Both the position numbers and the translations under genes were made by a program. Source: a virus. From it: a DNA stretch of 64,000 nt. Under the pieces are notes generated by a model, which was not told the DNA's origin, made no database searches, and saw only the letters and a program-made list of their open reading frames with translations. Shown in pieces: positions 1 to 64,000 of the stretch (positions within the stretch are counted from its first letter, which is position 1; each line of letters begins with the position of its first letter). The stretch lies in IMG/VR virus record IMGVR_UViG_3300025895_000123; one strand, 5' to 3'.

Positions 1-119
1 CGTCTGTGGCCTTGCGTTTTAACTTGATGGTCGCGCTGTGATTCGATTCCATCAAGCGAACTCCTAGGGAAAGAAGACGAGAGACTAATCCCTTTTATAA
101 CAAAGGCCACATCTCTCTC
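1..119 (+). ncRNA. Structured ncRNA, copy 1 (5' end cut off by window edge); homologous to 9770-9936
   Basis: CGTCTGTGGCCTTGCGT (1-17) and AAAGGCCAC (102-110) pair; CTTGATGG/CCATCAAG stem; AGGG..GAGAGACTAAT..CCCT stem-loop; same layout as the 9.8 kb copy with compensatory changes; no ORF. Confidence 0.7.
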
Positions 120-136
120 CCTTCGGGGTTTTTTCT
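117..136 (+). terminator. Short UUCG-loop hairpin plus T-run
   Basis: CCCTTCGGGG followed by TTTTTT; convergent with ORF 137-496. Confidence 0.5.
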
Positions 137-496
137 TTATAAGTTCTTCCATTCCTCATCAACAACTTTATCAGTGTGCATAATCTTCTCACTTTTAAGA
201 ACATTGTTTATCGCTATAGCAGCCTTTTTACTTATTTTTCTAACTTTTTCTTTTGATTCTTTAGAAGCATTCTTCGACATTTTAAATTGCATATTTAATA
301 TTTTCTGTTCTTTCGTAATATCTTCTATTTGATCTTGAAGTTGTTCTTGCTTTCCTTCATGTTTTGCAACTTCTATACTTTTTTGTTGTGGGTCTTTTTG
401 GATAAATTTCTTGAGAAGAAGCATTATTCCACCAAAGAGTGCAACACTTCCAAGACCAAATATCCCTATCTTAGCAGCACCTAACGATTCTAACAT
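137..496 (-). CDS. Membrane-anchored coiled-coil protein
   Basis: N-terminal hydrophobic helix (IGIFGLGSVALFGGIMLLL) then Lys/Glu/Gln-rich coiled coil. Confidence 0.6.
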   Translation of the reverse strand: MLESLGAAKIGIFGLGSVALFGGIMLLLKKFIQKDPQQKSIEVAKHEGKQEQLQDQIEDITKEQKILNMQFKMSKNASKESKEKVRKISKKAAIAINNVLKSEKIMHTDKVVDEEWKNL

Positions 497-512
497 ATTG
501 TATACCTCTTAA

Positions 513-845
513 TTACGCAGCTTTCTTTAGTTTTGGCACATTAACACGAAGTACACCTTTCCTTCTTTCAGGACCAATGTATCTAGGATATTTTTTCTTT
601 TTTTGTCCCATCTTAGATAATTCTTGTTTTGTTATAGTAATCGCACCATGTTTTGCTGCATTTGATAACCTTAATAACCTATCTTTTCTTTCGTTACTTA
701 AAGGAACATTAGGTCTGGAAATCATATTAAATATTTCGTCACTCTTTTTATTTAAACTATTAGATGCATTAAATCGATTCTTCTCAGACCTATTCCGAAT
801 TGTCTCCTCTGGACTATATATTCTTACTTCAACTATAGATATCAT
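513..845 (-). CDS. Small basic hypothetical protein
   Basis: 110 aa, Lys/Arg-rich, overlaps upstream gene by 4 nt; MISIVE start weakly resembles the MIxxxxLFE family. Confidence 0.6.
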   Translation of the reverse strand: MISIVEVRIYSPEETIRNRSEKNRFNASNSLNKKSDEIFNMISRPNVPLSNERKDRLLRLSNAAKHGAITITKQELSKMGQKKKKYPRYIGPERRKGVLRVNVPKLKKAA

Positions 846-1225
846 AGGTCTTCCTCATCTCTTTTCGACAGTCTTAATTTTTTCACTTTATTGGTAGGTA
901 CTCGAGGATCAATATACTCAGGAAGTTTCTCTTTTTTATCAGGATCAGTAAATCTAAGAACTGTTGTTTTACCTAATAATTTGTAATCATCTTGCGGCAA
1001 TTTAGTATTTTCAGCATCAGGTAGCACAGATTCTCCTGGTTCAACTTCAACTTCTTTATCAGGATCAACAGCTAAATCCATACTACCGAATGGAACATCC
1101 TCTGATTTTGCAGCAGGTTCATCAAATCGAATCTCATCCTTTTTAATCCAACCCTCTAAATTTATCTTTGGTAATGATTTATCCTCAATACCAAACGTAT
1201 TAACAAAAGGACTGTCTTCAGACAT
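842..1225 (-). CDS. Hypothetical protein (acidic, Pro-rich)
   Basis: 127 aa ORF in tightly packed operon with GGAG RBS. Confidence 0.6.
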   Translation of the reverse strand: MSEDSPFVNTFGIEDKSLPKINLEGWIKKDEIRFDEPAAKSEDVPFGSMDLAVDPDKEVEVEPGESVLPDAENTKLPQDDYKLLGKTTVLRFTDPDKKEKLPEYIDPRVPTNKVKKLRLSKRDEEDL

Positions 1226-1235
1226 AGTTACTCCT

Positions 1236-1748
1236 TTACGCCGTTAATTGTACTTGAGACACAGGTATACCCGATGTTTGTTTTCGAATATTACCTTCTC
1301 GTTGCCATCTACTCGCTATACCCGCTAATTTTCTAAGAGTTAATGATCCAAGAACACCAAGAGCAGCAGCACCTATTAATCCTGTTGCTATTGCAGTACC
1401 AACAGTAGGTGCTAATCCAATAGAAGCAAGCAATCCTGCTACTCCGCCAATATATGCTCCCATTCCTGCACCAACACCAGCACCTTGTTTCTTAGCAACA
1501 GTATCGACTTCATTGAGATATTGCTTAACATCTTTATCTTTTAGTGATTTAAGAATTTTTTGTTTGTCTTGAAAAGACATTTTTTTACCAGATGTTAAAG
1601 TTTCGCTTAATGCAATGAATTCTTGAACAGATGGTTTCTCAATTAAATCTTCAATTGGTCTACCTATAAAAAATCTTTTCATTTTACTTAACATGCCCTC
1701 GAATAATAAGTATTCTTCGTCTTCAAATAGGTATGCAGTTGGTATCAT
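1236..1748 (-). CDS. MIxxxxLFE-tag protein with Gly/Ala-rich hydrophobic segment (putative internal virion protein)
   Basis: Starts MIPTAYLFE; glycine-zipper-like GAGVGAGMGAYIGGVAG segment. Confidence 0.6.
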   Translation of the reverse strand: MIPTAYLFEDEEYLLFEGMLSKMKRFFIGRPIEDLIEKPSVQEFIALSETLTSGKKMSFQDKQKILKSLKDKDVKQYLNEVDTVAKKQGAGVGAGMGAYIGGVAGLLASIGLAPTVGTAIATGLIGAAALGVLGSLTLRKLAGIASRWQREGNIRKQTSGIPVSQVQLTA

Positions 1749-1800
1749 TTTAGTTATCCTTTACCTTTATTTTCAAACTTAATAAAGAAATAGTCAATTT

Positions 1801-1835
1801 AATAATTAATTAATATGTATAGAAATTGTTAAAAT
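1801..1835 (+). promoter_or_regulatory. Conserved phage promoter motif
   Basis: TATAGAAAT at 1818-1826 then TGT-TAAAAT; upstream of + strand cassette. Confidence 0.65.
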
Positions 1836-1880
1836 AACCCCATCCATTTATATTTATTTAATAATTAGAAGGAGATCAGA

Positions 1881-2075
1881 ATGGCTAATGTAAATCCGGA
1901 GTGTGCCGTAGTTTTGTCTTTGTCGAATTTGTTTAATGACCCTCTTGTCCGTGAAGAACTAAAAAACGACCATGTAAAAAACTGTGATCTATGTAGACTG
2001 TATGACAAATTTTATTCAACTAAGGAGGAAAGTCTAATATGGGTGGAAGATATATCATCTCAGAAGCACAAATAA
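1881..2075 (+). CDS. Hypothetical protein
   Basis: AAGGAG RBS; 64 aa with CxxC. Confidence 0.5.
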   Translation: MANVNPECAVVLSLSNLFNDPLVREELKNDHVKNCDLCRLYDKFYSTKEESLIWVEDISSQKHK

Positions 2076-2863
2076 ACTCACTAAGATTGAATGCACAGAA
2101 TAAAAATCTTGATGAATGTATAAATATCATTAAATACATTGAAAAATTTCAATTGATGCAACAATCTTATGACTCAATAGAAAATGATATTACATTATTA
2201 AGAAAATGTTATCATATGTCTGAAAAACTCACACCAAATACTTTCCTCATTACCGGATTTGACATAAAAACAATGTTGTGTGATGAAAACTTTAAAGAAA
2301 TTATATCAACAACATCTGAAATTAAAGAAACTCAATGGATAGGGCATTTTTCCCAACCAATTAAAAAACAAATTGAAGATATACAAGCATCTATATCTAT
2401 AGTTTTAGCTTTAGAACAAAACGAAGAGGAGGAAGCAATGGGAGGAAGATACATTATCACAGATGTTCAATTCGGTTTATTAAGAACGCATGCAGATGCA
2501 AATAATCAGATTCAATGTGAAAAATTAATCAATAGCGTAGCAGAAAAACAATGGATTGGTCATTCCCTTAGGAAACTTGATGAAGACATCGAAGCACTTC
2601 GAAACCTTCCACTTGATAAGGGACAACTAACTGAAATATATGTTATCACCGGTGTTGAGATTGGTCTGATATTGGCAGATATTCAACATGAAAATTTTAC
2701 AAAAATTATGATTGATATTCATAATCTCAAAAAAACCCGGTTGATACATAAAACTAATCGTCCAATTAATGAACATGTAGATGATACATCAAAATGTTTT
2801 TCTAATCTAGAAAATGTAATTGGTGAAGAAATATTTGAGGGTATAGATAATGAAAAAATCTGA
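2039..2863 (+). CDS. Hypothetical protein built from tandemly duplicated domains
   Basis: MGGRYIISEAQ.. and MGGRYIITDVQ.. repeats; each half has a second related subrepeat. Confidence 0.7.
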   Translation: MGGRYIISEAQINSLRLNAQNKNLDECINIIKYIEKFQLMQQSYDSIENDITLLRKCYHMSEKLTPNTFLITGFDIKTMLCDENFKEIISTTSEIKETQWIGHFSQPIKKQIEDIQASISIVLALEQNEEEEAMGGRYIITDVQFGLLRTHADANNQIQCEKLINSVAEKQWIGHSLRKLDEDIEALRNLPLDKGQLTEIYVITGVEIGLILADIQHENFTKIMIDIHNLKKTRLIHKTNRPINEHVDDTSKCFSNLENVIGEEIFEGIDNEKI

Positions 2864-3290
2864 ATTGATTAAAACTATCATAGCTGTATTAAAATACGAG
2901 GACCACGACCACGCTACCGGGGTTTTTAACGTAGGACAATTAGCCAAGGATCGAGTAAGAGATATGCTTTCACTTCACAGAGAAGATTCTTTAACATACG
3001 CAATACAACATGCTAAGATTAAAGAATTAAGAGAGGTATATGATTATCTCGAAAAATACATAGAACATATGATCAAATATCCTGTTGAAAAATGTCCGTT
3101 GTGTCAAACGTTAAGTAGACAAGTGAATTTTAGGAAAAATACATTCGTTGTCGAATTAGCGGAAAATTACATCCCTACCTTAGTCAGCCATGTTGGTAGG
3201 GGTAAAGCAATTAAACGAATTGTAGAGGAAGCCTCAGTTTCCCTTAAAATTCAAGCAGCACAAGCTATTGACAATTTAGCTAAGAAATAA
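2850..3290 (+). CDS. Hypothetical protein with CxxC
   Basis: 146 aa ORF overlapping upstream stop; CPLC motif. Confidence 0.6.
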   Translation: MKKSELIKTIIAVLKYEDHDHATGVFNVGQLAKDRVRDMLSLHREDSLTYAIQHAKIKELREVYDYLEKYIEHMIKYPVEKCPLCQTLSRQVNFRKNTFVVELAENYIPTLVSHVGRGKAIKRIVEEASVSLKIQAAQAIDNLAKK

Positions 3291-3329
3291 ATTAAAGATG
3301 AGGGACGTAGACTTTGTTAAATAATGATT

Positions 3330-3350
3330 AGCCCCTTCGGGGGCTTTCTA
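3330..3350 (+). terminator. Intrinsic terminator
   Basis: AGCCCCTTCGGGGGCTTTCT hairpin with UUCG loop. Confidence 0.65.
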
Positions 3351-3372
3351 TCTACTAAAGAAAGGGAAGATA

Positions 3373-3657
3373 ATGGATGACAACATATATAGAAAAGTTT
3401 TTGATGAAGTAATTAAGGTACCAGAGAAAGATCTGTTTGAAATATTTTTTTCATGTAAAGAAGATATGAAAAAAATTGAAAAAGACTTAATCCCAAGAAC
3501 AAGATGCACAAGCATGATTAAATTAGTACAGTACTTATTAACTGCATACATATGTAGAAACTCAGAGGTGTCAAGAAATGAACAATCAGATAAAGGGTAT
3601 CCACGAATGGATGTACTCTACACTTTAGACCTTAAAGAAAGGGAAACAAATGAGTAA
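3373..3657 (+). CDS. Hypothetical protein, paralog of 3650-3847
   Basis: KVFDEVIKVPEKDLFEIFFSCKEDMKKIE aligns with KVLKEVEKLSNKDLASLYLSCKQKMKEIE. Confidence 0.65.
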   Translation: MDDNIYRKVFDEVIKVPEKDLFEIFFSCKEDMKKIEKDLIPRTRCTSMIKLVQYLLTAYICRNSEVSRNEQSDKGYPRMDVLYTLDLKERETNE

Positions 3658-3847
3658 ATATGTATTTATAAAAGTACTTAAAGAAGTTGAAAAATTGTCT
3701 AATAAAGATCTAGCATCATTATATCTTTCATGTAAACAAAAAATGAAGGAAATCGAAGCCGAAGAAATTCCAAAAGCAAAAGGTGAAAGTGTTCGTGAAT
3801 TATTACAACAAATATTAACTAAATATTTATGTAAAGAATCGAAATAA
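3650..3847 (+). CDS. Hypothetical protein, paralog of 3373-3657
   Basis: Shared KD..SCK..MK.IE..IP...LLxxY motif. Confidence 0.65.
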   Translation: MSKYVFIKVLKEVEKLSNKDLASLYLSCKQKMKEIEAEEIPKAKGESVRELLQQILTKYLCKESK

Positions 3848-3853
3848 TCTCTC

Positions 3854-4111
3854 TCAATTAGGGGATGTTCCTGGAGAACTCCCCGGTTGAGGGTTTTCTT
3901 TTTTAACTATCTCCGTAATCTTCTTTTGCATCCATAGTTCAGTATCTTTTGTATTCTGACTGTCTGGATGAACACAATAATTTGTTCCTTGCCTTGGTGG
4001 CATAGATCTAATCGTATCTGCGTCATGTTCAGTTAACATAACTAATATAGTTATATCCTTAGAATCAAATTCTAAGTCAAGACTATCGTTACCCTTTATT
4101 ATTACTTTCAT
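3854..4111 (-). CDS. Hypothetical protein
   Basis: 85 aa ORF with AAGGA RBS, divergent from the RAMP gene. Confidence 0.55.
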   Translation of the reverse strand: MKVIIKGNDSLDLEFDSKDITILVMLTEHDADTIRSMPPRQGTNYCVHPDSQNTKDTELWMQKKITEIVKKENPQPGSSPGTSPN

Positions 4112-4124
4112 ATTAATCCTTTTT

Positions 4125-4159
4125 GGTATTCATGGCATACATATAGAAATATATACAAT
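4125..4159 (+). promoter_or_regulatory. Conserved phage promoter motif driving the RAMP gene and array
   Basis: TTCA ends 4132, 9 nt gap, TATAGAAAT 4142-4150, then ATA-TACAAT. Confidence 0.7.
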
Positions 4160-4238
4160 AGAGGTAGAAGCATGAGGCTTCTACCATTTTAATTTACCGA
4201 ACCTACCCCAGGGGATAAATAGGGGGAAAGGATTTATC

Positions 4239-5204
4239 ATGGCTGAATATAAAACGAAGGAGAATGTCAAATCTCGAAAAAAGAAAAAAGTCTGGGAGTA
4301 CTATCAAGTCAATTTTCTTCTCAGGACTGAGATGTTAGGTACTTGTGCCGAAGCGTCTATCATGGAAATTCATGTCATTGAGAAGGCCAAAAAACAGATC
4401 ACTAAAGCAAATCGACTTGACAAGAAAATTAAGGCGTTAGATAAATTCAAAGGATCAGAAATTTCTGAAGAAAAAGAAATCGATGAACTCCAGGGTGTTA
4501 TTCGCACCTACATGGAACTAACGGGGAAACCAGCTCATGAAACTTTACCCCGTGATAAAAAAGAGTTAATGCAAATTGCTGAAGAAGTCCGAGATGAATT
4601 TCATGAACTTGTTAAAGCGGGTGAAGATGTTAAAGCAACTGTCTTCATGAGAAACACCAAGGTCAACCTTGGAATGGAACTTGAACCAGATGAAGACGAA
4701 ACAACAACATGGCCAATAATATCCACTCATATGCTCCTTGGAAATTTCAAGGAGAATGCGAATATTGTCATCAATGGAACTCATAAAGATGACAAAAAGA
4801 GTTTATTACCAGCACAACTTTCTACTAAGGTAAGTGTCGGTGAACAATTCGCAATGAGTGTCAAACCAGTGGAACCTTTCATGATTCCTAGTAATGACAT
4901 TGTCCGTAATGGTAATGGTGATCGGGAGATTCTTGAAAGAATTGTTAGATGGACAAATAACTTTGGAAAGACTGAAACTGCTATCGCAACATCTGAGATG
5001 CTTCCAGAAGGAACTACTTTCGGATGTATACTCCGTGTTCGGAAAAATTCTCCAATTAGTGAAGACTTTCTTAAAGAATTACTGGAGTATGGTAAAAACA
5101 ATGGCCTTGGTTCCTGGAGAGGTTCTGGGAACAAAGGATCATATTACTGGCAATTAGAGAAACTTGTTGATTACATGGAAGATAAACCGGATGGTTGGAA
5201 CTAA
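4239..5204 (+). CDS. Stand-alone Cas7/Csm3/Csf2-like RAMP-superfamily protein
   Basis: RAMP-like elements: N-terminal strand YYQVNFLLRTEMLGT, PIISTHMLLGNFKENA helix, SEMLPEGTTFGCILRV strand, C-terminal Gly-rich loop GLGSWRGSGNKG; helical insertion after the first strand. Confidence 0.75.
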   Translation: MAEYKTKENVKSRKKKKVWEYYQVNFLLRTEMLGTCAEASIMEIHVIEKAKKQITKANRLDKKIKALDKFKGSEISEEKEIDELQGVIRTYMELTGKPAHETLPRDKKELMQIAEEVRDEFHELVKAGEDVKATVFMRNTKVNLGMELEPDEDETTTWPIISTHMLLGNFKENANIVINGTHKDDKKSLLPAQLSTKVSVGEQFAMSVKPVEPFMIPSNDIVRNGNGDREILERIVRWTNNFGKTETAIATSEMLPEGTTFGCILRVRKNSPISEDFLKELLEYGKNNGLGSWRGSGNKGSYYWQLEKLVDYMEDKPDGWN

Positions 5205-6164
5205 TCATAACGCAATGGTTGGATGCTATTTTGTCCAGTAAATCTTTGTAACGGTGGGATGAATTACATCCTTGTGCCATCATGTTATGGTCATCTAACG
5301 CAATCTCAAGTGTTTTCTAGAGGTGGGATACCGTAGTATCTGTTGTAATTTCGTAACGGCAAACTAGGGTGGATCTTACGTGGATTTGAATTACCTCATG
5401 TATTGGTAAAGCAGTCTGTGATGATTTAAGATGGAGCGTTGTTACGGTCTGGTATCATGAGTTCCCGTTACCTGTGGTGTTGGTAGATTAATATCGTGTA
5501 TGATGCGATTAAGTCTAATCTCGTCTTGGTAAAATGGGATGGTACGATGCGATGTCTAGGTCAAATTAAGTCTTGGAAAGTGGACTGGTCTCTGATTATG
5601 TAACGTCAAGGTACGATACTATGAGGTGTTATGCCATCTTGTATGATAAACTAGAGTACAGGTCGGGTACGATGCGATTTAGCAATGTATCCTTTGTTCC
5701 GGTATTGGCCCAACCAAGTCATGCAATTTGTAGTGTTGGTGAATCGGGGTAGGGTTTGATTGAGTTGAGTATATTTACCTGATTTAATGTCTCGTATTGG
5801 TCCATTTTTGTCTCGAATGTGAGATAGGGTTGGATGGTGTTTTGGTAATATGCGATAATGTGACTTAACTCAAAACATCGCAAAATATCGTCGAGGTAAA
5901 GTAAAGTTCTATAGTGTGAACTAAAGTGTTGGTACGATGCCTAGTACAGGTGTATTTGAGCTGGATTTTTTGATGCAATACATCGTGGCGACAAATAAAA
6001 TAAAGCAAAGTAATAAACTAGTATAAGTATTCGTATTTAGTAACGGTACATTAAAGTGCTGTCCGTTCCGGTACAGGTGGGATGGTATGATGTTCTGTAT
6101 GATATAGTAATATCGGATTATGTGAAGTAGTGGTAAGATGAGATGTGATATAGTCACGTCGCGT
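5205..6164 (+). repeat. Non-coding pentamer-periodic array (NNNNY units punctuated by NNNGGY hexamers); putative guide-RNA array
   Basis: Pyrimidine (mostly T) at nearly every 5th base, e.g. 5613-5663 ACGAT ACTAT GAGGT GTTAT GCCAT CTTGT ATGAT AAACT AGAGT ACAGGT; starts at the RAMP stop codon, ends at a terminator. Confidence 0.85.
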
Positions 6165-6173
6165 CAACACCAA

Positions 6174-6209
6174 GATCCCCTTCTTCGGAGGGGGATCAAA
6201 CTTTTTTTT
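6174..6209 (+). terminator. Intrinsic terminator closing the RAMP-array transcript
   Basis: GATCCCCTTC-TTCG-GAGGGGGATC stem followed by AAAC and T8. Confidence 0.8.
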
Positions 6210-6245
6210 AATATTCATACAATATATATAGAAATAACGTATACT
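6210..6245 (+). promoter_or_regulatory. Conserved phage promoter motif
   Basis: AATATTCA (ends 6217)-N9-TATAGAAAT (6227-6235)-AACG-TATACT. Confidence 0.7.
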
Positions 6246-6272
6246 AAACCATAAAAAATAAGGAGGATTTTC

Positions 6273-6527
6273 ATGGAAAAATGGAAATCAGGATTTATGA
6301 AGGATATGGAAGCTTTAGAAGAAAAAGCAAAATTGGATAAAAAACCAATTCCTACAGGTGTCCAAGCCATTCTAGATAAAATATCTAACGGTTATTGGAT
6401 TTCTAATCTACCAAAACTAGATCAGAAACTGCTCGAACTAAATTGTTGTAAGCGACCAAAAATCGAAATAGCAAAGATTAAAGCATACCAAGAATGTGTC
6501 AAAAAATTTCCACATTTGATAACTTAA
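6273..6527 (+). CDS. Hypothetical protein
   Basis: AAGGAGG RBS; monocistronic between promoter and terminator. Confidence 0.65.
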   Translation: MEKWKSGFMKDMEALEEKAKLDKKPIPTGVQAILDKISNGYWISNLPKLDQKLLELNCCKRPKIEIAKIKAYQECVKKFPHLIT

Positions 6528-6544
6528 CTTCATAAAATCACACA

Positions 6545-6586
6545 AAGAAAATCCTCCATTCCCTTAACGGGGATTTTCTTCTTTTT
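6545..6586. terminator. Bidirectional terminator
   Basis: AAGAAAATCC..GGATTTTCTT inverted repeat between convergent genes. Confidence 0.55.
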
Positions 6587-6692
6587 AGAATAAAAGACCA
6601 CCTTGTTCATCCCACGAGCGCTATGAATTAGAGCTATAATTTGTCTAATTCTTCTATAGTCCCCTGCAACTACCCACAGATTCTCTTATCCT

Positions 6693-8726
6693 TTAAACAG
6701 CTTCTAATGCTTCTATTCTAGATGTTAAGTCATCAATCACAGCTTGTTGAGAAGTAATCAAAGTTTGTTGATCAGTAGATAACGTTGATAACTCCTGCAC
6801 TGATTTAATTAAAGGTGCTATAAACTCTGAATATCTCATACCAAGCATAGGTTCACTCTCACCAGTTTCTGGTACTGCTTTCTCTGGATCTGGATCAGGT
6901 GCTGGAGGTGGAGTCCATCCTCCAGGATATTCTGTCACATATGGATCTATGTATCCAGCAAAATCTACACCAAGATCATCCATTACAGTTTTAACTTCTT
7001 GTGCTATTACACCTTGATGAGGTCTTGTTCCATCATTCCACTTATAAGTCACTGTATTAAGTCTATCAATAAAATCTAATCCAAGACTGTCACCAAGTAC
7101 AGTTTTCAATCTACTATCTGAACTATTAATAGACGTATCTGTTGCCCAAACATCTTTCCAAAGATTAGCAGATCGACCAAGAGACAGATTATTACTAGGA
7201 CTAGGCATAAATGCAGGAACACTTGAATCAATTCCTATCCATCTAGCAGTACCACCAGAGTCTTTAGCAAACGCCCACGTATCACCACCCAAACGCTGAT
7301 TTTCAATATATATGCTATCATTAGAACCTTGACCGCATTTAAAATAACCATATACTGATCCAGCGGAATTCTGGAATCCAATAGTTGGATCATTACCGTC
7401 CTTATCCCAAACAACTATTCCATCAGCAGTAGTACTAAATGCTTTTCCACCAGCATGATATAATGCTACTCTATGCTCACCATAAAAATCAGCACACAAC
7501 TGATTTACAGAGGATTGATCATTTGCTTTAATTTGAACAGGACTATCATCTCTGTTACTACTTATAATAAACTCACTATCATTTACATAGATATAATCAG
7601 TAACATCATCAGTAGTATTATGGAAACCAAAAGATGGATATACTGCATCTTCGATTGTTAATCCCCATGGATTAGTAAATGCTGACTTAACACCATCATG
7701 ATATAGTTCGACAGCCCCATTTAAATTTGCTACTATACCGCTTTCTTCACCTGATCCAAGTAACATATTTAGTGCTGAAGAGCTGTAATGTATTCGCCCA
7801 AGTTTAGCTGAAGCTGAACTGTAGAATGCTACGCTGCAATCTGTACCCGATGTATCAAATAACTCAATACCGTAAGAAGCTGTTCCTAACATTTTGACAT
7901 TATCGTGATACAAATCAACAGCACCATTTGCATTCCCTCTAAGTACTGCTTCATCTGCTGAATTATTTATTCCAACTAGAGAAGAAGATGCAAAAAATCT
8001 ACCAAGTAATGCATCTACATCACTATATAAATTAATATATGCATCAGATCCAGAATTATCGTGCACAGCAACACCATTAGCTGCTGTTTCAAAAGACTTA
8101 GTTCCTGCATAATTAAGTTCAACAGAACCACCACCTGTAAATACACCTGAAACATAATCATTACCCTTAAGAGTAACTGTATTAGCAGGTTGGCCTATTG
8201 TAATATTTGTATCTTCTAACAAACCAATTCTTTGTATAGTAGCTGTTAAGTCAAATACATCATCTCCATCAACTGTAGCTTTAATATCCCCTGTACCAGT
8301 ATCAGTTACTTCGAGAGAACTATTTCCTTCTTCTATTAAACTTGTAACACCAGGAGCAGATAACTCTTCAGCAATATCTATGAATATAGCACAATCACCA
8401 ACCGTTAATGATCCAAATGTCACTGTGATCTGATCGTCCGTATCGTAAGTAATATTCGAAGGCGTTATCAAATCTCCAACATCATCATAACATATAACTA
8501 TTAATTGACTACTATCTAAATTATGAGTAATCACCCAAGATGTTGAACCTGTCGGTTGGTTATGAATATGTCTACGAGTTCTATTTGTTATTGGATACCA
8601 ACTGAGCAACCCGTCAACATCTGTGAAAACATATAATATATCATTAACAAAAACTAAACGACCTTCACTAGGACTATCTGGGAAACTAAGTAATGATGGT
8701 AAGACTGCTCCATGTAATTTAACCAT
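6693..8726 (-). CDS. Tail fibre/spike with C-terminal peptidase S74-type intramolecular chaperone
   Basis: SSDSRLK autocleavage motif, GVIAQEV, RYSEFIAPLIKSVQEL and terminal coiled coil; four V(E/D/A)LY(H/A)xxxK repeats; N-terminal WVITHNL module. Confidence 0.85.
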   Translation of the reverse strand: MVKLHGAVLPSLLSFPDSPSEGRLVFVNDILYVFTDVDGLLSWYPITNRTRRHIHNQPTGSTSWVITHNLDSSQLIVICYDDVGDLITPSNITYDTDDQITVTFGSLTVGDCAIFIDIAEELSAPGVTSLIEEGNSSLEVTDTGTGDIKATVDGDDVFDLTATIQRIGLLEDTNITIGQPANTVTLKGNDYVSGVFTGGGSVELNYAGTKSFETAANGVAVHDNSGSDAYINLYSDVDALLGRFFASSSLVGINNSADEAVLRGNANGAVDLYHDNVKMLGTASYGIELFDTSGTDCSVAFYSSASAKLGRIHYSSSALNMLLGSGEESGIVANLNGAVELYHDGVKSAFTNPWGLTIEDAVYPSFGFHNTTDDVTDYIYVNDSEFIISSNRDDSPVQIKANDQSSVNQLCADFYGEHRVALYHAGGKAFSTTADGIVVWDKDGNDPTIGFQNSAGSVYGYFKCGQGSNDSIYIENQRLGGDTWAFAKDSGGTARWIGIDSSVPAFMPSPSNNLSLGRSANLWKDVWATDTSINSSDSRLKTVLGDSLGLDFIDRLNTVTYKWNDGTRPHQGVIAQEVKTVMDDLGVDFAGYIDPYVTEYPGGWTPPPAPDPDPEKAVPETGESEPMLGMRYSEFIAPLIKSVQELSTLSTDQQTLITSQQAVIDDLTSRIEALEAV

Positions 8727-8765
8727 GCTATTAATCCTTATTATCTCTTCAATATTTTTATAACT

Positions 8766-9074
8766 CTATAAGATTCTTATATCTTCAAAACTTTTCTTTT
8801 TATCCCCTCTTTCACCTTTTCTTCTCTCTTTAAACCATTCAATAACTTGAATTCTCCCTGTATTACTATCTATTTCTGTTATAACAGCAATATTATATAA
8901 TCTCTCTAGAGTCTTTATACCAGCAGAAATTAATCTATTTTCTAAAGTCTTATCGTTCTTTAAATTATTAAAAATCTTATCAATAACTTTCTTACTTTGA
9001 TGATCAACATCTTTTGACTTAATTAATTCTCTCACAAAATCAAAATCTTTTTTTAAAATCTTTTTATTACCCAT
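8766..9074 (-). CDS. Hypothetical basic protein
   Basis: 102 aa ORF in operon. Confidence 0.55.
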   Translation of the reverse strand: MGNKKILKKDFDFVRELIKSKDVDHQSKKVIDKIFNNLKNDKTLENRLISAGIKTLERLYNIAVITEIDSNTGRIQVIEWFKERRKGERGDKKKSFEDIRIL

Positions 9075-9083
9075 AATAAACTT

Positions 9084-9443
9084 TCATTTTGTTTTAAGAT
9101 CTCGAATCATTTTATTAATTTCTCTTGACTCACTTCTTAGAGTCAAAGGTCTTTTTTTAGGATATTGATCTTGAATACCTTTTACTATAGAGTACAAGGT
9201 TCTGAGAGGATCTGAATTCTTTATGGTCTTTGCATAACGTTCAGATAACATCCCAAGAATTTTTAACTCGAGCCAATTAATTTTTATTGTTACATCGTCT
9301 CCAGGGGACATAAGTGTGCCAGCTGTTTTACAATCGGGACAATGATCTGATTCAATTATTTCATGTAGAACAAATTCATTTCGACATCGGGCACATTTTA
9401 AGGAGACATTCTTCTCCATTTTAATTCTCCAAAAGAACAACAA
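9084..9443 (-). CDS. Zinc-ribbon protein
   Basis: CARC..CPDC pair; probable start at MEKNV with GGAG RBS. Confidence 0.6.
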   Translation of the reverse strand: MLFFWRIKMEKNVSLKCARCRNEFVLHEIIESDHCPDCKTAGTLMSPGDDVTIKINWLELKILGMLSERYAKTIKNSDPLRTLYSIVKGIQDQYPKKRPLTLRSESREINKMIRDLKTK

Positions 9444-9465
9444 TCACATATACATTTTATGTCTA

Positions 9466-9711
9466 TTACTCCCCATTATTTCCCCTATTATTTTTTATAA
9501 AATCATGTATGTCTTGTATTGTTCTTAATTTTTCTGCTTCATCATCAGATATTTCAAAATTAACTTCTTCTTCTAATGTCATAATAAGTTCGACAACATC
9601 TAGAGAATCTGCCCCTAAGTCGTCAATAATACTTTTTTCTGCAGTAACCTCTTTTAAATCAACTCCTAGAGCTTCTGCGATTATTATATCGATCTTTTCT
9701 TCAGGTGTCAT
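9466..9711 (-). CDS. acpP: Acyl carrier protein
   Basis: LGADSLDVVELIMTLEEE phosphopantetheine-attachment motif; 81 aa, acidic. Confidence 0.92.
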   Translation of the reverse strand: MTPEEKIDIIIAEALGVDLKEVTAEKSIIDDLGADSLDVVELIMTLEEEVNFEISDDEAEKLRTIQDIHDFIKNNRGNNGE

Positions 9712-9724
9712 AAGACAGTCCTTT

Positions 9725-9759
9725 AATTTTCAAAATATATGTAGAGAAATAACTATAAT
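9725..9759 (+). promoter_or_regulatory. Variant of conserved promoter driving the ncRNA
   Basis: TTCA ends 9732-N9-TAGAGAAAT (9742-9750)-AAC-TATAAT. Confidence 0.6.
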
Positions 9760-9769
9760 AAACACGTTA

Positions 9770-9936
9770 TATATTTACTACCCTTCAATGGGTTGGCACG
9801 AGAGAGGATCAATCGCGTCTGTGAACTTGCGTAAAATCTATATAGCTTGTGCCGTAAAATTCTAAACTATATAGGTTGCTCCTTCAGGGAAGATGATGAG
9901 AAGACTAACCCTGCGAAACAAAGTTCACATCTTCTC
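9770..9936 (+). ncRNA. Structured, probably multi-pseudoknot ncRNA, copy 2
   Basis: ORF-free between promoter and terminator; helices GGCACGAG/CTTGTGCC, GTGAACTT/AAGTTCAC, AATCTATATAG/CTATATAGGTT, CAGGG/CCCTG, GAGAAGA/TCTTCTC; homologous to 1-119. Confidence 0.72.
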
Positions 9937-9940
9937 GAAT

Positions 9941-9970
9941 AGCCCCTTCGGGGGCTTCATCTTTTTTTTA
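9941..9970 (+). terminator. Intrinsic terminator
   Basis: AGCCCCTTCGGGGGCT then CATC and T8. Confidence 0.75.
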
Positions 9971-10005
9971 ATTTTCAACATTTATATATAGAAATTACTT
10001 ACTGA
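9970..10005 (+). promoter_or_regulatory. Conserved phage promoter motif
   Basis: TTCA ends 9977-N9-TATAGAAAT 9987-9995. Confidence 0.7.
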
Positions 10006-10041
10006 TATAATGCAAACTAACCTTAAAGAGGAGAACTTATA

Positions 10042-10290
10042 ATGGAACTATTAAACGATGGTATTCCAAATGTCGAACCTTTAACAAAAATCGAATATGC
10101 AGATATATTGAAAAGATTCACAAATGAAAATGGATATCTAAAAAATATCGATTTTGAACGTAGTGATAAGAAAATACTAACAAAAGAGGATCTAATCGAT
10201 CAAGAAATCCAAAATCAGTTTGAAGAAACCGAAAGAACGATTAGATCAATCAAAAAAAACATTGCTGAAATAATGCTCAATGATAAGTAA
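10042..10290 (+). CDS. Hypothetical acidic protein
   Basis: GAGGAG RBS; 82 aa. Confidence 0.6.
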   Translation: MELLNDGIPNVEPLTKIEYADILKRFTNENGYLKNIDFERSDKKILTKEDLIDQEIQNQFEETERTIRSIKKNIAEIMLNDK

Positions 10291-10951
10291 AGTTAGATTC
10301 AAACTAGAGGGGTAAACTCCCTTCTGGGCGTTTACTTTCACAGAGTATATATCACAATCACCTCTCATATTGAGAGTCGGTAATACTATGATTCAGTTTG
10401 ATATCTTTGAGCAGAATTTTGATAATCCAAATAATGAAATAGTTGTAATCATTGTATTACATTCTAATCATCTAAACAATCAAAAATTTCATTTTTTACA
10501 TAGGGGTAAATACGGGACCGATTGTTTTTATTCGTTATTTAATGCTCGAATGATTCTTTAATTTTTTTTGGAGATTTATTCTAGTAGTTAGCATTCAGTT
10601 CCATCTAAATGATTCTAAATCGTTCTCTCTCGTAAACATCTATCCCAGTCGATATTCCGGGGGTTCCGAATGGAACCCTGGGGCCATCCCTGGTGTACTC
10701 CATTCTTACTGTCGGAAAGTGTCCTTTTGCCCTTGGGCAACTTATTTTTTTTAAACAATTTTACAAAATGGGTCTAATTTTTGCATACAATTTTTATGTT
10801 TTAAAATTTAATCCTATCCCATTCAATTTAAGTCATAAAAATAATACATAAAGTTCTAAGGTGATCAAATGTATATAGGTGATAACTACATAATTACTTA
10901 CACTAGTAATTTACTAGTAATTCTGTTGATATATACTTTATGTCATAGGTA

Positions 10952-11167
10952 TCATTTCGCTTTATTGTAAGCTCTTTGAAGTAATTTCTTTCCACCAGAT
11001 ATATGAGCGAGTTGTCTTCTTGGATCTTGGGAATCAAACCCTTTCTTTAATAGAGCTTTACCTAATACAAAATCTTTATTACCAAGTTTCTTTAAAAACC
11101 TATTTCTTTTGATTTCAATTGGTTCCCAATCTTTTTCGCCTTCAAACATATTAATTACAGATATCAT
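10952..11167 (-). CDS. MIxxxxLFE-tag small basic protein (putative internal head protein)
   Basis: Starts MISVINMFE; Lys-rich. Confidence 0.65.
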   Translation of the reverse strand: MISVINMFEGEKDWEPIEIKRNRFLKKLGNKDFVLGKALLKKGFDSQDPRRQLAHISGGKKLLQRAYNKAK

Positions 11168-11179
11168 TTTTGATTGTCC

Positions 11180-11401
11180 TTATCTAGATGCTAGAGTCTT
11201 TGCTCCACGATAAAAACCTCTTGATCTTATAATCTTTTTTGGAATACCAGTACCATAGTTTTTATCAGCCTTCGTTTTTAATTGATCCCTTATATACTTA
11301 GTCTGATCTTCTTTACCTAAATGTTTAGACATACGATTCAATTTAGTTTGAATCATCCCAAATTCTCTTTTCTCAAATATTGTAGTTGTTAATGAAATCA
11401 T
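11180..11401 (-). CDS. MIxxxxLFE-tag small basic protein
   Basis: Starts MISLTTTIFE; Lys/Arg-rich. Confidence 0.65.
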   Translation of the reverse strand: MISLTTTIFEKREFGMIQTKLNRMSKHLGKEDQTKYIRDQLKTKADKNYGTGIPKKIIRSRGFYRGAKTLASR

Positions 11402-11422
11402 CTTAATTCTCCGGCAAAAAAT

Positions 11423-11659
11423 TTATTCTGTCTTTGATCCTCTTCGTTTCAGTTTAGATGAAGCTTTGAGGTAAACTAAAGATGCTTTATCATTTTTTCC
11501 TAAAAGTCTACCAGCGTCTTTCGCAAGTTGATTACCAATTAATGTTGTAACTGGGTTTGCTTTAGGATTCTTACTTACAAATTTTCCTAATGATCTATAA
11601 ACTTTAGTTCGTTCTTTACTAAGAATTCTTTTCTCGAATAAAGTAGATAATGAAATCAT
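11423..11659 (-). CDS. MIxxxxLFE-tag small basic protein
   Basis: Starts MISLSTLFE. Confidence 0.7.
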   Translation of the reverse strand: MISLSTLFEKRILSKERTKVYRSLGKFVSKNPKANPVTTLIGNQLAKDAGRLLGKNDKASLVYLKASSKLKRRGSKTE

Positions 11660-12057
11660 TAGACCTTCTCCATAAAGTAATTTGTGCTCATTAATTTCTT
11701 CTCTGATGTTAGTCTGTATGTTCCAGGAAAAATACCTCTAAGAATTAGAATTGCATCGACATTCTTCTCCTCAAAATCACCTTTGAGATCAAATGATCCA
11801 ACTTTATCTCCTTTGGCAAATTTGAAATCAGGATTCTTTTTAGTTTTGAAATGTTCTTCTTTAGTTGCAAAATCTATACCAACAGAGAATTTCCCCTTTT
11901 TGTTGATGTTATCTCGTCTCACACTTAAATGATGGCTTTCACCTCTTTTATATTCTAGAGCAATCCAATATGCTATTTTATCAGGATCATCCAAATATAG
12001 ATGGGCTCTACCACGAAGTAACAATTTAGCTTCAAATAAAGTAGACAATGGAATCAT
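11659..12057 (-). CDS. MIxxxxLFE-tag protein
   Basis: Starts MIPLSTLFE; 132 aa. Confidence 0.7.
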   Translation of the reverse strand: MIPLSTLFEAKLLLRGRAHLYLDDPDKIAYWIALEYKRGESHHLSVRRDNINKKGKFSVGIDFATKEEHFKTKKNPDFKFAKGDKVGSFDLKGDFEEKNVDAILILRGIFPGTYRLTSEKKLMSTNYFMEKV

Positions 12058-12069
12058 TTGATTATCCTT

Positions 12070-12780
12070 TTAAACGTTTACTGTTGGTGATCCAAAAGGT
12101 ACATTAGCTAAACGTTTTTCTTCTTTTCTAACTTTACGCTTATTCAATCCTTGAGCATAATCATATTCACCACTATCTTTTCTGATACCTTCTAATCCTT
12201 TTCCTACTCCATATGCTTTAGTGGTGTAATTTGCTAGGTCCTTTTCTCGTCTTAATATTTCAGGAGTTGTATGCTTACCTACTACTTTCCCTTTTTTCTC
12301 GTTATAGAACCTTGTTACTTTATCTTTATTTCTAACAGTTAGTTCATCAGCTTCATGTCTACGAAGTAGTGCTCCTTCTCTATCTAACTGTTTCTTACTT
12401 ATAATATCAGATCTTCCTTTAAGAGCTAACGGATCTGAAAACTTAGAAATCCTTCCACTCTTCGGCCAGATTATGGTTGGTTTCATAGTCATTGCTTTCT
12501 CTGGAGTCATACCAGGAATCATCATCGCGGTTGTATGTGGGTTTCCTCCTGGTTGAATAGCTCTTGGACCAACTGTATCGGCAAATTCTGATTTCTTAAA
12601 CTTAGAACCTGTACCCTTTAATTTAAAAGCTGTACCTTTATCAATACCCTTCATATATTGTCGCTCAGAACGGATCATTCCTTTACTTTTCAGATCCTTT
12701 ATCCCCTTTCCGCTGATTTTACCAGCAGCAATCATTTGTTCTGCCTTCTTTAACTCGAATAAACCAGATGTAATGATCAT
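12070..12780 (-). CDS. MIxxxxLFE-tag basic protein
   Basis: Starts MIITSGLFE; 236 aa, Lys-rich. Confidence 0.7.
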   Translation of the reverse strand: MIITSGLFELKKAEQMIAAGKISGKGIKDLKSKGMIRSERQYMKGIDKGTAFKLKGTGSKFKKSEFADTVGPRAIQPGGNPHTTAMMIPGMTPEKAMTMKPTIIWPKSGRISKFSDPLALKGRSDIISKKQLDREGALLRRHEADELTVRNKDKVTRFYNEKKGKVVGKHTTPEILRREKDLANYTTKAYGVGKGLEGIRKDSGEYDYAQGLNKRKVRKEEKRLANVPFGSPTVNV

Positions 12781-12791
12781 TTTGATTGTCC

Positions 12792-13184
12792 TTATTCACC
12801 ATACAAATATTTATTTGGGGAGACTGATCCTACTTCAGCTCTAGACATATTATGCCCACCTTTTAATTGATCTATTGGTTTACGTCCCTGAAGCTGTCTT
12901 CCAATATTTGTCGATTTAGATAAAGCTGTCCCTTTCGCAAATTTTATACCGGCACTTGCTGCTACCTTTCCAGTAGACATTGCCGACTTTAACTTTTCTC
13001 CAAATGTTGGTTTTCTTTGACCAAACACAACTTCAGGAGAGACAGTATTGAAATTCATACCTTTTAAACTTTTTCGCAAATTCGACAAATTCTTTCTTTT
13101 GGCACTAACAGAAACACCTTCAATCTTTTTACCAATTTTTTGTTTGAGTGTTTTTATTTCAAACAAATCAGATACAGGAACCAT
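12792..13184 (-). CDS. MIxxxxLFE-tag basic protein (start revised from 13259 to 13184)
   Basis: Internal ATG at 13184 gives MVPVSDLFE, preceded by AAAGGG RBS and following the upstream stop at 13189. Confidence 0.65.
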   Translation of the reverse strand: MVPVSDLFEIKTLKQKIGKKIEGVSVSAKRKNLSNLRKSLKGMNFNTVSPEVVFGQRKPTFGEKLKSAMSTGKVAASAGIKFAKGTALSKSTNIGRQLQGRKPIDQLKGGHNMSRAEVGSVSPNKYLYGE

Positions 13185-13188
13185 AATA

Positions 13189-13398
13189 TTACCCTTTCTT
13201 GAACATAGCTTTGGATGTATTAAAGATCCACTTAGCTTGATCTTTCGAGAAACCACCATTATCCTTACATGATTTCTTCATACCTACAGCCATATCATGT
13301 ATCTCTCCACCCTTCTTTTTAGTGGCGCCAATTATTGCGTTTAATGTACCCTTTGCATTCTCTGTTGCATCTTCAAATAATGTAAGTATACTAATCAT
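13189..13398 (-). CDS. MIxxxxLFE-tag small protein
   Basis: Starts MISILTLFE; GGAGG RBS. Confidence 0.7.
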   Translation of the reverse strand: MISILTLFEDATENAKGTLNAIIGATKKKGGEIHDMAVGMKKSCKDNGGFSKDQAKWIFNTSKAMFKKG

Positions 13399-13409
13399 TA
13401 TTTCCTCCT

Positions 13410-13619
13410 TTATCTTAACCTATGAGCAGGATTTCTCTTCGCCAAATTTTTAGCACCAACCACTAATGCATCTCTTTTCTTACCAAATGGCATATTCATT
13501 GCCTTCTTTAACATTCTATTTGGTACACGTGATTGTCCTAATCCTGGAAATGAAGAATCTAATCTACTCAAAAATACATCTTTCTCTGAGTACTCAAATA
13601 AATCACTTATAGAAATCAT
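13410..13619 (-). CDS. MIxxxxLFE-tag small protein
   Basis: Starts MISISDLFE. Confidence 0.7.
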   Translation of the reverse strand: MISISDLFEYSEKDVFLSRLDSSFPGLGQSRVPNRMLKKAMNMPFGKKRDALVVGAKNLAKRNPAHRLR

Positions 13620-13807
13620 TCTTCGCTCTCCTCTTGATCAATCCTTTTTAATGTATCAGTTGCGAAATATTGTCTTGTCGCTTTACATTCATCACAACGT
13701 ATGTTTCTAATTGGTTTAGTTGATTTCTTAACTTCTACAATAATTTTCATTCCACATTTTATACATTCAAATTCTCTTTTCATTAATTCTTTTGGGCTTA
13801 CCCCCAT
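13616..13807 (-). CDS. Zinc-ribbon protein
   Basis: CIKC..CDEC. Confidence 0.65.
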   Translation of the reverse strand: MGVSPKELMKREFECIKCGMKIIVEVKKSTKPIRNIRCDECKATRQYFATDTLKRIDQEESEE

Positions 13808-13821
13808 TTTACACCATCCTA

Positions 13822-14076
13822 TTACTTATTTACTCCCATTCTAGAAGAAGCTAGACTTGGTTTTTGAATTCGGCCAGGAATTGATTTCTTATTGAGACCA
13901 ATTGGAGCACTAGCTAGACTTACATTTGGTTGTAATCGTTTTCTATAGTTTTGTGGACCTAAAGTAGATCCTAGGTATCTTTCATTGATAGACCAATCGA
14001 TCTTTGGATTGCCTAGATCTATTGCTTCACGATCTTTTAAATCATTCGCTTCTATAATATTAGTTATACAGAGCAT
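13822..14076 (-). CDS. Small protein with degenerate tag (MLCITNIIE)
   Basis: 84 aa; N-terminus ends in IIE at the same spacing as the family tag. Confidence 0.55.
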   Translation of the reverse strand: MLCITNIIEANDLKDREAIDLGNPKIDWSINERYLGSTLGPQNYRKRLQPNVSLASAPIGLNKKSIPGRIQKPSLASSRMGVNK

Positions 14077-14088
14077 TTTAGTTTTTCC

Positions 14089-14517
14089 TTAGTTTGGCAT
14101 ATTCTCTATCTGATCTATTGTATCCTTTGTCTCTTCTTTTAGAGCTTTAAGTTTAGAAACTTTAAATGTTTCTCTCACTACAATAACCGTTCCCCCTAAG
14201 GAAACCGTAAACGTACACCAAGCTATGAAGCCATCCATCGCGACTTTAAAGAAACCGGTAACGTCACTAGCCGCCTCCGGATGTTTGATTACAAAGTCCA
14301 TAAACTCATTTCGCATACCGAACAGTTTCCAAAGGAAGAACAGTGACGTTAACAGTGGAAAGAAAAATATAAGCATCTTAGCAGAAGAAAAATTCTCTAA
14401 CATCTTCTTTATAAACGCCCGCCAATAAGGTATTAATAAATCTTCTCTTCGATCTTTTCCCGATCGTCGTTCACCTCTACGCACTAACGATTTTTCTTGT
14501 TTTCCTTGATCAATCAT
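14089..14517 (-). CDS. Two-TM membrane protein (holin-like candidate)
   Basis: Two hydrophobic segments, basic N-terminus and charged C-tail. Confidence 0.5.
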   Translation of the reverse strand: MIDQGKQEKSLVRRGERRSGKDRREDLLIPYWRAFIKKMLENFSSAKMLIFFFPLLTSLFFLWKLFGMRNEFMDFVIKHPEAASDVTGFFKVAMDGFIAWCTFTVSLGGTVIVVRETFKVSKLKALKEETKDTIDQIENMPN

Positions 14518-14734
14518 AATATAGTTCCTTACATATAAGTTAACACTTTTAATTATTGCAATAATATCAATAGGGTAGAGATGTATAGTCCTAATTGTTA
14601 TGTATGACTATTATATCGAACTTTTAAGAAATAGTAATATAGGTTTTTAGTAATCAATAATTAAAAGAGTAGCTTCTTTATCGATAGAATATTTATAATC
14701 CTTTTGTTTTGGAGCGTCATTTACCTTTTATAGA

Positions 14735-15166
14735 TTAATATTTAGCAGATGCGAATGTCAATGTAATTGAATCAGTTCCATCATTTGAAACAAAAATATC
14801 TTTCGATTCACCATCATAAGCAAAGAACTTCATGTTTGAATGTTCAGGATTTGTGGTGTTACCTATCTTAATTTTAAAAGGGGAGTCAGAGAAAATAATC
14901 ATTTGATTGATATTTGACGCCAATTCATGATCTACTGTTGATCCGGGAAGATTTGCTTCACCAGATTCATGAGAAATAGGCTCATGCATGATCATATTAT
15001 CCATAAATCTTGAAGTTTTTTGTTGATCTTCATCTGTCAATACTACACTTACACTCGTCTTTAATGTCTTAGCCATGTGCAATTCTCCTAATTTAATATT
15101 CAAATATTTGATAAAGAAATTAATTAAGTAATTCCGCACGTAAATTGGCGGAAGAAAAAAATACAT
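14735..15166 (-). CDS. Hypothetical beta-rich protein, possibly structural
   Basis: Probable start MAKTLK with GGAG RBS. Confidence 0.55.
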   Translation of the reverse strand: MYFFLPPIYVRNYLINFFIKYLNIKLGELHMAKTLKTSVSVVLTDEDQQKTSRFMDNMIMHEPISHESGEANLPGSTVDHELASNINQMIIFSDSPFKIKIGNTTNPEHSNMKFFAYDGESKDIFVSNDGTDSITLTFASAKY

Positions 15167-15194
15167 CTAATTGTTTGTTTCTGAATTGAATTGT

Positions 15195-15229
15195 CGGAGC
15201 ATGATCCTATTTAGTTAGGATCATGTTCC
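15195..15229. terminator. Hairpin (terminator candidate)
   Basis: GAGCATGATCCTA/TAGGATCATGTTC inverted repeat. Confidence 0.55.
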
Positions 15230-15406
15230 CACTAATTTTTTTTGGTAAAATATTGTGCGGGTTCATCAGATGGGAGTAAACGAAGATCACGTTTCCGGGG
15301 AAACATATGGATCTATCTAAATCACCCGCACTATCAGTCATACAAGGGCTGGGTTCATAGCTATAGCATGTCACCTCAGAATTTTATCCCTCAATATAAC
15401 CAACAA

Positions 15407-15895
15407 CTAAATATCACTTTCTCCTACCTGTACTCCACTCTTCTTTGTTGAACGGTCAACAACTGAGAAAATACTATCATTCTCAGGAGTAGGAACAGAC
15501 GTTCTATTGTCATCCTCCCCTTCTTCTGATAAAACCGATTTTTTAGCATCATCAATTGAAGTTAAAGGAGCTTTTGGACGATTATCTTCTTCAACAAGTG
15601 AATCTCCATTTCCGTCAACATTTGTTGGACCAACAAAACTACTAGATACAGTTTCAGCTTTAGGAACTTCTACAGATTTCGCACCCGGTGGAACAACAGG
15701 TTGAGGATTTGAAGGAAGCCTTGATGCTGACTGAATTTTAGCAAACAAAGTTGTCGCCATACTTGCTTCTTTGAACCCCTGAAAAGTACATGTATTCAAT
15801 TTACCTAAAATTAAACTTGCTTCTTCTCCAGTAACAATTAATTGAAACATCTGTGGTGGTTGAGGTGCCGGTGGTGGTTGAGTACCTTGATTCAT
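15407..15895 (-). CDS. Hypothetical protein with low-complexity C-terminus
   Basis: GGAGG RBS; Pro-rich N-terminus. Confidence 0.6.
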   Translation of the reverse strand: MNQGTQPPPAPQPPQMFQLIVTGEEASLILGKLNTCTFQGFKEASMATTLFAKIQSASRLPSNPQPVVPPGAKSVEVPKAETVSSSFVGPTNVDGNGDSLVEEDNRPKAPLTSIDDAKKSVLSEEGEDDNRTSVPTPENDSIFSVVDRSTKKSGVQVGESDI

Positions 15896-15926
15896 TTTTT
15901 CGCCTCCTAAATAAAAAGTAACATGT

Positions 15927-16277
15927 TCACATTAATGGAAAATTAGTTGGTGGACCTTGAGGATACCATGATCTTAAAAAAGTAACGATAGTAATAACAA
16001 TCGTGATTACTCCCATAATAATACCCACAGACCAAAAGAATCTAGAAAAGTTAGCTAATATTTTGCCTTGTTGCGCTATAATCTTATCTAATTTACTAAT
16101 AGTATCTGACGGGGTTGATCCTACGACCTTTAACAACGCTGTAATTGCCACAGTTAGTTCTTTTATTGCTTCTGTATTCCCGTCATTAGAACTCTTAACT
16201 TGTGAGAAAAGAAGCTGTACTATTCCCTCAGATACTAACCCTTCTCCCTTATCTCTATCATTTCCCATACTATTCAA
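15927..16277 (-). CDS. Coiled-coil plus C-terminal TM protein (holin/XhlA-like architecture)
   Basis: Helical N-part and single TM FFWSVGIIMGVITIVITIVTFL. Confidence 0.5.
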   Translation of the reverse strand: MNSMGNDRDKGEGLVSEGIVQLLFSQVKSSNDGNTEAIKELTVAITALLKVVGSTPSDTISKLDKIIAQQGKILANFSRFFWSVGIIMGVITIVITIVTFLRSWYPQGPPTNFPLM

Positions 16278-16848
16278 CCCCTAATTTAATATTTTCAACT
16301 GCTCTTCGCAATTTCTCCCTATCTCTTCTTAATCTTTCATCTGATAAATCCTTATCCACTTTCATTTCCTGTGTAAATTTCCGAAAATTTTCAGCATTTT
16401 CTTCTAACTGACCTCTAACAAAATCTAAAGATCTTTGAAGTTCATCTCGTTCATTAAGAAGAATTCTTTTTTCAATTGCTCGAGCAGATGAACGAATTAT
16501 ACCTGGAATCTGTATTGGTTTTTCTAAATAATCATAAATTTCGAGAGATCCTGCCTGTTTAATACTTTCAATATTAGGTTTCGCAGTAATAATTATAATT
16601 TGTATATTAAAATCTTTTTGTTTAGCATATTTTGCTACAGTTATACCATCAAAAACCTCTCCTGGAGATAAATATATATCAGCAATAACTAAATCAATAT
16701 CATCTTTATCAATAGCTGTTATTGAGGTAGAGTAAGTCAAAGATGTAATAACTCTATAATTTTCTCGTTCCAATGTCATCCGAAATAATTCAATAACTTC
16801 CGGTTCATCATCCACTATTAATACTGTTGGTACTTTTTCACTATCCAT
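16270..16848 (-). CDS. Response regulator (receiver plus coiled coil)
   Basis: VLIVDDE, DLVIADIYL phospho-Asp, IITA, YLEKP. Confidence 0.9.
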   Translation of the reverse strand: MDSEKVPTVLIVDDEPEVIELFRMTLERENYRVITSLTYSTSITAIDKDDIDLVIADIYLSPGEVFDGITVAKYAKQKDFNIQIIIITAKPNIESIKQAGSLEIYDYLEKPIQIPGIIRSSARAIEKRILLNERDELQRSLDFVRGQLEENAENFRKFTQEMKVDKDLSDERLRRDREKLRRAVENIKLGVE

Positions 16849-17447
16849 TACTGATCCTCACCACGCCTTTGAATAGATTTTACTGCATCGATCAATTTTG
16901 ATCTAACAGATGTCATGTTCCGATTAATTTGTTTTTGATGATTAACTAATTTTCTCGCCATATCTAAATAGTCTTCATCATTAACTTTACAATCGTCAGA
17001 TAATGTTAATTGTGTAATAGCTTCTTCAAGTTTCTTTTGAGATTCTCTATTACTCTTCTCTAATTTTCTTTGTTCTGTGATTAATGTTTTTCTTTCAACA
17101 GCACGAGTGCAAATTTGTTGAAGTGTATCACGGCTAACTGGTTTAGTTAAATAATCAGCTGCTCCATATCTTAATGCTTTTTGACTAGATTCAATTGTTG
17201 GTTCTCCAGTCATCATAATTACCAAACAATCCGGTATAGCATCTTTAATAGCCTTTAATATCCTTAACCCACTAATTTTAGGCATTAATATATCTAAAAA
17301 CACTACATCATAATCATATTTTTGAATAAATATTCTTGCCTCTTCCCAATTTTCGGCAGTATCAACATCATGCCCTTGCTTTGAAAGCATCGATTTAAAA
17401 GAAAACCTTATAGATCTTTCATCATCAATAATTAAAACTTTTGCCAT
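16848..17447 (-). CDS. Response regulator (NtrC-like receiver plus coiled coil)
   Basis: VLIIDDE, DVVFLDILMPKISG, MMTG, YLTKP. Confidence 0.92.
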   Translation of the reverse strand: MAKVLIIDDERSIRFSFKSMLSKQGHDVDTAENWEEARIFIQKYDYDVVFLDILMPKISGLRILKAIKDAIPDCLVIMMTGEPTIESSQKALRYGAADYLTKPVSRDTLQQICTRAVERKTLITEQRKLEKSNRESQKKLEEAITQLTLSDDCKVNDEDYLDMARKLVNHQKQINRNMTSVRSKLIDAVKSIQRRGEDQ

Positions 17448-17467
17448 ATTTGTTAACTCCTTAAAGA

Positions 17468-19279
17468 TTATTTAACCTTTGGAAGATCAATAGTGAATTT
17501 AGTCCATTTATCTTCTTTACTTTCAACACGTATGTTCCCACCATGATCTTTTATAATACCATAACTTATAGAAAGACCTAAACCCGTACCAAAATCTGGT
17601 CTTTTAGTTGTGAAAAAAGGTTCAAATATTCTCTGTCTAGCTTTTTTAGGTATACCAGGGCCATGATCCTTAAAGGTTAATCTTAAATACTCATGATGAT
17701 TACGAACTTTAACTTCAATAATTTTATCAATTTCTTCAATATTAGGATATTTCTCATTTAAAGCATAAATAGAATTACTCATTAAATTAACGACAACCTG
17801 TTGTATCTGTGAATTACTACATAAAACCATTGGTAAATAGTCTTCAATTTGTACATCAATAGTAACTCCATGTTTTTTCAAATTTGCTTTAAAAAGACTT
17901 ATTGAATCTGTTATGACCTCTTTAATGTCATTTGCGCTTTTCTCAACTTCATCTCTTCTAGCGAATGCGAGCAAATTTTTAACAATTTTAGCAATCCTAT
18001 TTCCTTCTCTAACAATTTCATTAGAATAACCATATTCCTCTGAACTTGACATTAACATATCTTTAAGTAACTCTCCATAAGTAATAATACCAGTGATGGG
18101 ATTATTAATTTCATGGGCAATTCCAGCCGCCATTTCTCCAAGAGAAGAAAGTCTTTGACTTTCGGCAAGTTGTTCTTGAATCTTATGACGTTCTGTGATG
18201 TCCCGTAACATTCCACGAAATCCTATTGGAGTATTATCTTTTGATCTTTTAATAAAAATATTAGATTCAATATGTCTTACTCCATCTTGTTCCTTAAATC
18301 TCCAATGCATCTTTTTGAAATCTTCATTAGACTTATGTATTCTAATGAATACTTGTTTTAATGACTGTGCAGTTTTTTCGAGGAAAAAATCACTGAAATG
18401 TTTTCCCAAAATTTTATTAGTCTTAAAATGAAATATAGTTAAAGCTGCAGCATTCACAAAAGTGAATCGTCCTTTTAAATCAATTTCATAATATCCTTCA
18501 TCTATGTTTTCAATAATAGTTCTATATTTATCTTCACTTTCTCTTAATTGCTCCATTACATCTTTATACTTTGTTACATCTGTGAAAGAATAAATACATC
18601 CTTTTTCTGGACGAAATCGATCAAGCATTTTTCCCATTAAAATACAAGATACACGAAAGCCATCTTTATGCAGAAAATCATGTTCTAAAACAACTTGACC
18701 ATTTCTAACGAATTGACTTTCTACTCTATTACTAATTTTAACAAATTCTTCTTGATCTTTATAAAGAAATTCAGATTTGTATCCTATTATCTCATTAGGT
18801 TTATATCCAAGAATCTTAGTCATTGCCTCATTACTCAAACGATTTTTTTTATCTTGGATATAACAAATACCATGACTCGTTGTATTGAGAACTGTAGATA
18901 GTAATTCTTTCGTATCTTCTTTTTCCTCAAATTGTTTCTGTAATTGTTTCTGTGATTTACTTTCTTTTAAACCAAATTCTATAATAAATATACCTAACAT
19001 TAAAAATAATACAGCAAATAGGAATCCGGCAAAGTCTTGAATATATTGTTCTAAATCGCCAATACCTAATTTATTAAAAACACCAAAATGATAACTAATT
19101 TCAACAAAAGCACCAAATACTATAAGGGATACACCAATAATAATATTTCTAACCTTTTGTATTCTTAGGTTTCGAAAAATTTTTAATAAATATAGCACAA
19201 TGATGAGCATGAATAAATAATTGGTACATTCTAGAATTACTTTTGTCATCATTATTGTCCTATCACTGAGATTTATCAC
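17468..19279 (-). CDS. Membrane PAS-PAS sensor histidine kinase
   Basis: N-terminal TMs, two PAS-like domains, H-box AHEINNP, N-box NLMSNS, DHGPGI, FEPFFTTK, GTGLGLSISYGII. Confidence 0.95.
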   Translation of the reverse strand: MINLSDRTIMMTKVILECTNYLFMLIIVLYLLKIFRNLRIQKVRNIIIGVSLIVFGAFVEISYHFGVFNKLGIGDLEQYIQDFAGFLFAVLFLMLGIFIIEFGLKESKSQKQLQKQFEEKEDTKELLSTVLNTTSHGICYIQDKKNRLSNEAMTKILGYKPNEIIGYKSEFLYKDQEEFVKISNRVESQFVRNGQVVLEHDFLHKDGFRVSCILMGKMLDRFRPEKGCIYSFTDVTKYKDVMEQLRESEDKYRTIIENIDEGYYEIDLKGRFTFVNAAALTIFHFKTNKILGKHFSDFFLEKTAQSLKQVFIRIHKSNEDFKKMHWRFKEQDGVRHIESNIFIKRSKDNTPIGFRGMLRDITERHKIQEQLAESQRLSSLGEMAAGIAHEINNPITGIITYGELLKDMLMSSSEEYGYSNEIVREGNRIAKIVKNLLAFARRDEVEKSANDIKEVITDSISLFKANLKKHGVTIDVQIEDYLPMVLCSNSQIQQVVVNLMSNSIYALNEKYPNIEEIDKIIEVKVRNHHEYLRLTFKDHGPGIPKKARQRIFEPFFTTKRPDFGTGLGLSISYGIIKDHGGNIRVESKEDKWTKFTIDLPKVK

Positions 19280-19955
19280 TCTTTAAAACACCAGCTAACT
19301 CAAATATATTTCCTAGATTAACTCGACCTGGTGGTGTATTCAATTCACTACTTTCAATAGTCTTCATGAAATCAAAATCATATGCATTTATAACAATCTT
19401 AGTCTGAGTTAAAACTAAGATTGTTTCGAGTTTCACATTAATAGATTGATCTATAGAATTCATTTCACCAACAAAAACATTGGTGAGAAAATCTACTTTT
19501 AATGAAGGTTTTTTCTTAAATTTTTGAACTACTCGAAGTAAAAATCCTTTTTTATTTTTTAGATCAAGAATGCTCTTTTTATTTGCAGCAATTTGTTTTG
19601 TACAATAATCATTAATTTCATCTATTATATTAATAGTGAATATTTCTTCTCCTCTCAATAAATAATTATTTAAAAGAGCACGAAGAGTTGATTGAACTGA
19701 AGACCTAATTTTACCTTCTGGAGGATCAATATATCCAGTGTCATCATAAAGTCTGCGTTTTTCTGGATGCTTTAAAAGATTATATGCTTCATCAATACTA
19801 TCATATCTTTTTTTAGCCTCATCTTGTACATCTTTACTTTTAGTAGCAACTTTATCAGGGTGCCACTTCTGAATTAATTCTCTATATATTCCTCTTAGAT
19901 CTTCCTGTTTAACATCACTACTAACACCTAATACATCATACGGTGTTTTTTCCAT
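19263..19955 (-). CDS. J-domain (DnaJ-type) co-chaperone
   Basis: PYDVLGV..WHPDK..AYNLLKHPEKRRLYD. Confidence 0.9.
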   Translation of the reverse strand: MEKTPYDVLGVSSDVKQEDLRGIYRELIQKWHPDKVATKSKDVQDEAKKRYDSIDEAYNLLKHPEKRRLYDDTGYIDPPEGKIRSSVQSTLRALLNNYLLRGEEIFTINIIDEINDYCTKQIAANKKSILDLKNKKGFLLRVVQKFKKKPSLKVDFLTNVFVGEMNSIDQSINVKLETILVLTQTKIVINAYDFDFMKTIESSELNTPPGRVNLGNIFELAGVLKSDKSQ

Positions 19956-19977
19956 TCAGGATTTTCCTTTTTAATAA

Positions 19978-21099
19978 TCACTCTCTAATAGTGTCCAGAG
20001 TTATACAATGAAACCCACCTGCGAATAACCTCTTATGACGTAATCTAACTGGGATAGGAGTAAACCCTTTTTTCTCTAATAATCTGATCAAAGGTGTATA
20101 TTCTTTGTTAACAATAATTTTGTTCCCATCTATTGATAGAACATTAATATCAATATATTTGCTAGCCAAAATTAAGTCATCACTATCATAAGAAGTAATC
20201 TCAATTGGTTCTGGGGCATCTATAATATCCCAATTATGCAAAAAATGAGGAAGCACATCTATATCTTTAACTGTTTTTCGATTTACTAACAACGTACCTT
20301 CTTTAAGCGGCATAATTGCACTATCAATATGATTATCACATAACCAACAAACATGTATGTTGAAATCTCTACCTAAACATTGTTCTAACCATTTTATTCC
20401 AAGTAAATGGTTGGTATTTGAAACATTAACAACAATATCTTTATTAAATCGAAGACACTGAGCTGCATCTAAAAATATTTCATAACCTATGTCATAGTAT
20501 GTTTTCTCTTTTGGATATCGTGATAAATCTATATCCTTTTTAGACTTGATATAACTTAAATCGAATGAATCATCCAATAACATAGGTCTCGGTGCACAAA
20601 TCCACTTAGCACCATTCTTAAAATACTCCATAAACAATGGTTTTAGAAGATCATTCTCAAAATATCTAGTTCTTACTTGAACTGCTGTTTCAATAATCTG
20701 ATTATCTATTATTAATACTTGGTCTCTAACATTAAGAGCAGGAACAGTTAATGCTTTCCAATGAGGGGTTTTAAAATTTTGAATTTGATCCATAACTACT
20801 GGTCTTTTGACTTTAATATCTTCTTTTTCTAATATTTTTACAAAATTTTCAATGTCTTCTTCATGTTCCTCAATATGTGATTTTTTAATACTTTTTGAAT
20901 AAGAGTTATCACTAAAATAAATATCCCCACCATATAAATCATTATAAATATTATCGTGAAAGAATATCTTAAATGATAAATCTAAATTTGGAAGATTTGC
21001 ATTGATTGAATTTCCCACTATAACTTCTCGAAGTGGACTCCATTCGTTAACACTATGAATCATAATATTAGAGACCTTTTCTAATTTAGATATTTTCAA
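19978..21099 (-). CDS. Amidinotransferase (glycine/inosamine-phosphate amidinotransferase family)
   Basis: NEWSPLREVIVG, NVRD, HIDS, INVLSID, GGFHCITLD with catalytic Cys. Confidence 0.88.
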   Translation of the reverse strand: MKISKLEKVSNIMIHSVNEWSPLREVIVGNSINANLPNLDLSFKIFFHDNIYNDLYGGDIYFSDNSYSKSIKKSHIEEHEEDIENFVKILEKEDIKVKRPVVMDQIQNFKTPHWKALTVPALNVRDQVLIIDNQIIETAVQVRTRYFENDLLKPLFMEYFKNGAKWICAPRPMLLDDSFDLSYIKSKKDIDLSRYPKEKTYYDIGYEIFLDAAQCLRFNKDIVVNVSNTNHLLGIKWLEQCLGRDFNIHVCWLCDNHIDSAIMPLKEGTLLVNRKTVKDIDVLPHFLHNWDIIDAPEPIEITSYDSDDLILASKYIDINVLSIDGNKIIVNKEYTPLIRLLEKKGFTPIPVRLRHKRLFAGGFHCITLDTIRE

Positions 21100-21343
21100 G
21101 TTTAAACTTCTCTAGTTCTTCAGAAAAATCATCAGGTAATCCAGCATCTCTAGCTAATGCCCTAGTCGTATTACGAAGTTCCTGATATACTTTATCGCCA
21201 GTATGCCAATATTGAGACATACTTACTTCATTAGTCTCACGGTGTTTTATGTAATGTTCATGCGCAGCATATCCCATTAATAAAGCGACTCTTTTTAAAT
21301 CTACTTTGAAATCTAATACTGGATCTGGATCTGGACTTGCCAT
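21086..21343 (-). CDS. Hypothetical protein
   Basis: AGGAGG RBS; 85 aa. Confidence 0.6.
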   Translation of the reverse strand: MASPDPDPVLDFKVDLKRVALLMGYAAHEHYIKHRETNEVSMSQYWHTGDKVYQELRNTTRALARDAGLPDDFSEELEKFKLENI

Positions 21344-21373
21344 TTTGAAATCCTCCTAAAATAAATATTAATA

Positions 21374-22174
21374 TTATGTAGTTCTAATTTTCCTAAAAAC
21401 TTTGAAAATATAAGGATCAATGTTTAAATTAGAGGGTTTAATCTCTAATAAATTAAAAAATCGAGAAAAGAAAAGATTAGAAGATGTTTCTGAAAAGACA
21501 TTAACATGCCAAAGAGGAGAGTCATTTATATTAAAAAACTTAGCATTATGATCAATGAACCATATAATTCCACCTAATTGTAAATAAGTAAATAATTTTT
21601 TTACAAATTCTTCTAAATTATTATGTATATGAGACAAAACATGACTAACTCTTATTATTCTAAACTTTCTATCTATACTCTTAAAACTATTATAACAATT
21701 TATATTATGTTTTCTTAAATAATGATTACTTTTCTCACATAAATCAAATCCTGAAACATCTAAATTTAAACTTTTAACTAAAAAACAAAATTCTCCAAAA
21801 GCAGAACCTACATCAAGTAAAGATTCTAATTCAATTAGATCTTTTATGATCTTTAATTCTTTTAACATTATTTCTAAATTTAAAAAACGATCTTGAAATA
21901 AATTTATTGTCTCATTTTGATTAGAAGCATACATAGCAGTGTGATATTCTATTTCTTCAGACTTATCAAATACTAATCTTTCGTAAATATGATCACAGTT
22001 TAAACATTGATTTCTTTCAAAAAAATATTTTACAATGTTTACCTTTTTAAACAAATCATTATCTTTTGTAAAAGGTTTAAAATTATATTTATTTTGATCA
22101 ATATGATGTCTATTAAAACTAATAATTTTTGATTCTATTGAATAACAAATAGGGCAATTACTTAAAATTCTCAT
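21374..22174 (-). CDS. Class I SAM-dependent methyltransferase with N-terminal Zn site
   Basis: CPIC..CLNC; LLDVGSAFGEF motif I. Confidence 0.8.
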   Translation of the reverse strand: MRILSNCPICYSIESKIISFNRHHIDQNKYNFKPFTKDNDLFKKVNIVKYFFERNQCLNCDHIYERLVFDKSEEIEYHTAMYASNQNETINLFQDRFLNLEIMLKELKIIKDLIELESLLDVGSAFGEFCFLVKSLNLDVSGFDLCEKSNHYLRKHNINCYNSFKSIDRKFRIIRVSHVLSHIHNNLEEFVKKLFTYLQLGGIIWFIDHNAKFFNINDSPLWHVNVFSETSSNLFFSRFFNLLEIKPSNLNIDPYIFKVFRKIRTT

Positions 22175-23180
22175 GTTTAATATTTATCCTAAAAGTACAT
22201 CGATCATAAAAATCATTATAAACAACTGTTTCACTCTTTTTTATTCTAAAATAATCTCTTTCTACACCAGGGGAATGTGGAGCATCTTTATTATAATCAA
22301 GCATCAAAAGCGTCCAAGGAATAATGGAGCTAGTTTGTTTAATATCTAATATCTCGTTATATCGAACTGCGTGATATTCAATAATAGGAATAGTATAATT
22401 AAAGCAATTCTCCATCATGTAAGAAATACACATCGTAGTTGATGCTTTTCTAGGATTAATTTCTGTGAAAAAAACATTACCATTAGATATCATTAAATCA
22501 ATATGGCCCAATCCCCTATAACCATCTCTAGATAAAACAATTGCTACATCACCTGCTACTTTTAATACCTTTGATCGAATAGATTGTGATATAATTGACG
22601 GATACTCCCCACCTTTAAAAACAACATTGTTTGATATAAATTGGTCAACAATAGGAGATAACCAGATTTTATTAGACCCAGATATAACAAAATGTAAACT
22701 AACATTATGAACATTCGGCAGGAAATTAGAAACTCTAATTGATGATTTTAAGGGGAATGAAGTAAATATTTTTGTTACACTGGTAAATTGATCGCAAACT
22801 AAACAATTCTTACCACCATAACCAAATTCTTCAAATATTATAAATCTTTCCCACTTCTTTTTAATCCTATCCAAATCAGAAATTAATCGAAGTACATTTT
22901 TAAATACTTCAAAAGAAGGAGTATTAACTATATCTTGAAGTTGATTATATTGATAAATTTTACTATTCCATTTATTAGCAATATAATATTCTGGACCTAT
23001 TAAACAACAGTCATTACAAGGTTTCATAAAAACTTCATAATATACTGCATCTTTCTCTGTTGCTAAATGACATATTTCTGATTCTGATAAAACGTTTAAT
23101 TTTTCCCCTAAATATTCGGCAAGTATATGACCTAAAGGTCTGTATCGTTTTAAATCGGTCTTTAAATAATAAAGACTCAC
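22158..23180 (-). CDS. ATP-grasp-like ligase
   Basis: C-terminal GLGHIDLMISNGNVFFTEINPR. Confidence 0.65.
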   Translation of the reverse strand: MSLYYLKTDLKRYRPLGHILAEYLGEKLNVLSESEICHLATEKDAVYYEVFMKPCNDCCLIGPEYYIANKWNSKIYQYNQLQDIVNTPSFEVFKNVLRLISDLDRIKKKWERFIIFEEFGYGGKNCLVCDQFTSVTKIFTSFPLKSSIRVSNFLPNVHNVSLHFVISGSNKIWLSPIVDQFISNNVVFKGGEYPSIISQSIRSKVLKVAGDVAIVLSRDGYRGLGHIDLMISNGNVFFTEINPRKASTTMCISYMMENCFNYTIPIIEYHAVRYNEILDIKQTSSIIPWTLLMLDYNKDAPHSPGVERDYFRIKKSETVVYNDFYDRCTFRINIKHENFK

Positions 23181-24556
23181 AATTTCTCCGAATGATAAGT
23201 TTTTTGTCTAAAATCTTCAATTGTGAAATCTACTACTGAACTAATCTCAAAAGTCCTGGTGCTAATTAATTGAACATGTGTTTGATCCCAAAAAATTAGA
23301 AATTCACCATCATCAGAGGCTTCTACAGTTGAATATCTTAAAGGGTGATAATGATCTGTCATATCCATTTCATTCAAATATGTTTTAATATCTGGACATT
23401 TTGATAATACATCCCTTTCTCCTAAATCAATATAACTAACCTTCTTCATAGACAATCCATCAACTAAAAATAATCTATTAGGATGACCTATCGTTACAAA
23501 ATAAGGATGTCCATCTCTTTTGAAAACTTTATGTGCAGTATATCTATAACCAGTAGGTTCTTGAAATCTATCGACAGAGACTATATTGCGATCTTCTATT
23601 CGATATAAATCAATAGCTGCTGGACCCAAATATACCATCTTACCTTTCAAAAAAAGAAAATTATGAGATGATACATATATTAAATCATCTAAAAATTCAA
23701 TATGAGAAGGAACAAACCCTGCTTTTAAAAATTCAAAATTAATCGATTTTTGCATATCAATTAATAAAACCTCTCCATGCAAAGGAGATATTTTAAATCT
23801 ATTAATTTCAAGAGCTTTATAAGAAGGTATATTTTTAGCTACTATTGATTCAGGATAATTACTATCATATATCAATTTTTCTAATTCAATATAATCATTT
23901 ACTATTTGACCATTCGGCATTTTAACTCTTTGATCAAAAAATTCTGTCGCAAAGATAAAATCATCATATGACCTAACATCATGTGGTGGGTATTTATGAG
24001 TTTCAATCTCTATAATCTTAACCTTTTCTTGTAAATCAAAAGAGCATGAATATATCTCATAGTAATTTGTATTTTGTTTACCTACTCCTATCAAAAAATG
24101 ATCATTTCTAGTACAATCTAAACCACTTGTTTCACTAACATAACTATATTTACCGTCAAATACTTCGCTAGCAGAAAATACATAACACATCAATTTTTCT
24201 AAATCAAAATAACGAAATGTATCATGTGGCAAATTAGGTTGAAGAAACAAGAAATTAAAAAATCCATTTCCCGCACCAAGTGATGAGTGTGAAGGATAGT
24301 TGGGAATATCCAATTTCTCTAAAATAGAAATATTTTCATCAGACAACAATTTATAATAGATCAATTTCTCTTTTCTAAAATCTATCTTTACAAAAGTCGA
24401 AAGAAACGGGTAATCATCATTGCTTAAATGAAATAATATAGGTCTAGAGAATTTATTTCTTACCGATTCACTTAATTTAAAAGATTTCTCAAATCTCTCT
24501 ATTTTTAACAAAGCTTTCACTTTACTATGAAATATCATTAATTTAACTCCAACCAA
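23177..24556 (-). CDS. Hypothetical protein, possibly beta-propeller
   Basis: 459 aa; repeated short beta-strand pattern. Confidence 0.5.
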   Translation of the reverse strand: MVGVKLMIFHSKVKALLKIERFEKSFKLSESVRNKFSRPILFHLSNDDYPFLSTFVKIDFRKEKLIYYKLLSDENISILEKLDIPNYPSHSSLGAGNGFFNFLFLQPNLPHDTFRYFDLEKLMCYVFSASEVFDGKYSYVSETSGLDCTRNDHFLIGVGKQNTNYYEIYSCSFDLQEKVKIIEIETHKYPPHDVRSYDDFIFATEFFDQRVKMPNGQIVNDYIELEKLIYDSNYPESIVAKNIPSYKALEINRFKISPLHGEVLLIDMQKSINFEFLKAGFVPSHIEFLDDLIYVSSHNFLFLKGKMVYLGPAAIDLYRIEDRNIVSVDRFQEPTGYRYTAHKVFKRDGHPYFVTIGHPNRLFLVDGLSMKKVSYIDLGERDVLSKCPDIKTYLNEMDMTDHYHPLRYSTVEASDDGEFLIFWDQTHVQLISTRTFEISSVVDFTIEDFRQKTYHSEKL

Positions 24557-25770
24557 AGCTCTAAGTTTAACAGCATCCAGACTTTTTTAAGTACTATAAA
24601 ATCAAATTGATCATCAAATTGTTTTACTATTGAACATACTAACTTAAAATCTAAAAACTCATAAATCTTAGATTTTGGATCTTTTAAATATTTATATAAA
24701 AGATCACTTATTTCATCTTTTCTTTGTTCATAAAAAATCGAACTCAACACTAACCCCTCTTTAGGCCTTTCAACAGTGAAATTAGGAACTAAAGAACCTA
24801 ATGATTCATACATTACATATTTTATTTGCCCTAAACAATTTCGCATTTCAACAGGAAGAGACAAACTGAAGTCAATAAATCTCTTATCTAAAAATGGAGA
24901 TATCCACTCTAAATTAAAATGATTAGCATACTCTAATCGTCTATCAAAATAAAATTCTGAACCAAACCAACTAAACATAAAATTTACAAAATCAAATATA
25001 TGAATATCTTTAATCCCACAATTTTCTACACCTAACCTATATGCTTCGTCAAAAGTAAATCCGGTGGACCACCAGTTCATTGATTCCAGATAAGTTGAAG
25101 TATCCTTAATTTTAGATAATTTTATTAACTCATTAAAATCAACTGATATCTTAAAATCTTTTAACACTTTACCAACTTTACGATATCCTAAAGCCTTAGA
25201 TACATCATATTCACCTTTACTAATTCCCTTACAAATGACAGGACGATACATTCCTATGTATCCTAAATACATTAATTCTATTCCTTCACCACCAGATATA
25301 ATATCTGTATATTCCTTAATTCTTTTTACAAAAAGATATAATCCTAAATCATTTGTATATCCTCTAGGTGCACTGTGTATCTTATTCATTTCAATTAAAG
25401 AAGATTCTAAATCAACATTTTCTGTTAATTCTTCTTCACTTATGAATATATGATTTGTTTTAAAATGTTTCACTGTTTCATAGGAATATCGATAATCGCT
25501 CATTTCCATTCTACATGTACAAAAAGTTGAGATATTTTTGAAATAACTAATTATTACACTAGAATCAAATCCTCCGCTGCATTGAAAGATTGTATTTTGC
25601 GGCGAAGTAATATTTTCTAATACTACTTGATTAACTATATTTAATAATTGATCTTTTGCATCAGAAAAAGATATATTTGATTCTTTAATTTTAGGTACGT
25701 CTGGAAATTTTTTAGAGCAACCATACATCAAATATCGAGAGATATAATCTTTCATATCTAAGGATTCCAA
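24538..25770 (-). CDS. Asparagine synthase-like N-type ATP pyrophosphatase (no glutaminase domain)
   Basis: SGGFDSS PP-loop, SGGEGIE, SPFLD. Confidence 0.8.
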   Translation of the reverse strand: MESLDMKDYISRYLMYGCSKKFPDVPKIKESNISFSDAKDQLLNIVNQVVLENITSPQNTIFQCSGGFDSSVIISYFKNISTFCTCRMEMSDYRYSYETVKHFKTNHIFISEEELTENVDLESSLIEMNKIHSAPRGYTNDLGLYLFVKRIKEYTDIISGGEGIELMYLGYIGMYRPVICKGISKGEYDVSKALGYRKVGKVLKDFKISVDFNELIKLSKIKDTSTYLESMNWWSTGFTFDEAYRLGVENCGIKDIHIFDFVNFMFSWFGSEFYFDRRLEYANHFNLEWISPFLDKRFIDFSLSLPVEMRNCLGQIKYVMYESLGSLVPNFTVERPKEGLVLSSIFYEQRKDEISDLLYKYLKDPKSKIYEFLDFKLVCSIVKQFDDQFDFIVLKKVWMLLNLELWLELN

Positions 25771-25997
25771 TTTAGACTATCCATTATTTCAAGAAATTTA
25801 AAATGGTTTAAAAACATTTCATCTATATTAACAACTTCTGTTACTTCTCCTTCTAATTCACGAATTCTTATCATCATTGACTGAAAAATTTCATCTCTAT
25901 CATAAAAAAGCGATCTCGATTCATTATCAAGCTTTAATTTGATATATCTTTCAGCTGCACAACGAATGGTTAAAATTAATTCACACATTGTATCCAT
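25758..25997 (-). CDS. Hypothetical protein
   Basis: 79 aa, coupled in operon. Confidence 0.5.
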   Translation of the reverse strand: MDTMCELILTIRCAAERYIKLKLDNESRSLFYDRDEIFQSMMIRIRELEGEVTEVVNIDEMFLNHFKFLEIMDSLNWNP

Positions 25998-25998
25998 T

Positions 25999-26787
25999 TT
26001 AATTTCTCCTTTGATAACAATGATATAATTTTGTATTGCACAATTTATCTACCATTTTCAATTCTTTCGATAGCAATTCGTTTAAAATCTTGTTTTTCTC
26101 AACTCGATTTTCTATCAATGAATACAATTTAAGAAATAAAATTCTATTTTTAGGTTCGATTTTTAACTTATTAATAGATCCTAATTCAGTGAACAAATTG
26201 TTTCTCTTACAATATTTTAGATCTATATAATCTATCTCTAAAAAATTAAATAAATTAACTTTATATTCATTAAAAAACTCAATAGGTAAAATAAATATTT
26301 CATCTTCGTTAAAAACATTACGTACAGATAACATATGATCAGTTAAAGATCGACTTTTAATATGATTATACATTTCATCATTCACTTTAAAATCTAATAA
26401 TTTTTCAACATTTTTTAAATCTATTTCTGTAATATCACAATTTAAAATTATTTTATAATAAATCACACTTATATAAAACTTCTTTAAATCTCTAACTAAA
26501 CAAACATGTTGAAATTTATTAACATAAGGTGAAAGATATTTTTTAAAATGTATAATATTCTCTACCATAGTAAATCGAGAAGAAGCATCTAATAACAAAA
26601 CACGTTGATTTTTATCAATATTACTATAATTCCAGTGCTCTAAATACTTCTCTGTGTCAAATAAATCATACCCATTATGAGAAGGTTCTTGCAATTTTCC
26701 TGTATTAATTTGTGGGTGCTTTTTACACATAGAATAAAAAGATGTTGTTCCACTTCTACCTGGTCCTATATTCAGAAACGAAATCAT
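25999..26787 (-). CDS. Sulfotransferase-family protein
   Basis: IGPGRSGTTS PAPS-binding loop. Confidence 0.7.
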   Translation of the reverse strand: MISFLNIGPGRSGTTSFYSMCKKHPQINTGKLQEPSHNGYDLFDTEKYLEHWNYSNIDKNQRVLLLDASSRFTMVENIIHFKKYLSPYVNKFQHVCLVRDLKKFYISVIYYKIILNCDITEIDLKNVEKLLDFKVNDEMYNHIKSRSLTDHMLSVRNVFNEDEIFILPIEFFNEYKVNLFNFLEIDYIDLKYCKRNNLFTELGSINKLKIEPKNRILFLKLYSLIENRVEKNKILNELLSKELKMVDKLCNTKLYHCYQRRN

Positions 26788-27578
26788 AAAATTTTCCTTA
26801 TTTTCAACCTATCTTTAACTATATGTTTCTCTACTCGATCAACACACAAACGACAACAAGAGTAACAAGAACTTTCTTCTATCTTAGGTAAAACAAATAT
26901 ATCTCTTGGAAATGATTTAAGAAGAAGTCTAAGATTTAATTCACTTAAAGGAATATTAATATTTTTAAAATTTCGAATACATAAACAAATCTTTTCATTT
27001 ACTAAATCTATTGTTATTTCATTATGATATTCTCTACAACGATTTATTATTTCATTTCCAATAATAGATTTAACACCTAAAGGATTCTCAATTTCTGCAT
27101 ATTCAATTACCATATCATTTTGATTATGAAAAATAAAATTGTACAACTTCGTTCTATCTTGATGCACTATTCCTCTAACGATATTGATTTCATCATCTCT
27201 AATTTCCTCAATATCTTTTAATTGACAATCAGAACTTACATGCCAAAATATTTGATCAATATATGGACGAATTTCTGGATCTTTATGATATTCTTTCTTC
27301 ATAAACAATCCATTAGTCGAAATAGTTAATTTTTCATCGAATTTATTTAAAATGTATATAATTAATTCTTTAGGTAATTCACCTACTTCTCCACCTTGAA
27401 GATAAACTTGAACACTAATCTTATTTGTCCTTAATATATCAATAATATCCTTAATATATTTATAATGCTTATCTATAATATCTTTAGTTACTCTTTTAGG
27501 TGAATTAATGTTAGGAAAAACACAATAATTACATTTCCAATCACAAATCTCAGTTGGTACTAAATCTATACAAATCAT
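26784..27578 (-). CDS. Radical SAM enzyme
   Basis: CDWKCNYC, GGE. Confidence 0.85.
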   Translation of the reverse strand: MICIDLVPTEICDWKCNYCVFPNINSPKRVTKDIIDKHYKYIKDIIDILRTNKISVQVYLQGGEVGELPKELIIYILNKFDEKLTISTNGLFMKKEYHKDPEIRPYIDQIFWHVSSDCQLKDIEEIRDDEINIVRGIVHQDRTKLYNFIFHNQNDMVIEYAEIENPLGVKSIIGNEIINRCREYHNEITIDLVNEKICLCIRNFKNINIPLSELNLRLLLKSFPRDIFVLPKIEESSCYSCCRLCVDRVEKHIVKDRLKIRKIL

Positions 27579-28681
27579 TATCTCTCACCCATTTTTATAG
27601 CGGCACAAACTAGGTCTATAGACTTCTCTGATAGATTTAATGTATTAGGTAATAAAACCGTGTTATCTTGAATATATTTAGCATTTGGAGTATCTTCAAA
27701 TGTTTTCATAAAATAATGAGAATGTGCTTCATAATTACGATATAATATTTGTACTCCAAATTTTCGACCAAATTCTACAATACTTATAGCATTAGATGTT
27801 TCGTATTCATAAATAGATGGTGATTGATGGAATCTTTTAAGTTTAATACCTTTTGTCTCATAATAATTACAAACCTTATCTCTCATTTCTAACAATTCAT
27901 CTATATCATCTAGTTGTTTTGATAAAAAATAAGCATTATGAACAGGCATTACAAAATTAGCACCAATACCTAAATTCGAATGAACAGGAGGTTCATACCA
28001 TCCACCTTGATAAGATAATTCTTTGCATTTTCTATAAAGATTTTCATCATCAAAAAGTATTGCACCACCTTCTCCGCATGTAATTAATTTAGGTACTCCA
28101 AAAGATATAAACCCCACCTTTCCTCTTGTTCCTGAATGCACACCATTAAACCATTGTCCTAAAGCATTACAAGAATCTTCCAATAAAGGAATATTATATT
28201 CATGACAAATAGAAACTACTGAATCTAATTGAGATCCCGTATACCCAGCATGATTAATATAAAGAACAGCGTCACATAAATTCGGATTAAAATCTAATCG
28301 CTTAACTAATATTGATTCATCTAGACAAAAATTATCCTTACGAACATCGATAGTATAAGGAATTATATTTAAAAATCTACAGCAATTCGCCCAAGCAATA
28401 TTACCATAATTAGGGCCTATTACTATTGATCCTTCTTTCAATCCCAAAGCTAACATTCCTAATATAATAGCAGATGACCCACTATTAACAGCAATAGCAT
28501 ATCTACAATTACAATATTTAGCTAATTTTTTTTCGAATTCTTCTCTTATACTAAAATCAGATATTGCTCTAGTTTTTAATATTTCAGATAAGTCTTTAAT
28601 CCATTCATCTTTCATGAAAGGATGATATGGTCTTACCTTCCATTCCCCTTTCATTTGCCAAACATCTCTCTGTTCGTACAA
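27578..28681 (-). CDS. DegT/DnrJ/EryC1/StrS-family sugar aminotransferase
   Basis: AVNSGSSAI, EDSCNALG, SFGVPKLITCGEGG (PLP Lys). Confidence 0.9.
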   Translation of the reverse strand: MYEQRDVWQMKGEWKVRPYHPFMKDEWIKDLSEILKTRAISDFSIREEFEKKLAKYCNCRYAIAVNSGSSAIILGMLALGLKEGSIVIGPNYGNIAWANCCRFLNIIPYTIDVRKDNFCLDESILVKRLDFNPNLCDAVLYINHAGYTGSQLDSVVSICHEYNIPLLEDSCNALGQWFNGVHSGTRGKVGFISFGVPKLITCGEGGAILFDDENLYRKCKELSYQGGWYEPPVHSNLGIGANFVMPVHNAYFLSKQLDDIDELLEMRDKVCNYYETKGIKLKRFHQSPSIYEYETSNAISIVEFGRKFGVQILYRNYEAHSHYFMKTFEDTPNAKYIQDNTVLLPNTLNLSEKSIDLVCAAIKMGER

Positions 28682-29584
28682 TTAAACCTCCATATTATAA
28701 TAATTTCCTCTTCGACAACTAACAATAGATCTTATTTGATTTTCCGCATAAATGTAACAAGTATCACAATATTCTCCTGGTTCAAATAATTTACAACACA
28801 AATGGGATTTAAAAAATTCAGGGCAATAACGACGTCTATAACTACGTTCTAAATAAGCTCCACAATGAACTAATTCTTTTGTTTCAAAATCAATAGTAGG
28901 TTGTGGACTATTCCAACCACACATTACTCTTTTTGCGGCAGCTTTTTGATCTAAATATTTTATTACCTTAATCCTGTCCAAAGTAAAATCAGCATCAATG
29001 TGGTCTTCATTTTTTAATTTCTTAAAAAATGATTCAATTAAATAAATAAAAGAATTGATTCCATGAGTTTTAGGATTCATTATTTTATACCAAAACATAT
29101 CTCTAAAGAATCCTAAATTTTTATAAAACTTATAATTACTATCTAAAGACTCTATCGTTTTTTTAGTTGTTACTACAACATATCTCCATCTTGATCTTTC
29201 TAAAAATTCTAAGTCATCATAAAATTTCAATACTTTTTTATCATCAATTTCTTTAATTAAATGTTCACAATAATAAACATTATCTTTTTCGAGAAAATCA
29301 TATCCCTTCAAACGAACTAATCCGTTTGACATTATTTGTAACCTTTTAACCTTAGGATGAGAATATACTACATGAAATGCATCTTCTAAATTAGTTAATA
29401 ATCCAGGTTCGCCTCCGCAAAACTCAATCATAGTATTATCGGGAATATACTTAAGAATATATTTAAGAAAATCTAAATCGATTTCCGAATTAAAACTAGG
29501 ATTAGTCATCGAATGAACATTACAATAATAACATGTCTTATTACATTTCTTTGTTAATATCAATTCTAAAAAATAAAACTTCAT
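28682..29584 (-). CDS. Radical SAM enzyme
   Basis: CNKTCYYC, GGEPG; C-terminal Cys. Confidence 0.85.
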   Translation of the reverse strand: MKFYFLELILTKKCNKTCYYCNVHSMTNPSFNSEIDLDFLKYILKYIPDNTMIEFCGGEPGLLTNLEDAFHVVYSHPKVKRLQIMSNGLVRLKGYDFLEKDNVYYCEHLIKEIDDKKVLKFYDDLEFLERSRWRYVVVTTKKTIESLDSNYKFYKNLGFFRDMFWYKIMNPKTHGINSFIYLIESFFKKLKNEDHIDADFTLDRIKVIKYLDQKAAAKRVMCGWNSPQPTIDFETKELVHCGAYLERSYRRRYCPEFFKSHLCCKLFEPGEYCDTCYIYAENQIRSIVSCRRGNYYNMEV

Positions 29585-30156
29585 AACAGAGTCTCTATAT
29601 CTATTCTTTCTTTACCATATATATATCTTATACCGTTATTTATAAGAATATAATTTTTAGTAAGAATATCATCATAATTAAATGGATAACAATAATAAGT
29701 AGGAGAAAAATTAAGATAAAATTTGAACCACTGAATCATATCTATTATATCTTTTTGAAACTCAATAATTTTACGTGTAGTAGAAAGATGACTTATTCGT
29801 GAGTGAGAATATCCATGACCACCAATTACCAAATCAGATGTTGTTTCTATTAATCTTTTAATTTCAGGCAATGATATATAATTATAAGGTTCTCTAAATC
29901 TTTTATCTAACGCCTCTTCGCATGTAGGAAATTCAACATATTCACCATCAAACTGTTTTCTTTGACATTTATGCAATATTAAGCTACAAGGAACAAATAA
30001 AATTTTAGTTGTCTCTATATCTCTAAAGAACGTCCAATAATAATATTGACTATACAAACAATCATCAAAAGTAAGAATATAATTTTCCCAATTGATGTTA
30101 GCTAATAAATGTTTCTTCTTTATTTCATGTATCATCAATACAGGTTTAGATATCAT
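29581..30156 (-). CDS. Polysaccharide deacetylase (NodB/CE4-like)
   Basis: LTFDD, GGHGYSH, YCYPF. Confidence 0.75.
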   Translation of the reverse strand: MISKPVLMIHEIKKKHLLANINWENYILTFDDCLYSQYYYWTFFRDIETTKILFVPCSLILHKCQRKQFDGEYVEFPTCEEALDKRFREPYNYISLPEIKRLIETTSDLVIGGHGYSHSRISHLSTTRKIIEFQKDIIDMIQWFKFYLNFSPTYYCYPFNYDDILTKNYILINNGIRYIYGKERIDIETLL

Positions 30157-30964
30157 TGATTAACTCCAAAAGCAAATCATTCTTATCCATAAACAATTTT
30201 TCTTTTATATGTTCTTCCGTAATAAGAAGAGGAAAATGATTGATAGAAGGATCTATATCAAATAATCTTAAATAACAACTTAATCCATCAGGCACATATC
30301 CATCAGCAGAATAATTAACTTTTAAACCATAATATAAGCTTTCAAAAATTACTTTACCAATATTTTCATTGAGGGCAGCCCAACTATCTTTATATTTTTC
30401 ATGTCTTAATATTCGATTATATTCATATATATGAACGTTACCAATACTATTTAAAACATTTTTCTTATGAACATTGTCAAGAAGTCGTTTAGAACTAAAT
30501 TTATGATAATATATATAAGTTTCAAGATCACAAAAATCAATATTAGATTGGTTACAAAGAAGAATACATTTATAATCAATGACTTCATTTAATGGTGGTA
30601 TAACACCATATACAGTTTCTACTTTCAATTTACCTAATTGTATATCTAGACTATCTAAAACTAAAATTTGATTTGCATTCAAAGATAATCTTTTTAATGG
30701 ATACCAAAAATTATTATAAAGCAAACAACTAGAACAAATAATTGCATCAGCTTCAAAACTTAATTTTGTTGTTAAACTATTCACTAAATGTTTATCACTA
30801 AAATTATTCATTATATGTCTTAATGAATTACCAAAATTTTCATATGATATAATCTTTAATTCAGCGTCTATACCAAACTTTTGTAAATTATAATAAGTAT
30901 CAATAATCGATGTAAAAGTCCCATCAAAATAACCACAATAATAGTGTACGAGTAAGACTTTCAT
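30146..30964 (-). CDS. Putative divergent GT-B glycosyltransferase
   Basis: ENIGKVIFESLYYGLKV resembles the GT-B C-terminal E-x7-E motif. Confidence 0.45.
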   Translation of the reverse strand: MKVLLVHYYCGYFDGTFTSIIDTYYNLQKFGIDAELKIISYENFGNSLRHIMNNFSDKHLVNSLTTKLSFEADAIICSSCLLYNNFWYPLKRLSLNANQILVLDSLDIQLGKLKVETVYGVIPPLNEVIDYKCILLCNQSNIDFCDLETYIYYHKFSSKRLLDNVHKKNVLNSIGNVHIYEYNRILRHEKYKDSWAALNENIGKVIFESLYYGLKVNYSADGYVPDGLSCYLRLFDIDPSINHFPLLITEEHIKEKLFMDKNDLLLELINDI

Positions 30965-31791
30965 ATAAACAACCTTACAATTTCATCATATTTGTTTAAA
31001 AATCTATTATATAAATCTGTTTTATCTAAATCTTTAAATCTATAATAACTTCCGTCTTTAACGTTATATGGATTAAAGTATTTTACCTGTTTACCGTGAA
31101 AATAACATTCAAGAGGAAGACGCGGATGAGGATCAAAATAAGTATTAGCATGATAATAAATAAATACATCAAAATATTCAAAAAAATTCTTAAAATGATC
31201 ATCTTGTTTAAAATAAATTGGTATACCTATATCTAAATTTAATTCTTTAATAAAATCATAATTATCATTTCTAGGAGAATTGATATAATACCCCTTCTTA
31301 TTACTTCCGATAGGTTTCATTCGATCAAACAATAACTTCATTCTATATTGTTTGTCTTTATAAACAAAAGGCATCTCTCCATAATAAGTAACATCATACA
31401 AATCTTTTCTAAACATATATTCAGGTTTATCAGTGTACAAGTCACTTATAACAGTTATCTCTGTGATAACATCTATATGACTTGCTCTCAAAATACCACG
31501 CAATTTATTAATTGTTGTGTAATCAACAATCAAAACCTTTTCGAATACATATTTAACAATATTAAATCTTCTTATACATTCAATATTGCTTTTCCAATCT
31601 AGATCATCCAAATTATATCTTTCTTCTAAAATATCAAAAAGATAAGTTTGATAACTCAAATCAAAATCAATCAAAATCATTTTCATTTCTGGATTATGTT
31701 CTAATATGGCGAAATAATATTCAAACGCATCTATAATTGCACCATTAATCATTTCATAAGGGTATCCATTATAAAGAAGTACAGCTCTCAT
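30961..31791 (-). CDS. Putative divergent GT-B glycosyltransferase
   Basis: FDPHPRLPLECYFHGKQV. Confidence 0.45.
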   Translation of the reverse strand: MRAVLLYNGYPYEMINGAIIDAFEYYFAILEHNPEMKMILIDFDLSYQTYLFDILEERYNLDDLDWKSNIECIRRFNIVKYVFEKVLIVDYTTINKLRGILRASHIDVITEITVISDLYTDKPEYMFRKDLYDVTYYGEMPFVYKDKQYRMKLLFDRMKPIGSNKKGYYINSPRNDNYDFIKELNLDIGIPIYFKQDDHFKNFFEYFDVFIYYHANTYFDPHPRLPLECYFHGKQVKYFNPYNVKDGSYYRFKDLDKTDLYNRFLNKYDEIVRLFI

Positions 31792-31793
31792 AC

Positions 31794-32612
31794 CTATCCT
31801 TTATCAGGTGTCCAACCAATACTCTGAACATAGTTTTCAATGTCTTGATATATATTTGGTGTAACCATATCACTCAAATGCAAATATTCAGGGTTATTAA
31901 AGAAAGAATTAAATGCCTTACCTGCTTCTGACAAATAATCTAATTCAGAATCCCTAACAATCCTGGTATTATCAGAATACTTACGCATATTTAAAAGATC
32001 TCTAACTGTGAAATAATCATTATATTGTTCTGTTGAATGTCGAAAATCTTTATCCATTGATAACCCAGTTAACTCCATTACATCTCTAAGTGTCTTCTCT
32101 TGATTCGCAATTAAAGTTTCAAATTTTATAACAAGAATATTTTCTCTTTCACTATAAGGTAAAAATTTATTAAAATGAGGAAAATAAGCAGATGCATAAC
32201 TCTTAACTCCTTCCTTATCTCCTCTATGTTGTGTAACTACCCAACATGCTCTAGGATCTCTACCAATAAAAATTCCATAATCACAATATCTTAAAAAATC
32301 TTCTGCTCTAATATACACAAATATATAAGGTTTATCTGTCATTATATTGTAGATCTTAATTAAATTTTCTTTAGTAAGATTTTTTTGAATCTGAGGAAGG
32401 GCAAATGCATCACATCCATAAGTCTCTAGTATATGATACAATCCATTAAAAGAAAAATCAGTTAATTTACCATCTCTCAAATCATCCCCAATATTTATAA
32501 CACTTCTATTAGAATTCATAAAAAATTGATTCTTAAAATTATTATCAAACATATCTAAAAGGAGACTCTTTCCTCCATCAGTCATCATCATTAATCCGAT
32601 TATTTTCTTCAT
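31794..32612 (-). CDS. Sulfotransferase-like protein
   Basis: RDPR and IKFETLIANQEKTLRDVMELTGL pattern; N-terminal P-loop degenerate. Confidence 0.55.
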   Translation of the reverse strand: MKKIIGLMMMTDGGKSLLLDMFDNNFKNQFFMNSNRSVINIGDDLRDGKLTDFSFNGLYHILETYGCDAFALPQIQKNLTKENLIKIYNIMTDKPYIFVYIRAEDFLRYCDYGIFIGRDPRACWVVTQHRGDKEGVKSYASAYFPHFNKFLPYSERENILVIKFETLIANQEKTLRDVMELTGLSMDKDFRHSTEQYNDYFTVRDLLNMRKYSDNTRIVRDSELDYLSEAGKAFNSFFNNPEYLHLSDMVTPNIYQDIENYVQSIGWTPDKG

Positions 32613-33357
32613 TTAACTTCCTTACTCTATCTTCTAAAATTTTAATTTGTTCTGGTGAATCTATCCCAAATCCAATATGCTTTATCTTATACATTAGAAC
32701 TGGAATATTAACATCAATAAACCTGTTTTGTTCTAGACTTTCGACATCTGAATTTCTACTCCACATTGACATTCCTTTTCTCATAAAAAGTTCTTTAGGA
32801 AATATAAAAATGCCTACATGTTTATTATATTGATTCAATTCGAGTCTCTCTCCACTCTTTTGAATTGGTATAACAGCTCTAGAATTGTATATCATTCTAT
32901 TGTTATATATTACTATTTTACAAGAGAGTGGATTACATAAATCATCACTATTATAAAAATTTGAATAAAATGAGGATACTGATTGACTTCTAAAAACTTC
33001 ATTAAATACAACTTTATTAATCTCATCAGGAAAAATGTGTGGTTCATCACTAGGAATAGATAAATAATAATCAAATTTTTGATTTACAAGATAATATTTG
33101 AATGCTCTTTCTGTACCACAAGAGGCTTTACCAGAATCAATAACATCAATATTCACAAAATTTTTAATAACATAATCATGTATTTCACTACTATCTGTTG
33201 ATACAACAATCTTATCTAAAAAGTTAAATTTTAAAGCATTATTAATAACATGATAAATTATTGGTTTACCTAGAAAATCATGCATCAATTTTCGAGGGAA
33301 CCTCTTTGACTCCAGTCTCGCTGGAATTATTCCTACTGCCCGCTTCGGTGATATCAT
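32578..33357 (-). CDS. kdsB: CMP-Kdo synthetase-like cytidylyltransferase
   Basis: IIPARLESKRFPRKL, KHVGIF, LEQNRF, GIDSPE. Confidence 0.85.
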   Translation of the reverse strand: MISPKRAVGIIPARLESKRFPRKLMHDFLGKPIIYHVINNALKFNFLDKIVVSTDSSEIHDYVIKNFVNIDVIDSGKASCGTERAFKYYLVNQKFDYYLSIPSDEPHIFPDEINKVVFNEVFRSQSVSSFYSNFYNSDDLCNPLSCKIVIYNNRMIYNSRAVIPIQKSGERLELNQYNKHVGIFIFPKELFMRKGMSMWSRNSDVESLEQNRFIDVNIPVLMYKIKHIGFGIDSPEQIKILEDRVRKLNEENNRINDDD

Positions 33358-34183
33358 ATTTTTTTCTAACCTCTCCTAATACTGCGGAAAAAATTTTACT
33401 ATGATGACGACTAAACATATGGTTAGAACGATCTTCTAATTTATATTTAAAACAATGTATCCCACACAATTTTATTGATATTTCATGATCAACATAATAA
33501 TAATAATTATCTTTCAATTCACAATCTCTAATAAGACAATTCCATTGAACTCCATCACCTCGATCTTTTTTGAAATCAAATGAATAATTAAGATAAAATT
33601 GTTCCGCTCCCCAATCACCTACAATTACCATATTAGCTAAAGCTTTTCTAAATCCTATTAATTTAGTGATTAAAGGCTTTGTCTTACCTGCTAATAATCC
33701 AGCATTAATAGTTCCACCAAATTTATCAATAAGTCTAATATATTTATCTAATACTTCATCTCGAAAAGTTCCACCTTCAGGTCCTCTATATGTTCTCTCA
33801 TGTAAACTACTAAGTGGAATTTTTTCACAAGACAAAAAACAACCTTCTGTTGATTTTATTATTTCCCAAATTCCTCTAATATCTGACTGAAACCAAATAT
33901 CAACATCAAAAATTGCAATATAGTGATCTGGATAACTAGTTAGAATTGATATTAAATCTATATATCGACTATTCCCTATTATGTTCTCTTTTCTTAATAT
34001 GCATGGTATAAATTTGACTCCTAAAGCCTCACAATACCGTTTTATTACATCTGTGACTCCATAATCTAGAACCATAATAGAGTCCTGATATTTCCCTAAA
34101 CTTCTTAAACTAACTACCCATTCAATTAATTGTCTGCCAACACTTTTGCTTGCGGCTCCAAAAATTATTGTTTTATTTTCCAT
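33278..34183 (-). CDS. GT-A fold glycosyltransferase
   Basis: AIFDVDIWF DxD motif; INAGLLAG; WGAEQFYLN. Confidence 0.65.
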   Translation of the reverse strand: MENKTIIFGAASKSVGRQLIEWVVSLRSLGKYQDSIMVLDYGVTDVIKRYCEALGVKFIPCILRKENIIGNSRYIDLISILTSYPDHYIAIFDVDIWFQSDIRGIWEIIKSTEGCFLSCEKIPLSSLHERTYRGPEGGTFRDEVLDKYIRLIDKFGGTINAGLLAGKTKPLITKLIGFRKALANMVIVGDWGAEQFYLNYSFDFKKDRGDGVQWNCLIRDCELKDNYYYYVDHEISIKLCGIHCFKYKLEDRSNHMFSRHHSKIFSAVLGEVRKKYDITEAGSRNNSSETGVKEVPSKIDA

Positions 34184-34763
34184 TGATATATTCTTTATAA
34201 TCTTTTAATGCATGATCATTAGTAAAACATTTTTCTAAAACAGCAGGAGGCACAGTTGCGTAGCTTACTCCTTCTAACATAGCCCACATAACATCCCCCT
34301 TCTCTCGAAAACTTGCGGCAATAATTTCCGTTTTATAATTATATATGTTTTTAATTCTAATGCAATCATTAAGAAAACTACGATTTTCATTTTTACAAAG
34401 AAGAACAATACAAAAATTACAACCAAGATCACAAGCTTTATGAAATTGTATTAAATCGTAGGTTGTTGTTCCACATACTCTTATACCAGAAGTATCAATC
34501 AATTTACGAATTAACCCAAATTTCTCTTTAATTAAAGGGACTTTATAAATCATTCTACCTTTAACTGAATTCGAATCAATTAAATCTTCTTCTTTGTCAA
34601 TTTGAAGAAATATATTATCGAACATCTCCGACATTCTTACAGCAAAACTTGTGGCATTAGTATTCTCTTTTCTAAGAAGTATTGGATTTGTCGTTACTCC
34701 TTCAACATAATCTTTCCATTCAACAATTTTTGTTATATCAGCAGTATCAATAAAATACTTCAT
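34173..34763 (-). CDS. Transaldolase/fructose-6-phosphate aldolase family protein
   Basis: YFIDTAD, GVTTNP, KVP, IIAASFR. Confidence 0.85.
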   Translation of the reverse strand: MKYFIDTADITKIVEWKDYVEGVTTNPILLRKENTNATSFAVRMSEMFDNIFLQIDKEEDLIDSNSVKGRMIYKVPLIKEKFGLIRKLIDTSGIRVCGTTTYDLIQFHKACDLGCNFCIVLLCKNENRSFLNDCIRIKNIYNYKTEIIAASFREKGDVMWAMLEGVSYATVPPAVLEKCFTNDHALKDYKEYINGK

Positions 34764-34764
34764 C

Positions 34765-35697
34765 TTATACTTTCCTATAGTTCGTTGAAGTTCTATTTAA
34801 TCTATCATCACCAGAGAATTTACTATTATAAATCACAGCATTACGCTGACACTTTCTTTGATCACAATTTTTACATATATATTCTGATTCTGCTAAAGTT
34901 CCGAATAAATGATGTTTTCTTAAATCAATGAAACTTTCAGAACTAAATATTTCCTCTAGAGTTTGAGTTATAAAATCCCCCAATAGTAACACTCCATTAT
35001 AATCAAAACAACACATATTAATTGTTCCATCTACTTGAATTTGTAATGGACTATTTATTGGACGGCCACATGAATCCTTAATAATAGGACCTTCTCTATA
35101 ATTCAACGTATCAACCCAATTATGAGGACGCCAAATTTCAAGAAGATCCACTCTATCAGAATATCTATCTATAATCTCATCCACTTCATATTCGTTAATA
35201 TCAATAACATCTATTGTTATTACTAAACGAGTGTACTCTTTATTTTCGATAATATATTCAATATTATTTAATACTCTTTTATGTTGAGCAGGAGAAGCAC
35301 CAGTTATCCTGCAATAATTTTCTGTGTTGATTGAATGTAAACTAATTCTAATATCTTCAACTTTATGGTGAAATAATATATCAATTTGATCTTTATTCAA
35401 TGTGCTACCATTAGTTAATGTGTGGACACGAAGCCCTCTATCTTTTGAATATTTAATTTTTTCAAAAATAGTGGGGTCTAAAAATGCCTCACCAAAACCA
35501 GAAATAGTAGATTCCGTTATATAAGGAGCTTCTTTTCTTAACTTATCAATAATAAATTGATAAGTCTTTAAAGACATAATCTCTTTTTTCCTATTAAAGT
35601 AAGGTGTGGGATGAGTACAAAACTTGCATTTGTAATTACATTTTGTACAAGTTTCAATTCTCGCTTCATTTGTCTTAAGCATTATTTGCGACTCCAC
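34765..35697 (-). CDS. Radical SAM enzyme with SPASM/twitch domain
   Basis: CNYKCKFC; C..DGTINMCCFD..CKNC. Confidence 0.88.
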   Translation of the reverse strand: MESQIMLKTNEARIETCTKCNYKCKFCTHPTPYFNRKKEIMSLKTYQFIIDKLRKEAPYITESTISGFGEAFLDPTIFEKIKYSKDRGLRVHTLTNGSTLNKDQIDILFHHKVEDIRISLHSINTENYCRITGASPAQHKRVLNNIEYIIENKEYTRLVITIDVIDINEYEVDEIIDRYSDRVDLLEIWRPHNWVDTLNYREGPIIKDSCGRPINSPLQIQVDGTINMCCFDYNGVLLLGDFITQTLEEIFSSESFIDLRKHHLFGTLAESEYICKNCDQRKCQRNAVIYNSKFSGDDRLNRTSTNYRKV

Positions 35698-36448
35698 AAC
35701 TTTTTAATAAACTTTTTAATTCTTTTGCAGGTATTTGACTATCTGCATCACATAATGCGTTCTCAGGATCTATATGACACTCTATAAATAATCCATCCGT
35801 ACCACAAACAACAGAAGACTTCGCTAAATCATATGCATATGTGTAATTCCTCCAATATTTGTTAGGATGAGTTACATCAGTTAAAACTTTAAATTTATAA
35901 ACTGTTGCATTCTGCATTACCCTAATAAATCGAGGATCCATAATTAAATAATCAAATCCAAAACTAGTTCCACGATCAGTTATCATTAATTCGGCATTCT
36001 CATTTAATTCAAAAACTTTATTAACTATATTCCCTATATTAAAAGGACTAAGAGATTGAGGTTTTTTAATATGAAGAGGTACATTTCTTTTAACTGCAGC
36101 ATTAATTATAGAAGTTTGCATTGCTAAAAACGCAGGAATTTGAATTAAATCTACTCTATATCCATAATGATTAATTTGATCTACATCATGAAAATCTGTT
36201 GTGATCTTAACATTAAATGTAGTACTTACTTTCTCTAATAATCTTAATCCTTCCTCAAAACCTGGTCCATAATAATTATCTAATTTTGTTCTATTATCCT
36301 TAATGCACGACGCCTTAAAATAAAAATCTACATTTTTAATTTTTTTAATAACACTATTAATACTTCTAGCTGTATTCATTAATGTTTTTTCATTCTCTAT
36401 TACGCATGGACCACAAATTAAGAGCATAGTACTTCTCCAACAATCCAA
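35675..36448 (-). CDS. kdsA: KDO8P synthase-like protein
   Basis: GPCVIE, KAS..K.NRT, QIPAFL, KKPQ, RGTSFG, DVTH, GLFIECH.DPENALCD. Confidence 0.85.
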   Translation of the reverse strand: MDCWRSTMLLICGPCVIENEKTLMNTARSINSVIKKIKNVDFYFKASCIKDNRTKLDNYYGPGFEEGLRLLEKVSTTFNVKITTDFHDVDQINHYGYRVDLIQIPAFLAMQTSIINAAVKRNVPLHIKKPQSLSPFNIGNIVNKVFELNENAELMITDRGTSFGFDYLIMDPRFIRVMQNATVYKFKVLTDVTHPNKYWRNYTYAYDLAKSSVVCGTDGLFIECHIDPENALCDADSQIPAKELKSLLKSCGVANNA

Positions 36449-37335
36449 TCAATAAATGTATTATATTTATTTCGATCTAATACATGTTCAAAATTATTGT
36501 CGAATACATCTTTATAAAAATTTTTGAAGTTTGACGCCATAAAAGGGTATCGAATATTATAAAAATGAACCCCTGGTATAAATCTATCATGATATCCTAT
36601 AAAATCTTTAATATCATCAATTCCATCACGATGAGATCTACCTTTTAACTTAGGTAATATTAATTCCTTGTTATTTTGTATTGCTTCTATTAAAGAATAC
36701 GGTAAAGGATCAATATAATTTCTAGATTGTGGGTAAACATAATGAGTTATATTTGAGAAAAATATTTGTTGATCAAAAGTATGACGATGATTCAAAACAT
36801 ATTTAAATCTTTTACTAAAATCATATCTAATGTTTTGTCCCATTGTATACACATCAACATAAGAATATAAATTATTTAACATTCCTAAAAAATGATCGAA
36901 TGAATCCATTGTTATATAGTTTCTTACATAAAATCCTAAACAAGGTCTAGTGATTTCTATTTGTTCTACTATAAAGTCTGTAATCATAGGAATGAAATTC
37001 TTAATATCTTTATGATCATAAGTATAATAAAAACCATTATTACAAGAGTTATGTCCAAAAAAATTGTGTTCATTTCGAACATATATTAAATAATTAATGT
37101 CTTTTAAAGATATGATATTGACTGGAGATGAATAGTTACTCGGAACTTGTGTCACAAAAATAATTCTTTTGTATTTTTCATTTAACTCTTTTAAATCAAC
37201 TACATTTTTTGATTCTATGTGGTCTAGATATTCCGAGTGTTCACTAACCATTCTTTCAGAAATTGTGAATGCTCCACGTTTAAGTTTTCCGTAAGAAACA
37301 GATATTAACAAGTATTTTTTCATAGCTATTAACAA
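36418..37335 (-). CDS. Putative divergent GT-B glycosyltransferase
   Basis: YIDPLPYSLIEAIQNNK motif shared with 30961-31791. Confidence 0.45.
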   Translation of the reverse strand: MLIAMKKYLLISVSYGKLKRGAFTISERMVSEHSEYLDHIESKNVVDLKELNEKYKRIIFVTQVPSNYSSPVNIISLKDINYLIYVRNEHNFFGHNSCNNGFYYTYDHKDIKNFIPMITDFIVEQIEITRPCLGFYVRNYITMDSFDHFLGMLNNLYSYVDVYTMGQNIRYDFSKRFKYVLNHRHTFDQQIFFSNITHYVYPQSRNYIDPLPYSLIEAIQNNKELILPKLKGRSHRDGIDDIKDFIGYHDRFIPGVHFYNIRYPFMASNFKNFYKDVFDNNFEHVLDRNKYNTFIDWIVGEVLCS

Positions 37336-37340
37336 TAACG

Positions 37341-37369
37341 GGAGGTAAATATATAGAATATTTACCTCC
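37341..37369. terminator. 12-bp hairpin between the Cys/rSAM module and the sugar module
   Basis: GGAGGTAAATAT/ATATTTACCTCC inverted repeat. Confidence 0.5.
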
Positions 37370-37384
37370 TGTCATTATATTTAA

Positions 37385-37978
37385 TTAACTAAATTGGGAA
37401 TAAAAATTATCACACATAGATTGAATTTGTTCAACAGAGGTTGCTGTCTCCAAATCTTTACTAAACTGCATCCATTGCTTATAAAGAAAATTACGTTCAG
37501 AAAGTTTGTCTAATAACGATAAATATTCTTCTAAATCAGCAATAAGATCTTGATTATCACTGTTAACTATTTCAAGATATTTCTCTTCTCGATTCGAATC
37601 AGAAATGATATATCCTGCAGCAGCAAGTTTATTATTCAAGATTTGATAACTAAAGAAATCAAACATACTTAAATATCCAATTCTAAAAGCTACAAAGTGT
37701 TTAGATCGAATTTTAGCTCCTTGTCTTTCGGCAGAAATTGGATCTGGAATATCTTGAATAATCACGTCTGCTTGTGTAATTTGGTAATCAATATTTTTAG
37801 GAAGATAAACGTCTTTTCCATTTCGTAAGGCATCTTCAATGTATGATCTTAATTCAGGTGTTGGTATTTCGTAATATCTGACTCCGCTATGATCAAAGAT
37901 TGATGCTTCATCCCCACCCAAAACGGAAACAACTTTATAGTTAACACCAACATCAACAACACTTGCTAGAATTCTCAT
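37385..37978 (-). CDS. Hypothetical protein of the rSAM/Cys-repeat operon
   Basis: GGAGG RBS; 197 aa helical. Confidence 0.65.
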   Translation of the reverse strand: MRILASVVDVGVNYKVVSVLGGDEASIFDHSGVRYYEIPTPELRSYIEDALRNGKDVYLPKNIDYQITQADVIIQDIPDPISAERQGAKIRSKHFVAFRIGYLSMFDFFSYQILNNKLAAAGYIISDSNREEKYLEIVNSDNQDLIADLEEYLSLLDKLSERNFLYKQWMQFSKDLETATSVEQIQSMCDNFYSQFS

Positions 37979-37998
37979 ATATTTTCCTCCAAAATAAA

Positions 37999-38508
37999 TT
38001 ATTCCTTAACATTTTGATCGTTATTACATTGACAGGTGCACGAATAATTACATTGACAGGTGCACGAATAATAACAATTACACGTACACGAATAATTACA
38101 TTGACACGTACATGAATAATCACAATTACACGTACATGAATAATTACACTGGCAAGTGCATGCTTCAATTTTCTCTTCTTTGATAGTTTCTCCAGAGTCA
38201 ATCTCATATTTATTTAATAATAATTCTATTTTCTCCAATAAATCAGGAAGTAATTCAACAACTTCAAGAATTTCCTGCACTGCCTTTATAAGTAATGGAG
38301 AGAATTGACTATAATCAACTTTAAGATGCCCTGTTTCTGAATCTCGAGTAACTATCGAATATTCTTCTGACCTGAATACTTTCATTAAATCTTGTGCTAT
38401 TACGCCAAAGAAAAATCTTTTATCAGAAATATTCTCAGAATGTTTATCCAAATCATATTTAAATTTAACTACTTTAAAACGTTTAACTAACTCTGAATAT
38501 TGCCCCAT
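37999..38508 (-). CDS. S74-like chaperone domain fused to CxCxC(N/D/Y)Y repeats
   Basis: FGVIAQDL..VDYSQFSPLLIKAVQE then 5 full and 1 partial xCTCxCxY repeats; lacks the N-terminal SDxRLK. Confidence 0.75.
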   Translation of the reverse strand: MGQYSELVKRFKVVKFKYDLDKHSENISDKRFFFGVIAQDLMKVFRSEEYSIVTRDSETGHLKVDYSQFSPLLIKAVQEILEVVELLPDLLEKIELLLNKYEIDSGETIKEEKIEACTCQCNYSCTCNCDYSCTCQCNYSCTCNCYYSCTCQCNYSCTCQCNNDQNVKE

Positions 38509-38553
38509 AATTTACCTATTTAAAGATATTCAACCTCCATTTTAAGTAATTCA

Positions 38554-39279
38554 TCAGTAGTTACAATTGCAAGTACATGCGTAATTACATTGACAAGTAC
38601 ATGCGTAATTACATTGACAAGTACAACCATAGTTACATTGACAAGTACAACCATAATTACATTGACAAGTACATGCGTAATTACAATTACAAGTGCACAC
38701 ATAATCACATTGACAAGTACATGCGTAATTACAATTACAAGCACATTGGGATTCAAAAGTATTAACTCCCGATCGTAGGCTTTCTATTTGTTCGTTCTGT
38801 ACTAAATCCCCTTCCTCTAAATTTGTAAGATTTAATGATGCATGTGCAGACCAAGGACCGAACAAATTTAACGCTGTTCTCATTGCTATAATTGTGGCAT
38901 TATCTACAGTTCCTCCAACGGAAACTGCTGCAGGAATGCTAGCACCTGCAGATCGTCTAACATTTTCATTAGCAATTGCCGTTCTTAACTCATTAATGTG
39001 TTGACTTTTAATAGGAACACCTGTAAGAGAAGGATCAGTCCAAGAAGTTGGAGTCACTGGAGCAATTTTTCCAGCATGGGATGGACAACCTAATGTTGAA
39101 TGAACAGGACAACTACTTGTCGCTGTATGTGCTGCACAAATTGTCGTTGCTGAATGAGATGTACAAGGTGTAGTATTACTGTGTGCTGTACAAGTTGTCG
39201 TTGCTAAATGAGATGTACAAGTTGTCGTTGCTAAATGAGATGTACATTGTGAGGTACTCGAATGATCTGTACAAGCCAT
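38554..39279 (-). CDS. Cys-repeat protein A (8 CxxH + central domain + 8 CxCxC(N/D)Y)
   Basis: GGAGG RBS; central PIKSQHINELRTAI domain; tandem repeats at both ends. Confidence 0.85.
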   Translation of the reverse strand: MACTDHSSTSQCTSHLATTTCTSHLATTTCTAHSNTTPCTSHSATTICAAHTATSSCPVHSTLGCPSHAGKIAPVTPTSWTDPSLTGVPIKSQHINELRTAIANENVRRSAGASIPAAVSVGGTVDNATIIAMRTALNLFGPWSAHASLNLTNLEEGDLVQNEQIESLRSGVNTFESQCACNCNYACTCQCDYVCTCNCNYACTCQCNYGCTCQCNYGCTCQCNYACTCQCNYACTCNCNY

Positions 39280-39324
39280 AATCTTCCTCCAAAATTTTTA
39301 TTATGAACACTCAATATTCTTTTA

Positions 39325-39612
39325 TCAATAGTTACAATTGCAAGTACAAGAATAGTTACATTTACAGGTACATGCATAGTTACATTGACAAGTACATGCA
39401 TAGTTACATTGACAAGTACAACCATAGTTACATTGACAAGTGCACGAATAGTTACATTGACAAGTGCACGCATAGTTACAATTACAGGTACATGCATAGT
39501 TACATTGACAAGTACAACCATAGTTACATTGACAAGTGCACGCATAGTTACATTGACAAGTACATGCGTAGTTACATTGACAAGTGCACGCATAGTTACA
39601 ATTACAAACGCA
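39325..39612 (-). repeat. 24-nt coding tandem repeat (12 units)
   Basis: ACATTGACAAGTACATGCATAGTT-type units encoding xCTCQCNY; related runs at ~38020-38160 and ~38555-38745. Confidence 0.9.
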
Positions 39613-40248
39613 TTCTGATTCAAAAGTATTAAGTCCTGATCTTAAACTCTCTATTTGTTCATTCTGTATTACATCCCCTTCTTCTAAATTTGCAGGGTCT
39701 AATGATGAATGTGCAGACCAAGGACCAAACAAATTCAAGGCGGTTCTCATTGCTATAACTGTAGCGTTATCTACAGATCCTCCAACGGAAACTGTACCAG
39801 GAATAGTAGCTCCTGCACTTCTTCTAATATTTTCGTTATTAATCGCTGTTCTTAATTCATTTAGATGTTGAGCTTTAATTGCAACACCTGTAAGAGAAGT
39901 ATCAGTCCACGAAGTTGGGACTATAGCAGGAATATGTCCTGTACAACCAGATACTGGTCCTGCTGTGTGTGCTGTACAAGCTGTCGTTGCTAAGTGTGAT
40001 ATACAAGCTGATGTCGCTGCGTGTGCTGAACAAGGAGTAGTATTACTATGTGCCGAACAAGTTGTCGTTACTGAGTGTGATGTACATCCTGAATTAACAT
40101 GGCCACCACAAGTTGTTGTAAGTGAATGTGATACACAAGCTATAGTATTACTGTGTGCTGCACAAGTTATCGTCGCTGAATGAATACCACATGCACCAGC
40201 GCTATGAGTACCACAAGATGTCGTACTTGTGTGATTATTACAAGCCAT
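39325..40248 (-). CDS. Cys-repeat protein B (12 CxxH + central domain + 12 CxCxCNY)
   Basis: Paralog of 38554-39279; AIKAQHLNELRTAIN domain. Confidence 0.85.
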   Translation of the reverse strand: MACNNHTSTTSCGTHSAGACGIHSATITCAAHSNTIACVSHSLTTTCGGHVNSGCTSHSVTTTCSAHSNTTPCSAHAATSACISHLATTACTAHTAGPVSGCTGHIPAIVPTSWTDTSLTGVAIKAQHLNELRTAINNENIRRSAGATIPGTVSVGGSVDNATVIAMRTALNLFGPWSAHSSLDPANLEEGDVIQNEQIESLRSGLNTFESECVCNCNYACTCQCNYACTCQCNYACTCQCNYGCTCQCNYACTCNCNYACTCQCNYSCTCQCNYGCTCQCNYACTCQCNYACTCKCNYSCTCNCNY

Positions 40249-40265
40249 AATCTTCCTCCAAAGAT

Positions 40266-41423
40266 TTAATTCTTTACAATATGATTTAAAGCTTTCATAA
40301 TTCTACCGTTAATTTTATAAAATCTACAAAGTATTGGTTGGTTTGCATAATCTCTCCACTTCTCAATATAAGTATCTTTATCACTTTTTTCATACTTAAC
40401 TGGATTACACCGCAAACAATACCCAGCTTCACAATCAAGGCATTCTAAAGGCTGATAGCCAAAATTTGTATCGTGCAAAATATGAGAATCAACTAATTTT
40501 TTTATAAAATCTGAATCTTTTAAATTAGAAACAATATGATCATCAACTTTATCGTCATAAACACTTCCATGACATTTATAAATTTTTCCACCTACTCCAA
40601 TACAAACCATATCTCTTCCAGCAGAACAGAGAGCTTTATTTGGAGTAAACCAAGCAAAAAAGAATTGATTATTGTTCTTTTTATAAAATTCTATATCTTT
40701 CGTTGCTATCTCTGTAAGTGCATTTTCTAAATCTACACAATATTCATCAATTTCATTTTCATTATACTTACCCAAATGATAATAATCAATAGTTGGAAAA
40801 TAATTATTAGCATGAAAAAATTGTTGTCCTGAATGTCTCTCATAAATATCTCTTATATCATCATAAGCAGCAGGTAAATATTTAAAAGCATCAAGAGTAA
40901 CAGTAGATTTTATTGTACTTGGAATTCTATGTTTGTAAACACGAAAAATATTATCTCTAACTCGAGTCGAAGTTAAAACTCCATCTTTTCTAACTCGATA
41001 AATATCATGTATTGGCATTCCATCATACGACATTTGAATGCAAAATTTAGGATGTCCACCTTCAATAAAAGTGTCTTTGAATTTAATCAAAGAATCCCAT
41101 ACACCATCTAAATTATAACCATTACTAAAAATAAAATATTTAACTCTAGAGTTATTTGCATAATAATTCACAATATAATTTACAGTTTTATGAGCTAGTG
41201 TAGGCTCACCACCCCATAAACCAATATTTAATGCATCATAATGTTGTTTGAAAAAATCTGAGTCTAATAATTGATTTATTTTATTAATAAATAGATCAAC
41301 ATCTTTAAAGAATGTATTTCTAAAATGTCCATCTTCAAAACAATACTTACATCCAAAATTGCAAGAATCTGTTAGTGTTAAATCTATATTATATATACGA
41401 ACTTGACTAAAATTTTTACCCAT
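40266..41423 (-). CDS. Radical SAM/SPASM peptide maturase-like enzyme
   Basis: CNFGCKYC, WGGEP, CSAG..YKCHG..CLDC..CLRC. Confidence 0.88.
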   Translation of the reverse strand: MGKNFSQVRIYNIDLTLTDSCNFGCKYCFEDGHFRNTFFKDVDLFINKINQLLDSDFFKQHYDALNIGLWGGEPTLAHKTVNYIVNYYANNSRVKYFIFSNGYNLDGVWDSLIKFKDTFIEGGHPKFCIQMSYDGMPIHDIYRVRKDGVLTSTRVRDNIFRVYKHRIPSTIKSTVTLDAFKYLPAAYDDIRDIYERHSGQQFFHANNYFPTIDYYHLGKYNENEIDEYCVDLENALTEIATKDIEFYKKNNNQFFFAWFTPNKALCSAGRDMVCIGVGGKIYKCHGSVYDDKVDDHIVSNLKDSDFIKKLVDSHILHDTNFGYQPLECLDCEAGYCLRCNPVKYEKSDKDTYIEKWRDYANQPILCRFYKINGRIMKALNHIVKN

Positions 41424-41438
41424 TTTATCTCCACAAAC

Positions 41439-42443
41439 CTAAAATTGACTGAATTTCTTATTTGTTGCTTTATCTGCGTAAGATATACCAGTTGTTGGAG
41501 ATAAATAAGCATTACCAACACCCATACTCTTATCACAACGACCACAAGGTTCACATGTTACCCCACAAAAGGGAATACCATATAATGAATATACATAATT
41601 CAAATAAGGTCGTAATTGCGATCTCAAGATCTCCGTGTAACCTACAGGTCCAACAGAATCTAGATCTTGATGTGCAAAACTAAGAGCCACTTTATCACAC
41701 ATAGGCCATCTTTCACAAATTTTAATCATATCTTCAACAACATTATTATAATTTCCAGATTGAACTGTGTAACTCATACTAAAAAACACATTATGCTTAA
41801 CAAGATTATCAACTGCTCGTTCAACATGTTCTTTAGAGCTAGTTCCATTAGGAAATTTTCTACGAAAGTGACCTGACCCATCATAACTTACTTCAATACT
41901 AATATTTACATTGTTACTTTCGGCAAACATCTTTAATTCTTTATATTGTAGAATTAATCTTTCATCTAGGAATAAAAGAGCATTAGTTGTTATTGGAATA
42001 GCCCAACCTCCAGCCTTAGATAAAGATGAAACTTTTCGAACTAAATACTCATAAAGATCAAATCTTAATAAAGGTTCACCACCCATCACAACAATACAGG
42101 AGTTTAAATCCCCTTCTCTTTCATATATTTCATTTACAAAAGTATCTAACATTAATTCAGAACAATTAGCTTGATCGGAAAGACCTTGACGACTATCTCC
42201 TTCATAACAATATTCACAACGAAGATTGCAATTAGTGTTCAAATAAACAACATTAGTTCTTGTTGTTCCTTTTCTATCATTAACACTTTTCGATAATTTT
42301 TTTTGTTTATGTGTTATATTATCTTGATTGCATCCTTGTCCATCGCTACATGATTGACAGACTTCGCATGATAAATTTTTATCACTTAATATATCTTTAA
42401 TATCAATCATAAAAGTTTTTACATCTCGATTAGTAACATTCAT
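41439..42443 (-). CDS. Radical SAM enzyme with Cys-rich N-terminal extension
   Basis: CNLRCEYC, MGGEP; N-terminal CEVCQSC..C; C-terminal CGVTCEPCGRC. Confidence 0.85.
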   Translation of the reverse strand: MNVTNRDVKTFMIDIKDILSDKNLSCEVCQSCSDGQGCNQDNITHKQKKLSKSVNDRKGTTRTNVVYLNTNCNLRCEYCYEGDSRQGLSDQANCSELMLDTFVNEIYEREGDLNSCIVVMGGEPLLRFDLYEYLVRKVSSLSKAGGWAIPITTNALLFLDERLILQYKELKMFAESNNVNISIEVSYDGSGHFRRKFPNGTSSKEHVERAVDNLVKHNVFFSMSYTVQSGNYNNVVEDMIKICERWPMCDKVALSFAHQDLDSVGPVGYTEILRSQLRPYLNYVYSLYGIPFCGVTCEPCGRCDKSMGVGNAYLSPTTGISYADKATNKKFSQF

Positions 42444-42977
42444 TTATTGCTTTCCCATTTTAGAACGAATTTTTGAAACAAGATCCTGAACATCTTTTTC
42501 TATTTCATCAGATGCTTTACCAATAGCTTGTCCTGTTGCATCCTTGCCATGAATAGGGCAATCACAATCTACAGATTGTCCTGTTGCATCCTTACCATGA
42601 ATAGGACAATTCTCATCAACTCCAGCATGATCAATACACATTGTTGGTGGAGCATCTTGATGTCCACCACATGAACTATCAGCAAAAGTTCCATGCCCAA
42701 CACAAACTTGATCCTTTCCTAATCCTGATTGAGATGCTTCATTTGTGTCTGTAAAAGCTACAACATTTACACTATCAACAACCTTTTCTTTTGCAAGACT
42801 TGAGGGTTTTTGTTGCTGACAACATTCAACAATTCTAAGAAGTTTGTCTGCAACAAATAAACATATGTCACTAAGACTCTTATCGAATTTTTCTAAATCT
42901 TTTGCCACATTAAACATCATTTGTGATGAATTAAGAATTTTATTTTGGTCCACTATTTCGCCTCCATTATCCAACAT
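42444..42977 (-). CDS. Protein with five CxxH motifs (possible substrate or accessory protein)
   Basis: CVGH, CGGH, CIDH, CPIH x2; duplicated CPIHGKDATGQ. Confidence 0.7.
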   Translation of the reverse strand: MLDNGGEIVDQNKILNSSQMMFNVAKDLEKFDKSLSDICLFVADKLLRIVECCQQQKPSSLAKEKVVDSVNVVAFTDTNEASQSGLGKDQVCVGHGTFADSSCGGHQDAPPTMCIDHAGVDENCPIHGKDATGQSVDCDCPIHGKDATGQAIGKASDEIEKDVQDLVSKIRSKMGKQ

Positions 42978-44085
42978 TTTGAATAGATCCTTTTACCATT
43001 TCTCTGAATAACTCATTATCCTTCAACTCATGAACAATTCTTATAGACTGTTTATATAATATACCTAATAATTCGCAAATACTTTCTACTGGTTCACAAT
43101 AGTTAGCATTTGGTTCGTCGGTTTTCAATTGCTGGTAAGTACACCCAGCATTACAATACTGATATAATTCGCAATTTTTACACTTTTCATAGGTTCGAGG
43201 ATTAGATACTTGTGGAGATCTCATAATTTCAATAGTGTCCCCATATTCAATGTCTTTTACTGAATCATATAATGCATGAACATCATTCGATCCAAATCTT
43301 GCACATGGGTAAACCATACCATCAGGCATAAAGCCGGCACCAGTACATCCAGCAAAACATCCAAAAGGTCTTTTACCGTAAGTAGCACCAAAAAGTAGAT
43401 CTAAAATATATAATTGAAAAAACCCAACAGTGGTTCTTATACCACTTCTAATATATTTTATCATTTGGTCTGCAAGCTTTTCTGCCTGAATTTCAAAATT
43501 TTTGATATCATATTCTGACCAGATATTATCTCTAACCAGAGAATAATCTGGACTCAATATATTAAACTCTTCAACAAACCATTTATAATTATCAACCAAA
43601 GTGTCTACACTCTCAGGTGATACCATTACTTTACAACCACCTGTCCCTTGAAATCGAGATTTAAGAGGCTCTTTCATATAAAGATCTAAGCTAGAACTTC
43701 CATCTTTAAGGGGTCGATTATTTTTATTCCATAATCCGTCGAAAGATAGCGAAATCGCTAAATTGTTTCTTTTAAAGTATTCCCACTTTTCATCATCCAC
43801 AAAAGCTAATCCATTTGTCATCGCTATAATAAGAGTACATCTAGAATCTTTTTTTAAGATAGGAGTAATATATTCAATTAGTTCCCAATTTAATAATGGT
43901 TCTCCACCAAATAAAGCAGCATGAAATTTATTTTGACCATACCTCTTCATCATTTTTGGTAAAGTGTTATAATAATGTGAATCAAAAACAGCTGGAGTCA
44001 TATCTCTTGGCTTTTGATTAATATAACAATACGTGCACGCCATATTGCATCTTTCTGTAAGTACTAATTGAAGTTCAAATGACAT
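42967..44085 (-). CDS. Radical SAM/SPASM peptide maturase-like enzyme
   Basis: CNMACTYC, FGGEP, CFAG..YPCARF..CKNC..YCNAGC. Confidence 0.9.
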   Translation of the reverse strand: MSFELQLVLTERCNMACTYCYINQKPRDMTPAVFDSHYYNTLPKMMKRYGQNKFHAALFGGEPLLNWELIEYITPILKKDSRCTLIIAMTNGLAFVDDEKWEYFKRNNLAISLSFDGLWNKNNRPLKDGSSSLDLYMKEPLKSRFQGTGGCKVMVSPESVDTLVDNYKWFVEEFNILSPDYSLVRDNIWSEYDIKNFEIQAEKLADQMIKYIRSGIRTTVGFFQLYILDLLFGATYGKRPFGCFAGCTGAGFMPDGMVYPCARFGSNDVHALYDSVKDIEYGDTIEIMRSPQVSNPRTYEKCKNCELYQYCNAGCTYQQLKTDEPNANYCEPVESICELLGILYKQSIRIVHELKDNELFREMVKGSIQNVG

Positions 44086-44096
44086 CCAATATCCCT

Positions 44097-44714
44097 TTAT
44101 TTAATTACACAGTCTACAAGTTTTTCAGAAGGGTTACTATCTGATTCGAGAGCTAAACCAAATTTATCAATCTTTTCATTCATGTTTTCTACAGCTCTTG
44201 CACAACCCTCACCAGCAGAGACAATAACTTGCCCCTTCTCAATTGGTCCAATGATTCTTACAGGAACCTTACCAACAAGACCAACAGGTAATCCATTTAG
44301 TTCAGAATTCATAAGATATGCAGGTCTTGGAGAAAGTACACCAACAACACTTTCACAACAACTCTCATTACATATCTGTAAATCTGCACTTTCATCTTTA
44401 CAAATACTTAAGACAGTTCCTACCGGGCAATCACCTTCTTTTACAGTAAACCTTTCCGCTAAATCTGCATATTTTGCACTAACTGCTGTTCCTGAAAGAG
44501 TAATTCCATAAACAGCTTTATATCGTTGTCCGCTTCTTCCAAGATCAACAGTGTTATCTACGTTTGGAGTTATTTCGATACCATCTGCAAAAACTCCACC
44601 ATAATTAATACTGTCAAAATGACCAGAATTCCATCTTTTAGCAGAAGTACCAATGCTACCTTCATTAGTAGCACGAGGAACTATATTTCTCGTAGCCATT
44701 CGATTAACCTCCAA
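44097..44714 (-). CDS. Short fibre protein with G2-type autoproteolytic chaperone domain
   Basis: AKYADLAERF..GVLS..PAYLMN..VGLVGKVPVRIIGPIEKGQ. Confidence 0.7.
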   Translation of the reverse strand: MEVNRMATRNIVPRATNEGSIGTSAKRWNSGHFDSINYGGVFADGIEITPNVDNTVDLGRSGQRYKAVYGITLSGTAVSAKYADLAERFTVKEGDCPVGTVLSICKDESADLQICNESCCESVVGVLSPRPAYLMNSELNGLPVGLVGKVPVRIIGPIEKGQVIVSAGEGCARAVENMNEKIDKFGLALESDSNPSEKLVDCVIK

Positions 44715-44726
44715 AAAATTATAATT

Positions 44727-45719
44727 TTATGTTACAACCTGTAAAGTCAAATCATCATTACCATCAAGTTCAAAGAAAACATCAGGATCTGATGATGGGG
44801 AAACAAGAGGCATTAAATCATTATTACCATCAGATTCAAACAAACCATTTTGAATTGGATCTTCGTTACTAGGAGAGATATCATCGCTAGCATCAGATAC
44901 CCAACCATAACCAATAGTTGAGGGACCAACACCACCAACAGCAGCAATAATAAACTGAATAAAATCATTCCAACCTATTTCACTATATGCTCTAGTAGTA
45001 GAATTATAAACAATAAAAGAATCACTTGTCTGTACCTGGTTCGTCGTTGGAGCAGCATCTGTTAAAACCTCGCGCCAAACAGCAGGTACTCCAGGAGGGC
45101 ATTCAGTACAGACAAAAGTTTTACCAGTTGCCATATTAATCCATTGTTCTCCTACAAAAAATCCTTCATCCCAATTATCAGATGGTAAAGGGTCTCTAGA
45201 AAATGTAACCGTGTTAACGATAGGTAACAATCTATTTAAAGAAGGATTAGGATTAGGAACACCTGATAACCAAGTATTAAGATCTTCATCCCATTTAAGA
45301 AGACTATCATCAAAATCTCCTCGAATGATTCTTAATTCGGCAGAAGGTGGATTTGTCCCACTGGTATAATTTTTATTAAGAGTAATTACATTACCAGAAA
45401 ACTCGGGAGTACCATTTTCGTCTAATACAAAATTATTAGCATCTACAGTGAAATTTCCATTACCCAAATCAAAATGGCCATCTTGATCAGACCCATCGCC
45501 GAAGGTTATACCTCCGGCGAGTGCATCTGAAGATAACATAATGACCCATTTGCCAATATCCCTGTCTACTAAAGTAAATATTCTACCAGTTGTTTTGTTT
45601 ACCCATATTGTACCCTCAACATAACCTTCATTCTTGTTTTGGGCTGGAGTTGGATTAGATAGTTCAGCAACAACTCTTGGGAAACTGATGACAGAAAGGT
45701 CAGACATACTTTCCTCCAA
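44727..45719 (-). CDS. Virion structural/fibre-associated protein
   Basis: Two EG/FVG..W.N..TG..F repeats; LKWDEDLNTW module shared with neighbouring fibres. Confidence 0.6.
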   Translation of the reverse strand: MEESMSDLSVISFPRVVAELSNPTPAQNKNEGYVEGTIWVNKTTGRIFTLVDRDIGKWVIMLSSDALAGGITFGDGSDQDGHFDLGNGNFTVDANNFVLDENGTPEFSGNVITLNKNYTSGTNPPSAELRIIRGDFDDSLLKWDEDLNTWLSGVPNPNPSLNRLLPIVNTVTFSRDPLPSDNWDEGFFVGEQWINMATGKTFVCTECPPGVPAVWREVLTDAAPTTNQVQTSDSFIVYNSTTRAYSEIGWNDFIQFIIAAVGGVGPSTIGYGWVSDASDDISPSNEDPIQNGLFESDGNNDLMPLVSPSSDPDVFFELDGNDDLTLQVVT

Positions 45720-45725
45720 TTTTAA

Positions 45726-48700
45726 TTAAATTATACACATTACAAGCTTTTCTTCTACTTCAAGATTTTCCTCAATAGATTGTCCAATCTTATACAGAAG
45801 TTCGCTCTCTTTTCTAATTCCACGTGCAGCACCTTTACCAGCAGAAACAATTACCTGTCCTTTACCAATTGGTCCTATAACCCTAACAGGAACCTTACCA
45901 GCAAGACCAACTACTGTACCTTCTGATTCAGAATTCATCAGATAACCTGGGTCTTTAGAACATACACCAATAACGTTTTTACAGAGTTCAGTACCGCATT
46001 CCTCAATTTCGTATTCACCAGAATCACAAGCTTTCATAATTGTTCCTGGATATACATCGTCTTCGGCACAAGTATACTTTTCGGCAAGGTCAGCATATTG
46101 AGCAGATGTAGCTTGACCTAATACCGTACCACTGGTCCACAAATTAGTTCCCATAGATACTACAGGTACACCATTATGGCACATTGCTACCTGATGTCCA
46201 GTAGCATAATTACCAGCACCATTATTCGGATTATAATATGCTAATCCATAGAGATTTCCAAAATCAGCACCGGTAGAACTATTTCTATAACCACTACCCA
46301 TAGACCAAATATGTTGAGTCTTAGTATCGTCATAGGTTCCAAAAATACCTTCATCTCTATTAGCATCTGGAACTATAATTGCAGATACTAAATTATCATC
46401 TGCATCAGATCTCAACAATGAAGCACCTTCAACACCATCAACAGTATCTGCATCGAGACCAGATCCAGTACCATCATTACCAGTATGCCAAACGGCGTTA
46501 CCTTCAATTTCTAATCCACCACCGCCACCATTACCAGTAATATTTAGAATCTTACTTGTTCCATCTTGCTCGAGTCTTACATCGTAATCGTTGACAGCGT
46601 TATCCTTAAAATCAATATACCCGCCACCAGTTGCTCGAGCTATTTCAACACTACCAGATGATTTTACTTCAATTCTATTTCCACCACCATTATCAACTGA
46701 TAAAGTACCTCCTGAAAAATTAGCATCGACATCGCTTCTCAAGTAGCTAGCACCTTCGACACCATCAAGAGTATCTGCATCAAGACCAGATCCAGTACCA
46801 TCATTACCTGCATGCCAAACCTCACTACCTTCAACAGTGATACCACCGCCACCACCATTGCCACTAAAATCAAGAATCTTACTTGTGTCAACTTGTTTGA
46901 TTCTTACATCATAATCTTCAGCACTTTGATCCTTAAAATCAATATACCCGTTACCAGTTTCACGAGCTATTTCAATAGCCCCATCAGAAGGATTAAGAAT
47001 AATCCTATTATTAGAATACGACAGAGTAAGCATTAAAGCATTAAAAGTATCATTGATATCACTTCTCAAGTAACTGGCACCTTCAACACCATCAAGCAAT
47101 TCAGAATCTGCAGCTTTCGCAGTGAGTCCTAATTTACCTGCAAGACCATTATCAATGTAGGTTTTAGCAGCAAGTTGACTTGCAAAATCATCATCAGATG
47201 GTGCTCCTCCACCAAGACCTGTATCTGTATTTAAATTAGCAAGATTGACATAGTTATTGACAATTTCTGTTTCAGTGTAATAACGATTATCATGATCATG
47301 ACTGTCATTTACAACAGTCGCTACTATATCAACATTCGCAGAACCATCAAAGGATACAGAACCTGTAACATCACCTGACAAACTAATGTCTCTAGCATTG
47401 TTAAGTTTTGAAGCATTCTCAGCATTACCCTTAAACGTTTGTGCATAAATTTCAGCGAAACGATGTGTAGCATCACCAATATCATATGTAATATCTACGC
47501 TCGGTGTAGAATTACCATCTCTTCTCAAAAATCTTGCATCTTGTTCTATTTCTGTATAATATTGGGTATCATGACTATGACTATCATTTACAACAGTTGT
47601 ACTTATACCAGCGTCACCGGTACCATCAAAAGAAACAGTGCCTGTAACATCCCCAGACAATGTAATATTACGAGCGGTCTCTAGCGCTGTAGCCGTAGCT
47701 GCATTACCATCTAATTCACCATGAATATTTGTTCCATATACATCAGAAAATTTAGCACCTGCTGAACCAAGACTATGCACATTATCTGCATCTGGTAAAG
47801 CATCAGCATCACGGTTCAAATATGAGGAATCATGATTATGAGTACCTAACTCAATATCAGTCATTGATCCTGTAATACCTGCTTGCCATTTATCTGTTAC
47901 TTCATCATATACAAGTCTAGCATTCGGCAAATTACCGCGCTCAATTTCAATACCACCAGTTCCTGCAGTTATACCATCTCCAGTTTGATTGCGATTAAGA
48001 ACAATTTCATTGTCATCTACCTGAAGAACCGCAGTATCTACAGTTGTTTGTGTACCATTAACATAAAGGTCTCCTTGAATGGTTAAATCTCCAGAACTTT
48101 CAATTTCCCCTGCTGTGAGTTTACCAGCAGAATCTAAAGTAACATTATTTGCAGTTATTGTGAAATTATTTGCTCCACCACAATTAACAGTAATTGCATC
48201 ATTACCATCACCTAAAGTAGCTTGTTCTCCAAAAGTAACTGGTGTCTGTACATCAAGAATACCTTTAATACTAACAGTATTATTATCATCGTAACCAAGA
48301 TCTACATCTCCATCTACTCTAAGACCTTGATCAAATCTAACTACAGCGGTACCCGTTGTTCGAATAGAATCTACAGTTGCCATACCACTTGCTTCGAGAT
48401 CTTTACAAGTGATAACACCTTGTCCGACATTTCCTTGTGCATCAAAGGAAAATTTATTGTTAACCGTATCAAAAGATATCGGATAGTTTTGTCCTCCAAC
48501 TTGAAACTGGAATACAGGTCTTACATCAATATCTCCACCACCTGGATTATATGTAAACGGTTTTAGAGTAATGTTCGACGCTTGAATGGTAGGTACTTCA
48601 GCAGCAGATGTCGGAGAAACCCCAGCATCAATTGATAAAGATGTACCTTCAAAAGTTGCATTATCACCTATATGAACCGTAGTGGCTGAAACATAAAGAT

Positions 48701-49319
48701 CCTTAATCTTTTTAGTAGCTGAACCAATATTAAGAGAAGAATCATTTTCAGGAATTAAATCTCCTTTAAATGTAATCTCTTCAGTGGTTCCATTCCAGGA
48801 AAACATAGCATTTAAATCAGTTTGAGTCTGGTCTAGAAGTGCTACAATATCTACACCACTCACTGTAATGCTTGTTCCTTCTAATGTAATATTATCACCA
48901 ACATTAAGAACGCCTGCGCTTACAGCAGGAGCATAGTACTCCGATGCTCCAAATAAAACGCATTTGCCTTTTTCCCCACTCAAGAAAGTTAATGTAATCT
49001 GATTTTCATTATCAACTGTTACACTACTCGGAATCATTTGCACATTATTTTCATCATATACAATAAAGATAACATCTTCAGTTTGCAAATTATGAGTAAT
49101 AACCCAAGATGTTGATGATATTCCTTGAGTAAATACATAATGTTGAGTTTTATTTGTAAGAGGATACCAAGTTTCCTGTGTATCAATAATGGCGTAAAGA
49201 TATAACACACCACCTTTAAAACAAAATTGACCAATACTAGGGCTTACTGGAAAATCAGTTTCTCCATCGAGAACAATGGTTGAACTGTTCATCAATAAAT
49301 TAGTTAATACTTTTGCCAT
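45726..49319 (-). CDS. Long tail fibre with C-terminal G2-type chaperone domain
   Basis: ARNITLSGDVTG.VSFDG and VWH.GNDGTGSGLDAD repeats; YADLAEKY..GKVPVRVIGPIGKG; N-terminal WVITHNL module. Confidence 0.85.
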   Translation of the reverse strand: MAKVLTNLLMNSSTIVLDGETDFPVSPSIGQFCFKGGVLYLYAIIDTQETWYPLTNKTQHYVFTQGISSTSWVITHNLQTEDVIFIVYDENNVQMIPSSVTVDNENQITLTFLSGEKGKCVLFGASEYYAPAVSAGVLNVGDNITLEGTSITVSGVDIVALLDQTQTDLNAMFSWNGTTEEITFKGDLIPENDSSLNIGSATKKIKDLYVSATTVHIGDNATFEGTSLSIDAGVSPTSAAEVPTIQASNITLKPFTYNPGGGDIDVRPVFQFQVGGQNYPISFDTVNNKFSFDAQGNVGQGVITCKDLEASGMATVDSIRTTGTAVVRFDQGLRVDGDVDLGYDDNNTVSIKGILDVQTPVTFGEQATLGDGNDAITVNCGGANNFTITANNVTLDSAGKLTAGEIESSGDLTIQGDLYVNGTQTTVDTAVLQVDDNEIVLNRNQTGDGITAGTGGIEIERGNLPNARLVYDEVTDKWQAGITGSMTDIELGTHNHDSSYLNRDADALPDADNVHSLGSAGAKFSDVYGTNIHGELDGNAATATALETARNITLSGDVTGTVSFDGTGDAGISTTVVNDSHSHDTQYYTEIEQDARFLRRDGNSTPSVDITYDIGDATHRFAEIYAQTFKGNAENASKLNNARDISLSGDVTGSVSFDGSANVDIVATVVNDSHDHDNRYYTETEIVNNYVNLANLNTDTGLGGGAPSDDDFASQLAAKTYIDNGLAGKLGLTAKAADSELLDGVEGASYLRSDINDTFNALMLTLSYSNNRIILNPSDGAIEIARETGNGYIDFKDQSAEDYDVRIKQVDTSKILDFSGNGGGGGITVEGSEVWHAGNDGTGSGLDADTLDGVEGASYLRSDVDANFSGGTLSVDNGGGNRIEVKSSGSVEIARATGGGYIDFKDNAVNDYDVRLEQDGTSKILNITGNGGGGGLEIEGNAVWHTGNDGTGSGLDADTVDGVEGASLLRSDADDNLVSAIIVPDANRDEGIFGTYDDTKTQHIWSMGSGYRNSSTGADFGNLYGLAYYNPNNGAGNYATGHQVAMCHNGVPVVSMGTNLWTSGTVLGQATSAQYADLAEKYTCAEDDVYPGTIMKACDSGEYEIEECGTELCKNVIGVCSKDPGYLMNSESEGTVVGLAGKVPVRVIGPIGKGQVIVSAGKGAARGIRKESELLYKIGQSIEENLEVEEKLVMCII

Positions 49320-49325
49320 AGCAAA

Positions 49326-49565
49326 TTACTCTCCTGTTGAATTTGACTCAGTTTTCCATCCTTGAAGGACCGTCTTACCTTTCTTTGCATCCCTCAAAAT
49401 GAATATTAATCTATACTGTTCACCTAATGCTATCTTAACTTTTTCATAATCTTCGTTGTCAAAATCTTTTTCAATAGATTCAAGATTCTTTACTATTTGA
49501 TCGACCCACATATGAACTCTAGCGGTCATTAATTTCTTCGGATCACTAAATGTTGGCATTTTCAA
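49326..49565 (-). CDS. Hypothetical protein
   Basis: 79 aa in operon. Confidence 0.55.
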   Translation of the reverse strand: MKMPTFSDPKKLMTARVHMWVDQIVKNLESIEKDFDNEDYEKVKIALGEQYRLIFILRDAKKGKTVLQGWKTESNSTGE

Positions 49566-49794
49566 ATTTCTCCAACTTCAATAGATTAAGTTCTAACTTA
49601 GAAAATCTTCCATGTATTATCTGAAGAAGTTCCTCGAATTTTTTATCATCTTCGTATGAATATTTAAGTCCAGAAGTTTCAGTTTTTAAAAATTCAATAA
49701 TCTTTTTAGATGATCTTCGTAAACCTTCAATAGAACTACCTTCTTGAGGTTGAACTACAACCAATTCTTTAAGTATACCATGATCTTCTTCCAT
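49546..49794 (-). CDS. Hypothetical protein
   Basis: AAGGA RBS; 82 aa. Confidence 0.55.
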   Translation of the reverse strand: MEEDHGILKELVVVQPQEGSSIEGLRRSSKKIIEFLKTETSGLKYSYEDDKKFEELLQIIHGRFSKLELNLLKLEKFENANI

Positions 49795-49857
49795 TGAAAA
49801 TCCTTATAAATTTATGAAGAGGAGTGTATATTACTACACTCCTCTTATCTCAAAAAA

Positions 49858-52815
49858 TTAAGACAATGCAGCAGTCGACCTCACGATAGCTTTAATATCG
49901 CGAGATTCAGTAAGATCAACAGTTACAGAATTACTATCAGTAATAGTGATACCAACTAAATCATTACGATATTTCAAATCATCGTCTTTCACCCACACAC
50001 TTACATCAACCATTTGATCGCCCAAATTATGAGTAACCGTATGAGTAGTAGCTGCAGAAGATGAAGTAAAAGTAAAGACCAAAGCATCAATGCCAGTTTC
50101 GAGAGTATTTATGGCACTAGTAATAGCAGTTCCACGATCAGTAATTTCTTGTGCAATTGCATCAGCATTTACCTTGGCCTGAGCATCAAGATCCGTGAGA
50201 TCTGCCGTCAAATTAGTGTTACCATCAATATAGTTACTTCCACTATGAGCAACATAAGCACCAGCGGCACTTATTACAGTACCCATTGCGGTTTCAATTG
50301 CAGTGATTTCACTGGTGAGAGCATTGTCTGCACTTGTACGGTTAGTGATTTCCGTATTAAGAGCAGTGTCTAAATCTAAAAGATCACCAGTGACAGTTGT
50401 ATTTCCATCAAGGAAATTAGTTCCAGTATGAGCAACATAAACGCCAGCGGTACTTACGACAGCACCAAGAGAAGTCTCTAATGCATCAAGTTCACTCTGT
50501 GCCGCCCCACCAGAATCAGAAACGGCCTTAAGGGAGGTATCCAAATCCAGAAGGTCTGCGGTGATAGAAGCATTACCATCAATATAGTTACTTCCACTAT
50601 GAGCAACATAAGCGCCAGCAGTACTTACGGCAGCACCAAGAGCACCTTCGATAGCATCGACTTCATTTTGAGCACTATTAAGCCCAGTATCCAAATCAGT
50701 TAGATCTTCAGTTATAGAAACATTACCATCAATATAGTTGGTTCCAGTATGAGCAACATAAGCGCCACCTGTTCCAATTGCTCCACCCATTGCAGATTCA
50801 ATATTGTCAACTTCAGTCTGAAGAGCAGCAATAGTAGTCCCAGTAGCAGTAGCAATTGCATCAGCATTTGTCTTGACCTGAGCATCCAGATCTAAAAGAT
50901 CAGTCGTGACATCGGCGTTACCATCAAGATAGTTGGTTCCACTATGAGCAACATAAGCTCCAGCAGTACTCATCACAGCACCCATTGAAGCTTCGATTGC
51001 ATCAACTTCACCATTCAAGGTTGTGATATTGCCTTGTAGGGTAGTATCTGCATTACCTCGAGCAGTAGCTTCATTACTAACAGCAGTAGCTCTATCACTA
51101 ATTTCTTGTGCAATGTCATCCTCATTCGATTTAATTGCAGTATCTAAAGCAGACATACCATTAACAACAGAAGTAGATCCTGTTAAATAATTAGAAGCAG
51201 GAGCAGTATAAGCACCACCAGTACCAAGACCAGCACCTATCTGAGTAGCATCCAATTCGGCTTGAATTGCACTATCTGCACTACCTCGAGTTGTTATTTC
51301 TGAAGCAAGACCATCAGTATTTGTTTTAACCTGATCATCCAAAAGTGAATCAGCGTTAGCAAGAGAAGAAGCACCACTAATGTAATCTGCACCACCATCA
51401 GCAACATAAGCTCCACCAGTACCAAGACCAGCACCAGTTTGGGTATTATCTAATTCCGTTTGGATATTAGAAATGTTTGTCATAACGCTATCGGTAACTT
51501 TCAAACCGCCTGCACCAAGAGTAAGAGTAGATCCATCTAGTTTGATTCCAATTTCAGCAGCAGTATCTGTAGAAGAAGTACTTCCATCTTCCGTTAGATG
51601 TAGACCACCAGTAGCATACAGATCAATACCAATTTCATCACCGGGAAGTTCTACAATACCAGCACCAAATGCTAGATAGATTTCATTACCGTTCTTTTTG
51701 ATACCCGCACCTGCCGTAATCTGACCTGCACCTGAGAACTGTACCCAAACAATATCATCAGTATCAACGGTGACATTGCCTGTAAACTGGACGACAAAGC
51801 CCATATTAGCATATGTTGCACCTTCTTCAACAAAACAGAAAGATCCACCAGATACTTCATTCGCCGGAGTTCCGTCGAAATCAGTAGAACGAGTCCATGC
51901 ACCACCATCAACAACATCGTAAATACCATTTTCAGTAGCAGTACTCTGAGCCCGGACCAAAACACGGTTACCAGCGGCTACATTAACACCATCAATTGTT
52001 AACAAGCCACCAGTTGTAAGATCGATATTTGCAGTAGTTGCACATCGAGCAGACTCTTTCGGATCTAAACCTGCACTAAAAGCATCGACATAATTCTTCG
52101 TTGCGGCATCTTGTGCATCAACAGGTTCTGCAAGACCAGTAATACGATAAGTGTCAGCCATACCAATACTTCCACCCATTGTGCCACCTGATAGATTCAA
52201 TTTAAGAGCATCAGCAGAAGCACGAGCAGAAGCTTCATTCGAGATAGCAGTTGCATTTGCATCAACAGCAGTATCCAATTTGGAATCAGCATCATGCAAA
52301 CTAGTAGCACTATCAAGATAATTTGATCCACTTGGTTGCTGATATTGACCATCAGAAGCTAAACCAGCACCAGTTTGAGTGGTATCAAGTTCGGTCTGAA
52401 GACCGGAAAGAGAAGTTCCCGATCCACCAGTTACATCATCAACATCCTGCATAACCTGGTCAACATTGTTCAAAAGTACGTCTAAAGCATCAGCAACTGT
52501 GCCTGCACTAAGAGAAAGTTGTCCTTGAGATCCTACTTGTCCATCATAACCCATAACAGATGCACCAGATGAATCTCCTGTTTGTGCGCTAATACTTGAA
52601 ACGAATGTATCGTAATCTTCTTTGTCTTTAATAGACCGAATGATTACTTGTCCACCACCATTAAGGGTAGAAAATTTGAAAAGTTTAGAAGTATCATTAA
52701 ACCAACATCGTCCCGGTTCCACCACTGTAGGATCGGAACTAAGGGTTTCTACAACCATGTTTTCAATGTAGCCATTCTGTGCTACTGTTAATCCGTGGGC
52801 TTTCTGAAAGGCCAT
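49858..52815 (-). CDS. Long segmented coiled-coil fibre (side fibre/whisker-like)
   Basis: About 8 repeats of coiled coil + G.YV.H.G.NY.DG knob; DAATKNYVD; ARCATTANI..DGV..AGNRVLV fibre module; C-terminal HTVTHNL. Confidence 0.8.
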   Translation of the reverse strand: MAFQKAHGLTVAQNGYIENMVVETLSSDPTVVEPGRCWFNDTSKLFKFSTLNGGGQVIIRSIKDKEDYDTFVSSISAQTGDSSGASVMGYDGQVGSQGQLSLSAGTVADALDVLLNNVDQVMQDVDDVTGGSGTSLSGLQTELDTTQTGAGLASDGQYQQPSGSNYLDSATSLHDADSKLDTAVDANATAISNEASARASADALKLNLSGGTMGGSIGMADTYRITGLAEPVDAQDAATKNYVDAFSAGLDPKESARCATTANIDLTTGGLLTIDGVNVAAGNRVLVRAQSTATENGIYDVVDGGAWTRSTDFDGTPANEVSGGSFCFVEEGATYANMGFVVQFTGNVTVDTDDIVWVQFSGAGQITAGAGIKKNGNEIYLAFGAGIVELPGDEIGIDLYATGGLHLTEDGSTSSTDTAAEIGIKLDGSTLTLGAGGLKVTDSVMTNISNIQTELDNTQTGAGLGTGGAYVADGGADYISGASSLANADSLLDDQVKTNTDGLASEITTRGSADSAIQAELDATQIGAGLGTGGAYTAPASNYLTGSTSVVNGMSALDTAIKSNEDDIAQEISDRATAVSNEATARGNADTTLQGNITTLNGEVDAIEASMGAVMSTAGAYVAHSGTNYLDGNADVTTDLLDLDAQVKTNADAIATATGTTIAALQTEVDNIESAMGGAIGTGGAYVAHTGTNYIDGNVSITEDLTDLDTGLNSAQNEVDAIEGALGAAVSTAGAYVAHSGSNYIDGNASITADLLDLDTSLKAVSDSGGAAQSELDALETSLGAVVSTAGVYVAHTGTNFLDGNTTVTGDLLDLDTALNTEITNRTSADNALTSEITAIETAMGTVISAAGAYVAHSGSNYIDGNTNLTADLTDLDAQAKVNADAIAQEITDRGTAITSAINTLETGIDALVFTFTSSSAATTHTVTHNLGDQMVDVSVWVKDDDLKYRNDLVGITITDSNSVTVDLTESRDIKAIVRSTAALS

Positions 52816-52872
52816 AATTTAAATCTCCTTGTAATTCTTTTTTGGGTTCAATTGTCTAATTATTATTTAATT

Positions 52873-54114
52873 TTATTTCACTTCTTGCACTGAAACCTTA
52901 ACATTGCTCGATTCAGTTAATTCTACATAAAATATATTATCATCAAAATATTCAACACCTACTAAATCTTTTTGCCAAAATCCAGTAACCGGATTTTGTA
53001 CCATAATATTAATTAATAAATCTTGGGTATTAAGATTATGAATAATGGTGTGAAAAACAGAAGGAGTTATTGATTCATATTTATAAGTACTAAGTTTTGT
53101 ATCACCCCAATTGAGGACAGTTAGTTCACCACCCTCAATTCCAATTCTCCATGTATCATCCTCTTCATCCCATAGTAAAAGTGCAGCAGGGAGAGATCCT
53201 CGATTTACTCGTAAACCAGCAAATCTCCCTGTTACACCAGAATTAAGCTCATTTGCATTGAGCATAATTTCTCTATCATCAATTTCGACATCATCGGATT
53301 GTAATAATATTCTTTCGCCTTGGGCTTTAAAAATTCCTTGAATAGTTAAATCTTCTGCTACTTCAAGATCATGTGCAATATAGACATTTTCACCATTTAA
53401 TGATGTGTCACCTCCTACTTCTAATCCTTCAGAAATAACAACATCATCAGTGATAATAGTTGGATTTGTAGTGGACGGAGTTCCACCACCACCAGTAGGT
53501 ACTTCAAACTTATCAAGGAACCAATTAACATAACGCAAAAGCGCTATATTATCTTCGCTTAACCCATATTTATAGTAATTCTTTTTTCCGATCGAAGTAT
53601 CTATTTCAATAAACTCATCTGTTGATTCTGTAATAGAGGTCAGATCGTCCTCTACATCTTTAGTAAAATCAAAGAACGTTAGTACCGTAGCATTTCTATT
53701 GTGATCCCAGCCATCCGAGGATATTCCTGTCTGGGCGATATGTTGAATTCCAAATCGTACAGGGTTGTCTTGAACGGTGTTTAAATATTGGTATTGAATA
53801 TAAACTGCAAATTTACCATCTACATCGTATACATTACCATCAGACAGGATTAATTCAGTTGTAGACCTTATTTCGATCAATGTATGGTTCTGTATTACAA
53901 CGCCATCACTAATCTCAACAACAACATTATTACCATCTAATGAAGCAGTCACATTCAACCCTTTTAACACTACATTATTACCAATCATTTTTGATAAATT
54001 ATTAATAATTACTGGTAATTGATACATGTAGTTTGAAGCATTGACTTGGGAGTATTCGCTGAGATCAATGTATTTACTAGCGTCGCTAGGTCTTCGTAAA
54101 TCAGCCATAATCAC
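52873..54114 (-). CDS. Baseplate/fibre-attachment protein, paralog of 54155-55438
   Basis: Shared N-terminal domain; LLWDEEDDTW module; C-terminal HTIIHNL. Confidence 0.65.
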   Translation of the reverse strand: MIMADLRRPSDASKYIDLSEYSQVNASNYMYQLPVIINNLSKMIGNNVVLKGLNVTASLDGNNVVVEISDGVVIQNHTLIEIRSTTELILSDGNVYDVDGKFAVYIQYQYLNTVQDNPVRFGIQHIAQTGISSDGWDHNRNATVLTFFDFTKDVEDDLTSITESTDEFIEIDTSIGKKNYYKYGLSEDNIALLRYVNWFLDKFEVPTGGGGTPSTTNPTIITDDVVISEGLEVGGDTSLNGENVYIAHDLEVAEDLTIQGIFKAQGERILLQSDDVEIDDREIMLNANELNSGVTGRFAGLRVNRGSLPAALLLWDEEDDTWRIGIEGGELTVLNWGDTKLSTYKYESITPSVFHTIIHNLNTQDLLINIMVQNPVTGFWQKDLVGVEYFDDNIFYVELTESSNVKVSVQEVK

Positions 54115-54154
54115 TGCCTTTATAAGTTTTTAATATTTTAATTTACTCCCTAGA

Positions 54155-55438
54155 TTACGGTGCAGTATAATTACAATTACAAGTACATCCATAATTACAA
54201 TTACAAGTACAAGCAACAGGTTCAACGAAAAATTCAATCTTTGTCAACTGGCTTAAAGGGGTATGACTTGAAATATATAATTTACCAATATCATCATCAA
54301 CACCAATAACACCAATTTCTGATCCAGAATTTCGAGACAAATTCGGATCTTCACTTAATATTACACCAGTAGCACTTTCAATCCAAACCTTTCTTTGAAC
54401 TTGGCCTTCAGTCCAAGATACCCTCATCTTAGTTGGTCTATATCCTGTAGCCCAACCTCTACCTTCGACATCTAAGATTAAATAATCTCTTGATGCCTGT
54501 AAAGTGTAAAATACATCCGTCCATAATCCACCTTCAACAATTCCCCAATAATTTGGACCCATAAAATTATCAAAGAAAGGAACGGTTGTAAAATATTCAT
54601 TAGAATTTAAACCTATATCTGTTAAATGAACATTTCCATCACGGAATATTTGATTAAAATCTTTAAGAAATTGAGGTAAACTAGATTCATTATCTATCGA
54701 TAATGAACTGACATCAAAAAATCCTTTCGATCCCAAATTATTTGTTCCATAATATTTTGCGGCACCAGGAGATTCTACATCTCCTTTAAGAATTATTCCT
54801 TCACTAGGATCGAGTATAACAGAAGACCCGCCAGCTAATTCAAACAACTGATGAATTAAATATCGAGTTAAGACTCTATTTTTATCACTATAGCCTCGAA
54901 CCCAATAAACAACTCCATTAATTGTTATGTATTCCTCGAGTGATGGAAAAAAAGAAATTACATTATCTCCTCCATCCTTAGTAAATTGGTATATACCCAG
55001 AAGTAAACGATCTCTACTGGCCATAAATGAATATAGCGGATTCCCTGTTGGATCAATATAGTTAATGTTGAAAGAATGTTTATTCTGTTCAAATGTTTGT
55101 AGATAATTATAGTTACTAAACACAACGACTCTGCCCGATTGATCCAGACCAGACACACCGTCTAATTGAAGGTCTACTCTCTCATCTGTAACTAAAAGTG
55201 TATTATCTTGTAGAGCATTTCCTTCCTCCACACTTAGAACAACAGAATCAGATGAATAAGAGATGTTGGTAAGTTCTAAACCACTCATTACTATGTCATC
55301 ACCAAAAACCTTATAAACTGAATTTGCTACCCTACTCAAAAACACATCACTTTTATCAGTATCATACTGAAACACTCTTTGATCAAAAGGTTCAATAAAA
55401 TGCCTTTGAGAAGATGGTTCGACAACCCTGTTTGCCAT
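54155..55438 (-). CDS. Baseplate/fibre-attachment protein ending in two CTCNCNY repeats
   Basis: Paralogous N-terminal domain; ILKGDVESPGAAKYYGTN; terminal ACTCNCNYGCTCNCNYTAP. Confidence 0.7.
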   Translation of the reverse strand: MANRVVEPSSQRHFIEPFDQRVFQYDTDKSDVFLSRVANSVYKVFGDDIVMSGLELTNISYSSDSVVLSVEEGNALQDNTLLVTDERVDLQLDGVSGLDQSGRVVVFSNYNYLQTFEQNKHSFNINYIDPTGNPLYSFMASRDRLLLGIYQFTKDGGDNVISFFPSLEEYITINGVVYWVRGYSDKNRVLTRYLIHQLFELAGGSSVILDPSEGIILKGDVESPGAAKYYGTNNLGSKGFFDVSSLSIDNESSLPQFLKDFNQIFRDGNVHLTDIGLNSNEYFTTVPFFDNFMGPNYWGIVEGGLWTDVFYTLQASRDYLILDVEGRGWATGYRPTKMRVSWTEGQVQRKVWIESATGVILSEDPNLSRNSGSEIGVIGVDDDIGKLYISSHTPLSQLTKIEFFVEPVACTCNCNYGCTCNCNYTAP

Positions 55439-55678
55439 ATAATAATCCTCCCTTTATAATTGTTTTCTAGAGTTACTAAAAATCATTAAAATAATCAATA
55501 AATTAGATTCATTTGAGTCAAAGATAAACCCGTTCCGACAAGTATAAGTTAGTACATAAACCATATTTAGAAACATTTAAAGGGTGTTAAGAAATCCTGA
55601 TTTCATAAGTTGAATTTTTTATTCTTAATCTTTTTTAAAATTCATATTGAGTATCAAATAGATACATATTAATTTTTT

Positions 55679-55712
55679 AATTTTCACCCTTTTTTATAGA
55701 GAAATATTAGTA
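55679..55712 (+). promoter_or_regulatory. Variant conserved promoter at the strand switch
   Basis: TTCA ends 55686, TAGAGAAAT 55697-55705. Confidence 0.45.
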
Positions 55713-55811
55713 CCAGTTAATCACAAACGATATAAATAAAGATTTATATTTGTGTGACATAAACCCTATTCGTAGGGTTTATGTTTGTAACCTTTTTGAA
55801 AGGAGATTAGA

Positions 55812-56183
55812 ATGGAGTTATTATTTCAACAATTCTCGACGTATCCGGCCATGCTTATTTCTTTCTTTGGTATTGATATGTTACATGCAATGCCTCCAGA
55901 AGAATTTAAGACATTAGAAACAGATAATAAAAAGGTATGTTTTATCGAATTTGCTGTTTTTCCTTTATTTGACGAATCTTTAGGTTTAGGATTAATACTT
56001 GCAGTTGAGGAAATGAGAGTTTTTCCAGCTTTTATGCGATTCAAAAAATACAACGGGGATATTACTGATCATGTAGAAGAGTATGAATTACTCCAATATA
56101 TTGAAATAGAAGATTCTCAATATAGGGAGAAATTTAATGGGGATTTTAGAAGCTCCATCGGCGAAGTATTAAGAGAAATGTAG
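55812..56183 (+). CDS. Hypothetical protein
   Basis: AAGGAG RBS; 123 aa. Confidence 0.65.
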   Translation: MELLFQQFSTYPAMLISFFGIDMLHAMPPEEFKTLETDNKKVCFIEFAVFPLFDESLGLGLILAVEEMRVFPAFMRFKKYNGDITDHVEEYELLQYIEIEDSQYREKFNGDFRSSIGEVLREM

Positions 56184-56239
56184 ATATATAGATTATTTAT
56201 AATCATATTATATTGCGATTTTTACCCCAAAAAATTTAG

Positions 56240-56275
56240 TTTTTACGACCTAATATATAGAAATAATATAGTCGA
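56240..56275 (+). promoter_or_regulatory. Conserved phage promoter motif
   Basis: TATAGAAAT 56256-56264. Confidence 0.6.
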
Positions 56276-56281
56276 TATTAT

Positions 56282-56728
56282 ATGTATATCACATATAGTA
56301 TCAGTACAAAACAACTTAAAAAGGAGATAACTATGTTACCCATGATTAAAGTATCAATCGCAGTTGGAGGAATGGCAGTATTAACGTGGGCCGGAAGGAA
56401 AATGTTAATCGAGCACGGACTTCGCATGGATGAAGATTATCAAAGATTCGTTGCACTTGAAAGCCGAAAGGTTGACGATGCAAAGATTGATGGAGCTTCA
56501 GCTTCAGAGGTTAAAACTCTCAAAAAGAAAGTTTCGAAGAATCTTTCAAAAGAGAGAAAGAGAAAGATCAAGTACATGAGTTCTTCAAAAAACATGAACA
56601 AAATTTTGAAGAAACTCTCCAAAGAAGACAAGCAAAAATTGCTGTTACAGCATGGTGACCGTTACGGATTCAAATTAAAACCCGAACGTAAAAAATCTAA
56701 AGGCAAAGGTGCCGGAGCAACAGCATAA
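56282..56728 (+). CDS. Membrane-anchored Lys-rich protein
   Basis: Probable start MLPMIK (AAGGAG RBS); hydrophobic N-terminus, basic C-terminus. Confidence 0.6.
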   Translation: MYITYSISTKQLKKEITMLPMIKVSIAVGGMAVLTWAGRKMLIEHGLRMDEDYQRFVALESRKVDDAKIDGASASEVKTLKKKVSKNLSKERKRKIKYMSSSKNMNKILKKLSKEDKQKLLLQHGDRYGFKLKPERKKSKGKGAGATA

Positions 56729-56742
56729 TATTCATATCTCAT

Positions 56743-56770
56743 ATCCCGGGTGGTTATTCCACCCGGGGTT
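56743..56770 (+). terminator. GC-rich hairpin
   Basis: CCCGGGTGG-TTATT-CCACCCGGG. Confidence 0.6.
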
Positions 56771-56772
56771 GA

Positions 56773-57732
56773 ATGTATTATTTTTATGGAGGGGAAATGA
56801 TATTTGATAAAGCATGTAAAATCGCAGAAAGAGCAATGCCAGATTTAGCAAGCATAATTAGTAAATCTAAACTATTCTGGTTTCCAGGAAAGCCACATGA
56901 GTTTCTTCCAAAAGAATTAAACAATAAAGATATGGAATTTCTATCTGAACAATTTATGTTACCTTTTCCAACAGTGGCTATCGAAGATGTTGGAGGAATA
57001 GTCATACTTACTGATAAAGATAAAAATTCTAAAGGTATAAATAATGAAAGATATTATATTGATATTACTCGTTTAAAAACCGATAATGACGCATATTATG
57101 ATTTTAATGAAGAACAAGATAGAATACATAAAGCAATGATGAAAAATGCTAATATCGAAGATAAAGATCCATTAATAATTACGTTTGGTGCAATAGAACA
57201 AGTAAAATTTGTATCCCGAGATAAATTTTACGCTATTGGTAGAATAGAAAGATTAACAACAGTTTTATCAGAAGCTAAAAATAATGAAATAATCTTCGCT
57301 GACTATTTTGCACAACAATTAAGAGCTTTACCTAAACAACTTGTAGAAAATCATCTTCGCTCTGCTTTAAGAAATGCAATGTGCGCTATACAAGAAGTAT
57401 TATACGCAAATACACCAAATAGATTTATTCTAGAAGAATCTCCAATGATTCCAAGAAAGCTAAAGAGAGGGAAAATATTAAGATCTGTAGATAGACCTAT
57501 ATATACACTTCTTTCTCCGAGGGAAATTAGAAAGAAAATGAATATAACCACAGAAGGATCTGTGGACAAACAAACCAGAATATTCCTTGGAAGAAGAGCA
57601 CATCCTCGTACATATCTTGATCAAAGATATATTAACATGAAAGGAAAAACGGTTATGATCCCCGCTGTTTGGCCAGATGATTCTATTAAAATCATTGGAA
57701 ACAAGAGATATAAAGTAATGCTCGATTTGTAA
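56773..57732 (+). CDS. Hypothetical phage protein with C-terminal RRAH motif
   Basis: Probable start MIFDKA; C-terminal GRRAHPRTY..V.IPAVW. Confidence 0.7.
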   Translation: MYYFYGGEMIFDKACKIAERAMPDLASIISKSKLFWFPGKPHEFLPKELNNKDMEFLSEQFMLPFPTVAIEDVGGIVILTDKDKNSKGINNERYYIDITRLKTDNDAYYDFNEEQDRIHKAMMKNANIEDKDPLIITFGAIEQVKFVSRDKFYAIGRIERLTTVLSEAKNNEIIFADYFAQQLRALPKQLVENHLRSALRNAMCAIQEVLYANTPNRFILEESPMIPRKLKRGKILRSVDRPIYTLLSPREIRKKMNITTEGSVDKQTRIFLGRRAHPRTYLDQRYINMKGKTVMIPAVWPDDSIKIIGNKRYKVMLDL

Positions 57733-57742
57733 GGAGAAATAT

Positions 57743-58018
57743 ATGTCTATCGCTAAACAAATTTTTGATCGTACAAGAATTGCTATATCTCAACTTGATA
57801 GAGATGATAGATTTCTTACATTCCAACCAAGAAAAGAAAAAATTATTACCATTGATCTAAAAGAGATACGTTCAATTGAATGTGATATAAAAAAGCAAAC
57901 AATATTTATGAACGACGATTTGTTTGTATATTTTCCTGAACTAGGACTTGATATTGAATTTGCAGATTATTACGCACAATTAGTGGGAGCATGGATTAAA
58001 TTCAAGCATAGAGATTAA
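57743..58018 (+). CDS. Hypothetical protein
   Basis: AAGGAG RBS; 91 aa. Confidence 0.6.
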   Translation: MSIAKQIFDRTRIAISQLDRDDRFLTFQPRKEKIITIDLKEIRSIECDIKKQTIFMNDDLFVYFPELGLDIEFADYYAQLVGAWIKFKHRD

Positions 58019-58065
58019 TAAGAAAGGATTCTACTCAAATAGATGTAGTAGGATCCTTTCCATAG

Positions 58066-58097
58066 TTTTCATTAATATATAGAAATTATATTAATGA
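58066..58097 (+). promoter_or_regulatory. Conserved phage promoter motif
   Basis: TATAGAAAT 58078-58086 then TATATTAAT; preceded by AAAGGATTCTAC/GTAGTAGGATCCTTT hairpin. Confidence 0.6.
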
Positions 58098-58103
58098 ACC
58101 TGA

Positions 58104-58607
58104 TTGTTTATTTTTATGACAGGAGAACAAATGGAATTATTTAGTTTCGAAGAAGTCCGAGACAGAGTTAACAATTTCATAGAAAATATTAAAAAAAAAG
58201 GAGAATGGGATATAATTATTTATGAAATGTTAACTGCTGAATTTAGAAATTACTATACTCCTAATATTCCATATGATAAAGAACAACCTTATCAATCACA
58301 AGATTGTAAAATCTACATTAAAAACGGAACATTCGAAATTGAATTACATCAACATAGCTCTATAGTTTATCTTGTTGTTAACGTATTCCAAATTGATGGT
58401 ACTACAAGTCCAGATCAAATAGATCAAATTTCAATGAGAGAATGGTTATATGTATACTCTAATCCAGAAGGTATACAATTACTAGAAAAAGTAGAATTTA
58501 TAATAGAGAACACAGATTGGGAACAATTAGAGGAGGATAGGCGGCAAAGATTAGGACAAGGGATGAGACAAGAAGATTATGATTATAATGATGAAATCCC
58601 ATTTTAA
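58104..58607 (+). CDS. Hypothetical acidic protein
   Basis: Ends DYNDEIPF, an acidic/IPF tail like SSB C-termini. Confidence 0.6.
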   Translation: MFIFMTGEQMELFSFEEVRDRVNNFIENIKKKGEWDIIIYEMLTAEFRNYYTPNIPYDKEQPYQSQDCKIYIKNGTFEIELHQHSSIVYLVVNVFQIDGTTSPDQIDQISMREWLYVYSNPEGIQLLEKVEFIIENTDWEQLEEDRRQRLGQGMRQEDYDYNDEIPF

Positions 58608-58640
58608 TATTCAACAACATTATATAGAAATTAGGTTAAC
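58606..58640 (+). promoter_or_regulatory. Conserved phage promoter motif
   Basis: AATATTCA ends 58613-N9-TATAGAAAT 58623-58631. Confidence 0.7.
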
Positions 58641-58667
58641 AATATACATTATAATTAGGAGGAGATA

Positions 58668-59048
58668 GTGAAAAATGAAGAATATTCAGAAAATATGTTA
58701 AAATTGATTCTAAAAAGGATGGAACTATTACCTATGAGACGGTCAACAGACTGGATTATGGAATTTATCAAAGAAAGGGTAGAAGTAAATTTAGAAGTCT
58801 TTGGTAGCTCAGAATTAACAACTAAATTGTGTTCCAAAAACATTGATAGTCTAGAGAAACTTCCACAACAAAGGAAGGCAACTGATTTTAATATCTCTTT
58901 GTTGCGGGAAAAGTTTGGTCTTATCATTCACTTAATGAAAGACCCAGAAGAAGAATACAAAGAAGGAGGTGAGAAAAATCTCAGAATTGCAACAACAACT
59001 CAATATCTGGATGGAAAAAAATCAGAAGGTAATAATGGCGAAAAATAA
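58668..59048 (+). CDS. Hypothetical protein
   Basis: GTG start with AGGAGGAG RBS; duplicated RRSTD/RKATD motif. Confidence 0.6.
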   Translation: MKNEEYSENMLKLILKRMELLPMRRSTDWIMEFIKERVEVNLEVFGSSELTTKLCSKNIDSLEKLPQQRKATDFNISLLREKFGLIIHLMKDPEEEYKEGGEKNLRIATTTQYLDGKKSEGNNGEK

Positions 59049-59256
59049 TGACCATGTTAAAAAAGGAGGATACGCTACTATTGTAGGAAAAGGGTCTCGA
59101 TTGCAAGAGACCCTTTTTAACCAAGGATACAATATAGTTGATCCAGTAGTTGCCTTTCGACTAGGTTGGTTTAAACCTATGAGATCTGGACCCAATAAAC
59201 AAAACATATATGGTTTAGAATATGGTCATCATTGGTCAAAATATTTACGATTTTAG
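59035..59256 (+). CDS. Hypothetical protein (start revised to MAKNND)
   Basis: ATG at 59035 with GAAGG upstream, overlapping the previous gene end. Confidence 0.5.
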   Translation: MAKNNDHVKKGGYATIVGKGSRLQETLFNQGYNIVDPVVAFRLGWFKPMRSGPNKQNIYGLEYGHHWSKYLRF

Positions 59257-59259
59257 TAA

Positions 59260-59294
59260 TGCCCGGAGCAATCCGGGCACACAATCTTTTTTTT
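59260..59294 (+). terminator. Intrinsic terminator
   Basis: GCCCGGA-GCAA-TCCGGGC followed by T-run. Confidence 0.7.
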
Positions 59295-59329
59295 AATATT
59301 CAAAGATTTCATATAGAAATAGTGTTAAT
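59295..59329 (+). promoter_or_regulatory. Conserved phage promoter motif
   Basis: AATATTCA ends 59302-N9-TATAGAAAT 59312-59320-AGT-GTTAAT. Confidence 0.7.
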
Positions 59330-59334
59330 GTAGA

Positions 59335-59512
59335 TAGGGCGGAATCAGTTTTTCTGTTTCCGTTCTTTCAACCCTAGGGGGCTTTAGCTTCCTCCGACGT
59401 AATCATTAATATCTTCGGATATTGACGATTAGGTTAAGTCGGTTCGTCTGCCCGATCAGGGGAGTGTTGATGAATATATATTCGTATATGTTCATCAACG
59501 CCCCTCTGATTG
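59335..59512 (+). ncRNA. Candidate structured ncRNA
   Basis: ORF-free between two promoter motifs; GGGCGGA/TCTGCCC closing helix, CCGAC/GTCGG arm with AATATC-TTCG-GATATT, then a ~25-bp hairpin 59455-59510. Confidence 0.5.
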
Positions 59513-59528
59513 CAGCAAAAATCAATCT

Positions 59529-59563
59529 AATAATTAATTATTTGATATAGAAATTATATTAAT
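59529..59563 (+). promoter_or_regulatory. Conserved phage promoter motif
   Basis: TATAGAAAT 59546-59554 then TATATTAAT. Confidence 0.6.
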
Positions 59564-59713
59564 AAGAAATTCGCGAATTTCAACCAGGGACATAAAAACA
59601 TCCTGGAGTATTCTTGTATAAGAATATTTCCGAAAAGCGGAAGGGGGTTATTTTTGCGATGGTAAAAATATATGTAAATTAACCTTTTACAAACTTGTTA
59701 ATAAGGAGAATCT

Positions 59714-60175
59714 ATGCTCGACGAAAATGATTTAGAATTCTTAAAAACTCTAGTATTTAATGATTTAAAATTGAATTATACTGGGGAAAGTATTGAATCT
59801 TTAATGAATTGTGGTAATATTAATTTCAATATACCCAAAGAAGATGTTAAGTTTAAAAGACATCTACTTTCAAAATTAGTAACAATGATAATGAATAATG
59901 CAAATCAAATTAAATTAAATTCTATGCAACAACTCGTTGACGGAGAAATTGCTATCAGAGCTGCTAAAAGACTAAGTGCTGCACAAATTAATACTATAAG
60001 TACATCAATTATAGAGCAAAAAAAGCTCGAAGCTATTAAGAAATTTCGACAAGCAACAGGATTAGGATTAAAAGATGCAAAGCAATTCATGGATTGTTTC
60101 ATTCCAAATAATCCTTTACCATCAAATTTTTCCTATATTATAGCGGCAAATAAATTCTCAGATATATGTGTATAA
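59714..60175 (+). CDS. Protein with ribosomal protein bL12 (L7/L12) C-terminal-like domain
   Basis: KKLEAIKKFRQATGLGLKDAKQFMD matches the bL12 CTD signature. Confidence 0.7.
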   Translation: MLDENDLEFLKTLVFNDLKLNYTGESIESLMNCGNINFNIPKEDVKFKRHLLSKLVTMIMNNANQIKLNSMQQLVDGEIAIRAAKRLSAAQINTISTSIIEQKKLEAIKKFRQATGLGLKDAKQFMDCFIPNNPLPSNFSYIIAANKFSDICV

Positions 60176-60429
60176 AGGAGAGAAACATGCGCACTGTTAT
60201 GATGTTAACACCTGTTAATAATATAAAAAACAACCGTGTTATTTACAGTGAGTTAGTATTTACTAAAACATATAACTGGATTGATGAAATTGACGTTGGT
60301 AAATGTGATTCTACTGAGTTATCAAAAAAAAGAGTTTGCGATGTATCAATATTTGATGATTATCCTTATATTAATAATGAATTTCATATCGTTATTCATA
60401 TATTCTCATCATCAAACATACATATGTGA
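60166..60429 (+). CDS. Hypothetical protein
   Basis: Probable start MRTVMM with AAGGAG RBS. Confidence 0.55.
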   Translation: MCIKERNMRTVMMLTPVNNIKNNRVIYSELVFTKTYNWIDEIDVGKCDSTELSKKRVCDVSIFDDYPYINNEFHIVIHIFSSSNIHM

Positions 60430-60439
60430 AAGGAGTGAG

Positions 60440-60946
60440 ATGAAAATTAAAACGCAACCACTTATCAAAACATTTCTTTTCATGTCATATGATGCTAATG
60501 GTCCAAAACAAATTTCATCATTTCAAGGAAAGAATTTAATACAAACAATATCTCTCCAATTCCAACATAGTAAAAAATTTATGCACTGGAATGAAACTTA
60601 CTTTGGAGCTGAAGAAACACCATCTCTAGAAAAAGCAATAAAAACAATATATATTATTGAAGAAAGTAGACGTGATGAAAAATATATTGTAATGGACATC
60701 ACAGATCCGACTTGTGTATCCGTAATATTTCCAAAAAATAAACAACCACCTGATTTCGATGATATTATTATTGGGTACAAATACACTATTGAATCTTATA
60801 TTAAAACTGTTGATGATGAAGATCAAGCTAAGTTTAATAGCTTCAATGAAGCTGAGAGCGAACTTGAACATCTACAAACTCTCCAACCGGAGAATGTTTA
60901 CAAAATTCGAAATGTAACTAAAGATGAAATCATTATCACCTCTTAA
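60440..60946 (+). CDS. Hypothetical protein (start revised from 60281)
   Basis: AAGGAG RBS before ATG 60440 (MKIKTQ). Confidence 0.6.
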   Translation: MKIKTQPLIKTFLFMSYDANGPKQISSFQGKNLIQTISLQFQHSKKFMHWNETYFGAEETPSLEKAIKTIYIIEESRRDEKYIVMDITDPTCVSVIFPKNKQPPDFDDIIIGYKYTIESYIKTVDDEDQAKFNSFNEAESELEHLQTLQPENVYKIRNVTKDEIIITS

Positions 60947-61009
60947 AAATTTGATTTATTTTGATTCGAGGATAGATCTATTCTATCCTCCGAATTAATT
61001 TTCTTTTTT

Positions 61010-61044
61010 AATATTTATAGGTAATATATAGAAATATATTAAAT
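61010..61044 (+). promoter_or_regulatory. Conserved phage promoter motif
   Basis: AATATTTA ends 61017-N9-TATAGAAAT 61027-61035; preceded by TTCGAGGATAGA/TCTATCCTCCGAA hairpin. Confidence 0.65.
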
Positions 61045-61060
61045 ATAAAGCTAAAATTTT

Positions 61061-61372
61061 TTGATCACAAGGAGGAAGGGAATGGACAAATCGAGAAATG
61101 AATTAATTAATGCAATCGATAAAATGATTGCAGTGAGTAAATTACAAAATTTAGAATTTTCAGGATGCGCATATCTAGAGTTTAAAAATCCTGTCGCGTC
61201 TGGAGAAGATTTTGAAATCGTTGACGTAACAGCTATTTGCGTTCCATTCGAAGAAATGACAGAAGGTTTCAAAGCACATGAAGTCATTGTGACAAAAGAT
61301 AGATTTTTAGATGGGAAAGATAAATCAGTTTCCCATTCTAAACAAGTATTTTCTTTTAGGGAGGTTCCGTGA
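61061..61372 (+). CDS. Hypothetical protein
   Basis: Probable start MDKSRN after AGGAGGAAGGG. Confidence 0.6.
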   Translation: MITRRKGMDKSRNELINAIDKMIAVSKLQNLEFSGCAYLEFKNPVASGEDFEIVDVTAICVPFEEMTEGFKAHEVIVTKDRFLDGKDKSVSHSKQVFSFREVP

Positions 61373-61539
61373 TTAATTTAAAAATAGAATATAAAGATCC
61401 TATTCCAGATAAAATGAGATCACTTTATGAACAAGCTTTCAAAGTAGCATTTAATGGATGTGAAATCATATGGGAAAATAATAAATTAGTTATACTTACA
61501 AATATTAAAAATTCTAAATTAGAAATAGAAGAGGAATAA
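61369..61539 (+). CDS. Small hypothetical protein (not in ORF track)
   Basis: GTG overlapping upstream TGA (GTGA), GGGAGG RBS, 56 aa. Confidence 0.45.
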   Translation: MINLKIEYKDPIPDKMRSLYEQAFKVAFNGCEIIWENNKLVILTNIKNSKLEIEEE

Positions 61540-61540
61540 T

Positions 61541-61684
61541 ATGATAAATTATTTCGCTAAAAACAAGGGCATATGGATTATATTCGCAATGAATGTATGG
61601 ATAGCATTCTTTATACCCTCTGCCTTTAATTTAGTGATTGCTATAATAATGCTATTTATTGTATTGGTTCTGAGGGTTAAATAA
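61541..61684 (+). CDS. Small membrane protein (not in ORF track)
   Basis: GAGGA RBS; 47 aa, largely hydrophobic. Confidence 0.45.
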   Translation: MINYFAKNKGIWIIFAMNVWIAFFIPSAFNLVIAIIMLFIVLVLRVK

Positions 61685-61926
61685 TGCAAAAAAAATTGTC
61701 TCAGCACTATAAAGAATTTTGTCTATTTAACACATGGATATTAGTAAGAATTGTGGTGCATCTTTCAGAGACTCACCCTTGGCACGATCGTCCACCGAGT
61801 CTAAAAAACTGGATTAAAAATAGCACTCCACTTAGTATAAAAATGAGTTGCTTGATCACAATATGTATAATCGTGTCCTATGAGATGGTACTGTTCGCAA
61901 TAATAACATTTATAAGAGGAGAGTAA
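61684..61926 (+). CDS. Small membrane protein
   Basis: 80 aa with C-terminal TM. Confidence 0.5.
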   Translation: MQKKLSQHYKEFCLFNTWILVRIVVHLSETHPWHDRPPSLKNWIKNSTPLSIKMSCLITICIIVSYEMVLFAIITFIRGE

Positions 61927-61927
61927 A

Positions 61928-62437
61928 ATGGCAACTTGGTTTTCGGCAGATTATCACTTTGGACACGCTAATATTATACAACATTGTCATCGCCCATATA
62001 AGAATATTCATAAAATGCAAACTCAATTAATTAAAAACATTAATAACGCTGTACAAGTAAAGGATAAATTAATAATAGCTGGAGATTTCTCTATGTATGG
62101 TGTTGTTCAAAAACATATTGTTAAACAAATCAGAGATCAAATTAATTGTAGGAACATCATATTAATATTGGGTAATCATGACGCTCTATATCCATTCGAT
62201 TATACTGATTTCTGCGGATTTGAATCTGTTCACACTAGATTAGAATACGAAAATCTTATAATCAATCATGATCCAGGAAAAGCATATCAAGAATCCAATA
62301 AAGTTTGGATAACAGGTCATGTACATACCCATTGGAAAACTAACAGAAATTGCATTAATGTAGGAATAGATATGTGGCAATATAACCCCGTACATATTGA
62401 TATGATTTTTCGAACTATAAAAGGGTTAACAATGTGA
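61928..62437 (+). CDS. Calcineurin-like metallophosphoesterase
   Basis: ADYHFGH, AGDFS, LGNHD, NHDP, GHVH. Confidence 0.88.
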   Translation: MATWFSADYHFGHANIIQHCHRPYKNIHKMQTQLIKNINNAVQVKDKLIIAGDFSMYGVVQKHIVKQIRDQINCRNIILILGNHDALYPFDYTDFCGFESVHTRLEYENLIINHDPGKAYQESNKVWITGHVHTHWKTNRNCINVGIDMWQYNPVHIDMIFRTIKGLTM

Positions 62438-62928
62438 AAAGAGTAACAGATCGACAAATTCGAAAATATTCGCATATGATTATTGATCGAGCGAAATATG
62501 ATATCACAATTCTTTCAGAAATATTTGATAATATTATTCCTGGTATTATTTATGATTCTTTCTTTATGGGAAGAGATTGGGAAGGAACAACAAAAAAGTA
62601 TCAATATCAAAAGAGAGAAGATGGAATATTAACTTTTAATATTAATAGAGAACAAGCTAAAAAAGCTAAGATTAACCCTTATCATAAACAAAGCTATGTA
62701 ATTTATATAGTTAACTATTACACTTTAGAAGAGAAATTACCACCATTAGAAATGAACGAAATAAGAAGACATGATGATTCATATGTAATGACTAAAATAA
62801 TGTTACATTCAAGAAAAAAAGCAAAATACAAAAAACAATTCGAAATATTTGGTTTCCTAAAAATATTAACCAAATTAGACCCCAACGTGCTTCTGAAAAT
62901 AGAAGGGAGGATATTGGCAGAATCATGA
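62434..62928 (+). CDS. Hypothetical protein
   Basis: 164 aa, coupled start. Confidence 0.6.
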   Translation: MKRVTDRQIRKYSHMIIDRAKYDITILSEIFDNIIPGIIYDSFFMGRDWEGTTKKYQYQKREDGILTFNINREQAKKAKINPYHKQSYVIYIVNYYTLEEKLPPLEMNEIRRHDDSYVMTKIMLHSRKKAKYKKQFEIFGFLKILTKLDPNVLLKIEGRILAES

Positions 62929-63410
62929 TTAAAACAAAAGTTAAAATTGTTGGGGATCTAATTACAAAATGCATAGTTGATAATACATTATCATGTAAAC
63001 AAGTATTTCAAATATTTGATCCCTATGTTGAATTTACTGCTTCAGAAACCCCTACAGCATATGCTTATACATGTGATGATGAACCCCCTAATTATTTTAC
63101 TATAACAGAGAATGCTATATCTACAACTTGTAGAGAATTAGGTCTTCTAAAATTTAAAATAAATAAAAAATTTAATAAGAAAATTAGAACTTTTAATATT
63201 AATTCAAGAATGCGATATTCATTATGGTTGTCTAATTCATGGAAAACCAAAACAAATCAACTTATCCAATCTGAATTAATATTTTGTCAAGGTATATTGG
63301 TGACTTCTACACCTAATGGTCCTGGTATGTATCATTTTCTGCGAGAGATGAAAAAACTTGTACCAACCTGCGTTACTGATTTAGAGAAACTAATGCTTAT
63401 GAATCTATAG
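62925..63410 (+). CDS. Hypothetical protein
   Basis: GGGAGG RBS; 161 aa. Confidence 0.6.
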   Translation: MIKTKVKIVGDLITKCIVDNTLSCKQVFQIFDPYVEFTASETPTAYAYTCDDEPPNYFTITENAISTTCRELGLLKFKINKKFNKKIRTFNINSRMRYSLWLSNSWKTKTNQLIQSELIFCQGILVTSTPNGPGMYHFLREMKKLVPTCVTDLEKLMLMNL

Positions 63411-63418
63411 GAGGATCA

Positions 63419-64000
63419 ATGACCAATAATAATAAACCACATGATTATCTTCTCACATTTTGGTTTACCGGAGGAAATCCTGAACATTTAATATCCAGAG
63501 GTCTCAATGAAGAAAAGGCTTTACAATTAGCAAAGGAAATTAAAGGTAACCTTCCTGAAAATATTAAGATTGAGAAGTTATCAGATATTCTTAAAGTTAC
63601 AACCAAAGAAGTAACTATACAGGAAATTATGAAAACTAGCTTCTCTGAAGATCATTTGATAAATTCAATTAATCTCTTTGAAATTATGATCATTCAGGGT
63701 AAAATTCATCTCCAAAAATTTCTAGAGATTTTCTCCCCATATGGGTATTGTAAAGGAAATGATGATCATGATATAGATTTGCTTAAAACAGCTAATTTTC
63801 AACTCGCACCATCATCAGCAGAAGAATCATTATCTGGTGAATTTCCAATGATCAATTTTGGACTAAGATTTCTTCCAAAAAAGAAACAACCTTTTGGTCA
63901 CGATAATCATAGATACTATATAATATCTCAGAGAATTGGTAAAGTAGAAGAGTACAAAAGACGAATTATGTTTAAATCATTTACTGGAGAAGATATTAAG
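63419..64000 (+). CDS. Hypothetical protein, runs off the window end (not in ORF track)
   Basis: AGGAGG RBS, ATG 63419 (MTNNNKPHDY..), frame open to 64000. Confidence 0.65.
   Translation, partial: MTNNNKPHDYLLTFWFTGGNPEHLISRGLNEEKALQLAKEIKGNLPENIKIEKLSDILKVTTKEVTIQEIMKTSFSEDHLINSINLFEIMIIQGKIHLQKFLEIFSPYGYCKGNDDHDIDLLKTANFQLAPSSAEESLSGEFPMINFGLRFLPKKKQPFGHDNHRYYIISQRIGKVEEYKRRIMFKSFTGEDIK

Follow-up and report, generated by a model that had tools for sequence, protein, structure and literature searches.

Why should a phage tail-fibre operon carry three radical SAM (rSAM) genes beside genes for proteins built of Cys repeats? We addressed this question in a marine phage sequence (IMG/VR record IMGVR_UViG_3300025895_000123), the whole 64,000-nucleotide stretch of which is referred to below as the window. 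The best reading of the locus, one that we hold with moderate confidence, is that these enzymes would staple trimeric virion fibre proteins through thioether bonds.

Organisation of the module

The module consists of nine co-oriented minus-strand genes (44745 to 37341) in the tail-fibre operon, coding for one short fibre protein, three rSAM enzymes, one small helper, three Cys-repeat proteins (A, B and C) and one conserved 197-aa protein. These and associated features are as follows.

54155..55438, minus strand: first gene of the fibre operon, 427 aa, with two CTCNCNY units (54167-54211) at its end
44718..44745, minus strand: promoter-like site upstream of the module (TTTACA-16-TATAAT, 11/12; a consensus match only)
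44097..44714, minus strand: short fibre protein, 205 aa, with a C-terminal domain like that of the 1197-aa fibre
42967..44085, minus strand: rSAM3, with a full 7-Cys SPASM motif and without an RRE; top matches PapB and CteB
42444..42977, minus strand: D, an acidic, helical helper protein of 177 aa, whose gene invariably separates those of rSAM3 and rSAM2
41439..42443, minus strand: rSAM2, extended at the N-terminus by a Cys-rich segment; its single auxiliary motif, CX3CX2CX2C, is C-terminal and twitch-like
40266..41423, minus strand: rSAM1, with a 7-Cys SPASM motif; a Cys-repeat gene lies directly 3' in most loci
39325..40248, minus strand: A, 307 aa, in which a three-helix domain stands between 12 C-x-x-H nonads on the N-terminal side and 12 CTCxCNYx octads on the C-terminal side
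38554..39279, minus strand: B, a 241-aa paralogue of A, with 8 + 8 repeats
37999..38508, minus strand: C, an S74-type fibre chaperone body that lacks SDxRLK for cleavage, joined to six CTCxCNYS units
37385..37978, minus strand: last gene of the module, 197 aa, conserved (phrog_25260; AF2 pLDDT 90)
37341..37369, minus strand: terminator-like 12-pair hairpin followed by a T-rich tail, dividing the module from a sugar gene cluster

The transcription unit seems to run from the promoter-like site (44745-44718) to the strong hairpin terminator (37369-37341), so that the genes at 44097-44714 and 37385-37978 would belong to it. The module appears to be bounded by a promoter-like site and terminator of its own and joined to the fibre genes, not to the sugar cluster. 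All genes have the coordinates given in the original prediction and lie on the minus strand, and the rSAM genes (40266, 41439 and 42967) are indeed co-oriented with and directly upstream of the three Cys-repeat genes A, B and C. The C-terminal domain of the 205-aa short fibre protein is of the Peptidase_G2 intramolecular-chaperone type, and the position of its gene directly upstream of the first rSAM gene is kept in many loci. In several loci the module is adjoined by a large sugar pathway and three further rSAM genes, and part of the linkage could therefore reflect a larger module.

Helper D here contains five C-x-x-H motifs in its variable middle part, a point absent from the original prediction. 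It does not appear to be an RRE, having no Pfam match and sharing only its flanking helices with its orthologues. For the 197-aa protein the model (pLDDT 90) matched no solved fold, and a search of the AlphaFold DB gave only weak DUF4376-type matches.

Three enzymes resembling peptide maturases

Each of the three enzymes contains CX3CX2C and matches PF04055 (41.5, 50.0 and 27.4 bits), the third score being slightly below the 29.5-bit cut-off; C21/C25/C28 and GGEP are invariant across the family of that third enzyme, and all three can be placed in the radical SAM superfamily (PF04055). The seven SPASM cysteines are invariant in orthologue alignments of rSAM3 and rSAM1, and rSAM3, at 36.6 bits, exceeds the TIGR04085 cut-off of 27; both enzymes fall within the SPASM subfamily (TIGR04085 / PF13186). 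rSAM2 lies outside it, having only CX3CX2CX2C in place of the seven-Cys motif for two auxiliary [4Fe-4S] clusters, and the earlier count of two enzymes with SPASM-type Cys patterns is therefore correct.

In a family profile comparison PapB was the top match of all three enzymes, other matches being the SCIFF, nif11, QhpD, CXXX and TIGR04463 maturases and anSME, and the best relative with a solved structure was the thioether synthase CteB. By these profile and structure matches the enzymes group with peptide- or protein-modifying SPASM maturases and not with sugar or cofactor families. None of the three reaches the curated cut-off of a thioether-maturase family: scores were 128.3, 56.8 and 73.9 bits for the PapB-family ranthipeptide maturase (NF047865; cut-off 340), at best 88.6 bits for the SCIFF maturase (TIGR03974; cut-off 425), 67, 38 and 27 bits for the CXXX-repeat maturase (TIGR04115; cut-off 350), and 32.5 bits for rSAM1 on TIGR04463 (the CrpC family; cut-off 525). 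The enzyme alignment to CteB begins at CteB residue 101, and an RRE domain is thus missing.

The Cys-repeat proteins

In the paralogues A and B a helical domain is flanked by C-x-x-H repeats at the N-terminus and by CTC(N/D/Q)CNY repeats at the C-terminus, while C joins an S74-type fibre chaperone body to repeats of the latter type. A has 12 C-x-x-H and 12 CxCxCNY units and ends on the last Tyr, B has 8 of each, and C has 6 units. The equality of N- and C-terminal repeat numbers holds here (8:8 and 12:12) but fails as a general rule, being found in only 4 of 121 cases (r=0.16). A six-frame scan of the whole window found 27 CxCxCNY-type units, confined to A, B, C and the tail of the 427-aa protein (54155-55438), whose close homologues carry 2-4 units and whose distant ones carry none. 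An assignment of this tagged protein as ‘baseplate’ was not confirmed, PHROG, Pfam and phage databases giving no match.

The consensus drawn from 756 repeat units is C1 T2 C3 (N/D/Q)4 C5 N6 Y7, with Tyr7 conserved in 95% and Asn6 in about 90% of units. Each unit has three Cys, two of them in C-x-x-(N/D/Q) and the third without an acceptor at +3. Among 2767 Cys of the C-terminal regions 63% have N/D/Q/E at +3, and among 286 Cys of the N-terminal regions 74% have His there. In the AF2 model of B the helical domain (70-178) has a pLDDT above 93, and the repeat region only 60-70. This model had no Foldseek match in the PDB or BFVD at E<=0.001, the B sequence found nothing in the PDB, and A, B and C had no Pfam match to the CXXX target family PF27846.

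These features bear on which reaction the enzymes would perform. Non-thioether modification of the repeat proteins by the three enzymes (Cys-to-formylglycine oxidation, epimerisation, C-C or aryl cross-links with the invariant Tyr, or a Cys-His link) is, taking the candidates together, rather unlikely. Such chemistry would accord with the strong conservation of Tyr7 and Asn6, with the C-x-x-H form of the N-terminal motif, for which we know of no thioether precedent, and with further sub-threshold matches to anSME, the cyclophane-forming YhhB, AmcB and FxsB, plus HxsB and DynA; that there are three distinct enzymes also suggests more than one reaction. However, PapB tops the matches of all three, CteB is the best solved relative, and the C-x-x-(N/D/Q) register is the same as that of the experimentally cross-linked CrpA motif, all of which argue for thioethers.

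The original prediction took the targets to be structural proteins of the particle, and fibre-type proteins they are: an S74 chaperone is either fused to the repeat proteins or split off beside them, and a homologue from a Campylobacter phage is in a published virion proteome (see below). The S74 SDxxLK motif stands on the repeat protein itself, after the repeats, in 82 of 121 family members. Protein C scores 23 bits on Peptidase_S74 (PF13884; cut-off 22) and aligns with S74 bodies, albeit without SDxRLK.

Conservation across phages

A first survey took the repeat protein as its query and gave 24 distinct loci. Some 21 of these encode one or more of the three enzymes no further than 10 kb away, and 15 show the full trio in the order rSAM3-D-rSAM2-rSAM1-repeat protein. 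A second survey, starting from rSAM1 and including divergent variants with CxCNxx units, found a Cys-rich CxC protein within 5 kb in 31 of 35 distinct loci (directly downstream in 22), the four without one nearby being L061, L064, L084 and L087. The same gene order emerges from both starting points, in dozens of phage contigs. A scan of IMG/VR with rSAM3 as a single protein returned only one distant locus. Across 185,579 scanned prokaryote genomes octad pairs were absent, and heptad pairs were confined to three short MAG contigs that resemble phage DNA.

Two outcomes had been named in advance as speaking against fibre maturation, namely that the rSAM enzymes group with sugar- or cofactor-modifying families and that they occur without the repeats. 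Since the enzymes are peptide-maturase-like and almost never lack a CxC neighbour, neither refutes the idea.

Campylobacter phages and the virion

The group II Campylobacter phages (Firehammervirus CP220, CPt10 and IBB_35) carry true orthologues of the three enzymes and the repeat module, dispersed in their genomes and not contiguous as in the window. In CP220, scattered genes encode a CTCDCNY-repeat protein and an orthologue of each enzyme (37, 27 and 34% identity). The homologous repeat protein of IBB_35 is gene 3-9, which is among the published virion proteins (60,318 Da listed, 60,317 computed), where it was detected at 2.6% coverage. Papers on these phages gave the rSAM genes an auxiliary role in metabolism, listed gene 3-9 with ‘no homologs’, and proposed no link between them (PMC2853527, PMC3322345). 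The occurrence of the same gene set in many uncultured phages and in the Campylobacter phages makes it probable that phages cross-link a virion fibre protein enzymatically.

Could the Cys repeats instead be ordinary structure, either disulfide ladders or layers that bind metal as the HxH iron sites of T4 gp37 do, with the rSAM enzymes acting elsewhere, for instance in the sugar pathway or on another fibre protein? Both CxC and C-x-x-H are well known for binding metals, Cys at every other position would point to the same side of a β-strand, and sugar genes with further rSAM genes do adjoin the module, here as well as in loci L005, L007 and L008. We nevertheless consider this improbable, as the enzyme trio adjoins the Cys protein in two independent surveys, co-occurs with it in Campylobacter phages despite the scattering of their genes, resembles peptide maturases, unlike sugar-modifying rSAM enzymes, and is separated from the sugar genes by the terminator. 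Metallocluster loading of particle components, originally offered beside cross-linking, was not supported.

It is more improbable still, indeed very much so, that the repeat proteins, instead of being parts of the virion, give rise to a small RiPP or cofactor that is released, their repeats being excised after modification. The layout of enzymes followed by tandem Cys-rich genes is RiPP-like, a protease-type S74 domain is present, and A and B end in a C-terminal Tyr like some rSAM substrates. Against this, the module lacks a leader, an RRE, a transporter and a dedicated leader protease, the helical domain is well folded according to AF2, the S74 domain is of the kind that assists the folding of fibres, the IBB_35 homologue (gene 3-9) was detected in virions, and the repeat also serves as a tag on the 427-aa protein of the fibre operon. 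The locus is not a RiPP cluster in the strict sense, having neither leader nor RRE and products of 169-427 aa with folded domains; the label ‘RiPP-like’ fits only loosely, with products of 170-530 aa.

Proposed mechanism and significance

Returning to thioether stapling, we infer that the enzymes act on the repeat proteins, as we do the chemistry and the trimeric fold outlined here. The C-T-C-(N/D/Q)-C-N-Y arrays of A, B, C and the tagged 427-aa protein would most likely form a trimeric β-structure, its folding aided by the S74-type chaperone. Before or during assembly the three rSAM enzymes (two SPASM, one with a single auxiliary cluster) would move iteratively along the repeats, abstracting hydrogen from acceptor side chains that would then be joined to cysteine sulphur. 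Thioether staples of the ranthionine type would thereby arise within the C-terminal units, at their C-x-x-(N/D/Q) registers, and the N-terminal C-x-x-H units may be additional targets. The outcome would be a fibre braced covalently and independently of disulfides.

Put forward tentatively, a broader version would hold that in many large phages (marine T4-like, jumbo and Campylobacter Firehammervirus) part of the tail fibre is a cysteine-ladder β-structure made into a stack of thioether staples by three dedicated rSAM enzymes, possibly with an undescribed Cys-His link. If true, RiPP chemistry would be used to harden a virus particle. Enzymatic stapling of the fibre would, to the best of our knowledge, be the first case of a structural protein of a virion being cross-linked by radical enzymes, and would also explain the long-noted, hitherto unexplained surplus of rSAM genes in Campylobacter group II phages and marine T4-like viral genomes. 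RiPP enzymology would gain three new leader-independent SPASM families with folded proteins as substrates. The presence of the system in cultured Campylobacter phages makes it directly testable.

Comparison with known systems

A close parallel is CrpA of Methanococcus voltae, a 29-kDa Cys-repeat protein whose C-X-X-Q/D repeats were shown in 2026 to receive ranthionine links from the SPASM rSAM enzyme CrpC, of TIGR04463 (PMC13692751). Here too a SPASM rSAM gene lies beside a gene for a large tandem Cys-repeat protein with C-X-X-(Q/D), the substrate is a protein and not a short peptide, and a β-helix is predicted at low confidence. However, the RRE of CrpC and the leader-like N-terminus of CrpA are both absent from the phage module, which has three enzymes to the one of Crp, repeats of 7-8 residues to the 17 of CrpA, and, unlike Crp, a fibre-operon context with an S74 chaperone. 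The original statement that no characterised example was known must be narrowed, in that whole-protein enzymatic thioether links are known from CrpA/CrpC (PMC13692751); for a virus particle none was found, and our literature search met no paper in which rSAM enzymes of phages are connected with virion proteins of the Cys-repeat type.

Ranthipeptide and SCIFF systems (PapB-PapA freyrasin; CteB-CteA) provide the closest family and solved-structure matches of the phage enzymes, and PapB works iteratively along tandem Cys-acceptor motifs. The phage substrates differ in being fibre-type proteins of 170-530 aa and not secreted peptides, and an RRE is lacking. The NCBIfam CXXX-repeat system (TIGR04115; PF27846) likewise pairs a radical SAM/SPASM enzyme with a Cys-repeat target, the repeat being CXXX there and CxCxCNY in the phage module; a feature search of the Atlas pointed weakly towards clusters that carry PF27846.

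Among fibres, metal-bearing triple β-helices are known from the octapeptide repeats of T4 gp5C and the HxH iron sites of gp37. Compared with endosialidase and T4 fibres, the repeats here are of cysteines, the chaperone is usually split between two genes and the fold is a putative one. Yet the repeats are immediately followed by an S74-type chaperone, as in fibres of the endosialidase type, which end in an S74 intramolecular chaperone, and in their 8-residue period, with alternate residues facing inward, the phage Cys repeats recall triple β-helix needles.

A nine-gene module of radical SAM enzymes and Cys-repeat proteins

In the low-GC DNA of this uncultured marine phage, three radical SAM enzymes (rSAM1, rSAM2 and rSAM3) and three Cys-repeat proteins (A, B and C) belong to a module of nine genes, all in one orientation and with minimal gaps. 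Gene positions were rechecked on the window, and the coordinates and description of the cluster in the original prediction were correct:

45726-49319 and 49858-52815, long tail-fibre genes
44745-44718, minus, promoter-like site at the module start
44097-44714, minus, 205-aa short fibre protein
42967-44085, minus, rSAM3
42444-42977, minus, D, a small acidic helper protein of 177 aa
41439-42443, minus, rSAM2
40266-41423, minus, rSAM1
39325-40248, minus, Cys-repeat protein A
38554-39279, minus, Cys-repeat protein B
37999-38508, minus, Cys-repeat protein C
37385-37978, minus, 197-aa protein, the ninth gene
37369-37341, minus, strong hairpin terminator at the module end

The paralogues A and B share N-terminal C-x-x-H repeats (nonads), a central helical domain and C-terminal C-T-C-x-C-N-Y-x octads. 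An AlphaFold2 model gives a confident three-helix unit at B residues 70-178 (pLDDT >93) and a repeat region of low confidence. Equal numbers of N- and C-terminal repeats are found in both local paralogues (38554-40248), A (12 nonads, 12 octads) and B (8 and 8), but as a general rule this equality fails, holding in only 4 of 121 family members. Two long ORFs (39231-39623, minus; 39303-39632, plus) were rejected as genes; they read the 24-nt DNA repeats of gene A in different frames and are repeat artefacts. C joins a Peptidase_S74 fibre chaperone body to six octads, D has five C-x-x-H motifs, and two units close the 427-aa protein encoded by the gene that opens the fibre operon (54155-55438); a six-frame scan of the whole window found no further units outside these genes.

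The consensus of 756 units reads C1 T2 C3 (N/D/Q)4 C5 N6 Y7 with a small eighth residue present or absent, and two of the three cysteines per unit are therefore in C-x-x-(N/D/Q). N, D, Q or E stands at +3 of 63% of C-region cysteines (n=2767), while the +3 position of N-region cysteines (n=286) is His in 74% and Asn in 12%. The two-unit CTCNCNY tag of the 427-aa protein (54167-54211) is kept in relatives of 74-79% identity (2-4 units each), whereas homologues at ≤53% identity lack it and carry FFGGTPG-type tails instead; the repeat is thus a portable module.

Classification of the enzymes

All three enzymes contain CX3CX2C. In family alignments rSAM1 and rSAM3 show seven further invariant cysteines in a SPASM pattern, and rSAM2 a single CX3CX2CX2C motif. 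The HMM comparison proposed with the original prediction returned PapB, a ranthipeptide maturase, as the top NCBIfam match of each enzyme, with weaker matches to nif11, SCIFF, DynA, HxsB, QhpD, CXXX-repeat, TIGR04463 and anSME models, all far under curated cut-offs. Among solved structures, rSAM3 comes closest to the thioether synthase CteB; their alignment starts only at residue 101 of CteB, and hence the RRE domain is missing. On these matches the enzymes are new families inside the peptide- and protein-modifying SPASM group and do not belong with sugar or cofactor enzymes.

Linkage of enzymes and repeats across phages

Protein A founds a nameless family lacking a Pfam entry, with 250 clusters when grouped at 90% identity and 652 representatives at the 50% level (E≤0.001). 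Its members are nearly all metagenomic, many of them on 140-300 kb contigs. The contexts of six members and 30 IMG/VR loci were scanned with the window's proteins. At least one enzyme lay within 10 kb in about 21 of 24 distinct loci and all three in 15, typically in the window's gene order and usually with the 197-aa gene next; loci without enzymes were fragments, estimated to be 13-33% complete. Surveying from rSAM1, we found that the enzyme does not generally occur without repeats: a Cys-rich CxC protein lies within 5 kb in 31 of 35 distinct loci (directly downstream in 22), among them divergent loci whose CxCNxx units are followed immediately by SDERLK and an S74 domain. In Campylobacter phage CP220 each of the three enzymes has an orthologue (37, 27 and 34% identity); their genes lie at three separate sites, and the phage also encodes a 534-aa protein with CTCDCNY heptads. 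Co-inherited without adjacency, they independently support a functional link. Together the two surveys and CP220 argue that the enzyme-repeat link is real, and they speak against the refuting outcome named in the original prediction, rSAMs that occur without the repeats.

One phage contig (L008:4125-8657 and 11829-16439; also L009) carries two complete tandem cassettes of rSAM3-helper-rSAM2-rSAM1-repeat protein. The rSAM1 orthologue, intact in CP220, CPt10 and IBB_35, is annotated in CP21 as two genes (CP21_110/CP21_111; L002:3984-5154) with many in-frame stops, the result of a frameshift or of an error in sequencing. Homologues of the heptad-repeat protein of Campylobacter phages, 521 aa and 832 aa long, are encoded on two short MAG contigs (L100, L101) that were assigned to bins of Alphaproteobacteria and Anaeromicropila but are probably phage DNA; L100 has an rSAM gene as well.

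The repeats might instead be purely metal- or disulfide-based, with the enzymes serving the adjacent Kdo-type sugar pathway:

19978-37335, minus, Kdo-type sugar pathway
34765-35697 (with SPASM), 28682-29584 and 26784-27578, minus, three more radical SAM genes

This region encodes a KdsA-like DAHP_synth_1, CTP_transf_3, a transaldolase fragment, DegT aminotransferase, sulfotransferase-like, Asn-synthase-like, ATP-grasp and methyltransferase proteins and several unannotated paralogues of ~270-300 aa; comparable genes are found beside the module in L005, L007, L008 and L066-L088, and the fibre proteins, rich in Ser and Thr, may carry glycans. Four observations weaken the metal or disulfide reading: the synteny seen from both directions, the co-occurrence in Campylobacter phages, the class of the enzymes, and the terminator.

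A link to the tail-fibre chaperone and the virion

In tail fibres and spikes the S74 intramolecular chaperone begins with the motif SDxxLK. The last unit leads into it in 82 of 121 A-family members, 78 of which stop exactly 12 residues past the Ser (SDxxLKxxIxYx), the remaining chaperone being encoded by a ~91-aa gene of its own, which follows after about 20 nt (e.g. L007:8001-8976; L071:11065-12047). This regular split looks like a trans-acting version of the 'intramolecular' chaperone. In A and B the last Tyr is the C-terminus, adjoining the point where the S74 cleavage motif starts in other members, and C supplies the chaperone body.

The published proteome of phage IBB_35 (PMC3322345) names 38 virion proteins. 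One is the product of gene 3-9, entered there as 'hypothetical, no homologs' with a mass of 60,318 Da and detected at a coverage of only 2.6%. Its position, length and computed mass (60,317 Da) identify it as the repeat protein. That detection, the folded domains and the fibre chaperone make it unlikely that the repeat proteins are the source of a released small RiPP.

Proposed mechanism and comparison with known systems

We infer that rSAM1-3 would staple the repeats through thioether bonds, either ahead of trimerisation or while the chaperone assists it, and the N-terminal C-x-x-H units are a possible substrate of one of the three. The strongest rival to thioether stapling is that the enzymes carry out a different reaction on these substrates. 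The 8-residue period, alternating cysteines and S74 dependence are consistent with a trimeric beta-helix, for which T4 gp5C and gp37 are structural precedents.

Phage rSAM genes tied to Cys-repeat virion proteins were not found in the literature searched. Timms et al. described the 11-12 rSAM genes found in CP220/CPt10 as 'highly unusual' and offered a role in host metabolism as a guess (PMC2853527), and Nishimura et al. reported a marine T4-like genome with 12 (PMC5332604). PapB acts iteratively on tandem Cys-acceptor motifs, and QhpC is a known example of protein thioether cross-linking by a SPASM enzyme. The C-x-x-(N/D/Q) of the phage units resembles the C-X-X-Q/D repeats of CrpA (29 kDa), into which a SPASM enzyme was shown in 2026 to introduce ranthionine links (PMC13692751). 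Since such cross-linking of proteins is already known from QhpC and CrpA, the phage module would be new as a variant and in its biological setting, not in the type of its proposed chemistry.

Follow-up and report, generated by a model that had tools for sequence, protein, structure and literature searches.

Among the closest described systems is CrpA of Methanococcus voltae, a 28.8 kDa protein whose C-x-x-Q/D repeats are cross-linked through ranthionine-type thioethers by the SPASM enzyme CrpC (PMC13692751). The locus described here is alike in that C-x-x-acceptor repeats occupy the C-terminal part of a full-size protein rather than a peptide (PMC13692751). By contrast, CrpC carries an RRE and binds CrpA through a leader-like region at the substrate's N-terminus, whereas two of our three enzymes (enzymes 1 and 3) are without an RRE. 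The repeat is also shorter (8 residues here, 17 in CrpA), and here a 19-residue tag sits on an unrelated folded protein in a viral system. PapB, which acts on PapA (freyrasin), and the ranthipeptide and sactipeptide maturases are alike in their repeated Cys-to-acidic/amide cross-links within short repeats. Their PapA-type substrates, however, are small, leader-dependent secreted peptides, whereas the protein here is a receptor-binding protein, and our enzymes score 57-128 bits against a cut-off of 340. The anaerobic sulfatase maturases (anSME) are RRE-less radical SAM/SPASM enzymes that read a short motif in diverse full-length proteins; they differ in their target (C/S-x-P-x-R) and in their product, formylglycine. 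On the side of the carrier, receptor-binding proteins with a TssK-like shoulder (those of the lactococcal phages p2 and 1358 and the fibre of Haloferax tailed virus 1) have the same layout of a shoulder followed by a sugar-binding-type head, but they share no sequence similarity with the protein here and none of them is known with a Cys-repeat C-terminal extension. A full-text literature search found no paper in which virion proteins are modified by radical SAM enzymes or stapled by thioethers; one cyanophage study in which both radical SAM and thioether occur (PMC12801897) concerns an unrelated sugar/'antibiotic' gene set and was set aside. What is new at this locus is that two units of the repeat, kept by selection, stand on a receptor-binding protein unrelated to the array proteins and far from the enzymes, which makes this tag a candidate for a natural minimal substrate.

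The window, by which we mean the whole 64,000-nucleotide stretch of viral DNA analysed, encodes on its minus strand a 427-aa protein (54155-55438) with the C-terminal end ...KIEFFVEPVA-CTCNCNY-G-CTCNCNY-TAP. The reading frame terminates in ...KIEFFVEPVACTCNCNYGCTCNCNYTAP and a stop, and the 60 bases at 54155-54214 are exactly the 19 codons of this tail plus the stop codon. The parts of the gene and its untagged neighbour are as follows.

54839..55438, minus strand: N-terminal shoulder domain, residues 1-200, probable baseplate-docking domain, common to 52873-54114 (model pLDDT 79)
54587..54838, minus strand: central linker, residues 201-284, with a ~40-residue motif at 206-250 (low model confidence)
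54215..54586, minus strand: C-terminal CBM-like beta-sandwich, residues 285-408, probable receptor-binding head (VIA-align)
54158..54214, minus strand: C-terminal tag, residues 409-427, A-CTCNCNY-G-CTCNCNY-TAP, two Cys-repeat units (pLDDT ~33)
54155-54157, minus strand: stop codon of the 427-aa gene
52873..54114, minus strand: untagged neighbour of 413 aa, same shoulder domain, different C-terminal part (sequence alignment)

The tag consists of two units of the octad that makes up three array proteins at 37999-40248.

39325..40248, minus strand: Cys-array protein, C-terminal array of 12 units (unit pattern and translation)
38554..39279, minus strand: Cys-array protein, C-terminal array of 8 units (unit pattern and translation)
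37999..38508, minus strand: 5-6 Cys units joined to what remains of an S74 chaperone domain (PF13884 in Pfam, profile positions 18-53)

The identity of tag and array repeat, already proposed in the preliminary description, is borne out by the DNA. A 21-nt degenerate unit, TGYACNTGYMANTGYRAYTAY, has 24 matches in the window, every one on the minus strand (four in 37999-38508, seven in 38554-39279, 11 in 39325-40248 and two in the tag), against a chance expectation of none in 100 dinucleotide shuffles. Beyond the three array genes and the 427-aa gene, no other open reading frame in the window carries the Cys-repeat motif. The separation of tag and arrays is ~14 kb, as had been described, and the nearest enzyme gene lies ~10 kb from the tag. 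Within the tag we count four C-x-x-N/D motifs, two overlapping in each unit (C-T-C-N and C-N-C-N). The tag comes right after the folded beta-sandwich with no leader before it, and it is without the conserved helix (I..A..[IL]N......C) that directly precedes the repeat in the array proteins. In the tagged orthologues it is followed by TAP, SAP, AAP, GL or NPL and then the stop, and no S74 chaperone domain (SDxxLK...) comes after it. Since the scaffold is unrelated to the array proteins, the repeat behaves like a transplantable motif, in keeping with its earlier description as a portable tag. A homologue search with residues 388-427 only returned the query alone, the repeat words seeming unusable for that index.

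The carrier had been called a baseplate-type protein, a label that sequence families do not support: the 427-aa protein has no Pfam or NCBIfam match and one weak PHROG match of unknown function, and tblastn found no relatives of it among 50,697 phage records. Its architecture was read from two AlphaFold models, that of residues 1-200 built on a 60-row alignment. A Foldseek search with the whole model gave low-TM, mixed beta-sandwich matches only, so that the domains were taken separately. With VIA-align, residues 1-200 match the N-terminus of the Haloferax tailed virus 1 tail fibre (9h5b_BG residues 2-180; Z 9.3, 139 aligned, rmsd 3.8), the receptor-binding protein of lactococcal phage 1358 (4l92_A; Z 7.2), TssK (Z 7.0-6.5) and the phage p2 protein (Z 5.7), and the next unrelated rows stand at Z 3.5 or below; Foldseek by itself is weak on this domain (E 0.03). 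The N-terminal fold lends the earlier label partial support, being that of the baseplate-docking shoulder of receptor-binding proteins and TssK. Residues 285-408 match CBM86 (6sgf_A; Z 12.1, rmsd 2.7, 114 aligned), CBM29 (1gwk; Z 10.3, with CBM29, CBM6 and CBM35 in the range 9-10) and the tail of Pseudomonas phage Pa223 (Z 8.8), a fold that by itself does not establish sugar binding by the head. From these models the carrier is better called a putative baseplate-anchored receptor-binding protein, a more exact name for what was roughly right, and the tag is predicted to lie at its distal end, beside the putative binding head.

The neighbouring protein does lack the tail, as had been noted, and ends in ...VKVSVQEVK. 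Its description as a paralog holds for the N-terminal ~165 residues (30% identity, E 6e-18) and fails for the remainder, which does not align. The shoulder domain itself is widespread, with 323 cluster representatives of 190-1787 aa in an exhaustive search; among the 150 of these that were listed, a Cys-rich end occurs in the window's own clade only. The 427-aa gene starts a run of fibre genes: the 413-aa neighbour comes next, ahead of two fibres (985 and 1197 aa, tail-fibre matches in PHROG) and two proteins with G2/S74-type chaperones, beyond which lie the radical SAM trio and the array genes.

Two further features of the carrier family deserve mention. Residues 206-250 (54689-54823) hold a motif of ~40 residues, LDPxxGIxLxGDxxxPGxxKYYGTxxxGxKGFFD, which in a library of representatives is repeated 4-13 times in fibre-like proteins of ~300-1800 aa and is an uncatalogued fibre repeat. 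In addition, orthologues such as P0009 (650 aa) and L055 506-2866 (786 aa) have one, three or four tandem CBM-like heads with 30-36% mutual identity, which is head-domain multiplication in a receptor-binding protein.

We compared the tag across orthologues of the carrier, comprising 20 relatives among 5.8 billion proteins and seven loci from a metagenome scan; a scan of IMG/VR with the orthologue alignment found no orthologue, this phage group being absent from that collection. Six distinct orthologues are tagged, with 2-4 units: the window's protein, P0003, P0004, P0005, P0006 and a 786-aa protein (L052/L055). They include all four close full-length relatives (74-79% identity), of which three have two units and P0005 has four. 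The 786-aa orthologue, at 48% identity and with four tandem heads, ends in ...CSCNCNY-A-CTCDCNY-AAP. The 12 other full-length orthologues (43-53% identity) are untagged and end in FFGGTPGxxx. When five tagged genes are read as DNA, no Cys (six) or Tyr (two) is lost, the Thr in the second unit and the Asn (Asn/Asp) positions are likewise kept, and the codon changes at these kept residues are synonymous only (TGT/TGC, AAT/AAC, ACT/ACC). The four residues upstream of the tag and the 2-3 downstream are variable. Because the invariant residues tolerate synonymous changes only while their flanks vary, this comparison shows that the tag motif is under purifying selection.

In a maximum-likelihood tree of the first 285 residues, the tagged proteins fall in two places. 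The window clade has support of 100/100, and the 786-aa protein is nested at 100/100 with the untagged P0019 and the fragment P0020, which does not include the C-terminus; the untagged P0009 is sister to this 786-aa group (94/93). On this tree the history of the tag requires at least two gain or loss events. A recent transfer of head and tag together from the window clade into the 786-aa lineage was considered and rejected: the last head of the 786-aa protein is 33-36% identical to its own inner copies versus 25-30% to the window clade, and a recent transfer is therefore not indicated.

Three radical SAM/SPASM-type genes lie 10-14 kb downstream of the tagged gene in the same minus-strand operon.

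42967..44085, minus strand: radical SAM/SPASM enzyme 1, 372 aa (Pfam Radical_SAM and SPASM; homologues beside arrays in IMG/VR)
41439..42443, minus strand: radical SAM enzyme 2, 334 aa (family searches; homologues beside arrays in IMG/VR)
40266..41423, minus strand: radical SAM enzyme 3, 385 aa (end-to-end match to the model for anaerobic sulfatase maturases, with a score well short of the cut-off)

The CxxxCxxC motif begins at residue 13 in enzyme 1 and at residue 21 in enzyme 3, and the C-terminal part is of SPASM type. Because these two proteins start with the cluster motif, there is no room for a leader-binding RRE, and Pfam finds no PqqD/RRE domain in either. The best NCBIfam match of all three enzymes is PapB (NF047865), at 128 bits for enzyme 1 and 57 and 74 bits for the other two, against a cut-off of 340; enzymes 1 and 3 also align end to end with TIGR03942 (anaerobic sulfatase maturase) at 46-61 bits against a cut-off of 349. 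With scores this far below every NCBIfam cut-off, the chemistry could be formylglycine formation or something else. A predicted complex of enzyme 1 (16-row alignment, three [4Fe-4S] clusters and SAM) with the 40-residue C-terminus of the carrier reached 0.02 against a mark of 0.32, a result that counts neither way. Between the genes for enzymes 1 and 2 lies that of a 177-aa protein (42444-42977, minus strand) with a duplicated CPIHGKDATGQ and no family match; relatives have a gene of 120-173 aa at its place.

To relate tag and enzymes, we read neighbourhoods by walking along the encoding contigs. All four tagged genomes that could be reached (the window, L004, L005 and L055/L056) have three radical SAM genes and 2-3 array genes in the same order, and in each of them these genes share one operon with the tagged gene. 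The idea that the tag occurs only in genomes with radical SAM enzymes is upheld on this side. It does not set such genomes apart, however: L008, which is untagged, encodes three radical SAM enzymes, two arrays and one S74 protein, and on the contigs of the untagged P0017 and P0008 the syntenic place, at which the available stretch ends, is occupied by a radical SAM gene. (The locus of the untagged P0013 stops before that place.) As far as its genomes could be reached, this phage group has the module throughout, and co-occurrence therefore cannot discriminate. What the comparison does show is that the tag was added in genomes already possessing the enzymes.

Does the module bring distant tags with it elsewhere? 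In five large independent IMG/VR phage genomes that carry it, two of them rated complete, the units are confined to the arrays beside the enzymes, and none of the five has a relative of the 427-aa protein. One isolated unit-like match (G003:126785) contains an in-frame TAA and was discarded as chance. The absence of a distant tag from these genomes marks it as a lineage peculiarity and not a general design, one that appears special to the family of the 427-aa protein.

The link between repeat and enzymes extends well beyond this group. A two-unit DNA pattern found 38 IMG/VR contigs, whose arrays carry 3-16 units and stand at the C-terminal end in every case; where the flank is long enough, homologues of enzymes 1, 2 and 3 adjoin the array in nearly all. 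At eight of these loci a complete Peptidase_S74 domain follows directly after the array (CNCNY|SDxRLKxNI...GVMAQEL), and at many others just the first 12 S74 residues are left (SDExLKxEIEY[LM]). The S74 chaperone normally cleaves itself at the Ser, so that the mature end of those arrays would be ...CNCNY. A search of 185,579 prokaryote species genomes gave no match to the pattern in its 8-residue form, and the 7-residue form finds three short MAG contigs, in one of which radical SAM homologues lie beside the array. Judged from these searches, the repeat appears essentially phage-restricted, nearly always adjoins these enzymes and is usually the C-terminal end of fibre-type proteins.

The Campylobacter Firehammerviruses connect the repeat to virus particles. 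They have CTC[DN]CNY six times in full, with a partial seventh, in a 534-aa protein encoded a few genes from radical SAM genes. In phage IBB_35 this array protein is gene 3-9 (L047 3001-4605, vB_CcoM-IBB_35), its translated mass of 60,317 Da agreeing with the listed 60,318 Da, and gene 3-9 was detected in purified particles by mass spectrometry at 2.6% coverage (PMC3322345 Tables S1, S2). The tag in the window had been put forward as the best internal evidence for an action of the system on the virion; the array-S74 fusions and the Campylobacter phage mass spectrometry are stronger evidence.

As to annotation, the same array protein in CP21_105 (L001 5371-6975) is labelled 'N-acetylneuraminate pyruvate lyase', which looks wrong, and in CP220 and CPt10 the repeat is annotated merely as a DNA 'repetitive region'.

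Our leading explanation, which we hold tentatively and as close to an even call, is that the tag makes the 427-aa receptor-binding protein a further thioether-stapling substrate of the three enzymes. In this mechanism, the three leader-independent radical SAM/SPASM enzymes would modify the Cys repeat on the neighbouring array proteins, and the 19-residue tag, as a minimal two-unit copy, would be taken as another substrate by the same enzymes. They would turn the overlapping C-x-x-N/D motifs into ranthionine-type thioether links inside the reducing host cell. Disulfides cannot form in a reducing cytoplasm. The resulting non-reducible staple may cap the free C-terminus beside the receptor-binding head, possibly spanning the chains of a trimer, and would have a stabilising role. 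RRE-less enzymes of the anSME class recognise a short motif in whole proteins, which fits a leaderless tag, and the C-x-x-N/D spacing of the tag, invariant in five orthologues, equals the C-x-x-Q/D spacing of CrpA, as a pattern match only. In favour of the tag as a substrate are the shared motif, its selection, the linkage of repeat and enzymes, the array-like C-terminal position and the virion detection of an array protein. Against it stand the missing pre-repeat helix, the persistence of untagged orthologues and the lack of a distant tag in the five module genomes; should the enzymes recognise their targets by that helix, the tag might be no substrate for them. The fuller proposition is that a 15-residue, leader-independent Cys tag recruits phage radical SAM enzymes to an ordinary receptor-binding protein, giving a thioether-stapled host-touching tip; chemistry of the RiPP type would then be seen for the first time on a protein of host recognition. 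We put this forward as possible and rather doubtful.

The missing helix speaks for another reading, in which the tag works as a clasp independent of the enzymes. Here, the C-termini of a presumably trimeric receptor-binding protein would be locked together by the six Cys of each chain, either through bound metal or through disulfides made once the cell has lysed, and the radical SAM enzymes would serve just the array proteins or some other target. The CxCxC spacing resembles that of metallothioneins, and metal-binding repeats stabilise fibre tips, as in T4 gp37. But thiol chemistry alone leaves the invariant Asn/Asp and Tyr of every unit unexplained, and the exact motif hardly occurs away from these enzymes, so we consider a clasp unlikely.

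The occurrence of an identical motif in tag and arrays within one operon invites a different thought, that the tag is a site of docking or co-assembly whose two units zip onto the Cys arrays or the CxxH repeats of neighbouring proteins and join them to the tip of the receptor-binding protein. Self-associating repeats often co-assemble, and the numbers of units are free to vary (2-4 in tags, 3-16 in arrays), as they would be for a zipper. The arrays, however, are kept in untagged relatives, so the partner is not required. Docking was one half of the idea in the preliminary description and draws no support from anything seen here; we regard it as improbable. That the tag is a functionless remnant of recombination with an array gene is already disfavoured and very improbable: tail-fibre genes recombine frequently and most orthologues are untagged, but the motif is strictly conserved with synonymous-only changes in proteins down to 48% identity and is retained in two separate branches.

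If stapling of the carrier is real, the tag is the most useful handle on it, offering a leaderless two-unit substrate on a soluble two-domain protein and implying that the motif alone, without the scaffold of the array proteins, is what matters. It would then be a portable viral cross-linking tag, and a short encoded tag for non-reducible, enzyme-made links would be of interest to protein engineers. Should the tag prove unmodified, the link between enzymes and repeat would itself need re-examination.

Finally, the ends of the array genes have features of their own. In relatives (L004, L005, L008 and L055), array proteins end in ...CNCNY-SDExLKxEIEYL (TAT TCA GAT GAA...). Both Cys-array genes of the window (38554-38560 and 39325-39331, minus strand) have an identical 2-nt loss (TCA to T) that creates a TGA directly after the Tyr, and the +1 frame still encodes an unbroken DELLKMEVEYL in the second array gene and a degenerate one in the first. 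The loss could reflect a genuine shortening of the proteins to their 'mature' end, or else gene conversion among the paralogues or recoding. In L004 (17133-17138) and L005 (17103-17108), the stop of the second array gene, after ...EVEYL, abuts the in-frame ATG of the S74-remainder gene; thus the first 12 S74 residues are split from the rest by one stop, which suggests either a trans-acting split chaperone or stop read-through. At L045 (7490-8776, minus strand), a 429-aa array protein with 4-5 units has a long glycine-rich insert (GGGGAGG-type) before the pre-repeat helix, showing that the array family tolerates large inserts.
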